Positions 1 through 34,677 of a stretch of 34,677 nucleotides of DNA are shown in pieces. Source of the DNA: a virus (taxonomy: Duplodnaviria; Caudoviricetes); the IMG/VR virus record IMGVR_UViG_3300017754_002862, positions 1 through 34,677 of that record. One strand, 5' to 3'. Positions within the stretch are counted from its first letter, which is position 1, and each line of letters opens with the position of its first letter. The notes under the pieces were generated by a model. It saw only the letters and a list, made by a program, of their open reading frames with translations. It ran no database searches and was not told the DNA's origin. A program made the position numbers and the translations under genes.

Positions 1-2
1 CT

Positions 3-1661
3 GACACCAATGGTACAAACAATCAAATTTTGCTTGCGCACCCCGGTCAAAATCTAGTTGACATCAACAATAGTGTAGACACACCTGTTCTTGGCAATGT
101 GATTGGTACAACCACTGCAAGCGCAATTGGTGTGTTCACTATTGCAGCAACACTAAATTCAACCACAACGATTACAGTGGCATCAACTACACAGATTGGT
201 GCAGGCCAGCTAGTATCAGGCACTAACATTCCAAGTGGTGCAACGGTGACTGTTGTGAACAATTCCACTACATTTACAATCTCAGCTGCAGCCACAGGCT
301 CAGGCTCTGTAACGTTAACAATCAACAATCAGATTTCTGTGTCAGGCGGTGTGGTTGTGTTGCACCCATATGTGTTTGTGTATGGAAATGCAGGGTTAAT
401 CCAAAACTGTTCGGCAGGTAATATTAATGATTGGGTGTCTGCCGATGCAAACGTGGTTAACGTAGCAACAGGAAAGATAGTCCAAGGTTTACCTGTTCGG
501 GGTGGTACGACATCGCCTTCAGGGTTATTCTGGTCAATCGATTCATTAATCCGTGTGTCCTATACGCCTACTACCGTAAACTCAGGCGGTATAACATCTA
601 CTTTGTACTGGCGGTATGACTTAATCTCTAGTCAGTCATCTATTTTGTCTAGCCAATCAGTGATTGAGTATGACGGCATCTATTATTGGTGCGGTGTTGA
701 CCGGTTTTTGATGTACAACGGTGTTGTAAAAGAGATACCAAACCCATTTAACCAGAACTATTTCTTTGACAATCTAAACTATGATCAAAGAGAAAAAGTC
801 TTTGTGACTAAAGTACCTAGATTTGGTGAAGTGTGGTGGTTTTACCCTAAAGGCAGTTCTACTGAATGCAATGATGCCATCATCTACAATATTCGTGAAA
901 ACTGCTGGTACGATGCTGGTGAAGCGCTAGGCTCAAGAAGATCAGATGGCTACTTTTCACAAGTGTTTCACTACCCTATCAATGCTGATTGGAATGTAAA
1001 TGCGACAGGCGGCGTAAATTTGTTCACTATTACTAATGCAGGTACCGGCTATGCCAATGGTACTTACACATTTAATAATTTGGTAGGTGGTGCAGGCACA
1101 GGTGCACAAGCATCATTTACAGTGTCAGGCGGCGTAGTTACCAACTTTACAATTACTGCAAGAGGGTTAAACTACGTAGTAGGTAATACACTAACTATTA
1201 GCTTGGCCACTGCAGGCACGCCATTTAGCATTACATTAACTTATGTGATGTCGTATGTGTCACTATATCAGCACGAGTTCGGCACTGATGCAATCCAAGG
1301 TGTGGTTGCAACGGCAATTGAAAGCTATTTTGAGACTAATGATCTTGGCTGGGTATCAGGCGGCCCATCACAAAGCTCACCTATGGGTGAAAATAGATGG
1401 CTTCGTATTGAGCGTGTAGAACCTGACTTTGTGCAAACAGGCACTATGCAATGCTATGTAACTGGTCGCCCATTTGCACAAGCTACTGATAAAGTTAGTG
1501 ACGCGTATGACTTTACGCCAACAACTAACAAGATTGATATGCGTGAGCAACGTCGAGAACTAAGATTAAAGTTTGTTAGCAATGTGCAAGGTGGTAACTA
1601 CCAATTAGGTAAAGTGATAGTGAATGCCGAGCTTGGTGATGTACGAGGCTACAGCACATGA
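3..1661 (+). CDS. Tail tube/packaged-DNA stabilisation-type virion protein (5' partial)
   Basis: The frame is open from base 3 (DTNGTNNQILLAHPG...), so the gene starts before the window. It is beta-rich with YYWCGVDRFLMYNG, FGEVWWFYP and C-terminal RIERVEPDF...REQRRELRLKFVSN segments typical of podophage tail tube B/gp10-like proteins, and lies just before the ejection genes. Confidence 0.65.
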   Translation, partial: DTNGTNNQILLAHPGQNLVDINNSVDTPVLGNVIGTTTASAIGVFTIAATLNSTTTITVASTTQIGAGQLVSGTNIPSGATVTVVNNSTTFTISAAATGSGSVTLTINNQISVSGGVVVLHPYVFVYGNAGLIQNCSAGNINDWVSADANVVNVATGKIVQGLPVRGGTTSPSGLFWSIDSLIRVSYTPTTVNSGGITSTLYWRYDLISSQSSILSSQSVIEYDGIYYWCGVDRFLMYNGVVKEIPNPFNQNYFFDNLNYDQREKVFVTKVPRFGEVWWFYPKGSSTECNDAIIYNIRENCWYDAGEALGSRRSDGYFSQVFHYPINADWNVNATGGVNLFTITNAGTGYANGTYTFNNLVGGAGTGAQASFTVSGGVVTNFTITARGLNYVVGNTLTISLATAGTPFSITLTYVMSYVSLYQHEFGTDAIQGVVATAIESYFETNDLGWVSGGPSQSSPMGENRWLRIERVEPDFVQTGTMQCYVTGRPFAQATDKVSDAYDFTPTTNKIDMREQRRELRLKFVSNVQGGNYQLGKVIVNAELGDVRGYST

Positions 1662-1912
1662 CAATAGGTGTTGTCTATGATCCGCGCAATTTGTCATGGG
1701 ACCAATGGGCGTCTTTAATGTGTGAAGCCTATGCAGGTCAGCAGCTTGAGATACCGCATGATGAGAACAAGTGGCAAGAATGGGCAAATGGTTTTCATGG
1801 CATTGGCTTATTTGGCAGTGATGCTGTGCCTAGTGCATCATCATTTGCGCGATGGCAAGACTGGGCGCAAGCTGTAGTTGGTGCTGTAGCAAATCAAACA
1901 CAACAGACATAA
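1658..1912 (+). CDS. Small Trp-rich phage virion-module protein
   Basis: 84 aa, ATGA overlap with the upstream stop, repeated W-x-x-W-A helices (WDQWA, WQEWA, WQDWA). Confidence 0.6.
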   Translation: MTIGVVYDPRNLSWDQWASLMCEAYAGQQLEIPHDENKWQEWANGFHGIGLFGSDAVPSASSFARWQDWAQAVVGAVANQTQQT

Positions 1913-1918
1913 AGATAT

Positions 1919-4009
1919 ATGGCTACATCATTTCCATCAGTTGAACAGTTAAACAAGGCAAGAACAGAAGCTAGTCAGTTTGCTGGTGGGCCAACTTATT
2001 CGCTCACATTTACTGTAGACGGCAAACAATACAGTTATATACCTAGTAACATTGCTGAAAATGGTGGTATGACTGCAGGCAGCAACACATACTTGCTGCC
2101 TTATTTCACAAACTTAGACAATTTAAGAGACTTTGGCAGTAAGGCTCAAGAAGTTGATTTATCAACTACGGGTGTAAATAACTATCTTAAAAGCCAAGGC
2201 TTATCAGAAAAGGGATATTTAGTCCCATTTGCCTCTGTGCCTTTTGATAGCGTCGTTAACCCAATACCTACTGAAGTATTTGGTGGTGAGTTAAATGGTT
2301 TAAAAGTTATTGATGGGCAAGTTTCTTATGGTCTTAGCGGCGGCCATGGCAGAAGATACGCCACTACTACAGGCGAGGTACATGACCCATACATTAAACA
2401 GAATGATAGTTTTTTAGCCGGCCTTGGGTCAGTAATTCAAAACATGGGGCCGTTGGCAGGGTTTATAGGCAACCTAATAGCGCCGGGTCTTGGAACTGGA
2501 ATATCAGTAGGCACTGCTATTGCCCAAGGTGCTAGTCCAGAAGACCTTGCAAAAAGTTATATTGCCGCGCAACTTGGAAATCAGGTTGGTGCAGAAGTTG
2601 GGGCTCAAACAGGCTCCACTACTGCAGGTTCTATAGCTGGAAGTACTGCAAGTGGCATTATTGCAGGACAATCACCAGAAGATGCATTGTCAAATGCGGC
2701 TATCAAGGCTGGAATGTCTGAAGCCACATCAGGCACACCTAGTACTGGCGCACTTTCCGGCGGCACACAAGTAGCATCTTCTGATGGTGGGTTACCTAGA
2801 GTTGAGATGTCTGGTGCGCCTATTTATGCTGAGAGCGCATCTGCAAATACAGTAAGTGCGCCAGTTGGCTATGACTTAATGCCTGCATCGATGTCTGATC
2901 AAAGGCCTGAAGGTTCTTATTATGATCAATATCAAAATGCATGGTTTATGCCTAATGCAGAAGATGCACAAGCATTAAAAGACCTGCAAGCACAATTACA
3001 GAACCCTACAGATACATCTACAACTCCACAGTTATCTACTGGGTCTACAGACTTTATACCTCCAGTACTACCTACCACAACTGATACTTCTGGCTCAGGC
3101 ACAAGCGTAGGGGTTGATACAACAACAGGCGCATTACCAACTACAACAGAACCGCCTGTTACAGAAATTCCAGAAGTTGTAGTTACAGCGCCTAGAGACC
3201 CATATACTGGTGATGTTGAGATGGACTTAAGTGGTACACCTACCACAACTACCCCTGCCAAAATTACTACTGGTACAGGCCCGTCAACGCCTACATCTGG
3301 ATTGTCTGCTGTAGGTGGTTCTAATCTTGGACAAACTACAACAGCTGGAGCAACAGCTGGAGCATTACCTACTGCGCCATCAGCCACAATGCTGGCAGCA
3401 GCCCCTTTGGAGAAACAAAACATGGTACTAAGTGAACTTACACAACTTTACCCTCAGCTTGCAAACGTTGACCCTCGATTACTGCAAGTCTTATCAGGCA
3501 AATCTAAACCAACTAGTTACTACAACTATGGCTCATCAGGCGGTGGTTCTACGCCGTTAATGAATGCAGGTTCTGCAACAATGCCTGCTTCAGGTATGCC
3601 ATTTAAAGCATCTACTACAGGATCTAGCAATCTGGCAGGTTTAACTTCATCAACTGGTGCCGGTGCATTGGCAAGAGCAGGCCTTAGCATGTTAGATAGT
3701 GGTAACAGCATTGCAGGTTTTGCCAAAGGCGGACTTGCTGAGCACAATCCTGAGTTTATCACCGGCGCCACTGGGCACCATGTCAAAGGCGAAGGCGATG
3801 GGCAGTCAGACAGCATTCCTGCCATGTTAGCAGATGGTGAGTATGTGTTTGATGCAGACACAGTTGCAGCACTTGGCAATGGTTCAAATGATGCAGGTGC
3901 TGCAATCTTGGATAAAATGCGACAAAACATCCGTAAACATAAACGATCAGCACCAGCGGGAAAGATTCCGCCTAAAGCCAAGTCACCCCTAGAATATATG
4001 AAAGGCTAA
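1919..4009 (+). CDS. Probable internal virion/ejection protein with C-terminal GDGQSDSIPAMLADGEYV domain
   Basis: 696 aa. Has a Gly/Ala hydrophobic segment, a long Thr/Pro/Ser linker, and a C-terminal FAKGG...GEGDGQSDSIPAMLADGEYVF motif of the kind seen in phage tape-measure/ejection proteins. Confidence 0.6.
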   Translation: MATSFPSVEQLNKARTEASQFAGGPTYSLTFTVDGKQYSYIPSNIAENGGMTAGSNTYLLPYFTNLDNLRDFGSKAQEVDLSTTGVNNYLKSQGLSEKGYLVPFASVPFDSVVNPIPTEVFGGELNGLKVIDGQVSYGLSGGHGRRYATTTGEVHDPYIKQNDSFLAGLGSVIQNMGPLAGFIGNLIAPGLGTGISVGTAIAQGASPEDLAKSYIAAQLGNQVGAEVGAQTGSTTAGSIAGSTASGIIAGQSPEDALSNAAIKAGMSEATSGTPSTGALSGGTQVASSDGGLPRVEMSGAPIYAESASANTVSAPVGYDLMPASMSDQRPEGSYYDQYQNAWFMPNAEDAQALKDLQAQLQNPTDTSTTPQLSTGSTDFIPPVLPTTTDTSGSGTSVGVDTTTGALPTTTEPPVTEIPEVVVTAPRDPYTGDVEMDLSGTPTTTTPAKITTGTGPSTPTSGLSAVGGSNLGQTTTAGATAGALPTAPSATMLAAAPLEKQNMVLSELTQLYPQLANVDPRLLQVLSGKSKPTSYYNYGSSGGGSTPLMNAGSATMPASGMPFKASTTGSSNLAGLTSSTGAGALARAGLSMLDSGNSIAGFAKGGLAEHNPEFITGATGHHVKGEGDGQSDSIPAMLADGEYVFDADTVAALGNGSNDAGAAILDKMRQNIRKHKRSAPAGKIPPKAKSPLEYMKG

Positions 4010-4011
4010 TC

Positions 4012-5043
4012 ATGGCAATTACACAAGGCAGCCCGTTACCGAATATTACGACCACGCAAGGTCAAACAACTACCGCGCCTAGTTGGTACACTGATTACTT
4101 AAGTAATTTAGCAGGTAATGTAACTAGCCAGACTACAGGACCAAATGCTGCTCAGTATGTAGGTGCTCAACCACTACAACAGCAAGCATTTCAAGCAGCT
4201 GGTGCGCTTCCTGGGACTTATCAGCCTACATTAAATCAAGCAACAGGCTTAGCATCTGGTGTAGGCGAAGCCGATGTGGCAGCCAATGTCAACCGGTTTA
4301 TGACGCCTTATACACAGAATGTGGTAAATGCATTAGGTGATCTAGGTCAAAGGAATATTAGCCAGTTTTTGGCACCTCAAGCCACAGCGGCATCTGTAGG
4401 CTCAGGCCAATTTGGTTCAAAGCGTGGTGCAGAAGTACTAGGTCAAGCCATCAACACTGGACTGCAAAACTTAAACTTAAATCAAGCACAGGCATTACAA
4501 ACCGGTTATGGCCAAGCACTTACTGCAGCACAGCAAGAACAGGCAAACAAGCTTGCAGCATCATCACAACTAGGTAACTTGGCCACTACAGGTCAGAACA
4601 TGGGATTGGCTGATATTAATGCGCTGTCTACCATGGGCGGGCAACAGCAAACGATTGCACAAAATGAGCAGTTGTTTCCGCTACAAACATTAAATACTGG
4701 TGCTCAAGCACTTCGTGGTTATCAAGTCCCTACAGCAGTCAATTCAACATATACCGGACCAATCCCAGGCGCTTATTCTGCTTCTCCATTGCAGCAAATT
4801 GCAGGCATTGGCTCATTGCTATCTGCAGCAAGCACCTCAGCATCTGGTCAGCCTACGTCATTTGGCAATTGGCTAGGTCGTCAACTAACATCAGCAGGTA
4901 GTGGTATTGGCGATCTGTTTGGAAGTAACACAGGTATGAGCGGTGTAACAAACGACGGCCTCAACTTCTTGATGGGTACTGGTGCAAACGACGTCCCATA
5001 CCCAAGAGACGCAAGTGGTAATGTTATTACCGACGGAGAATAA
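4012..5043 (+). CDS. Probable DNA-transfer/pilot (ejection) protein
   Basis: 343 aa, Gln/Ala/Gly-rich with few charged residues; motifs TTAPSWY, FMTPYTQNVV, GQFGSKRG; AAAGG RBS; located after the tail genes. Confidence 0.6.
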   Translation: MAITQGSPLPNITTTQGQTTTAPSWYTDYLSNLAGNVTSQTTGPNAAQYVGAQPLQQQAFQAAGALPGTYQPTLNQATGLASGVGEADVAANVNRFMTPYTQNVVNALGDLGQRNISQFLAPQATAASVGSGQFGSKRGAEVLGQAINTGLQNLNLNQAQALQTGYGQALTAAQQEQANKLAASSQLGNLATTGQNMGLADINALSTMGGQQQTIAQNEQLFPLQTLNTGAQALRGYQVPTAVNSTYTGPIPGAYSASPLQQIAGIGSLLSAASTSASGQPTSFGNWLGRQLTSAGSGIGDLFGSNTGMSGVTNDGLNFLMGTGANDVPYPRDASGNVITDGE

Positions 5044-5045
5044 TC

Positions 5046-6713
5046 ATGGCACTACCTACAACAGTCCCAGCAGCGCCTTCTATGCTAGGTGCTGATGATG
5101 CGGCAAAAACAGAGTATTTTGCTGCATTACAGAAGACACTAAATGCTCTTGAGATGAGGGCCAATCAAGGCCCTAATATGTACCAAGTGGCTGGTGCATT
5201 GTTTGATCCAGGGCGCACAGGTAGTACAGGTGAAGCCATTGGTAGAGTGGCTAATGTTGTAGGCGCACAGCAAGAACGTCAAAAAGAGATGGAAGTGCCA
5301 TTGTCGCAAATGAAGTTGCAGATTGCGGGTCAAAAGTATGAAGTTGAAAATCAATCAAAAGCGTTAATGCTGCTTGCAAAAGCTATTGGTGCACCACCTG
5401 AACTAGTTGCACAAAAACTAGCTGATGGCACATTACCGCCTTCTGCACTTTCAAAATTAACGCCTGAGCTTTACATGCAGATTTCTATGCTGTCGCCTAA
5501 AGTGGCAGAGATTGTTAAGAACGTGCATGGTATGGGCATTGAAGAACAAAAGCTTTTTGAGTCACGTCGTACAGCTGCAGGTTCACAAGCAGGCATGATG
5601 GCTGAAACGCCAGGCGTTGAACAGCTTATTCCTCAACAGTTTAGACTACTTAATCCGCCGTCAGCCACACAGCCTGTTGCAAAGCCCCCTGGCCCACCGT
5701 CTATGATTACGCCTCCTGCAGCAGCACCAGCGCCTGCGCCAGCTGTGGTACCACCTGTGTCAGCAGCGCCGCCTGTATCAATAGCACCTGTAACAGCGGC
5801 ATCGCCACTGAATGCAGTACCTATTGATAAGATGAAACAAGCGCTTGTTGACAATGCAATTGCAAAGAGTTCAGCATCTTCAGCAGCGCCATCTACCATT
5901 GTGCCTCCGCCACCTGCATCAATGATGCTAAATAGTTCAGACATTGCGCCTGTGCCAAATACATTCATTAACTCTCGTACAGGTACAGTGCCAGACGTTA
6001 AACCTGCACAAAATGTTGTAGCTGCTGCAAGTAAATTTGCGCCTGAAGTATCACTAAGAGGTCAAGCAGATATTGCCAAGAAACGTGTTGAAGAGACTGA
6101 CAAGCCTTGGGTTGCTAAACGCGATGAGATTGTCAATTACACCCCTCAAACATTAGAGCAATCAAACTCTAATTTGCGTGAACTTGATAAGCTTGCAGCA
6201 AAGTACCCTCAAGTATTTGGCATGATGCTAAAGCAAGGATTGATTGCAGGTCTTGCAACTGTTGCACAAGAAGGCGCAACATTGTCAGTTAATGACTACA
6301 ACGTAAGAGCTGGTTTGCCTGTACAAAAATTCTTAGAGTCCGTTAAGTTAGAGCCTGCAGAACAGCAAATTGTTCGTGATGTTAATCGCATCTTTGCATC
6401 TGAATTTTTGGCCAACGTAAAAACTAATAAAGGTTTACTAGGTACACAGCCTACTGACAATGACGCAAGACTGTTGCAGGCGCCAATGGCAAATATTGCT
6501 GATAATTCCAGAGCTGTACAGCAATGGGCACGTACTCAACTATTGTTGAATAAGCAACGTGAAGCATTGCATGGTGCGTATTTAGATCATCTTGATACGG
6601 CAGGCCCAACTGCGCCGCCTGCCAGCTTTTTTAGGAAAGGTAGTTTGTATGACAAAATCAATAAAGACTACTCTGACTATCGCAAGCAGCTTGATGGCCA
6701 GTTTAAAAAATAA
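5046..6713 (+). CDS. Probable internal virion/ejection protein
   Basis: 555 aa, helical N- and C-terminal domains around a Pro/Ala-rich linker; GGAG RBS; same operon context. Confidence 0.5.
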   Translation: MALPTTVPAAPSMLGADDAAKTEYFAALQKTLNALEMRANQGPNMYQVAGALFDPGRTGSTGEAIGRVANVVGAQQERQKEMEVPLSQMKLQIAGQKYEVENQSKALMLLAKAIGAPPELVAQKLADGTLPPSALSKLTPELYMQISMLSPKVAEIVKNVHGMGIEEQKLFESRRTAAGSQAGMMAETPGVEQLIPQQFRLLNPPSATQPVAKPPGPPSMITPPAAAPAPAPAVVPPVSAAPPVSIAPVTAASPLNAVPIDKMKQALVDNAIAKSSASSAAPSTIVPPPPASMMLNSSDIAPVPNTFINSRTGTVPDVKPAQNVVAAASKFAPEVSLRGQADIAKKRVEETDKPWVAKRDEIVNYTPQTLEQSNSNLRELDKLAAKYPQVFGMMLKQGLIAGLATVAQEGATLSVNDYNVRAGLPVQKFLESVKLEPAEQQIVRDVNRIFASEFLANVKTNKGLLGTQPTDNDARLLQAPMANIADNSRAVQQWARTQLLLNKQREALHGAYLDHLDTAGPTAPPASFFRKGSLYDKINKDYSDYRKQLDGQFKK

Positions 6714-6722
6714 AAGGTTTAT

Positions 6723-7805
6723 ATGACTGATGCAAAACAACCTGACATATCGCAGTTAGACCCGCTGTTTAGAACACAGCCTGGGCAAGCTGCAACTGAT
6801 GAATCTACAGGCTCAGGTTTAGGCACATTAGACTCTATTTTTGATAACCCTATTGGGCCAAGTGCAGCAGCAACAGCAGCAGCTACAACTACTGCAGCAG
6901 CAAATAAAGACAAAGGTTCTGTATTTGGATTGCCAAAGAATGAAGAACGTGGCATAGCTGCAGTAACAGGCGTTGCAATAGGGCCTACTGCACAAAAGAT
7001 GGCCACTGCTGCATTTCCATCTAAAGAAACAAGATTGCAGCAAGCTGCAGAAAAGATTGAAAAAGAGCGTAAGTTGCAGCAAACAATGCAAGCTTTACGT
7101 GATGAAGAGCTGCTAAAGCGTGGTATCACACCACCATCTGCTGCTGCGTCAACTGTGGCAGATGATCTATTGCTAAAGCCTAAGACTTCAGGCGCAATTA
7201 ACTGGACAAATGCAATGACATCGGATATGCCAGAAGCATTGGCTTCTCAGGCTGAAAACATGCGAAAAGACAATCCTCGAGGCGGTCAAGCAATCATAGA
7301 TAAAAATACACTTGCAAGACAAAAAGTTGCTAATATGGGCCATAGTAACTACCAATTAGGTAGAACGCCCGGTGGTGTGCAATTGGCATTGCCGCCTAAT
7401 GTCACATCTGATTTAGAGAAGCAAGCCGCAGCAAGAACAGCACAAGCCACAACACAAGCAGAAACAGCTGCTGCAGCTAAAATGGCTCAAGCCGCACCGG
7501 GCCCATTATCACGTGCTGGCGCCATGTTAAAAGCACCATTCACAACAGGCGCATTAGGCGGTGCTGGTGCTGGTCTTAGCTTTTATGAAGCATATGACCG
7601 CTATATGAAAGGTGACCATTCAGGCGCAGTGATTGCAGCACTTGGTGGCGTAGGCGGTTTAATGACGATGGTCCCAGGCTTGCAGGCACCCGGGCTTGCG
7701 TTAGGGCTAGGTTCCATTCCACTACAGTATGCCAATGAGTATATCAAAGGCAATAGTGGGCAGCAACCTGCCCCAACTCCAATAGCTACGCCTGTTGGGC
7801 GTTGA
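6723..7805 (+). CDS. Probable ejection protein with C-terminal glycine-rich membrane-like helices
   Basis: 360 aa; AAAGG RBS; C-terminal GALGGAGAGLSF and AVIAALGGVGGLMTMVPGL glycine-zipper-like segments; last gene of the plus-strand block. Confidence 0.5.
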   Translation: MTDAKQPDISQLDPLFRTQPGQAATDESTGSGLGTLDSIFDNPIGPSAAATAAATTTAAANKDKGSVFGLPKNEERGIAAVTGVAIGPTAQKMATAAFPSKETRLQQAAEKIEKERKLQQTMQALRDEELLKRGITPPSAAASTVADDLLLKPKTSGAINWTNAMTSDMPEALASQAENMRKDNPRGGQAIIDKNTLARQKVANMGHSNYQLGRTPGGVQLALPPNVTSDLEKQAAARTAQATTQAETAAAAKMAQAAPGPLSRAGAMLKAPFTTGALGGAGAGLSFYEAYDRYMKGDHSGAVIAALGGVGGLMTMVPGLQAPGLALGLGSIPLQYANEYIKGNSGQQPAPTPIATPVGR

Positions 7806-8073
7806 TGATGTCAACAACCTTCTTAAGCATTGATGCTTGAAGTTGCTTAACCTCAGCTACATAGATGCTGGCGTCATCATCAAACTCTTTACTCATACCA
7901 AGTTGCAGGTCAGTTATGATGGCTTGTACGCACTTGGTTTTAGTTAAGATGCTACCTGTGTGGAAAGCCTCAATCCATACGTCGTAGCTATTGGCTTGCA
8001 TATGCTCATTGCCTGTATGTTTTAGCAGTTCAATCCACTCATCATAGGTTTTTTTGATGGTATCGTCTTTCAT
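7786..8073 (-). CDS. Hypothetical protein (95 aa)
   Basis: ATG at 8073 forms an ATGA overlap with the upstream stop and follows AAAGGGA, so it is preferred to the ORF-track start at 8100. Overlaps the convergent plus-strand gene by 20 bp. Confidence 0.6.
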   Translation of the reverse strand: MKDDTIKKTYDEWIELLKHTGNEHMQANSYDVWIEAFHTGSILTKTKCVQAIITDLQLGMSKEFDDDASIYVAEVKQLQASMLKKVVDIINAQQA

Positions 8074-8774
8074 ATGTCTTTCCCTTTCGTATGAAACCAC
8101 ATTCTTAGGCTGGTCATGCCGCCATCTATCAATACATGATTTGGAAACCGCTGGTACTTATGGTACAGTGGGTGATTAATGAAGTTCTTCATTAGTAGGT
8201 AGGCATCAGCATCAGGCGGAGACATGCCCATTGCACGGTCAGTATCAATACAACGAACTGCAAATGTCTCACCAAACTCTTTTTCTATTGAGTGCACCTG
8301 ATCTCCTAGCAAACCAATAATAGTAATCCTAGGCTTGAACAGTCTATTGCCTTCGTAGGCTGGGTTATGCTTTTGTAAGCCAAAGAAATGCTCCAGTTCC
8401 TGCACATCTTTTAGTTTGCCACGTACTTCATCTGCAATCTTATTAGCCAGATGCGTTGCAATAGCGTTGATGGCATCATCTAATGGGTCAATAGCCTCTA
8501 CCAGAGTAACTTGATGAGTCACAGGGGCCTCAGTTACAGGAGCTGTAGGGGTCTTTATAGGCTTAATGCCTTCTAAGGTTCTAGCCCTTACTTCTTTGGT
8601 GATGTCAACACAGCTTGAAGGAGTGTTTACTGGTCTTTGCCTATGCAAAGGTAGCACCAGCTTTTGTGCAGCCTTAACTGCCTCAAGCAATTTATAGCTT
8701 CTAAAATGCCGTAACTCCACAGCCTGTGTGATTACAGCTTCTCGTTCTTCATGTGTCCAGAAAACTTTTGTCAT
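8070..8774 (-). CDS. Protein with N-terminal helical domain and C-terminal DUF2325-like alpha/beta domain
   Basis: 234 aa. C-terminal ITIIGL...ADAYLLMKNFINH...LIDGGMTSLR pattern resembles DUF2325. Preceded by the repeated leader motif. Confidence 0.5.
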   Translation of the reverse strand: MTKVFWTHEEREAVITQAVELRHFRSYKLLEAVKAAQKLVLPLHRQRPVNTPSSCVDITKEVRARTLEGIKPIKTPTAPVTEAPVTHQVTLVEAIDPLDDAINAIATHLANKIADEVRGKLKDVQELEHFFGLQKHNPAYEGNRLFKPRITIIGLLGDQVHSIEKEFGETFAVRCIDTDRAMGMSPPDADAYLLMKNFINHPLYHKYQRFPNHVLIDGGMTSLRMWFHTKGKDI

Positions 8775-8777
8775 AAA

Positions 8778-8824
8778 TACCTTTCAATAGTCAAAAAAAT
8801 GTGGTTGCCCACGGAAAAATTATA
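8778..8824 (-). promoter_or_regulatory. -10 box TATAAT, GNRA hairpin and leader motif TTGACTATTGAAAGGTA
   Basis: On the minus strand, TATAAT (8819-8824) overlaps the stop of the TS-like gene, then GTGG-GCAA-CCAC (8801-8812), then the motif (8778-8794), 3 nt before the ATG at 8774. No clear -35. Confidence 0.55.
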
Positions 8825-9602
8825 CATTCAAAAGCCACTTTGAGAAGGCAAATTCAGGGTTTACGCTCTTCTCAATCAAGACGTGTGCTTCATACCTACT
8901 GATTCTAGGCGGCGCATCAGCTACAGGCACATGCTCAGCATTGCTAAGAATGCTATTGAACATAGTCATTCTGGATTCATACACATGGAATGAACCGGCA
9001 GAGATTGTTAGTGTCCCCATTTCAACATTAAGCAAAGTAGCCACAATTTCTTGTAGGAATGAGAAGGTAGGCAGGTCGTTTGCCATGCCCCACAAGATGT
9101 CTTGGCTTCTCATGATTGCACGAGCATTAAGCCTACCATTTCGTAGTCTGAATTCTATGGCAATAGTGCAAGGTACGTCTTTGGCTTCAGGGTCCATGTG
9201 GTCAGCACTGGAACCATACATTGGAATGACAGCCCTACGGCTCATAGGATCCTTGGTCAGTATCCGCTGAATAAACTTAATGCCATGTACACCAAACCAG
9301 TAGCTACCATAGTTGCTGTTAAGTTTGCCATTGAGAACTATCTTGCCCCACTGTGCAGCATGCTCAGCAATAGACAGGTCAGTTGGATCAGCATGAATGT
9401 ACCAAGCCATTTCACGCTTGAGGTACTTAACATTGAAGTTACGGCCTACAAAAGAATTGAACCTTACAAAAGGGTTGCAAGTGTAGGATACATTCTCAAG
9501 CTCTAGGCACCTTTCACCATTGGGGCTTGACCACTGGCCTTGGTTTGCAAGAACCTTGTATAGGTCAATCAGTTGCGCTTCATTTTTAATCTTGAGGTCC
9601 AT
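8820..9602 (-). CDS. Thymidylate-synthase-superfamily enzyme, T4 gp42-like dCMP hydroxymethylase (dCMP-modifying)
   Basis: Motifs YLKREMAWY, LNSNYG, SRRAVI, DVPCT (Cys145), MRSQDILWGMAND (Asp176) and AGSFHVY. The Cys-Asp spacing of 31 matches T4 gp42 C148/D179; dUMP enzymes have Asn at this position. Confidence 0.85.
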   Translation of the reverse strand: MDLKIKNEAQLIDLYKVLANQGQWSSPNGERCLELENVSYTCNPFVRFNSFVGRNFNVKYLKREMAWYIHADPTDLSIAEHAAQWGKIVLNGKLNSNYGSYWFGVHGIKFIQRILTKDPMSRRAVIPMYGSSADHMDPEAKDVPCTIAIEFRLRNGRLNARAIMRSQDILWGMANDLPTFSFLQEIVATLLNVEMGTLTISAGSFHVYESRMTMFNSILSNAEHVPVADAPPRISRYEAHVLIEKSVNPEFAFSKWLLNV

Positions 9603-10521
9603 ACTCTAACTCCGTAATGTGGTAAGGTTGATTGGGGTAATTTTGCATGTGGTACAAAGGCGGTGGCAGCTTTTGTGCTTGTACATTGTTGTTTAAAGCC
9701 CATGTGTAGGCATTGTTGCCTAAAGCATAAACACGAGCTGGCTTTAGCTTACGAAGAAACAAAACATCTGTAGGTGTGCCTTGGTAGGATTGCGTGTTGA
9801 TCCAGTAGCATTGGCCCTCAGATATGCCTTCACGTTCTAAAGTGTCAGCCAACATGCGGCTTGGGCCGTCATTGTCTAAGAAGTTAATGAAGGGGACTAT
9901 GGCTGCACCGGCCTTTATGTTAGCTCTAGGGCCCTTATCACAAAGCATTAGGTAATTACCTTCCTTAAAGCAACCGCCACCTTCAGCCTCATTCTGAATG
10001 CTTGCAGCCTTAATCTTTTCTATCAGATCATCTACTTCATCGTATTGGTAGTCATAGTGCACAACCGGCAATGATGTCTGGTACTTTAGCGTTTCATACT
10101 CGTTGTAGACTGCACTAAGCTGTGTAACAGTATCAAGGTATTCCTGATCTTGTCTATCTACAAAAGTATTGACGCATAAAGTAAAGTCAGGCTGGCAATG
10201 CACAACCACACCACCACGAGATAGTGCTACCCTTTCCAGCATACGTTTCCTAGGCATGTCCACGCGGTTGGCGCCTTTGCGATAGACATTGCCATAGATA
10301 GGCTCTGATAGCCAGCAACGATCCATGATGACATGGTCATTGTATGTGAGGGCCTGCGACATAGCACGGAAGTATGTCTTACATAACTCTTCAGCAACTA
10401 GGCCTTTGAAAGGGCCATGCTTAACAATTTGCGTCATGCGGTCTTGTTGGAAATGCTGTCGCAAAGCTTCTGATAAAGTTGTTTTGCCTGCCCCGTCAGG
10501 GCCTTCAAGTATGATGATCAT
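9586..10521 (-). CDS. dNMP (thymidylate-type) kinase fused to a degenerate UDG-superfamily domain
   Basis: N-terminal IILEGPDGAGKTT P-loop and VIMDRCWLSEPIYG motif. The C-terminal ~130 aa follow family-4 UDG motif order (LMLCDKGP, PF, YWIN, KPARVYALGNNA, LPPPLY). Confidence 0.8.
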   Translation of the reverse strand: MIIILEGPDGAGKTTLSEALRQHFQQDRMTQIVKHGPFKGLVAEELCKTYFRAMSQALTYNDHVIMDRCWLSEPIYGNVYRKGANRVDMPRKRMLERVALSRGGVVVHCQPDFTLCVNTFVDRQDQEYLDTVTQLSAVYNEYETLKYQTSLPVVHYDYQYDEVDDLIEKIKAASIQNEAEGGGCFKEGNYLMLCDKGPRANIKAGAAIVPFINFLDNDGPSRMLADTLEREGISEGQCYWINTQSYQGTPTDVLFLRKLKPARVYALGNNAYTWALNNNVQAQKLPPPLYHMQNYPNQPYHITELEYGPQD

Positions 10522-11414
10522 TTAAGAAAGCTTTCTAATTTTTTTAGTGTATCTTGCTTTGTTGCTAACTTTGTTGATAGTGCGATTGCCTGTTCTGCAG
10601 CCATGATGAGTTGCCGTTCATCACTCATGTTTTCAATCTCACGTAATGTGTAACTATATGCAGGACTTATGACTGCAAGTTCCTTGGGGTCACCGCCTAA
10701 GATTGCACCGGCATGTGCGGCATGTAAGTACCTAATGCGCCACCAGCCACAGCCGGCATGCGTGTATGTTGGACACAAGATGCCTTTGTATTCACCGTAT
10801 TCCCAGACAATGTCACTTTCAAGCATGCGCGGTTGGCCTAATGCCTTGCCGCCAATGCTATGTACTGGCCAACTAAGGTTTTGCTTTGTTGCCCATTCAT
10901 GCGCACCAGTTGATAGTGATGCGTTGTACCACTCATTCTTACGACGAGGCCAAGCCATTTGATGGCAGGCAGGCTGCTCATACAAAGGTGATGGATCCCA
11001 TTGCAAAATGGTGTCTACGTCAAGGCCCATCTTCTTGGTGTCACCCCAAGGAAAAAGCGGAGCAATCCACTTATGCTCACGTAAATCACTTGGGTCTATT
11101 ACATCACTCCATGAATCAAAGATTTTTTGGAATGACCAGTCATCAAGGCAAATGTATGCTGTCATGCATTCTTTTAAAACACGTTTAGCGCCTTCAGGAT
11201 GGACTGCGTTTTTATCTAATGGGTAGACATATAGGAAAACTGCGTCATACTTACGTAGATCAGTATCTGCAGTTACAGCTATGTGATCTACATCATGCCC
11301 TTGGCTAAGATATGCTTCACGCATTAGCTCGGGTATGGACACAAACTTAGTTGAGCTTGCTCTTTGAGGATGATTTGTATGCGTTTCGGTAACGCCCGTA
11401 ATGAGAATTTTCAT
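10518..11414 (-). CDS. GT-B-type (beta-glucosyltransferase-like) DNA glycosyltransferase, putative
   Basis: Start moved to ATG 11414 (MKILITG) after the AAAGGA RBS. Rossmann-like start, GHDVD, LDDW and C-terminal GWWRIRYLHAAHAGAILGGD resembling the nucleotide-sugar-binding helix of BGT-like enzymes; operon context with kinase and TS homolog. Confidence 0.6.
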   Translation of the reverse strand: MKILITGVTETHTNHPQRASSTKFVSIPELMREAYLSQGHDVDHIAVTADTDLRKYDAVFLYVYPLDKNAVHPEGAKRVLKECMTAYICLDDWSFQKIFDSWSDVIDPSDLREHKWIAPLFPWGDTKKMGLDVDTILQWDPSPLYEQPACHQMAWPRRKNEWYNASLSTGAHEWATKQNLSWPVHSIGGKALGQPRMLESDIVWEYGEYKGILCPTYTHAGCGWWRIRYLHAAHAGAILGGDPKELAVISPAYSYTLREIENMSDERQLIMAAEQAIALSTKLATKQDTLKKLESFLK

Positions 11415-11420
11415 ATGTAT

Positions 11421-11453
11421 TCCTTTCAATTATCAACAAGCGCCATTGTATCA
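11421..11453 (-). promoter_or_regulatory. Extended -10 promoter (TGaTACAAT) and leader motif for the modification operon
   Basis: Minus strand reads TGATACAAT (11445-11453) inside the helicase 3' end, then TTGATAATTGAAAGGA (11421-11436), then ATG 11414. Confidence 0.5.
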
Positions 11454-12829
11454 CGGTTGACATAGTCACGTACCGCATTCAATAGTTTTTGTTGTGTTTT
11501 GTCTTTGCGCTTGACTGCAGAAAGAATTGCTTCATCAACAGTGTCACGAGCTATGATGTGATGAACCACAATGTGATTCTTTTGACCTTGGCGCCAGAGT
11601 CTTCGAATGAACTGTTCGTAGATTTCAAGTGACCAAGTTAATGAATACCATACAACTGCATGGCCTGAGCCTTGCAAATTAAGCCCATGGCCTGCAGACA
11701 TTGGGTGTGCTAACAATACTGGTATGTTGCCTGCGTTCCAGTCATTGATAATCTTATCGAGTTTATTGCCTATCACACCACTGCCAATGATTGGCGCATT
11801 TGGGAATGCTTTTTTCAGCCTTTCCAAGTCATGCGCAAAATGGTACCCAATAATGCAAGGCTGACCTGAAAGCTCTTCAACCAGTTCTAATGCAGCATCA
11901 GTCTTGCCGTCATGTAAATGCATTGAGATTCTTCCATTGCCAGTACCATCATCATCTAAATAGGAACCACCATTGGCTATTTGCTGACCCTTCATAACTG
12001 CAATAGCTGCATTGGCAGCTGTAATGTTGCCTGAAGCCATTTCAATAGTAAGGTCATTTTCAAAGGTCGTGTAGAGCTTTTTTGCAGCAGGTGGTAGATC
12101 TATATATACATTGTTGTAAGTAAGCTCTGGAAGGTCTAGATGGTCAAGCGCCGCCATTCGTAGCACCTTGTCTTCCAGCTTTTCATAGATTCTTTGCTCA
12201 CCATCAGGTTGTAGCTTCCATTCATAGCCTCCATAACCTGAAGGATAAAAGTATTCTTGCTTGAACCGTGTTACAAAAGGCCCGAAGGTGGCGCCTTGGT
12301 CAATGATAAATTGCGGACCAAAGATGTCAAGCAGGCTGTTAGGTGCAGGTGAGCCTGTTAAAGCCCAACGACGATCAAACTTATTTAGCAAAGGCTTAAG
12401 ACACTTAAACCGTTGTGTGCCAGTATTCTTCATGTAACTGATTTCATCAATCACCAAAGTATCAAATGGCCAAGGCTTACCATTGAACTGTGCAGCTAAC
12501 CATTGCAAACCTTCATAGTTCATAACATAGATGTCATGGTTTTGCTTGAGCACTTTGTTCTTATGACCACCATGCAAGATGCCTACAGAATAATCTGCAA
12601 ACTGATCCCACTTACTAACCTCGGCAGGCCATACACCATGCACAGGACGTAAAGGCGCAAGCACAAGCATCTTCTTTGCAATAGCTTTTAACTTTAACGT
12701 ACGGTATGCTGAAAGCACAATGGCAGTTTTGCCAAGGCCCGGGTCAAGCCAAAGTGCGCCTGAGCCATGTGAAATAAGAAACTTTACAGCTTCTTTTTGA
12801 TACTCATGCGGTTCCCAATACACGATCAA
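11426..12829 (-). CDS. SNF2-family (SF2) DNA helicase
   Basis: HEYQ, LDPGLGKT (Walker A), LVIDEIS, ALTGSP, AGHGLNLQ, QFIRRLWRQGQ. The true start may be GTG 12823. Confidence 0.9.
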   Translation of the reverse strand: MIVYWEPHEYQKEAVKFLISHGSGALWLDPGLGKTAIVLSAYRTLKLKAIAKKMLVLAPLRPVHGVWPAEVSKWDQFADYSVGILHGGHKNKVLKQNHDIYVMNYEGLQWLAAQFNGKPWPFDTLVIDEISYMKNTGTQRFKCLKPLLNKFDRRWALTGSPAPNSLLDIFGPQFIIDQGATFGPFVTRFKQEYFYPSGYGGYEWKLQPDGEQRIYEKLEDKVLRMAALDHLDLPELTYNNVYIDLPPAAKKLYTTFENDLTIEMASGNITAANAAIAVMKGQQIANGGSYLDDDGTGNGRISMHLHDGKTDAALELVEELSGQPCIIGYHFAHDLERLKKAFPNAPIIGSGVIGNKLDKIINDWNAGNIPVLLAHPMSAGHGLNLQGSGHAVVWYSLTWSLEIYEQFIRRLWRQGQKNHIVVHHIIARDTVDEAILSAVKRKDKTQQKLLNAVRDYVNRDTMALVDN

Positions 12830-13091
12830 TCCCTTCTTTTGAATCTAACACATGAACTGTATGTCCAAGCTTACCAAGATCATTATGCACTTTGGCCTGA
12901 ATAGGTGCTACCTTACCGCCGGGGCGCTTTAGTTCTACCCATAACACCTCACCATTTTCCAATGGCACAATTCTGTCAGGCCAACCACGAGCAAACCTAA
13001 CATGCAATTTTAGTGTAAGTAGGCCATGCTTTTTACATTGCGCTGAAAAATACCGCTCAAGGTCGCGTTCAAGAAGCACTTTAGTTGCCAT
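12804..13091 (-). CDS. VRR-NUC domain nuclease
   Basis: ERDLE...GWPDRIV...WVELKRPGGK...Q PD-(D/E)xK pattern next to the helicase; ATG 13091 follows an AAGGA-like RBS. Confidence 0.85.
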   Translation of the reverse strand: MATKVLLERDLERYFSAQCKKHGLLTLKLHVRFARGWPDRIVPLENGEVLWVELKRPGGKVAPIQAKVHNDLGKLGHTVHVLDSKEGIDRVLGTA

Positions 13092-13494
13092 AGTTCTTTT
13101 CTTTAAGTTTGTTTTCAACAGCTATCATTAAACGTTGCTTTGATTTCCATACAATTGCCAATGCTTCACGATCACTGTCTGATAAGCCAACCCATTCAGA
13201 TGTTTGTGGCTTTGTGTAAAGTGGAATTGAATCTTTAATCTTTTGTCTTTGTATGCCGTCAATCCAACTTACGTCTTGACCATCAGTAAATGCTATGGGC
13301 ACCGGCTTGTTGATGATGGGGTTTTTATCCAAAGCATCTGCATAGCCTTGCTGGTATGAACTATCAAGTTCTTCTTGTATGACTTCCTTGACATTGCGTT
13401 CAGGCTTTTTAATTGCAAAGTAAGCAATGCACAAAGGCTCAATGATAAATACAACAATTAGTAGCCAAAAGATGATGCGTTCAAATTTTTTCAT
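13081..13494 (-). CDS. Hypothetical protein with N-terminal membrane anchor
   Basis: Hydrophobic IIFWLLIVVFIIEPLCIAYFAI; C-terminal PLYT...EWVGLSD...ENKLKEKN motif common in small phage accessory proteins. Confidence 0.55.
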   Translation of the reverse strand: MKKFERIIFWLLIVVFIIEPLCIAYFAIKKPERNVKEVIQEELDSSYQQGYADALDKNPIINKPVPIAFTDGQDVSWIDGIQRQKIKDSIPLYTKPQTSEWVGLSDSDREALAIVWKSKQRLMIAVENKLKEKNYGN

Positions 13495-13682
13495 TTGTTC
13501 TTCTCCAATGTAGCCAGTCGGTCGCCTAACTCACGTATTAGCATACGAGCCACAGTTAGTTCTTCCATTAGGCGCAAGTAGTCAGGCATAGCTACTGATT
13601 TTGGTTGCATGTTTCGTATATACTCTTGCTTTATACGAGACTCCATCTCTATGCGGTTGAATTCTTCGTCTTCGGGTGTCAT
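13491..13682 (-). CDS. Hypothetical protein (63 aa)
   Basis: GAGGAG RBS; ATGA coupling to the next gene; coiled-coil-like C-terminus. Confidence 0.6.
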   Translation of the reverse strand: MTPEDEEFNRIEMESRIKQEYIRNMQPKSVAMPDYLRLMEELTVARMLIRELGDRLATLEKNK

Positions 13683-13685
13683 GGC

Positions 13686-13880
13686 TTACTCCTCAAAGTC
13701 TTCAAGTTGCTCTTCAATCATTGCTTTTTTGTCTTCAGCATACAAAGCACCAAAGGGTACAAAGTGGTTTTCTTGACAACAACTAATTTTGCCGCTTTTA
13801 GGTTCACAGCAATAGCAGCAATAAGGGCCACTTTCTTTTAGCTCTTTAATGATCTCAGTTTTCATTTCATCTTTAGTCAT
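13686..13880 (-). CDS. Small Cys-rich putative metal-binding protein
   Basis: AGGAG RBS; YCCYCC...SCCQENH cluster in 64 aa. Confidence 0.6.
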   Translation of the reverse strand: MTKDEMKTEIIKELKESGPYCCYCCEPKSGKISCCQENHFVPFGALYAEDKKAMIEEQLEDFEE

Positions 13881-13892
13881 ATAGTTCTCCTA

Positions 13893-14534
13893 TTACCATT
13901 GACAAGGACCGCCATTAGATTTGCGAAAGTGACACCACCTACAGCCATAGTCAGGCTTTGGTGCATACACATCATCATTCTCAATCTTGGTGATGCGATT
14001 GGTTAACCACGTTTTCAATTCATCAAGCTGTTCACGAGTGTACGTTGTAAGCTGTACACGCTTTTTCAAATCAATGTAACAAACCTCAGTTGATACGCTA
14101 TTAATCTCAGGATAAGAAGCCAAAAGCACAGTGGCGTACAGCTTTAACTGGTCGCCATAGTCACGTTCTTTGCCAGTCTTCCAGTCAAGTACATGCGCAC
14201 GTTTTTCTGAAGAATTAAAGTACGTAGCATCATAGATGCCCCGTACCCATGCATTCTCATCTTTAAAGCCGCAAGGTTGCCAATCTTTAGTTACCGCAAA
14301 TTCAGCCTCGCTTTTTGCGCCATACGTAATGAGCTCATTAATGTAGTCACTCCAAAAAGCATATGCCTCATCAAGGAAGGGCAATGCAGTTAAGGCTTGT
14401 TCAAACTCGTAATGTATATCCTTGCCACGTTGTGCAGCATCACCTGTAGGTTCTTGTCGATGCTCAATGCGAGTAAGTTTGTATTTGTATGGGCATTGCT
14501 CATACGATTTGATGCCTGAATTGCTATACGCCAC
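13893..14534 (-). CDS. Cas4/RecB-like PD-(D/E)xK exonuclease
   Basis: N-terminal QCPYKY, RGKDIH, GIYD, VLDWKTG, QLKLYA and C-terminal CRWC...C (four-Cys cluster). Confidence 0.85.
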   Translation of the reverse strand: MAYSNSGIKSYEQCPYKYKLTRIEHRQEPTGDAAQRGKDIHYEFEQALTALPFLDEAYAFWSDYINELITYGAKSEAEFAVTKDWQPCGFKDENAWVRGIYDATYFNSSEKRAHVLDWKTGKERDYGDQLKLYATVLLASYPEINSVSTEVCYIDLKKRVQLTTYTREQLDELKTWLTNRITKIENDDVYAPKPDYGCRWCHFRKSNGGPCQW

Positions 14535-14567
14535 AATGTGCTCCCGCTTCTTTATAGTTAATTGAAA

Positions 14568-15329
14568 TCATACATGCCTCATGTGAATCATAGGCGTGCA
14601 GTTGAAAAAGTTCTTATAGACAAAATGTTCTTTGCGATGTACAGCAAACATGTTTTTAGAACGTAAGTATGTGTAAAAGTTTTTCTTGATCTGTCTGTTG
14701 GTGTACACCTTATCATCAAAGCCTACGTACCTATAAAAATGCCCCGGTGCTTTTACAGAAAAACTAGAATTTTCAACCAAGTACTTCATGTCACCAAGCT
14801 GGTCAAACAAAGTATGTGGCTCAATAAAGTGTTCAAAGCATTCAAAGGCAAACACAGCATCTACGGGCACAGGCGTTTCAACATGCTGAATGTTGTTTAC
14901 CCCTATTAGACCTAATACCTCAAACAATGCTTTAGCTCTTTCAATTTGAGCAGGCGCAGTTTGATGATAATAAATTGTTGAGTTAGGAAATGCTTTTGCA
15001 AGCACTACACTAGAACGGCCATCTCCACCATACAAGTCAAGTATAGTTTCAGGCACAATGTTTAAGTCATTAAAAAACTTTAAGGACGTTATCAAGTTGA
15101 TTCGAGTGTAGTACTTAAAGCACACATCAAGATTGTTGATATACTTTGGGTGGTCATACACACTAAAGTTGTAAGCAATGTCTTTAGGGTGCTCGGTTGA
15201 GCCAACGTGATGGTTAGCATACCAAATGTCATTAAGCATGTCATCAACCTCAAGCATTTCTGCTTTAGACTTTGTACACGCTTTTGCGTATGCTGATGAT
15301 TGACTTTTAGCGTCTTTGATGCAAATCAT
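14568..15329 (-). CDS. Class I SAM-dependent methyltransferase (small-molecule/sugar type)
   Basis: ILDLYGGDG SAM-binding motif and VDAVFAFECFEHF motif. No DPPY/NPPY or PC motif of DNA methyltransferases. ATGA-coupled to the polymerase stop. Confidence 0.7.
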   Translation of the reverse strand: MICIKDAKSQSSAYAKACTKSKAEMLEVDDMLNDIWYANHHVGSTEHPKDIAYNFSVYDHPKYINNLDVCFKYYTRINLITSLKFFNDLNIVPETILDLYGGDGRSSVVLAKAFPNSTIYYHQTAPAQIERAKALFEVLGLIGVNNIQHVETPVPVDAVFAFECFEHFIEPHTLFDQLGDMKYLVENSSFSVKAPGHFYRYVGFDDKVYTNRQIKKNFYTYLRSKNMFAVHRKEHFVYKNFFNCTPMIHMRHV

Positions 15330-17200
15330 TTTGTGTCCTGATAGGTGTTGCCAATTTTGTAATCACTAACCATAGGTACATCCATTGCCAAAGCATTGCA
15401 CATAGACCATGTTAGCGTTTCAGCCTCGCGTTCAATGAACTCCTCAGGTGCTGAGATGACCAGTTCATCATGCACACTAAGAAGTAGCCTACTACCTTTA
15501 CGACGACTTTGGTATAGCAGCATGGCAGCCTTTGCCTGATATGCGGCAGAGCCTTGAATCAAAAGGTTGACACCTTTATAGTCAAACTCACGCAATCTAC
15601 CGTTGATAATCTTAGGCGGTTCCATCTTTACCAGACGTCCTCCAAGGGTTTTTATGGGTTGGCCTAATTTATACCTAGTACGCATGGTTGATTGCATCAT
15701 CCTGAGGCCCGGAGCCACCGCAGATGTATATGCATCCATCAACGTTTTGGCCAAAGAATAATCCACCTCCAACATCTCACTAATCTTTTGTGGGCCAGCC
15801 CCATAAAGAATAGCAAAGGATACCCCCTTGGAATAAGTACGTGATACTTCTTGATTGGCAGCCTCTGACATGAGTTTGGCAGCATACGTATGCAAATCTG
15901 CACGTGCATCTTCTTGATACTGCTTCATAAGGTTACCACCTTCAAAGTGTGCAAAGATCCATAGCTCTTGTGCATTGAAGTCGCATGCCACCAGCTTATG
16001 GCCTTCATCAGGAAGAATGAAACTACGTATAAGTGGCAATGGCGCAATGTCTAAGTCTGTTGGAATGAGGATTTCGTTTCTTCCCATTCCTGTGGTTGCT
16101 CCGGCAGCGACAATTTTCGGATAACGGACAGGCGCATTTTGAAAGTTGGGGGTAGAAGAAAGTCTGCCGGTACGTGTGCCGCCACGTTCACCTCGAACAC
16201 TATTCCAGTTGGTGTAGATTCGACCTGTAGATGCAGAAGCTTCAAGCCAGGGCTCAATGAAAGTTGACAAACATGTTGATAAGTTGGCTCTATATCGTAG
16301 GACACCTTTTAACTCCTCATGTGTAATTAGTTCATCCAAGGTTTCTTTGTCAGCCCTAGGCTGACCTTTGTCAGTTGTAGGCCACCCATTTGTTTTGTCC
16401 CAGTAATTGGTGAGATAAATACTATCGACTAACTGTTTATCGCTGTCAATATTTATTTCAGGAGACTTCAATAATGCGCGTACCCAGACACTACATTTCT
16501 CAATATCTACTATTGCTTGCTGCTTGGCTTGTTGCAAACCTTCCCTATCCACACGTACACCTAGACGTGAGTTTTCAAGCAACATGGGCATCAAAGCCAT
16601 CTCACGTTGATAAGCCTCATCTTGTGCAGGCACCACATGCTCGTAAAGATGCGCAAAAAGCAAAGAAGTAAGCCTTACATCAGCTGAAGCATAACGACCT
16701 ACAAGATCCACTGGACCACGACAGATGTATGCACCCCAAGTGGACTTTTTACGATGTGCTTCAGGAACGTTTGCAATAATCCAATCACGCAATTCATCAC
16801 GTTCATCAGGCTTTGCAAGCCCATAGGTAGTTACCAATTCTTTTAACGAAAGAGATTGGACATGTGGGTCATGCAGGAAAGCAAGAATAAGAGTATCATG
16901 TATCCTATAGGGTTCAGGTAAAGGAAGATCAAGATGAGTTTCGGCAACATCAAGATCAAACATAGCGTTATGAAAACAGATTTCACGATCAGATTCATAA
17001 ATCAATTCCAAAATTGTTTTCACAATTGCTTTGGTTGAGTTGTTACCCGTTGTGTGACCAAATGCATGATAGCCATCAGGGTATTCACCTTCAGGGTCAT
17101 AAATGGCCAAGCCAACGGGCACAGGCGGATACTTTGGCCGAGCTTCAATGCCTTCGGTTTCAAAGTCTAAAAAGACTGGTTTTTTCATACGGGGTTTCAT
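15326..17200 (-). CDS. polA: Family A DNA polymerase with 3'-5' exonuclease
   Basis: Exo motifs LDFET, HNAMFD, YASAD; TRTGRLSS; motif A DFNAQEL; motif B RTYSKGVSFAILYG (Phe at the 762-equivalent); motif C VHDEL. Confidence 0.95.
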   Translation of the reverse strand: MKPRMKKPVFLDFETEGIEARPKYPPVPVGLAIYDPEGEYPDGYHAFGHTTGNNSTKAIVKTILELIYESDREICFHNAMFDLDVAETHLDLPLPEPYRIHDTLILAFLHDPHVQSLSLKELVTTYGLAKPDERDELRDWIIANVPEAHRKKSTWGAYICRGPVDLVGRYASADVRLTSLLFAHLYEHVVPAQDEAYQREMALMPMLLENSRLGVRVDREGLQQAKQQAIVDIEKCSVWVRALLKSPEINIDSDKQLVDSIYLTNYWDKTNGWPTTDKGQPRADKETLDELITHEELKGVLRYRANLSTCLSTFIEPWLEASASTGRIYTNWNSVRGERGGTRTGRLSSTPNFQNAPVRYPKIVAAGATTGMGRNEILIPTDLDIAPLPLIRSFILPDEGHKLVACDFNAQELWIFAHFEGGNLMKQYQEDARADLHTYAAKLMSEAANQEVSRTYSKGVSFAILYGAGPQKISEMLEVDYSLAKTLMDAYTSAVAPGLRMMQSTMRTRYKLGQPIKTLGGRLVKMEPPKIINGRLREFDYKGVNLLIQGSAAYQAKAAMLLYQSRRKGSRLLLSVHDELVISAPEEFIEREAETLTWSMCNALAMDVPMVSDYKIGNTYQDTK

Positions 17201-17385
17201 TAATTAGTGTCCCTTGGAAGACATAAGAACGTGCGGTTTTGCGTAGGTGAAGCTGCCTTTTGCTTTGCAATCAGTTGCGTTGCAACTTTTAGGCATGCAT
17301 CTTTAGTTTTAAAAGTTTCAATGCTTGAAGGATCAGACATAGCACCATTTGTCATGGTTACTACAACTAAAACAAACGCATACAC
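17200..17385 (-). CDS. Small hypothetical protein with hydrophobic N-terminus and two Cys
   Basis: GTG 17385 after GGAG gives MYAFVLVVVTMTNG...FKTKDACL...FLCLP; TAATG overlap with the polymerase start. Confidence 0.55.
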   Translation of the reverse strand: MYAFVLVVVTMTNGAMSDPSSIETFKTKDACLKVATQLIAKQKAASPTQNRTFLCLPRDTN

Positions 17386-17386
17386 T

Positions 17387-17491
17387 TTATGGTCTCCAAA
17401 TAAATAAGTCGAAGATGATTGCCAGCATTGCAATGGCTGTCAGCAAATACAAGTATTTATTGAACCATGCGATGTTATCGGGATCTATCAT
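17387..17491 (-). CDS. 34-aa single-pass membrane peptide (absent from the ORF track)
   Basis: MIDPDNIAWFNKYLYLLTAIAMLAIIFDLFIWRP, directly after the TTGAAAGGTA leader motif. Confidence 0.65.
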   Translation of the reverse strand: MIDPDNIAWFNKYLYLLTAIAMLAIIFDLFIWRP

Positions 17492-17496
17492 ATGCA

Positions 17497-17532
17497 TACC
17501 TTTCAAAAACAAATGGGGGCACAAGGCCCCCC
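17497..17532 (-). terminator. Intrinsic terminator-like hairpin fused to leader motif
   Basis: Minus strand GGGGGC-CTTGT-GCCCCC followed by ATTTGTTTTTGAAAGGTA, just after the stop of the SSB-like gene. Confidence 0.65.
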
Positions 17533-17538
17533 GACAAA

Positions 17539-18321
17539 TTAGTACTTAGCAGCAGTATCTACAGCAACTTCTGCAGATTCTGGTTGTATGTCATTAATGG
17601 CGCCTGCAGTATCAATTGCCACCTGCACTTCTTGTTCAGCACGACGCATTAATGCCTGCACAATAGCCATGTCATCAATTGCCTTGACTGCAGAAAATAC
17701 GACCTTGAATTGTGTCTTAGGATCAGGTACTACTGCAATCTCAGTAATGATAGCCAATGGCGGGCGCTTCATTGTTGCTGCAATGGTTTGCACGTAGTTA
17801 GCATAGTTCTTCAAACTAGTAACTGGTGGACGTAATGCTGCAATCTCTGCAGTTTCAATTGCCTGCACTGAGCTAATGCTATCTGCTGCAATGATAAGCA
17901 AGCGACGTGTTTCGCGGCATGCTTTGCCTTTGCCACCATTACTGGCTGAGCCCCATTCATTCTTAGGGCAACCATCACACTTGGCATGAATAGGCTCAGT
18001 AACGCTAGGTGCGGGACCCATGCCTGATGCTGATGCAGCAATTGCAAAACACTTTGGACCTACAATTTTTGTAGGATCGTAACGTGAATCGTAGTACAGA
18101 CGCTCAACAGGCGCGGCAAGAATTACGCATGCCAACTTATTGTCTGTAATCGGATTGCCACGATACTTAAGAACACCACCTTGAGTTGACAGGAATGTGG
18201 CTGTGAGGCTCGATTGCTCGGCCTTAACAGTATCCATTGCCATTGCTGCCAATTGGTCCTCAAAGAGGGCGATTTGATTTTTTGGCGTGGTAGCCAATTT
18301 GGTTGAAGATTGCTTTGTCAT
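17539..18321 (-). CDS. Putative ssDNA-binding/replication accessory protein with Cys cluster
   Basis: CFA...CDGCPKNEWGS...GKGKAC pattern, beta-rich core and fairly acidic tail; upstream of polA and followed by a terminator. The SSB function is inferred. Confidence 0.5.
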   Translation of the reverse strand: MTKQSSTKLATTPKNQIALFEDQLAAMAMDTVKAEQSSLTATFLSTQGGVLKYRGNPITDNKLACVILAAPVERLYYDSRYDPTKIVGPKCFAIAASASGMGPAPSVTEPIHAKCDGCPKNEWGSASNGGKGKACRETRRLLIIAADSISSVQAIETAEIAALRPPVTSLKNYANYVQTIAATMKRPPLAIITEIAVVPDPKTQFKVVFSAVKAIDDMAIVQALMRRAEQEVQVAIDTAGAINDIQPESAEVAVDTAAKY

Positions 18322-18339
18322 AAAAACTCCATGAACTAG

Positions 18340-18705
18340 TTACTTGCGACGAACGGTAAGTTCCCAGACATCCGATGTGGTTGTCCCGGGTATGGCTTCA
18401 CCTGCATCCCACCGCTCACGGAAGGCAGTTGAAGAAAGCCGCTTATGCAGCAATTCGAATTGGCCACTTTCTGCCACGTACTTGTAAAACGTGTTCCAAT
18501 CATCTATGGCAGGGTGACGTGTAAGTTTCATTGTGCAAGAAGCCTTGTCGTTGGCTGCTTGGCTAATGCCGGCATGGCTCATAAGATCCATAATGTCTTT
18601 TTCAAGCTCGGCCAATTGCTTGGTGCATTGCTTAACCTCTTCACTAAGGTCTTCACGTTTAGCCTTGGTAGCTACAAACTTGTCAATGAGTTCATTGATA
18701 TTCAT
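18340..18705 (-). CDS. Conserved phage replication-module protein
   Basis: N-terminal coiled coil, then IDDWNTFYKYV...LLHKRLS...IPG; AAGGAG RBS. Confidence 0.55.
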   Translation of the reverse strand: MNINELIDKFVATKAKREDLSEEVKQCTKQLAELEKDIMDLMSHAGISQAANDKASCTMKLTRHPAIDDWNTFYKYVAESGQFELLHKRLSSTAFRERWDAGEAIPGTTTSDVWELTVRRK

Positions 18706-19127
18706 TTTGAGGACTCCTTAGCTAATGCATCTTTTCTTGTTGCTTGAATAACTTGTGTAAGTGCAGGCTCAGGCGGCACCCAACCTACTGGCTTAATGAC
18801 GTCGTATTGAGAGCCACGAGTAGAACGCATGAGCTCATTAGCAGGTACCTTGCGCATGTTGGCCTTGTGCACAACATCAAAAAGCTTATCAAAAGGTAGC
18901 CCCATTGCATGTGCAACACCAAGTGCAACGTAGACCAAGTCAACGATTGCATCGGCCGCGTCAACCAAGCTTTCCTCTTCACAAGCTTTTAGGTACTCAC
19001 TCAATTCCTCCATGATGAAGCGAGCAAAGTAGCTTGCCTCAGCGGGTGAAAGGAACTGTGGATAGTTGGTGATTGGCAAATTCATTTTTTGTCTGAAGAT
19101 GCCAACTTTTTCAAAGTTAGTCGCCAT
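18702..19127 (-). CDS. MazG-like/PRA-PH-type dimeric NTP pyrophosphohydrolase
   Basis: IMEELSEY...DAADAIVDLVYV...VHKANMRK...IKPVGWVPP (EExxE...D..D metal motif). Confidence 0.85.
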   Translation of the reverse strand: MATNFEKVGIFRQKMNLPITNYPQFLSPAEASYFARFIMEELSEYLKACEEESLVDAADAIVDLVYVALGVAHAMGLPFDKLFDVVHKANMRKVPANELMRSTRGSQYDVIKPVGWVPPEPALTQVIQATRKDALAKESSK

Positions 19128-19380
19128 AGTAAGCTTTCAAGATGCGGTGGTTTTGTTTGTGCTCGAGACGAATGCGATCGCTGATGTATTTGCGATCAAC
19201 ATCACTAAGAAGCGTTGTGCAATCAATTTCACCAACTGTAAAGTGAAACCAAAAGCCTTCGTGAATCATGTCGTTATCATCGCCTTCTTCATAGGTAACA
19301 TGCACGGTGCAATCACCTGTTTCAGGCATGTCATCCATGTCAAAGGGCACGTATTCGAAAGTGAATGTGAATTCAGTCAT
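19117..19380 (-). CDS. Acidic hypothetical protein
   Basis: ATG 19380 in ATGA overlap, GAGGA RBS; Asp/Glu-rich N-terminal half. Confidence 0.55.
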   Translation of the reverse strand: MTEFTFTFEYVPFDMDDMPETGDCTVHVTYEEGDDNDMIHEGFWFHFTVGEIDCTTLLSDVDRKYISDRIRLEHKQNHRILKAYYGD

Positions 19381-19889
19381 ACGCATGCTTCCTCAACAAG
19401 TAAATCGCGGAGCCACAAAGGTTGTAAATCTTTGCCACGGTTGTAGACTAGCGGCATGGTAGCAGCTTTGCTAGCATAGTACGCACGGTAAGAGCTGACT
19501 GGATCATCGCTTTTGAATTCGTCAGGCATGGCAAGCGGTGGGTTAGACCATAGCAAGGGCAAGCTGCGCATTGCTGATGGTGGATACATTAATTCTTTAG
19601 AAAGAATGTCACTAGACTTATGCGTGTGGCCATAGCGCCAAAAGAATTGACGGCCAAGATGACGGGCTAAATCGCTAACCCATTCATAGTGCAGGTGAGA
19701 CTGGCGAACCCATACGGCTGATGGGTGGTTTTTGTGTGTGGGGCGATAGGTGACATTGTGGCCATTGCCGTACTCATGGTGTGCGGTAGCCAAGAGTTGG
19801 CATGACTCAATAAGCATTTTGCCGACATGCTTATCGCAATGATAGCCTGCAGCAATAGTAGGAAGATGATGTAAGTAAAAAACATTCAT
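19377..19889 (-). CDS. Pyrimidine-dimer DNA glycosylase/endonuclease V-like family protein
   Basis: MNVFYL...CDKHVGKMLIESCQLL...THKNHPSAVW...LAMPDEFK...SYRAYY; start moved to ATG 19889 after the leader motif. Confidence 0.7.
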   Translation of the reverse strand: MNVFYLHHLPTIAAGYHCDKHVGKMLIESCQLLATAHHEYGNGHNVTYRPTHKNHPSAVWVRQSHLHYEWVSDLARHLGRQFFWRYGHTHKSSDILSKELMYPPSAMRSLPLLWSNPPLAMPDEFKSDDPVSSYRAYYASKAATMPLVYNRGKDLQPLWLRDLLVEEACV

Positions 19890-19894
19890 GTAGA

Positions 19895-19984
19895 TACCTT
19901 TCAAAAATCAATGTAGAAGACCAGAAAACGTGAGCAACTTGTGAAGTTGTGAGATGATTATACACTCATTGCAAGGGCTTGCAA
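19895..19984 (-). promoter_or_regulatory. Sigma70-like promoter, hairpin and leader motif
   Basis: TTGCAA (19979-19984), 16 nt, TATAAT (19957-19962, overlapping the upstream stop); hairpin CAACTT-CAC-AAGTTG; motif TTGATTTTTGAAAGGTA (19895-19911). Confidence 0.6.
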
Positions 19985-20212
19985 ATCTTTTTCAATTTTT
20001 TTGATGTTCTCATTTGCTTGCAAATTGTAGTAGTGGCCAAAAACGCGGTCAATGTGGCGCATGTACTCATTGAACTCAGCTTCCTTGGTGATAGAAGGGT
20101 TGCACATGTACGGCCGAAGGAAAGTAACAAGTGCATTCAGATCAGTGCCTAATGCACCAAGGGTAACAGAAGGGATAGCAATAGAGCTAGAGGGTACGAA
20201 ACGATTGTTCAT
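19958..20212 (-). CDS. Hypothetical protein (84 aa)
   Basis: ATG preceded by the leader motif TTGACTTTTGAAAGGTA. Confidence 0.6.
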   Translation of the reverse strand: MNNRFVPSSSIAIPSVTLGALGTDLNALVTFLRPYMCNPSITKEAEFNEYMRHIDRVFGHYYNLQANENIKKIEKDLQALAMSV

Positions 20213-20219
20213 AGGGGTT

Positions 20220-20263
20220 TACCTTTCAAAAGTCAAAAACACAAGAGATGGGGCCGTAGCCCC
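20220..20263 (-). terminator. UACG-loop hairpin (terminator/attenuator-like) followed by leader motif
   Basis: Minus strand GGGGC-TACG-GCCCC, then ATCTCTTGTGTTT, then TTGACTTTTGAAAGGTA. Confidence 0.55.
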
Positions 20264-20270
20264 GTTGAAA

Positions 20271-21224
20271 TTAAGCCAGCTCGAGGAGTGCCGCAGCCGC
20301 TTGGTTCTTAATCTTAACACCATTGCCAAACCACGCGTTGGCCAATCGTGCATCGCCTGTACGAGCCGTTTCCCAGTCCATCAACTGTGTAACAGCATTT
20401 AATGCACCCCAACCAGTACCTTTGGCCGAATCCATTTCTGCACCGATGCCTGCGCCTTCAAAGAGGGCCAGTGCACGTTGTGCTGCACGGCTTGGTTTGA
20501 GCTCATCACCGCCAAGAATCTTGGTGAAGACTTTTTGTGCTTGCAAGGAACTGATTTTCAGGCCGGCCAAGAACTTGGCTGTGTGCTCAAAATCTTTGAA
20601 TGCGTCGTTGAAGTCTGCAAGCTGTGACTTGACGTCAATTGCATTGAATACAGAGTTGTGACGAACCTGAACTACGTTGCCGCCACGTTGCTGTGCCAGT
20701 TGCAATGTGTTGTTGCACACAACGCGGACGCTGGTAAGACGGGCTTGAGTTGCCAATGAGCCATCACAGCTTGATGCTAACAACAAGTATTGATGAACCT
20801 TGTCACCAGCCACATTGAACTCGCCATCCATTTTGGCCAGTGCCCAGTAATGAGCGCCATTGCGCAAAACGCCGGCTGTATCTAAGTGAGCAATTGTGCC
20901 GACCATGTTACGGAAGAATTCCAAAACTTCGATAGGTTGAACTACCTTATAAGCGTTGGAAACTAAGCCAAGTGGCTCGTTGGTATCTGTGCGATACATG
21001 ACACGTTTGCCAGCATAAGTGCAAACTCTTGGGTTTTCACCAAAGAACGGAGCTTCGTACTTCACGTTGGCCATGGCCAATTTGAAATCCAAGCCAGACT
21101 CGGTAGCCCAGTCAGCCAATGAAGAATTAGCTGTTAGCTTCTGGCCTAAGCCATGCCAAGGGGTTTCACCGACATAAGCCATTGCTGCTTTACCGGTAAC
21201 TGTAGTTGCGATCATGTGAGACAT
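20271..21224 (-). CDS. DUF932 family phage/plasmid protein
   Basis: TPWHGLG, LGLVSNAYKVVQP, AGVLRNG, YLLLASSCDGS, RVVCNNT, KGTGWGALNAVT; start moved to ATG 21224. Confidence 0.85.
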   Translation of the reverse strand: MSHMIATTVTGKAAMAYVGETPWHGLGQKLTANSSLADWATESGLDFKLAMANVKYEAPFFGENPRVCTYAGKRVMYRTDTNEPLGLVSNAYKVVQPIEVLEFFRNMVGTIAHLDTAGVLRNGAHYWALAKMDGEFNVAGDKVHQYLLLASSCDGSLATQARLTSVRVVCNNTLQLAQQRGGNVVQVRHNSVFNAIDVKSQLADFNDAFKDFEHTAKFLAGLKISSLQAQKVFTKILGGDELKPSRAAQRALALFEGAGIGAEMDSAKGTGWGALNAVTQLMDWETARTGDARLANAWFGNGVKIKNQAAAALLELA

Positions 21225-21231
21225 TTTGCAT

Positions 21232-21295
21232 TCCTTTTCAATAGTCAAGTTAGTTAAATAACATCACCACAATTTGATGATGTGAAGCAATTATA
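21232..21295 (-). promoter_or_regulatory. Main leftward promoter region: TATAAT, hairpin, leader motif
   Basis: TATAAT at 21290-21295; hairpin ACATCATCA-AATTG-TGGTGATGT (21261-21283); TTGACTATTGAAAAGGA (21232-21248). Confidence 0.55.
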
Positions 21296-21417
21296 CGCCA
21301 AAACGAGTACTTTTTTTGTATTTGCGCAAAAATATTTTTATCTGTTACCTAGTATTTTAAGATAATTGTGCAATGTATACTTTGGTTTCTCAGTCCTGTG
21401 TATCATCTTTGACACAG

Positions 21418-21446
21418 TGTTACCTCACCATGCACATAGATATAAT
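21418..21446 (+). promoter_or_regulatory. Putative rightward promoter for primase-helicase
   Basis: TATAAT at 21441-21446, with TGTTAC exactly 17 nt upstream. A TTGACA at 21409-21414 is 26 nt from the -10 box, too far to pair with it. Confidence 0.4.
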
Positions 21447-21539
21447 GAGCCTCCTGCAACAATGATCCAACTGTGAGACCATGCTGAACCTTTTGACTTT
21501 TGACATGAATGTAGGCAATCAACCCCATAGTAATTGTGC

Positions 21540-21572
21540 AAAAAAGAAGACCCCAACACGTGAATGCTGGGG
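21540..21572 (-). terminator. Terminator-like hairpin oriented antisense to the primase leader
   Basis: Minus strand CCCCAGCA-TTCACG-TGTTGGGG followed by TCTTCTTTTTT. Confidence 0.45.
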
Positions 21573-21613
21573 CCTCAAGGTCATAGCAACTGCGTATGCT
21601 ATTTTAAAGGGAA

Positions 21614-23713
21614 ATGATTATGCCATCAGGCTTCGCCGCACAAACAACACAACCGACAGCATTATATCAAACGTTCTTACAAAAAAGAAGCTTTACTGAC
21701 CAAGACGAACAAGCTCTAGGTCTGGAACTACTTGACCCCGAGCAAACTTATGAGTTGCTTGGCCATACTCGTGAGTGGAGCATCAAGCTTCCTTACTTTG
21801 ATGTAATGGGACAACCAACTGATTTTGCACGAGTCCGTCTGCTCTTACCTAAGGGCAAGATGAAGTACTCACAGGCAAGAGCTAGTGGTTCTCAAATTTA
21901 CTTTCCTCCGACCATCAATTGGAAGCAGGTAATGACCGATGTCGATGTACCAATCATCATAACTGAGGGTGAATTCAAGTCATGGGCTATCACCAAGCAA
22001 ATTGTCGCTGATCAGTTGGTGCACGCAACTATTGGCTTGGCAGGTGTTACCAGCTGGACTGACAAACAAGGCTTACATTTGCACAAGGACTTAATGCAGG
22101 TTACTTGGCAACGTAAAACGCAGTTTGTACACAAGCATCGCAAGGTCTACATCATCTTCGACTATGATGGAGCCGAGGAAGATGGTGAGCCTAATGAACA
22201 GGTTGCCATGGCCGAAACAAGATTGGCAGTAACTTTACGTGGGCTTGGTGCTGAGGTACACCTTTGTAGAGTTGGCAAGTTTAGCACAGGCAAAGGCTCC
22301 AAGTTTGCTATTGATGACCACCTTTTATCAGGCGGCACGCTTGGCCAAGTCCTTACCACCACCTCAACGGTGATGAATGGCGTTGATACTTTGGAAACCA
22401 AGCTATATGAGTTCAAAACTCTCTATGCTTTGTACAACGGCGACGTTATCAGGCTGAAAGACGGGCTCATTATGCCGTGGAGCAAGGCCAAGATCGACTC
22501 GGCACAGCATTACTTTATGCAAATCACGCAACGACAAAACGGTCAGACCTCCAGCCGTGAGTTACCCCTTATCGATGAGTATAAGAAATGGCCGAGATGT
22601 TGTAAGCTTGAGCATGTAGGCATGTACCCTGAATACCAAGGTATTCAAATCACACCTACCAAATGCTTTAACCTCTTCAAGCCTTGGGCTTATGAGCCTG
22701 CAATAGGCGATCCCATCCCGTACTTGGAGTTTTGTGATTACTTTTTCCAAGCCGAGCCGCACTTTGCCAACTACTGGCATGATTGGGTAGCCAATGTAAT
22801 CCAGTTCCCATGGCGTAGGAATAACACCACACCGCAGTTTATACATGACATGGAAGGTATGGGTAAATCGGCCATTCCGGAATTCATTGCCGAAATGCTT
22901 GGCATGGGTGAGAATGCACCGGCTGCCACTCTTGGCCCCGACGATCTGTTTGGCAACTTCAACGGTGCCATGCGAGGCAAGGTCTTCGTCGTTGTGAATG
23001 AGCCATCATCGGATAGGGACGATCATTCAGCAAAGCTTAAGAACCTAATCACAGGCAAAGAAATCACTATCAACAACAAATATGGAGCGCAATATTCAAT
23101 TAAGAACTATGTAAACTATGTATTTACTTCTAACAAGCCTTACATTACGCATATGGGTGCAAGCTCTAGGCGTGAAGCTATTTATAAGTGTCCTACCTTC
23201 TCACAGCAGGATATTCTTGAAAGAGTACGTGCCATGATGAAGTGGGCCAGAGCAAACAAAGGCTCCGGCTTCTCAATGGTACTTAATTGGTATATGAATC
23301 GTGATCTCACTAACTTTGACCCCTACGCACCAGCCCCTATGACTAACTACAAACAAGTTGCAATTTCTCTCTCCAAAACTCCACTTGAATCTTTTGCCAT
23401 GGATCTCACCAACTGGGTTGACGAGCATCTGGACGGTGTTAGCGCTTTCTCAGCAACTCAGCTCTCTATATTGTGTGAGCGTTGGGGCCACGATGCCAAG
23501 GCCAAAGCGCAATACATACGCAAAGCGTTGCAACCGCATGGTGAGCTAGAGCCTAGCAAACTGATCAAGGTACATGGCAAGCCATCGCGTTTTACGTCCT
23601 TCATAACGCAAACTGCAGTCAACAATAGGGTAACACAGCACAACTGGTCGCACATTGTTACCAAAACCGAAGAAGCTATAAAACGTGAGATCGAGCAGAC
23701 TGGGAGCTTCTAA
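21614..23713 (+). CDS. Primase-helicase (DUF3854-like TOPRIM plus DUF5906/SF3-like helicase)
   Basis: KYSQ, IIITEGEFKS and YIIFDYD (TOPRIM); EGMGKS Walker A, VVVNE Walker B, LKNLIT, INNKY, VFTSN. The start may be ATG 21620. Confidence 0.85.
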   Translation: MIMPSGFAAQTTQPTALYQTFLQKRSFTDQDEQALGLELLDPEQTYELLGHTREWSIKLPYFDVMGQPTDFARVRLLLPKGKMKYSQARASGSQIYFPPTINWKQVMTDVDVPIIITEGEFKSWAITKQIVADQLVHATIGLAGVTSWTDKQGLHLHKDLMQVTWQRKTQFVHKHRKVYIIFDYDGAEEDGEPNEQVAMAETRLAVTLRGLGAEVHLCRVGKFSTGKGSKFAIDDHLLSGGTLGQVLTTTSTVMNGVDTLETKLYEFKTLYALYNGDVIRLKDGLIMPWSKAKIDSAQHYFMQITQRQNGQTSSRELPLIDEYKKWPRCCKLEHVGMYPEYQGIQITPTKCFNLFKPWAYEPAIGDPIPYLEFCDYFFQAEPHFANYWHDWVANVIQFPWRRNNTTPQFIHDMEGMGKSAIPEFIAEMLGMGENAPAATLGPDDLFGNFNGAMRGKVFVVVNEPSSDRDDHSAKLKNLITGKEITINNKYGAQYSIKNYVNYVFTSNKPYITHMGASSRREAIYKCPTFSQQDILERVRAMMKWARANKGSGFSMVLNWYMNRDLTNFDPYAPAPMTNYKQVAISLSKTPLESFAMDLTNWVDEHLDGVSAFSATQLSILCERWGHDAKAKAQYIRKALQPHGELEPSKLIKVHGKPSRFTSFITQTAVNNRVTQHNWSHIVTKTEEAIKREIEQTGSF

Positions 23714-23725
23714 GTGTCTAAATAC

Positions 23726-23880
23726 TGTTACTTGTGTTACTCTGTGTTACTCGATAAGTTGTTGATTCTAAACACAAATAACACAGTAACAGTAAGTAAC
23801 AGTATAAAATAAATTATATTTAAATATATATATATCGTCGTATTATAGAGTTTTGGCTTACTGTTACTTTAGAGTGTTAC
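23726..23880. repeat. Iteron-like TGTTAC(T) array with AT-rich core: candidate replication origin
   Basis: TGTTACT at 23726, 23735, 23745 and 23862; TGTTAC at 23875; inverted AGTAACA at 23785 and 23795; AT-only run at about 23803-23835. Confidence 0.7.
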
Positions 23881-23902
23881 CGGCAAAAAAAGACGTAAGT
23901 TG

Positions 23903-23931
23903 TTTACATCCAAAAAATAGAAGGGTACAAT
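23903..23931 (+). promoter_or_regulatory. Sigma70-like promoter for a probably leaderless terS transcript
   Basis: TTTACA, 17 nt, TACAAT, then 7 nt to ATG 23939; no SD in between. Confidence 0.65.
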
Positions 23932-23938
23932 CCGCGAC

Positions 23939-24406
23939 ATGACTACAAAGACACCATCTAAGAACGGAAAGTTCTTGGGCCGCCCTACTAAGTACGACCC
24001 CGCATACTGCGATCAAGTTATCGAGCTAAGCAAAGACGGGTTGTCTCGCTGGCAGATCTGCGCTCGTCTTAACATTGGCTATAGCAATCTCATCGCATGG
24101 GAAAATGCGCATGAAGATTTTCGGCAAGCCTTGATCGAAGCCAAGATCATCGCGCTTGCTTATTGGGAAGATCTGGCGATCGATCACATACGTGAAGCAC
24201 CCGGTGGCATCAAGCTAAACACCGGGCTCTGGTCTAGGTCAATGTCAGCTCGCTTTCCTAGTGAATACCGCGAAAACTCCAAGCTCGAGGTAACTGGCAA
24301 AGACGATGGCGCTATTCAGGTTGATGTAGTGCATGACTTTGCACAGGAGCTTATGAACGATTTGTTGGCAACTCGTCAAAGCGATGCTAAGTCAGATCGT
24401 AACTGA
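23939..24406 (+). CDS. terS: Terminase small subunit
   Basis: GRPTKYDPAYC, HTH-like segment, AYWED, RFPSEYRE, LEVTGKDDGAIQ; overlaps the terL start. Confidence 0.85.
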   Translation: MTTKTPSKNGKFLGRPTKYDPAYCDQVIELSKDGLSRWQICARLNIGYSNLIAWENAHEDFRQALIEAKIIALAYWEDLAIDHIREAPGGIKLNTGLWSRSMSARFPSEYRENSKLEVTGKDDGAIQVDVVHDFAQELMNDLLATRQSDAKSDRN

Positions 24407-25811
24407 GCAGTTTGCTGACCGGATCAAGACCGGACCAGACTTAAACCACGCATCCAAAGCGTGGCAAGCCGCAATCAAAGCTCGATTGACGTGGCTTAAG
24501 ATTGCTAACAATCATCAAATCACGCCAACAGGCGATTGGTGGAGCATATGGCTCTTGTTGGCAGGTCGTGGTGCAGGCAAGACTCGGTGCGCTGCTGAAT
24601 GGACTTGGTGGGAAGCTTGGACACATCCTAGGACTCGTTGGCTAGTCTCGGCTCCTACCTCAGGCGATGTACGTGACGTGTGTTTTGAGGGCGACTCTGG
24701 GCTTCTAAAAGTAGCGCCCCAAGGTATTATTGCCAACTACAACAAAAGTCAACACGAGCTTCTTCTTGTGAATGGCTCAATCATCAAAGGCATATCGGCT
24801 TCTGAGCCGGATCGATTCAGGGGTCCGCAGTTCCATGGCGGCTGGCTTGATGAGCTGGCTGCATGGGATTATCTTGATGAAGCTTGGGACATGATCCAGT
24901 TCGGCATGCGACTTGGCTTACAGCCACGACTGATCTGCACCACCACACCTAAGCCTAAGCCCTTGATCGTGGACTTGGCTAATCGAGACGGAGAAGACGT
25001 GGTCTACACAACGGCTTCCACGTACGATAACAAGGACAACCTTGCGCCTAAGTTCATGCAACAGATTCTCCAGTATGAGGGCACGAAGCTGGGGCGCCAA
25101 GAGATTTACGCCGAGATTATCGATCCCGAAGAAGCTGGCATCATCAAGCGTACGTGGTTCAAGCTTTGGCCGAATGATAGACCATTGCCACGGTTCCAGT
25201 ACATTGTGCAGTCGTATGATTGCGCTACGTCGGACAAGACTAAGAACGATCCGACAGCATGCACGGTCTGGGGCGTGTTCAAACCTAATGACGACAAGCC
25301 CATGTCAGTAATGCTGATCGACTGTTGGGAAGAGTACATGCAGTATCCCGACTTGCGACCTAAGGTCGTGGAAGAAGCTGAAGCAATCTACGGCGATGAA
25401 AACGAGTTTGGGCACGGAAAGAAAGTCGACTTGATTCTGATTGAGGACAAGTCGGCTGGCATTAGCTTGATACAAGATCTTCAACGAACCGGCCTGCCTG
25501 TGCGGAGCTACAACCCGGGCATGGCTGATAAGATGATGCGGCTGAACATCGTATCGCCCATCATTCAACGTGGCCGAGTCTATGTGCCTGAGTCCGCCTC
25601 AAGCCCGGGCATGGCAAGAGACTGGGCCGAGCCCTTGATCTCGCAGTTATGTGCATTCCCCGAAGTCAGGCATGACGACTTGGTTGACTCAACAACTCAG
25701 GCTTTAAGAATTATGCGTGATACTGGGCTCATCAGCATAGATCCGGTGTATGATGCCGATGACTCGTATGATGAAGATCGACCTAGAAGGGTGAACCCAT
25801 ATGCCGTATGA
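24384..25811 (+). CDS. terL: Terminase large subunit
   Basis: LAGRGAGKT Walker A, WLDELAAW Walker B, TTTP; nuclease motifs QSYDCA, IEDKSAG, HDDLVDSTTQAL. Confidence 0.95.
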   Translation: MLSQIVTEQFADRIKTGPDLNHASKAWQAAIKARLTWLKIANNHQITPTGDWWSIWLLLAGRGAGKTRCAAEWTWWEAWTHPRTRWLVSAPTSGDVRDVCFEGDSGLLKVAPQGIIANYNKSQHELLLVNGSIIKGISASEPDRFRGPQFHGGWLDELAAWDYLDEAWDMIQFGMRLGLQPRLICTTTPKPKPLIVDLANRDGEDVVYTTASTYDNKDNLAPKFMQQILQYEGTKLGRQEIYAEIIDPEEAGIIKRTWFKLWPNDRPLPRFQYIVQSYDCATSDKTKNDPTACTVWGVFKPNDDKPMSVMLIDCWEEYMQYPDLRPKVVEEAEAIYGDENEFGHGKKVDLILIEDKSAGISLIQDLQRTGLPVRSYNPGMADKMMRLNIVSPIIQRGRVYVPESASSPGMARDWAEPLISQLCAFPEVRHDDLVDSTTQALRIMRDTGLISIDPVYDADDSYDEDRPRRVNPYAV

Positions 25812-27015
25812 TGACTTAGCGCGAATGAGAGCCGAGATGCTCATGCGTCAAGACCCTAATGTGTATGACGATGGCGCAAGTCAATTAGGCATGAACCCTT
25901 ACATGCAGCAAGTCGGCTTGTTTGGCAAAGGTAAGCCTAAGCCCGTTGCGCCACCAATCGACATACAACGACGTGCAGTCTTTGGCTTAAAGCCGCAAGC
26001 ACCATTGCCTGATAACTTACCAGCCGTAAGATCGTCCGATGTGCCTGTGCCAAGTGCAGTACCTACACCACAAGCACCAACTCAACCAGCACCTCCAACA
26101 ACACCTCTTGCGCCATTAGGTCAGATGGCGAACAAAGTACTGAATACGCCAATATCGAGACGTGAAGTGTTAAAGACGACAGGCCAAGTTGCGTTAAACC
26201 AAATGCTACCAAGCATGGGCATTGCGTCTGAAATTGCATCACCATTGACTCAAATTGCTGAAGCGGCGCCTGTGTATGACAAGAATTCGATTATTGGTGC
26301 AATATCATCGTTCATCACGGATAAGATGACCGATACGTCAAGTGATTTAGCCGAAGAGCTATTAGGTCAAGGTGTTTGGGAGCCTGATGACCCGCATGAT
26401 GCTGACCCAACTACAGCATGGGAATACGCGCAATATGGCGATGAAACCCATGCAAACTATGAAGGCAACAATCCAAATGCTGAGCAAACTGCAGGATTGA
26501 AAACGCTTCGTGATAACTTTAATCTGCAAAAACTATCTGAGCATTCAGGCATTCCAATTGAAGAGCTTAAGAAGCACATATCAGACATTGAGCTTCAAGG
26601 CTTTCCATTGTCATTAGGCAATAGACAAGAAAGATTATCAGCCATTATGGAAGATGGGCGGCCTAAAGAAGCAGTACGCATGACAGCACTGGAAGATTTA
26701 GATGCTCAAGAGAAGTATTTAAAGAAAGCAGCTAAAGAACTTTATGGCAAACAAAAAGCATTTGATGATGATGAAATGCGTGAGATTGCTGAAGCAGCTA
26801 AAGACTTGGCATACACAGATTATGTAAGAAAAACACTAAACGATGTAAGTTTGCCAAAAGGCAGCATACATGAAGAAGTCATAAACAAAGCAGGCAACAA
26901 CTGGCTTAAAAGCGCATTGCAAGATGTGTTTGATCAAGGCTCTGAAGACTGGGGCTATAACAGCGACGACTTTTATGAGCGCGCTTACGACACATTTAAG
27001 TCTAAGGACGAATAA
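25801..27015 (+). CDS. Hypothetical, possibly virion-associated, protein with internal twin-arginine-like motif
   Basis: 404 aa overlapping the terL end; Pro-rich N-terminal part, ISRREVLK, acidic helical C-terminal domain. Confidence 0.6.
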   Translation: MPYDDLARMRAEMLMRQDPNVYDDGASQLGMNPYMQQVGLFGKGKPKPVAPPIDIQRRAVFGLKPQAPLPDNLPAVRSSDVPVPSAVPTPQAPTQPAPPTTPLAPLGQMANKVLNTPISRREVLKTTGQVALNQMLPSMGIASEIASPLTQIAEAAPVYDKNSIIGAISSFITDKMTDTSSDLAEELLGQGVWEPDDPHDADPTTAWEYAQYGDETHANYEGNNPNAEQTAGLKTLRDNFNLQKLSEHSGIPIEELKKHISDIELQGFPLSLGNRQERLSAIMEDGRPKEAVRMTALEDLDAQEKYLKKAAKELYGKQKAFDDDEMREIAEAAKDLAYTDYVRKTLNDVSLPKGSIHEEVINKAGNNWLKSALQDVFDQGSEDWGYNSDDFYERAYDTFKSKDE

Positions 27016-27018
27016 CGC

Positions 27019-30000
27019 ATGGCCGCAATCTACGATGCTTTAGGCAATGTCATTGGAGACGATGGGCAACCATCTGTCGACCAAATGCAGTATGAGTTGG
27101 CTAGGAACGGCAAGCCTAGCCCATTGGACACTGCAGTTAACGCAATCAAGAATGTAGCTGTCAACAACAATCCCTTAATGCTTAGAAAGCAAGGGCTTGA
27201 TTTAGCAGGCGACATACCTCGAGTTGTGGCAAGCGGCATGGCGCCATTTATTGCAGGCATTACGCAGCCTGTAGTAGGCGCCTATGACTACGCATCTAAG
27301 ATGCCGGGCGTGCTGTATCGTGAGAAAGTGCTTGGTGATCCGCAATCAATGCAAGAAGCTGCCACAATTCGTGAAGGGCTTCCTCAGTTTGGTGCGCCCG
27401 GTGCACGGTATAACCCAGAGCCTATGAACAGGCGTGTAGAAGCAATTGGTCAAGCCGTAGCGCCGCAAACACCACAAGGCCAAGCTGCACTTGAAGCCGC
27501 AGGCCAAGTATTTCAAGCAGCCAAGTTACCTACAATAGGGCCAGGGTCCGGAGTGCCTGGGACTTCACGTGTATCACCAAGACCCTTCATTACGCCTAAC
27601 GACTTACGGGTTGTAGGTGCCGAAGCAACTCGTGTTGGTAAACAGATTGGTGAGATACCTACAGACTTTGTGAATGCGCAATCAGGCTTTCAACGCATAG
27701 ATCCTGTGACTAACCAACCTGTGATGGGCGCAAGAATACAAGGCGGCGTGGATAGACTTGGTGACATCATGGCGCAAAGACGCATGCAAGGTCTTAGCCC
27801 AATCCCGGGTTTGCCTGACGTATTGCAACCACAAACCAGTATGTATGCTGTGCGGCCTTCGGAAGGTCCGAACTACGTGGTAAACCCCAAGTTGCCTGAG
27901 TCAGCATTGGCACAACGGCCTGAGTTAGATACTGCAGGTATTTACACAGCAGTCAACGCGCTTAGGCCCATTAAAAATCCTACAATCAACAATGTCAATG
28001 GCGCATATTATGCTGCAAACATTGTTGACAACCCTACTGTAGATCAGGCCTACACTGCTTACTATGACAACGTGCTAAGAACTTTATTCCCAGACACACG
28101 AGACATGCTTGAAGCAAATGTGGCGTATCAACTTACATATCCACGTGAAGAAGAGCGTAGTAAAGTCAATCGCACAATTCTGAATAACTTCATTAATGAG
28201 TTTAATCAGACTGCTGAAGCTACTGCGCAATTGCCTACTATGGAGCAATTTGCCGAGAACGTAAAAGCAGCAGACAAATGGCTTGACAATACATTCACAA
28301 AGCAGTTGGTTAAGAATGTAGGCACAACCAATGACCCATTGCTTAAACAAGCAGAGCAAGGTATCACATTCAAAGATCCTATGCAGCTTGTTGCTGAGTA
28401 CAGCGTGCCTAGTGCAAAGCTGCAAAATGCACGTCAAGCGGCTGGCTTTAATCCGTCAGGCGAATACTTTGATGCCATGAACGCGGCAAAGCAAGAGCTT
28501 GATCAAGTAACTAATGACGAGTATTTGCCGCTTGAGCGTCAACGTATTCAAGCACAACAAGATGCTGCGCGGCTTGGCATTCCAGTTACAGAATACGAGC
28601 CTTATAGAAATCTTACTGCACCTCGTGATCGTGCATCTGCAAAAGTTGAGAAGCTGGAAGAAGCATATAAGAAGCTGCAAATTGCAAATGCATATGCAAA
28701 CGCAGTTGATTCAATGGTTGCCACCAAGACTGCCAAACAAGCATGGGACAAGATACCTAGAACTGAGAGACAGTTTTATCCACAGCTCCGTGACCTTGCT
28801 GCAAGTGCGCCTGATACACCTATTTACGACGTGTTTGCAAAGCATAGCGCATCAGGCTACCAAGAGATGGGCGAAGACATTGTTAAGCAAATCGTAAAGG
28901 GCAAAATCAAGGCCAAAGATTTGCACAAGACGCCGCTTGATGTGATGGTTAAAAAGAAAGCTGAAGCACGTGATGCAGTGGAAAAAGCAGCACAAACAGA
29001 AATCAAGAAACGTGTTCAAGCTGTGTCTACGAAATTGATAGAAGACTTATCACTTGTGCCTGAGGTGTTTAGGTTTAGCAATGCCAGCGTGCTTGAAGTC
29101 TCCAATAAGTATGATGTAGATACCATTCGTCGAATGCTTAGTGCAGATACAGATGTGCTTGACTTATGCGCTGCAAACTCAGGTAAACCGCCTAAGTCTG
29201 CTAAAAGCATCTATCATCCAGACAAAGGGGATAAGCAGGACTATTATCCTAGCGCTGACCCCATTACAGGCAAGCGGCTTAGACCTACTGTTAATGACAC
29301 CATATACGTTAAAGACACGGCAAAAGGCACTGAGTTTAATGCTTCAATTCGTGATAATGTAACTGGTTTGCCAGTTGGGCTGTTGCAGTTCTCAAGCTTA
29401 GGTCCCAATCGTGCAGGTGTGACTGAGTATAGCATGGGCTTTGTATCAGGCTTTAGAAACAGTGCGCCTATTGAGCCACAGTATAGAAACGTGGTACGTG
29501 ATTACTTGAATCTACGTGCTGACATCATTAAGAATTCAAACAGCGAAAAGCTTGCTACCAATGGCATATACGACACGTCAAAGCCTACGCAACAGCTCTT
29601 AAACAACTTAAACTTAAGCAGAAAGCAATGGGACGACGTAACCAAAGTTTATACAGGCGCAGTTCCACGTTTTATTACAGCTGAAGATGGCCGTAACATT
29701 CTACAAGCAGTTAGAGATCAGCAAAGAGCAGTTGCACCTGTAACACAAACGCCGAGTGAAGTTGGTGACATGCAAACGCAGCGTACAGCGTTGCTTGCAG
29801 AGCAACGTCAACTACAAAATGATCAACTTCGCGGTAATCAAGACTATGATGTTACACAGCGGCTTGATGACATTGCTTCACAACTTCAAGACATTGACCA
29901 ACGTTTAGCAAGGTCAACACAACAGCAGCAACCGCAAACATTCCAATATGGAAATCTATATGAAATAGCACGTGGCGGTGCTGGTATTGAGCCTATGAGA

Positions 30001-33000
30001 CGTTTAGAGCCTGAAGTTACGTCAACCAGTGCTAGTGCATTCCAAGGCTTATTCCCACAGCATATTCGTAGAAATGATGAAGTTCGTAGAAGTCAAATAC
30101 TATCGCCTGAACAAGTTGCAGAAATTATTGAAGAGCTTGAAGTAAGCGCACGACAAATTGATGACTTGGATGAGGGCGCTGTATTAGAAGATTTCAACAT
30201 CACTTCACAAGATCAGCAAGATCGTGTTGTTGACCAGCTTACTAATGCTGCACAAAGACTCCGTGATGCAGCAAATATTCACATTGGTGATGATGGTCGT
30301 GATGTTGTGCCGCAACAGCAGCAACCACAAAGTGTAGAGCAAAGACTATCTGACTTGCGTCAATTGATTGATGTGCCAATGCATCGTGAGAATGATCCGG
30401 CAGTTGAAACTGAATTGAATAATTACGCAGCGTATTTGCAAGAACGAATTAATGTGCAAACACGAGCAGGGTATTTGCCTGAGCATACTGCCGATTACAT
30501 ACGCACTGACATCAACCAGTTACGCAATGATACATTTAACAACCCCAATGAGTATACTGTAGGCTTTACAGCAAGGCAGGTTGATGATTTTGTAGGGGCA
30601 TTAAGAACTACCATTGACACGATTGGCCAATGGCTAGAAGAGCAACGTCGCCAACAGGCGCCTGAGCCTGATGTTCAAGAGCAACGTCTAACTACAAACC
30701 AGCAAATCACCAATGCATATCGCAATGAGTTTTCGTTGCGTACTGAAGAGCCTGATGTTGATGATCACTTAATTGAGTTTCAAGACAACATTGACGCTGA
30801 AGTAAATCGCTTGTTTGGTGAAGGCCGTACAAGTAATGACATTGCAATGCATGTGGCGAATATGATTTCAGAGCGCATACGTGAGTTGGTTGAAGACTAC
30901 ACTGCTGGGGAAACTATAAATAGATATGCACTTACACGGGAAGAATCAAACATTGCTCGTGGGCGTTTAAATACAACATTTACTGCTGTGCTGAATATTG
31001 TGGATACAAATGAAGGGCTTGATGAGCCTGAGCAACTTACAGAATTGCCTAATAACTTCTTTGAGCCTGATGAAACGCATCCAGCAAATCTACCAGCAAC
31101 TACACCTGCACAAGCATTGCCACCGCCTGTACAGGCTCGAGCACAGCGTAACCCTGACGCAAATCTTGATAGCTTTATCAATCGCGTTCGTAGAGAAGAA
31201 GGCGCACAAATTGCTGATCGAGTTGAGACAGTTGCATATCGTGTTGCTGAAAATGTAACCAATAACAGAGTAAATCAGCTTGATGCGGATCAGGCTGAAG
31301 AATTTGCACGCGGTTTACGTGTTGCTGCAGAATTGGAAGATTCTGAATTAGTTGAGATTGCATTGCGTGGGCTTGCAGATATGGTGACAACGTTAGTTGC
31401 ACAAGAGCCTGAAGCAGCATTTGTGCAACCTGCAGCACCACAAGGTGAAGTTACAACTCAGGGCGTCTTAAATGCATTTAGAACAGCATTTACGCCAAAT
31501 ACGGGCAGTGCTGCTGCTGATGCATACTTATCGCAATATGGTGATACCTTAATCAATCGCATGGTTGAATTAAACAACGTAGTAATTACGCCTGCAGAAG
31601 TTGCAACAGGTATATCAGACGAAATACGAGAGCATTTTCGTTTATTAGTGCGGTTAGCCGATCAACCGAATGGTGCGCAAGCAACCGGTCTTACAAATGC
31701 TGAAAACATGATGGTGCGTCATCGTCTTGAAACAGCGCTTGGCAACATACGATTTAGCACAATGCCGCCTGAAGGTAATCAACCTGCAATACCACCACCA
31801 GTTCAAGAGCGGTTACCTGCACCTGTGGTTGCACCGCAACGTGCAAACTTGCCTGCTGAAGTACAGCAAAACATTAACAATCGAAATCGGCAAATTACAG
31901 GCGCATATGGAAGTGCTCTTGACCCAAACACTGCTTTTAACAATACAAATGATGCATTAAGTGAGTTTATAGACTTACTAGATGGTATGGCTACTAATTT
32001 ATTTGGTAATGGTATTCCTGCAAATGAGATTGCAGAGAACTTACAAGCACGTATTAGATCTGAGATTATAGTGCTTAGCGACCCTAATCGTGTAGCTGAT
32101 CGTGGGCTTAACGCCGCTGAAGCCGACATACTTCGTGGTCGCTTAGATGACGCATACGGCAATTTAGCAAGAGTGCATGATCAACTAATTGAACCCGCAC
32201 AACAACAAGCATTTACGCCACAAGATGCGTTGGATATGGCGCGTGAGTTGCTTGAGCAAGAACGTGTAAACCAAGGTCAGTTAAACGAGCCCGGTGTACA
32301 AGGTTCAATCTACGCCTTGCGTAATGGCGTGTTTGATGATGCGCGTATTCGTCGACTGCCTGAGCAGCTTAGACAACCATTTGCAGAATCTGTGTCTAAT
32401 GCGTTAGAAACATTGCTTGCACAAGAAGCACCGCAACGCATGCAGGCAATGCAAAATCTTACTGCTGATACTGCAGTTGCGCGTCAAGCAATTCACAATG
32501 CAATAAGAAACATAGAAAACGATTATGGTGAAGATGTTGCAAATCGTGCGTTTGACATTATTGAAAATATTGCAGAGCATTTAGACCCTGGCGATCAGCT
32601 TACTGCGTTTGTGATGAACATACGGCGTAGAATGCAAGATGTAAGACAAGATGTGTATGAAGCGTTGGACCATATTGCAGATGAGCTTGCGTCTGTAGGT
32701 CGTGAAGCGCCGCAAACACAACCACGTGCTCAAGAAGTAGATCAACTATCTGTTACTGCGCAAATGCCTTTAACTCCAGATCGTGCAAATGGCGATCCAC
32801 AAGTTAATGCAATGTTGGCAGAAGTGCAAGAAGGCCTTGCTCGTCAGATTGAAGATTTGCGACTTGAAGCTAGAACCCCAGAAGATATTGCAAGTATTAT
32901 TTCTACTAGACTATCAGAGCACGTCATAAACGCAGAACGCGTGCACTTAGAAATGGGCACTCTTACTGCTGCGCAATTGATTGAATATGCTAGTAAGATT

Positions 33001-33459
33001 AGAGAAGCAATTGCAGCTATTCGTCAGTTCATGCCTAATGAAAACGCACTACCACAGTATACGTTTAACGACTTGTTTAATCCAGTTGCTGATAACGTGT
33101 TTGGTATTGCAGGTAGAGCAGAGACTCTTACTGCTCGTGATCGTGAGTTATACACAATGCTTAGTGATGTTATAGACAACGCAATTGAAGAGGGTACGCC
33201 TTTGCCTGACCCAATGGATACGGAAGCATTTGCACAAATTATTTTAGATGACGAGGTTGGTGGTGAACTTACTGATCTTACAGATGCTGAGCGTCGTAGA
33301 TTGGCTGCCATTGTTAGAAGATACGGCGTTGATGCTACGCTTCCGCCTGAAGGGCGTAAAGATGGTGGTCGAATTCGTAAGCACAAAAAAGGTGGTACAG
33401 TACGCACTATTCCTAGCGTTGAACAAATGCAATACGAACTTATGATGCGGAGAAAATAA
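27019..33459 (+). CDS. Giant (2146 aa) multidomain protein, probably a virion-packaged polyvalent-type protein
   Basis: Uninterrupted ORF with AAGGA RBS; degenerate PcfJ-like domain near 29134-29511; repeated helical modules; PSV(D/E)QMQYEL at both ends. Confidence 0.7.
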   Translation: MAAIYDALGNVIGDDGQPSVDQMQYELARNGKPSPLDTAVNAIKNVAVNNNPLMLRKQGLDLAGDIPRVVASGMAPFIAGITQPVVGAYDYASKMPGVLYREKVLGDPQSMQEAATIREGLPQFGAPGARYNPEPMNRRVEAIGQAVAPQTPQGQAALEAAGQVFQAAKLPTIGPGSGVPGTSRVSPRPFITPNDLRVVGAEATRVGKQIGEIPTDFVNAQSGFQRIDPVTNQPVMGARIQGGVDRLGDIMAQRRMQGLSPIPGLPDVLQPQTSMYAVRPSEGPNYVVNPKLPESALAQRPELDTAGIYTAVNALRPIKNPTINNVNGAYYAANIVDNPTVDQAYTAYYDNVLRTLFPDTRDMLEANVAYQLTYPREEERSKVNRTILNNFINEFNQTAEATAQLPTMEQFAENVKAADKWLDNTFTKQLVKNVGTTNDPLLKQAEQGITFKDPMQLVAEYSVPSAKLQNARQAAGFNPSGEYFDAMNAAKQELDQVTNDEYLPLERQRIQAQQDAARLGIPVTEYEPYRNLTAPRDRASAKVEKLEEAYKKLQIANAYANAVDSMVATKTAKQAWDKIPRTERQFYPQLRDLAASAPDTPIYDVFAKHSASGYQEMGEDIVKQIVKGKIKAKDLHKTPLDVMVKKKAEARDAVEKAAQTEIKKRVQAVSTKLIEDLSLVPEVFRFSNASVLEVSNKYDVDTIRRMLSADTDVLDLCAANSGKPPKSAKSIYHPDKGDKQDYYPSADPITGKRLRPTVNDTIYVKDTAKGTEFNASIRDNVTGLPVGLLQFSSLGPNRAGVTEYSMGFVSGFRNSAPIEPQYRNVVRDYLNLRADIIKNSNSEKLATNGIYDTSKPTQQLLNNLNLSRKQWDDVTKVYTGAVPRFITAEDGRNILQAVRDQQRAVAPVTQTPSEVGDMQTQRTALLAEQRQLQNDQLRGNQDYDVTQRLDDIASQLQDIDQRLARSTQQQQPQTFQYGNLYEIARGGAGIEPMRRLEPEVTSTSASAFQGLFPQHIRRNDEVRRSQILSPEQVAEIIEELEVSARQIDDLDEGAVLEDFNITSQDQQDRVVDQLTNAAQRLRDAANIHIGDDGRDVVPQQQQPQSVEQRLSDLRQLIDVPMHRENDPAVETELNNYAAYLQERINVQTRAGYLPEHTADYIRTDINQLRNDTFNNPNEYTVGFTARQVDDFVGALRTTIDTIGQWLEEQRRQQAPEPDVQEQRLTTNQQITNAYRNEFSLRTEEPDVDDHLIEFQDNIDAEVNRLFGEGRTSNDIAMHVANMISERIRELVEDYTAGETINRYALTREESNIARGRLNTTFTAVLNIVDTNEGLDEPEQLTELPNNFFEPDETHPANLPATTPAQALPPPVQARAQRNPDANLDSFINRVRREEGAQIADRVETVAYRVAENVTNNRVNQLDADQAEEFARGLRVAAELEDSELVEIALRGLADMVTTLVAQEPEAAFVQPAAPQGEVTTQGVLNAFRTAFTPNTGSAAADAYLSQYGDTLINRMVELNNVVITPAEVATGISDEIREHFRLLVRLADQPNGAQATGLTNAENMMVRHRLETALGNIRFSTMPPEGNQPAIPPPVQERLPAPVVAPQRANLPAEVQQNINNRNRQITGAYGSALDPNTAFNNTNDALSEFIDLLDGMATNLFGNGIPANEIAENLQARIRSEIIVLSDPNRVADRGLNAAEADILRGRLDDAYGNLARVHDQLIEPAQQQAFTPQDALDMARELLEQERVNQGQLNEPGVQGSIYALRNGVFDDARIRRLPEQLRQPFAESVSNALETLLAQEAPQRMQAMQNLTADTAVARQAIHNAIRNIENDYGEDVANRAFDIIENIAEHLDPGDQLTAFVMNIRRRMQDVRQDVYEALDHIADELASVGREAPQTQPRAQEVDQLSVTAQMPLTPDRANGDPQVNAMLAEVQEGLARQIEDLRLEARTPEDIASIISTRLSEHVINAERVHLEMGTLTAAQLIEYASKIREAIAAIRQFMPNENALPQYTFNDLFNPVADNVFGIAGRAETLTARDRELYTMLSDVIDNAIEEGTPLPDPMDTEAFAQIILDDEVGGELTDLTDAERRRLAAIVRRYGVDATLPPEGRKDGGRIRKHKKGGTVRTIPSVEQMQYELMMRRK

Positions 33460-33461
33460 CC

Positions 33462-34677
33462 ATGGCTACAGAAATGCCGATTCCAACAGAGTATAACCGC
33501 TTTATAGGTCCACAGGCGGAAGAAGATGAAGAGAAGGATGACCCTTCTATCTTTGAGATGTTTGACCAAGACAATGATGTTGAGATGCAACCTGATGGTG
33601 GAGCTATCATCAAGATTCCTGAAGATAGATTTAAGGGTCCAGAAGATGATCCTGATTTCTATGAGAACTTGGCAGATTCACTTGATCGCTCTACGCTATC
33701 AAGCATGGCGCTTAAGTATATTGATCTTGTAGAAAAAGACAAAGAAGCACGGGAAGAACGTGACAAGCAGTATGAAGAAGGCTTACGCCGTACAGGATTA
33801 GGCCATGACGCCCCCGGCGGTGCACAGTTTATGGGTGCCTCTAAAGTAGTTCACCCAGTAATGGCTGAGGCTTGCGTTGATTTCTCAGCTCGAGCCATTA
33901 AAGAACTATTTCCACCTGATGGGCCGGTTCGTACCAAGATCATAGGCGAGGTAACTGAAGAGAAGACCGAGCGTGCTGAGCGCAAGCGGGACTTCATGAA
34001 CTGGCAGTTGACCGAGCAGATTGAGGAATACCGCGACGAGCTGGAGCAACTACTTACACAGCAACCATTAGGCGGCTCTCAGTACCTTAAGATCTGGTAT
34101 GATGACCAAAAACGTAGACCCTGCGTTGAGTTCACGCCAATCGATAACATATATCTACCTTTTGCAGCGGCTAACTTTTACACAGCAAGCCGCGTAACTG
34201 AGGTTAATGACATTACTGAGGAAGAGTTTGAGCTGCGAATTAGTCGTGGCTTGTACTGTGATGTTAGCATCTATAAGCCAAGTGAAGAGCCTGAGCAAAC
34301 TAAGCCACAAAAAGCCAACGATAAGATTGAAGGCAAAAAGAGCTCAGGTATGAATATTGACGGCATTCGCCGAGTATTCCATATTTACGTATGGCTAGAA
34401 CTAGAAGATGATAGCTTCTCCAAAGGCGATCGTGCTCCTTACATCTTGATGGTTGATGAAACCCTGACTGAAGTCGTGGGTTTGTATCGTAATTGGGAGT
34501 TTGGCGATGATACGATGGACAAGCTTGACTGGCTGGTTGAATTCAAATTCATACCTTGGCGAGGTGCTTATGCAATTGGTCTACCTCATCTTATTGGTGG
34601 TCTTAGTGCCGCTCTTACCGGCTCTCTTCGTGCACTTCTTGATTCAGCTCATATAGCTACAGCACCTACAATGCTCA
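33462..34677 (+). CDS. Portal protein (3' partial; absent from the ORF track because it has no stop in the window)
   Basis: MATEMPIP...FYENLA...VVHPVMAEACVDFSARAIKELFPPDGPVRTKIIG...RKRDFMNWQLTEQI...PLGGSQYLKIWYD...GLPHLIGGL, typical of P22-like portals; downstream of terL. Confidence 0.85.
   Translation, partial: MATEMPIPTEYNRFIGPQAEEDEEKDDPSIFEMFDQDNDVEMQPDGGAIIKIPEDRFKGPEDDPDFYENLADSLDRSTLSSMALKYIDLVEKDKEAREERDKQYEEGLRRTGLGHDAPGGAQFMGASKVVHPVMAEACVDFSARAIKELFPPDGPVRTKIIGEVTEEKTERAERKRDFMNWQLTEQIEEYRDELEQLLTQQPLGGSQYLKIWYDDQKRRPCVEFTPIDNIYLPFAAANFYTASRVTEVNDITEEEFELRISRGLYCDVSIYKPSEEPEQTKPQKANDKIEGKKSSGMNIDGIRRVFHIYVWLELEDDSFSKGDRAPYILMVDETLTEVVGLYRNWEFGDDTMDKLDWLVEFKFIPWRGAYAIGLPHLIGGLSAALTGSLRALLDSAHIATAPTML

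What the first reader, a model, noticed from the sequence alone, without database searches (positions are those of the whole stretch)
8820..11414. Three-gene cytosine hypermodification operon: glycosyltransferase, dNMP kinase and dCMP-specific TS homolog
Seen: three overlapping genes behind their own extended -10 and leader motif. The TS homolog has NSNYG, Cys145 and Asp176. Established: Asp at this position (T4 gp42 D179, versus Asn177 in E. coli ThyA) selects dCMP, and T4 makes glucosyl-hmC using gp42, kinase gp1, dCTPase gp56 and glucosyltransferases. Inference: this small PolA podophage replaces C with a 5-substituted C (hydroxymethyl, hydroxy or methyl) and glycosylates it with a divergent GT. 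No sugar-biosynthesis genes are in the window, so the donor is probably a host nucleotide sugar and the final base is unknown. Similar TS/kinase/GT trios exist in other phages, so the product chemistry is the likely novelty.
Basis: partly seen in the sequence, partly recalled or inferred. Interest (0 to 1): 0.9.

Follow-up and report, generated by a model that had tools for sequence, protein, structure and literature searches.

The report
Phage sugar-hydroxymethylcytosine operon, kinase-UDG fusion
An uncultured phage carries three overlapping genes that likely replace cytosine in its DNA with 5-hydroxymethylcytosine and would then attach a host-made sugar of unknown identity, a likely small-phage version of phage T4's DNA camouflage built from unstudied proteins, one of which is a nucleotide-kinase-like domain fused to an altered uracil-DNA-glycosylase-like domain.

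Summary
Observation confirmed. Three overlapping minus-strand genes (glycosyltransferase 11414-10518, kinase 10521-9586, thymidylate-synthase homolog 9602-8820) follow a conserved extended -10; the order recurs in 73 of 80 related phage loci (the other 7 end early). The synthase keeps D142, C145, D168 and D176 (E. coli ThyA 143, 146, 169, 177) in all 68 complete relatives: the published signature of a dCMP hydroxymethylase, not of a methylase or 5-hydroxylase. The transferase folds as GT-B, closest to T4 beta-glucosyltransferase (Z 18.6), but is a separate family without a Pfam match. The close clade has no mutase (0 of 19 genomes), so the sugar is open; galactofuranose about 25%. This scan noted the same operon in four other genomes. 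Verdict: new variant of the T4 glycosyl-hmC pathway; no chemistry shown; interest 0.45.

The parts
11445..11453 (-). Extended -10 promoter-like element TGATACAAT inside the 3' end of the SNF2 helicase gene
   Evidence: relaxed pattern near the SNF2 stop in 77 of 79 relatives vs about 10% background; function inferred
11422..11429 (-). TTGAAAGG, probable ribosome-binding site, recurring before other minus-strand genes
10518..11414 (-). GT-B glycosyltransferase, 298 aa, T4-BGT-like fold, unnamed family; invariant G7, D92, W162, R226, R228, Q275
   Evidence: (Z 18.6, rmsd 3.7, 281 aligned to 1nzd); no Pfam hit
10006..10521 (-). N-terminal P-loop nucleoside-monophosphate kinase domain (YorR/thymidylate-kinase-like), predicted hm-dCMP kinase
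   Evidence: Z 14.9 to 2axp and 1g3u
9586..10005 (-). C-terminal domain of the same protein, derived from family-4 uracil-DNA glycosylases; pocket Phe211 and Asn242 kept, motif-2 His replaced by Pro
8820..9602 (-). Thymidylate-synthase homolog with dCMP-hydroxymethylase signature (D142, C145, D168, D176)
   Evidence: signature from PMC13326640
18702..19127 (-).
   Evidence: PF01503 E 9.6e-16; homologs beside the GT in 17 of 45 distant-locus rows; substrate inferred
15326..17200 (-). Family A DNA polymerase, would incorporate hm-dCTP
   Evidence: PF00476 E 1.5e-54; role inferred

Best explanation
This operon likely makes glycosylated 5-hydroxymethylcytosine DNA: the synthase is predicted to convert dCMP to hydroxymethyl-dCMP, the kinase domain would phosphorylate it, the MazG-like enzyme would remove dCTP, the phage polymerase would incorporate the base, and the BGT-like transferase would add one host-made nucleotide sugar to the DNA after replication. 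Shown: genes, residues, folds, synteny, absence of a phage mutase. Inferred: every enzymatic step. Step odds: hm-dCMP 0.88; GT acts on hmC 0.85; on DNA rather than nucleotide 0.75-0.8. Sugar: glucose about 0.35, galactofuranose about 0.25-0.3, other about 0.35. D92 is the likely catalytic base (inverting, like BGT D100). The fused UDG-like domain most likely binds a uracil-type pyrimidine with little or altered glycosylase activity (about 0.5). The purpose would be protection from host restriction and CRISPR nucleases.
For: TS: best solved-structure hits MilA (E 7.6e-16) and T4 gp42 (2.6e-11), ahead of ThyA. D142, C145, D168, D176 in 68 of 68 complete close relatives. Lee 2026: N177D selects dCMP, an acidic residue at 143 goes with non-methyl products, D169N marks 5-hydroxylases; my two controls from 5hoC-type clusters read RSQN (RL38J1 gp216, Rgz1 gp33). 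The ML tree puts the clade with Xp15/MD-2021a (90/92) and T4-gp42-type enzymes (91/90), apart from the two RSQN enzymes (100/99). GT: pLDDT 90.8 model; top Foldseek and VIA hits are T4 BGT, then SenB and AGT; D92, R226, R228 invariant in 113 of 113 family members. Linkage: GT-kinase-TS order in 73 of 80 loci. In distant GT loci, TS in 29 of 45 rows, and all 28 readable motifs have Asp at both 169 and 177. GT fused to a dUTPase-like domain in P0199. AXL3, with the same kinase-UDG fusion and TS signature but no GT in the stretch fetched, resists 35 of 37 restriction enzymes, all with G/C in their sites (PMC7504290, passages).
Against: No member of this GT family or TS clade has been assayed in anything I could read. 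Tree supports for the TS placement are under the starred threshold and branches are long. Q167 is shared with the RSQN hydroxylases. GT identity to BGT is only 12%, and the next hits (SenB, Z 17.7) act on small molecules, so the fold does not fix the acceptor. The D92/D100 match rests on position and invariance, not on a residue-level superposition. One GT-family phage (C48C1) gave no PF00303 match. Lee 2026 could not reconstitute the first glycosylation on 5hoC DNA for the analogous trio, leaving a nucleotide-level step open.
Confidence: 0.6

Rival explanations
1. Pre-replicative glycosylation: the GT adds the sugar to hm-dCMP, the co-translated kinase phosphorylates the glycosylated nucleotide and the polymerase incorporates it.
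For: GT, kinase and TS are translationally coupled among replication genes. The kinase's best hit (YorR, 3kb2/2axp) is also the Foldseek hit of the kinase in the DLP3 arabinosylation trio, where the level of first glycosylation is unresolved. The GT is about 50 aa shorter than BGT.
Against: The nearest structure is a DNA-acting enzyme. The genome has no second dNMP kinase detected in the window, unlike RB69, DLP3 and RL38J1, so this kinase is needed for hm-dCMP itself. The same kinase fusion occurs without a nearby GT in AXL3 and PW916.
Confidence: 0.15
2. The synthase is a flavin-dependent dCMP 5-hydroxylase and the product is glycosyl-5-hydroxycytosine, as in RB69, DLP3 and RL38J1.
For: RSQD shares Gln with the RSQN hydroxylases; a GT-family member lies in the arabinose cluster of Rgz1, whose TS is RSQN.
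Against: D169 is retained in 68 of 68, whereas D169N marked all tested hydroxylases. The tree separates the clade from them. The GT profile does not detect RL38J1 gp215 (E 0.24-1.7).
Confidence: 0.07
3. The phage makes plain hmC DNA and the GT acts on something else (virion protein, host surface, free metabolite).
For: GT-B folds are common in non-DNA glycosylation. UDP-galactopyranose mutases also serve surface polysaccharides (established knowledge). TS and kinase-UDG occur without GT in AXL3-like phages.
Against: Coupling to the kinase in all close relatives long enough to show it; linkage to Asp/Asp/Asp TS, MazG and dCMP deaminase in distant lineages; fusion to a dUTPase-like domain; BGT as top structure.
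Confidence: 0.08
4. The synthase is an ordinary dTMP synthase or a dCMP methylase.
For: Pfam and PHROGs label it thymidylate synthase.
Against: Asp at 177 and Asp at 143; a methyl group gives a GT no acceptor.
Confidence: 0.04

Closest known systems
Phage T4 glucosyl-5hmC pathway (gp42, gp1, gp56, alpha- and beta-glucosyltransferase)
   Same: TS homolog with NSNYG, Asp143/Asp169/Asp177 equivalents; a dNMP kinase; an all-alpha NTP pyrophosphatase; a GT with the BGT fold.
   Different: About 55-kb PolA phage, one three-gene operon; kinase of the YorR/TMK type fused to a UDG-like domain; GT only 12% identical to BGT with no PF09198/PF11440 match; no dCMP deaminase in 5 of 5 genomes searched; sugar unknown.
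Glycosyl-5-hydroxycytosine pathways of RB69, DLP3, HY126 and RL38J1 (PMC13326640)
   Same: Adjacent TS, GT-B and TMK-like kinase trio; furanose donors are used there.
   Different: Those synthases are D169N; this one keeps Asp. The GT shows no profile similarity to RL38J1 gp215. No arabinose or mutase genes here.
GT/UDP-galactopyranose mutase pairs of Aeromonas phage Aes508, Erwinia phage FBB1, phage C48C1, Actinomycetia phage DSL-LC01 (annotation only)
   Same: Same GT family (profile E 4e-55 to 2e-107); Aes508, FBB1 and DSL-LC01 have Asp/Asp/Asp synthases.
   Different: They encode the mutase next to the GT; this clade does not (0 of 19). About 23-26% identity. No chemistry found for any of them.
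Stenotrophomonas phage AXL3 / Pseudoxanthomonas phage PW916 module
   Same: Kinase-UDG fusion (30-33% identity, full length) overlapping an Asp/Asp/Asp TS, with MazG.
   Different: Methyltransferase and dCMP deaminase, no GT in the fetched stretch; their UDG-like domain keeps HPQY.
Xanthomonas phage Xp15 / Acinetobacter phage MD-2021a TS plus carbamoyltransferase
   Same: Closest TS among named phages with context examined (37-39%).
   Different: Decorating enzyme is a NodU-family carbamoyltransferase, not a GT.

Membership tests
dCMP hydroxymethylase (T4 gp42 / MilA type) | Catalytic Cys plus Asp at ThyA-177 | tested here: met
   C145, D176; 68 of 68 relatives
dCMP hydroxymethylase (T4 gp42 / MilA type) | Acidic residue at ThyA-143 and Asp kept at ThyA-169 | tested here: met
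   D142, D168; 68 of 68; criterion
dCMP hydroxymethylase (T4 gp42 / MilA type) | Forms hm-dCMP from dCMP and methylene-THF | not testable with these tools
   needs assay
5-hydroxy-dCMP synthase (RB69 gp48 type) | D169N | tested here: not met
   RSQD here vs RSQN in controls
Canonical ThyA | Asn177 | tested here: not met
   Asp176
GT-B superfamily | Two Rossmann domains | tested here: met
T4 BGT / AGT families (PF09198, PF11440) | Sequence-profile match | tested here: not met
   No Pfam hit at E 0.05 for the GT nor for these two families among family members scanned; family profile finds no GT in PDB sequences
T4 BGT / AGT families (PF09198, PF11440) | UDP-glucose donor, hmC-DNA acceptor | not testable with these tools
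   needs assay
Furanosyl (Galf/Araf) transferase to modified cytosine | Linked furanose-donor gene | tested here: inconclusive
   Absent here and in 19 close genomes; present in 5 of 7 annotated and 7 of 45 distant metagenomic rows; donor could come from the host
UDG superfamily (PF03167), family-4-like | Profile homology | tested here: met
   Transitive: profile of 15 distant domains hits this domain at E 8.7e-10, best of 200 shuffles E 6.6; 13 of 16 distant domains hit PF03167, 5 over the cut-off; joint profile hits 1ui0 at E 1.2e-6; ESM features 0.91. No direct Pfam or PDB hit
UDG superfamily (PF03167), family-4-like | Motif-2 His (HPxY) and motif-1 GE | tested here: not met
   PPPL and CD(K/R)GP in 40 of 40 close sequences
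UDG superfamily (PF03167), family-4-like | Fold match of the isolated domain | tested here: inconclusive
   Only the full protein was modelled; kinase hits filled the lists
NMP kinase (TMK/YorR-like) | P-loop kinase fold with Walker A and DR motif | tested here: met

The most novel reading that the evidence does not exclude
The transferase founds an unnamed family of BGT-fold furanosyltransferases, and this widespread small-phage clade hangs host-made galactofuranose on hydroxymethylcytosine, a DNA base for which my searches found no chemical report, while its kinase-fused UDG-derived domain has been repurposed to screen out deaminated modified cytosine.
Probability: 0.22. Interest if true: 0.72.

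Novelty: new variant of a known kind. Interest (0 to 1): 0.45.

Why it matters
It is a three-gene, 2.6-kb candidate hypermodification cassette that can be tested in one E. coli expression experiment. It would give a first activity for a large unannotated GT family (769 representatives at 50% clustering) and for a kinase-UDG fusion spread across unrelated phages. A furanose on hmC would extend known DNA chemistry and bear on which modification-dependent defences such phages escape. If the sugar is glucose, it is T4's chemistry reached with different proteins.

Tried and rejected
Pfam on the GT and on family members: nothing informative. GT family profile vs PDB sequences: nothing. RL38J1 gp215 as GT ortholog: rejected. 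C-terminal domain vs PDB sequences alone or with a 10-row alignment: nothing; fold searches of the full fusion returned only kinases, which does not test the C-domain. Phage-encoded mutase: 0 of 25 records, 0 of 8 at least 90% complete, control rang in 4 of 14. Sugar-pathway genes elsewhere in one complete relative: none among 20 of its 34 listed ORFs of 120 aa or more outside the operon region that I scanned. BGT/AGT searches in five annotated phages rang nowhere, controls included, so they are uninformative. Host search: GTDB contigs gave only 2 distant hits (26%, 35%); host unknown. GT family tree (FastTree): the window's subfamily is well supported (1.0) but its link to the mutase-associated members is weak (0.87, about 3 substitutions per site), so I do not infer the donor from it. 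The window's methyltransferase (14568-15329) is not treated as part of the pathway: present in 3 of 80 loci. Literature searches that found no description of this operon, the fusion or Galf-hmC. The library lacks most subscription papers. He et al., Mahler et al. 2025 and Iyer et al. 2013 were not read; bioRxiv supplements (Pyle contig tables) were not seen and may list these contigs. No complex prediction was run.
Full report
Context. The window is the whole held record, a linear virus contig estimated 51% complete. The minus strand carries a replication block (DUF932, MazG-like, PolA, PD-(D/E)xK nuclease, VRR-NUC, SNF2), the plus strand primase, terminase and structural genes. Near-complete relatives are about 54-55 kb. 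Podovirus morphology was not tested; the host is unknown.

Observation. The three ORFs, their overlaps and the residues are as stated. The extended -10 is conserved at the SNF2 end in 77 of 79 relatives against about 10% background. A scan with the GT alignment found 530 relatives in IMG/VR and kept the best 80; 73 of 80 show GT, kinase, TS in this order and the other 7 end inside or before the kinase. 75 of 80 have a further small gene (about 70-95 aa, NPKR motif, no significant Pfam hit) between SNF2 and GT; it is absent here and in the three 96%-identical loci.

The synthase. Best solved-structure hits are MilA and T4 gp42. Lee et al. 2026 (PMC13326640; I read the abstract, introduction, result sections 24-28, the discussion and searched one supplement) give the residue code: Asp at ThyA-177 selects dCMP, an acidic residue at 143 goes with a non-methyl product, and D169N marks flavin-dependent 5-hydroxylases. 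Here D142, C145, D168 and D176 are invariant in 68 of 68 complete close relatives. RL38J1 gp216 and Rgz1 gp33 read RSQN. A 23-row ML tree groups the clade with Xp15/MD-2021a (90/92) and T4-gp42-type enzymes (91/90), away from the RSQN pair, with long branches and sub-threshold support. Against: Q167 is shared with the hydroxylases. Reading: hydroxymethylase, about 0.88.

The transferase. No Pfam family; one unannotated PHROG. The AlphaFold model (pLDDT 90.8) is GT-B; Foldseek ranks T4 BGT and AGT first, and VIA gives BGT Z 18.6, rmsd 3.7, 281 aligned, 12% identity, with SenB close behind at 17.7. The family has 769 representatives at E<=1e-3; G7, D92, W162, R226, R228, Q275 are invariant in a 113-row alignment drawn from the best 150. 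D92 follows the fourth strand; I infer it is the counterpart of BGT D100, named catalytic in the Pyle preprint (10.1101/2023.12.21.572611, passages). That paper also reports GT-B plus ThyS contigs as common, so the general kind is known. Of the long hits, 2 are fused to a methyltransferase and 1 to a dUTPase-like domain (30 proteins scanned).

Which sugar. I examined the context of 7 annotated family members. A UDP-galactopyranose mutase is adjacent in 4 (Aes508, DSL-LC01, FBB1, C48C1), one lies inside an arabinose cluster (Rgz1), and 2 show neither (Mareelih in the 21 kb fetched; ctIqW946). All are confirmed members by profile. That Gordonia hosts make UDP-Galf is recalled knowledge. In distant IMG/VR loci the mutase follows the GT in 7 of 45 rows (40 contigs; 5 rows are duplicates), all in one search's DSL-like set; GTs about 80% identical to DSL-LC01's occur both with (L163-L167) and without (L174, L175) it, so the mutase looks accessory. 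Against: none of 19 close genomes, 5 of them at least 97% complete, encodes it, nor any of 72 close-locus rows; most distant rows lack it; the family tree does not tie this subfamily firmly to the mutase-linked members. UDP-glucose is the default host donor. Galactofuranose is therefore a lead (0.25-0.3), not the call.

The kinase fusion. Residues 1-172 are a YorR/TMK-like kinase. Residues about 176-305 are as conserved as the kinase and always fused in the close hits. They have no direct database match, but ESM features point to PF03167 clusters (0.90-0.91, family on 18-36% of members); 13 of 16 distant homologous domains hit PF03167; a profile of 15 of them, built without this clade, finds the window's domain at E 8.7e-10 against 6.6 for the best shuffle; and the joint profile hits family-4 UDGs. 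The Phe and Asn that align with the family-4 enzymes are invariant (their role as uracil-pocket residues is recalled), but GE and HPxY are replaced by CD(K/R)GP and PPPL in 40 of 40; distant homologs keep HPxY. I read this as a pyrimidine-binding module with lost or altered glycosylase activity; removal of deaminated hmC is the alternative. AXL3 has the fusion and the same TS signature, and its DNA resists 35 of 37 enzymes, all with G/C in their sites (PMC7504290, passages); its authors read gp28 as an ordinary thymidylate synthase. This supports cytosine modification by such modules but says nothing about the GT.

Other pathway parts. The MazG-like gene at 18702-19127 is the probable dCTPase; homologs lie beside the GT in 17 of 45 distant rows. 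No dCMP deaminase in 5 of 5 genomes of this clade (control 12 of 14), although 33 of 45 distant rows have one.

Prior notice. The scan recorded this operon in four other genomes, two notes naming the fusion, and Galf-hmC candidates in at least nine genomes. My reading with the UDG and Galf points was filed before I saw them; they are AI notes and not support. Other papers seen: PMC13390438, PMC9599517 and PMC13216743 (passages), none describing this operon in the passages returned. Searches found no description of the fusion or of Galf-hmC; subscription papers and bioRxiv supplements were not visible.

Verdict. A real, conserved operon that works like the T4 glycosyl-hmC pathway. The synthase meets the sequence tests for a dCMP hydroxymethylase; the transferase is not a member of the BGT/AGT sequence families. 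New variant of a known kind; interest 0.45; the sugar and the UDG-like domain are the open, testable points.

Noticed in passing
window 14568-15329 (-): Class I methyltransferase-like ORF (weak Pfam hits, E 4e-4) coupled to the PolA stop; present in only 3 of 80 related loci, so a recent insertion.
   Followed up: partly
L008:9786-10004 and 74 other loci: Small conserved gene (about 70-95 aa, NPKR...R..LY..G.TVA.Y) between SNF2 and GT, under the same promoter; lost in this genome; no family match.
   Followed up: partly
L087:6602-9744 (AXL3), L088 (PW916): Methyltransferase, MazG, kinase-UDG and Asp/Asp/Asp TS with G/C-site restriction resistance: a candidate different hmC derivative in a cultured phage whose TS is annotated as ordinary. 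Methyltransferase domains are also fused to the GT in P0207 and P0226.
   Followed up: partly
L001:6895-9077 (Aes508), L092:4937-7062 (FBB1): Cultured T4-like phages with gp42-type synthase and a mutase/GT pair: ready candidates for galactofuranosyl-hmC by LC-MS.
   Followed up: partly
L093:5992-7059 (Morganella phage Rgz1 gp40): Same GT family inserted in an arabinosyl-5hoC cluster, a candidate additional arabinosyltransferase.
   Followed up: partly
L108:4992-8047 (Lactobacillus phage ATCCB): TS, annotated beta-glucosyltransferase and mutase in a row; that GT is not in this family.
   Followed up: partly
window 27019-33459 (+): 2146-aa ORF after the terminase region with no Pfam or PHROG match.
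   Followed up: no
window 8070-8774 (-): 234-aa ORF following the TS in many relatives at 30-51% identity, no family match, own TTGAAAGG site.
   Followed up: no
L113:1529-4347: Sister lineage (GT 38% identical) with the same GT-kinase/UDG-TS order and RSQD; its UDG-like domain has also lost HPxY.
   Followed up: partly

Follow-up and report, generated by a model that had tools for sequence, protein, structure and literature searches.

In the window, by which is meant the whole 34,677-nucleotide stretch of phage DNA analysed, a giant gene lies between the large terminase with a small neighbour and a portal gene (Table 1); the complete portal protein of the relative L006 measures 844 aa. Scanned directly against Pfam, PHROGs and NCBIfam, the giant protein gave zero family matches, and a PDB sequence search returned coiled-coil noise only. 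Matches to an 890-aa model were swamped by its helical hairpin, and in the ESM Atlas the PcfJ-like domain reached only unnamed clusters (<0.9) and the C-terminal arm no usable match.

Table 1. Features of the terminase-portal locus. Residue numbers refer to the giant protein.
Feature	Residues	Position	Strand	Remark
Large terminase		24384..25811	+	
404-aa neighbour, internal control		25801..27015	+	Same slot; ordinary Lys (6.4%)
Giant gene, 2,146 aa		27019..33459	+	Variable slot between terminase and portal; slot identical in relatives
S-x-D-Q-M-x-Y-E-L motif, N-terminal	17-30	27067..27108	+	Repeated at C-terminus
Highly conserved segment	185-290	27571..27888	+	Low confidence in monomer model
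Helical scaffold with long hairpin	291-669	27889..29025	+	31 Lys in residues 281-670
PcfJ-like domain, predicted GNAT fold	670-890	29026..29688	+	Ends in P-R-F-[IV]-T motif
Cys717, candidate nucleophile	717	29167..29169	+	Sole Cys of protein; invariant in related domains
Lysine desert	877-2113	29647..33357	+	One Lys (1993); Arg-rich, acidic, net charge about -92
Heptad-like Gln/Leu/Arg segment	916-968	29764..29922	+	Likely coiled coil, read from sequence
Modules A, B, C, interleaved		30382..33021	+	Iterated profiles; Pro/Gln-rich linkers between
Module A, five diverged copies	1122-1202, 1241-1320, 1493-1577, 1636-1716, 1922-2001			
Module B, two copies	1390-1456, 1831-1890			
Module C	1740-1797			
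Module D, last of arm	2041-2103	33139..33327	+	
Two Gly-Gly tags	2112-2128	33352..33402	+	Lys resumes at first tag
P-S-V-E-Q-M-Q-Y-E-L motif, C-terminal		33412..33456	+	
Portal protein, cut by window end		33462..34676	+	phrog_1216, E 4.8e-7

The open reading frame (27019-33459, +) encodes 59 lysines, with a density that peaks at residues 600-680, and 53 of them fall within residues 1-876 (6.1%). Between Lys876 (29644-29646) and Lys1993 (32995-32997), 1,116 consecutive residues (877-1992; 29647-32994) contain no lysine and the next is Lys2114, a count that reproduces the earlier note exactly. By the definition of Szulc et al., a lysine desert is an uninterrupted Lys-free stretch that reaches 150 aa or else 50% of the protein length; this run takes up 1,116 of 2,146 aa (52%). 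Its composition includes 8.7% Arg and 16% Asp+Glu, and reading the same DNA in its two other frames gives 93 and 50 AAA/AAG triplets, which indicates no avoidance at the DNA level. The chance of such a run is log10 P = -13.5 at the whole-protein Lys frequency and -30 at that of the N-region, and in 20,000 shuffles the longest Lys-free run had a median of 157 and a maximum of 481. The constrained region really extends to residue 2113 with a single tolerated lysine (1993); in the close relative L002, 1,235 residues are uninterrupted by Lys. The region was also said to lack Cys, which is correct, but the absence is protein-wide rather than regional, as C717 is the only cysteine of the giant protein and the neighbouring 404-aa gene encodes none.

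In every one of the 110 family proteins found (query included) there is a run without Lys, 373-1,325 aa long. Tail boundaries were set without regard to Lys, at the R-F motif ending the PcfJ-like domain and at the first Gly-Gly tag. Between these boundaries, 185 tails (87-1,287 aa) contain 0.14% Lys, compared with 5.8% upstream and 7.4% downstream; 112 tails have none and 50 have one, while Arg rises to 8.8%. The edges are sharp: Lys amounts to 5.5% in the first 25 residues after the R-F motif and 0.5% in the following 25, and is back up to 9.3% at the first tag. A substitution test yielded 8 variants to Lys against 360.5 expected, about 45-fold fewer, with the remaining residues at 0.73-2.5 of expectation, so that the purging is limited to Lys; modules and linkers exclude it alike. 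Thus, selection specific to Lys keeps the desert Lys-free, as the sharp boundary had been taken to imply. Tail GC (0.41-0.53; 54 loci) is mostly no higher than that of the N-region, and GC is not the cause of the desert. AGA/AGG are not enriched among the Arg codons of the desert (24% versus 31%), and there is therefore no sign of a recent Lys-to-Arg conversion.

The purging acts in cis, as the neighbouring and other slot proteins keep Lys: homologues of the 404-aa neighbour contain 4.0-7.6%, and among capsid-related phages the proteins filling the slot, three of which have PcfJ-like matches, contain 5.7-10.8%. Other long Lys-free runs in these phages occur in tail-type proteins that also lack Arg, a different, low-charge phenomenon. 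An outgroup shares the invariant Cys yet keeps Lys, with 5.8% in its 17 tails and 45 lysines in 1,431 aa (~3%, a mild depletion only) of homologous or similar modules. On a quick, unrooted tree the desert and the beta-4 signature described below map mostly to one split, so their link counts as one event rather than many. A long branch on the desert side, P0195, is an exception with 18 Lys in 273 aa. Searches with both protein halves by tblastn against 50,697 annotated phages, and with an N-terminal profile against bacterial genome contigs, returned zero relatives; among shorter proteins, only apparent fragments of the same family and no enzyme-less stand-alone arm were found, a weak negative.

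According to sequence profiles, the desert is composed of short modules, probably helical, arrayed in shuffled order. The repeated modules span 768 of the 1,223 aa of the arm, and modules A-D have no detectable mutual relationship (HHalign probability <10). Of the few lysines tolerated, those of nine proteins lie in a single shared column of module A. Relatives add DUF6973, and distant ones InPase or ART-PolyVal. Of the 110 family proteins, 71 carry the S-x-D-Q-M-x-Y-E-L-type motif close to the N-terminus and 106 close to the C-terminus; it is possibly a packaging address. Of 167 desert ends, 130 coincide with a Gly-Gly tag, against a background of 1.8%; of the exceptions, another 12, all full-length, have a variant of it. 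No pertinent paper on the tag was found. Lys occurs inside the tag at positions -2 (18%) and -1 (25%), most tags having none there, and Lys-bearing modules follow the tag even behind short tails (P0164, 100 aa). The complete genes L066 and L081 have no tag, and their deserts of 847 and 906 aa persist; conversely, MW202545 has the tag with no PcfJ-like domain detected, which marks the tag as a phage-wide seam. In view of these two observations, the tag was downgraded as an obligatory substrate. Upstream of the arm, the domain contains 15 lysines, the scaffold 31 and the low-confidence N-terminus 7.

The desert begins about 25 residues past the PcfJ-like domain, the model of which has a pLDDT of 94. 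Structure comparison placed the lysine acetyltransferase Hat1 first (Z 7.8, rmsd 3.1, 117 aligned), and the 50 matches listed are GNAT-fold proteins with middling scores (Z <8). Foldseek agreed weakly with the GNAT fold (best E 2.9e-3), giving no PDB match at E 1e-3 or better. The PF14284 cut-off was passed by none of 31 aligned domains and likewise not by the giant protein; however, HHalign links the domain to P0225 (probability 96.6, E 6.3e-10), which itself scores 33.1 bits against PF14284 (cut-off 25), and a BFVD structure annotated 'PcfJ-like protein' matches at E 5e-12. The PcfJ-like identity is thus real, by structure and profile chain. The Cys is invariant in 102/102 domains (82/82 desert-group, 20/20 outgroup). 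In the outgroup, beta-4 reads Q-[IL]-[KM]-G-x-x-[ND] (Gln in 85% of 20 domains), in keeping with Q-x-x-G-x-x-N, which we take to be the canonical PcfJ signature; in the 82 desert-group domains it is replaced by G-[YF]-x-S-G-x-x-N (Tyr/Phe in 86%). Judged from these alignments, presence of the desert tracks an apparent active-site change at beta-4. GNAT acyltransferases bind the acetyl-CoA pyrophosphate through an R/Q-x-x-G-x-G/A loop; such a canonical loop is not evident from the sequence, in which the loop past beta-4 reads S-G-x-x-N. PcfJ-like domains are common in phages and mobile elements, with no function or activity reported in the literature searched.

The explanation preferred here, with belief and doubt about evenly divided, is that the Lys-free arm captures targets and is insulated from the protein's own Lys-directed enzyme. 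The giant protein would be packaged in the head and enter the host at infection, where its acidic modules may hold host proteins so that their lysines come within reach of the active site of the predicted GNAT-fold domain, which would modify lysine side chains by way of Cys717. Any lysine on the flexible arm would itself be a target in cis, its effective concentration being high, and the enzyme would be disabled or trapped; lysines of the rigid scaffold presumably could not reach the active site, and the modules past the Gly-Gly tag may make up a functional unit of their own, possibly released by a cut. The roughly 45-fold deficit of Lys variants, in modules and linkers alike, hints at a modification that is bulky or irreversible and not at mild acetylation. 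Boundaries that follow the enzyme unit, defined blind to Lys, count in favour of this explanation, as do the restriction of the purge to Lys, the GNAT-like domain model, the beta-4 change and the action in cis. On the other hand, with PcfJ-like activity unreported, the Lys-directed chemistry rests on the fold and the desert and is partly circular; the lysines of the domain, scaffold and N-terminus have to be assumed out of reach; and the Lys-bearing modules past the tag require cleavage or separation, yet no protease family occurs among the 54 ORFs of the complete relative G003 (35 also compared with PHROGs). The middling structure scores, the lack of an evident canonical loop, the single tree split, the only mildly depleted outgroup modules and P0195 weigh against it as well. 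Protection from the adjacent PcfJ-like domain, one of the earlier note's hypotheses, accordingly fits best of those proposed; the domain itself is established and the protective effect is what we infer. A bolder and distinctly doubtful extension is that this phage clade, a widespread one, injects a one-chain lysine-conjugating enzyme that dispenses with the ubiquitin cascade and combines a Cys nucleophile with fast-evolving host-target binders. In this tentative picture it would work against host defences in the manner of an E3 ligase complete in itself, or of a promiscuous acylase for lysine, with the desert as its insulation; in the boldest form, the donor would be the protein's own Gly-Gly tag.

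Among the alternatives, an attack on the arm by a host Lys-directed system (ubiquitin-like conjugation, pupylation, an acyl- or methyltransferase) is possible though unlikely; the arm, for example a decoy or inhibitor of host machinery, would have been purged as the binding or exposed part. The speed with which modules are shuffled and lengths change hints at an arms race, a lasting pressure from the host could preserve the desert across the family's deep divergence, and bacterial E1/E2/Ubl systems conjugate to lysines (PMC10557695 and PMC11601596, in part), with Mycobacterium phages described as enriched in Lys deserts in sections of PMC10665810. Such escape must nevertheless explain why only the arm was purged, because Lys is kept at both protein ends and in other likely injected proteins, and it offers no reason why the desert should start right beside the GNAT-fold domain that the phage itself encodes. 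The host hints are also proteobacterial rather than actinobacterial: a close relative has a capsid with 78% identity to that of Caulobacter phage RW, 29 of 39 capsid-matching contigs fall in proteobacterial and 2 in actinobacterial bins (binning being weak evidence), and WhiB is absent from five relatives. These hints favour Proteobacteria over Pup-bearing Actinobacteria. ThiF (E1) was found in none of five related genomes, and RING and E1/E2 families were absent from the giant protein; the host could still supply such machinery. The SAM methyltransferase gene of the window was also considered as a cause and rejected, the desert-bearing G003 having no counterpart among its Pfam matches. Improbable, too, is a Lys-specific protease, either a maturation protease acting at Lys-containing tags or a host or environmental enzyme of the Lys-C type, which the arm must survive. 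The desert stops at a tag that often has Lys, and a beads-on-a-string arm is protease-prone; yet most tags have no Lys at -2/-1, modules and not just linkers exclude it, the low-confidence N-terminus retains it, and Lys-rich proteins with the same tag occupy the same slot in related phages. Together with the ORF content of G003, this weakly disfavours the maturation protease that had been suggested earlier.

A physical need for an acidic, Arg-for-Lys composition, serving solubility in the packed head, transit of the tail channel or envelope, or mimicry of nucleic acid, is about as improbable as the protease. The arm is acidic (net -92; 16.5% Asp+Glu pooled). Compositional biases of the salt-adapted kind lower Lys but rarely abolish it, and Lys here falls to 0.14% as Arg climbs; outgroup modules tolerate 3% Lys and proteins with 5.6-6.5% pass the same channel. 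The acidity pattern does resemble that of the salt-adapted proteins discussed in portions of PMC13696103. Still less probable is transpeptidation by Cys717 at the protein's own Gly-Gly tag, by which the downstream modules would be released, enzyme and arm joined to a target lysine, and any Lys in the arm would produce a dead-end loop. It would account for the strength of selection and for the coincidence of tag and desert end, including the variant tags, but the deserts of L066 and L081 and the tag of MW202545 speak against it. That the desert arose by chance, from GC bias or during translation with cleaved tRNA-Lys is hardly credible. High GC lowers Lys generally (excerpts of PMC13696103), but tail GC is not raised; the shuffled maximum of 481 is far from 1,116. 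Cleavage of tRNA-Lys, a further earlier suggestion, is rejected, since Lys codons are needed at either end of this ORF; the window and five loci also contain no tRNA gene.

The adaptive nature of phage lysine deserts is stated as open in the consulted part of PMC13696103, with GC content confounding known cases. The present family removes this confound by its moderate GC, lysine-blind boundaries, controls on both sides, Lys-bearing outgroup and substitution test, and points to the phage's own enzyme, not the host, as a candidate cause. If true, self-insulation would extend beyond ubiquitin ligases, and the chemistry of PcfJ-like domains would become testable with two mutations; if the one-chain enzyme reading holds, the desert would be the first functional clue to the PcfJ family.

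Self-protection by Lys loss has so far been shown mainly for eukaryotic ubiquitin ligases, the precedents being the E3 ligases San1, Slx5 and Hrd1 with their lysine deserts (PMC13696103, in part). Similar to the San1 type, 53 of the 59 lysines of the phage protein cluster in or near the adjacent domain with its predicted catalytic role (residues 1-876). In contrast to these ligases, it has no RING, E1 is lacking in the five relatives, and a predicted GNAT fold with a Cys takes their place; repeated modules make up much of its arm, where disorder is reported for the ligases, and self-modification would be by analogy. With the deserts of Mycobacterium phages, for which Pup evasion has been hypothesized (parts of PMC10665810 and PMC13696103), the giant protein shares its phage origin, and its desert falls within both published definitions (>150 aa, >50% of length). 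It differs in a GC of 39-54% with no rise in the desert, in proteobacterial host hints, and in sharp boundaries that confine the desert to a single arm of a single protein. Like PcfJ-like proteins (PF14284), the domain has an invariant Cys in an H-C-[VI]-G-type motif and the structure and profile link; it differs in the absence of a direct Pfam match in 31 domains, the replaced beta-4 Gln and the Lys-free arm behind it. Phage polyvalent proteins (PMC5512222, in part) are comparable as large multi-module proteins with exchangeable modules in terminase-portal phages; the main text of that paper contains neither 'PcfJ' nor 'lysine', and its GNAT families are RimI-like. Packaging and injection, as in polyvalent proteins, may apply here too, going by gene position and shared terminal motifs. 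Finally, the promiscuous T7 protein kinase gp0.7 is accompanied by depletion of Ser/Thr/Tyr in phages carrying the kinase (PMC13645617, in part). The giant protein, too, would be a protein-modifying phage enzyme, with a targeting part at its C-terminal end and depleted acceptor residues of its own; unlike the early kinase, where depletion extends over early proteins, the depletion here is near-total and in cis.

The giant ORF encodes a protein whose lysine gap is exactly as the earlier note had counted: on recount, Lys876 is followed by 1,116 Lys-free residues, Lys1993 and then Lys2114. This desert forms a C-terminal arm behind the PcfJ-like domain (residues 670-890). The longest Lys-free run in 20,000 shuffles was 481 residues (median 157), mean Lys content over the 27 remaining annotated ORFs of the window is 5.65%, and the other reading frames of the giant ORF DNA hold 93 and 50 AAA/AAG triplets. 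The absence of Cys, which had been taken as a further trait of the desert, is instead protein-wide, C717 being the sole Cys of the giant protein. The arm is acidic, with a net charge of about -92. Genes for DNA polymerase A, helicase, primase and terminase, together with a portal gene truncated by the window end, mark the window as part of a tailed phage.

Features of the window (coordinates in nucleotides)
Feature	Position	Strand	Remarks
Gly-Gly tag, then domain shared with tape-measure proteins	1919-4009	+	residues 601-696
Ejection-type protein	4012-5043	+	343 aa, 2 Lys, Arg also low
Thymidylate-synthase-like, thymidylate-kinase-like and 303-aa genes	8820-11429	-	
SAM-dependent methyltransferase-like gene	14568-15329	-	between DNA polymerase and exonuclease
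MazG-like gene	18702-19127		
Giant ORF	27019-33459	+	2,146 aa, 59 Lys

The check for Lys-free regions in homologs gave a uniform answer. A family search with residues 180-880 (7,989 candidates scored) yielded 110 proteins including the query; in every one of the 110, the conserved N-terminal part is followed by a Lys-free run of 373-1,325 aa. When the domain alone was used as a profile on 1.84 billion representatives, 150 matches came back. To avoid circularity, tails were bounded by motifs blind to Lys, from 25 residues past the domain-ending R-F motif to the first Gly-Gly tag; of 228 domain rows, 202 combine the R-F motif with a tail no shorter than 50 aa, 17 of them on an outgroup list hand-picked from the tree and low-scoring matches and 185 outside that list. 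The 185 tails contain 170 Lys in 124,476 residues (0.14%), versus 5.82% upstream of the tail and 7.40% behind the tag in the same rows; 112 tails have no Lys, 50 have one and 8 have at least four. Outgroup tails contain 5.8% Lys. Both edges are sharp: Lys drops from 5.5% to 0.5% inside the 25 residues that follow the domain, and climbs from 0.2% to 9.3% at the tag.

Substitutions were compared among 67 proteins that form 12 clusters of close relatives, with variants counted per alignment column and N-region rates applied to the tail. Eight tail variants to Lys were observed versus 360.5 expected (6 versus 313 with an earlier tail boundary), a gap that far exceeds the concern that columns and clusters are partly dependent. 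Every other residue appeared at 0.73-2.5 of expectation (Arg 2.0). Across 54 loci the tail GC of 0.41-0.53 is mostly no higher than that of the N-region, and the Arg codons AGA/AGG are not enriched in the desert; the desert is therefore old and not GC-driven. It is genuine and under strong selection, and its mechanism is plausible but unproven. Chance, GC and tRNA-Lys loss were dropped as causes.

A rapid tree of 105 domains, left unrooted, separates 20 rows at SH-aLRT 99; tail Lys is ordinary in 17 of these and intermediate in 3. Their β4 reads Q-[IL]-[KM]-G-x-x-[ND], versus G-[YF]-x-S-G-x-x-N in the desert group. The outgroup tail module has 45 Lys in 1,431 aa, its distal copies often having none, and a module common to both groups has 1 Lys in 181 aa. 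Mild depletion may therefore be ancestral, with near-total loss later in one clade. The desert/outgroup split is a single event and no proof of cause; P0195, a homolog on a long branch, is a counter-example to the desert pattern.

Iterated profiles resolve the arm into modules A (five copies, ~80 aa), B (two, ~65 aa), C, D and E (one each) joined by Pro/Gln-rich linkers, the modules together covering 768 of 1,223 residues. Modules are duplicated and shuffled between relatives and, read from the sequence, are probably helical; no relation among A-D, or to any library entry, was detected. The 87 copies of module A hold 10 Lys, 9 of them in one column in two protein groups, perhaps a shielded position.

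The model of residues 670-890 (pLDDT 94.4, pTM 0.91) matches Hat1 lysine acetyltransferases best (Z 7.8, rmsd 3.1, 117 aligned; second match Z 7.6), and the 50 structural matches listed are, to judge by title, GNAT-fold proteins. The best PDB row from Foldseek, at E 2.9e-3, falls short of 1e-3, and Z below 8 is middling, so that the fold call rests on consistency. The model of 890 aa finds viral proteins annotated 'PcfJ-like' with E 5e-12. None of 31 domains matched Pfam PcfJ directly; the domain profile matches the homolog P0225, itself above the PcfJ cut-off, with a probability of 96.6. C717 is invariant (102/102 domains), preceded by His in 82% and by Leu in the query. Among the homologs, P0188 (2,619 aa) has two complete PcfJ-like units, an InPase domain and ordinary Lys content. 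A swappable module of ~375 aa with an E-E-I-Q-S-D motif and a strand-helix-strand pattern occurs in P0005, P0023, P0025, P0027, P0032, P0034, P0046, P0056, P0116, P0130, P0138, P0174 and P0259; in P0005, P0032 and P0138, other residues, for the most part Arg, stand in place of its first lysines. Pfam gave no match to this module, which resembles a second GNAT-type domain.

The giant gene lies in the order terminase, 404-aa gene, giant gene, portal, GroES-like gene, scaffold-like gene, capsid. Capsid-related phages fill its slot with other large proteins bearing similar terminal motifs (5.7-10.8% Lys), three of them with PcfJ-like matches but no desert. Gene position and motifs hint that the giant protein may be packaged. 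Homologues of the ejection-type protein have 0.4-4.6% Lys, that of locus L131 none over 392 aa. Small to medium head-region proteins of other loci (L185:207-656, L185:5083-5367, L187:13417-13812, L085:17302-18651) are very Lys-rich (14-17%), some with several Gly-Gly tags, and are possible internal DNA-binding proteins. The 303-aa gene resembles a GT-B glycosyltransferase in its N-terminal part and had no family match; with its two neighbours and the MazG-like gene it suggests a base-modification cassette. The 8820-11429 set is present in the complete relative G003, and the listed ORFs of a second related genome, G002, did not include it; the methyltransferase-like gene has no counterpart among the G003 Pfam matches.

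The simplest cause, which stands about an even chance of being correct, is the giant protein's own enzyme, because the constraint starts where a predicted amine-acyltransferase fold ends, affects Lys alone, the one residue such enzymes modify, and is confined to the attached arm, sparing neighbours (4.0-7.6% Lys in the 404-aa neighbour). Protection from the PcfJ-like domain, already proposed in the earlier note, is the hypothesis that agrees best with these results; the predicted fold would give the domain its lysine chemistry. The arm modules would capture targets, and the giant protein would be injected. Host lysine conjugation directed at the arm is rather unlikely. Lysines are the reported acceptors of bacterial E1/E2/Ubl conjugation (PMC10557695, PMC11601596). 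A close relative's capsid is 78% identical to that of Caulobacter phage RW, and binning, a weak guide to the host, places 29 of 39 capsid-matching contigs with Proteobacteria and 2 with Actinobacteria; WhiB and ThiF were each found in 0/5 relatives, and G003 encodes a lysozyme of one domain as well as an adaptor of SU10 type.

A Lys-specific protease is improbable, no protease family being found among the 54 ORFs of G003, and a physical requirement of the arm for the absence of Lys is equally so. Self-transpeptidation at the Gly-Gly tag is the least probable of the readings that remain. The C-terminus is not reached by 167 of 182 Lys-poor zones, and 130 of these 167 stop at Gly-Gly (background 167 of 9,091 lysines); 12 full-length proteins that look like exceptions carry a variant tag ahead of a Lys-containing module. 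The tag also occurs on head-region proteins of MW202545, where no PcfJ-like domain was detected, and complete tagless genes at loci L066 and L081 keep their deserts. On this evidence the tag is a phage-wide seam, delimiting the constrained unit without being needed for it. Behind the tag, P0026 and many relatives carry a DUF6973 module (last 150 aa), and P0034 and P0056 an appended H-T-H-P motif module.

In the open-access main texts searched, neither a function for PcfJ-like domains nor an earlier account of this desert was found. Phage polyvalent proteins have been described (PMC5512222, in excerpt). According to the excerpted sources, self-insulation by a lysine desert is demonstrated for the eukaryotic E3 ligases San1, Slx5 and Hrd1 (PMC13696103), phage lysine deserts are a host-level trend for which Pup evasion was put forward as a hypothesis (PMC10665810), and the T7 kinase is a precedent for depletion of acceptor residues through a phage's own enzyme (PMC13645617).
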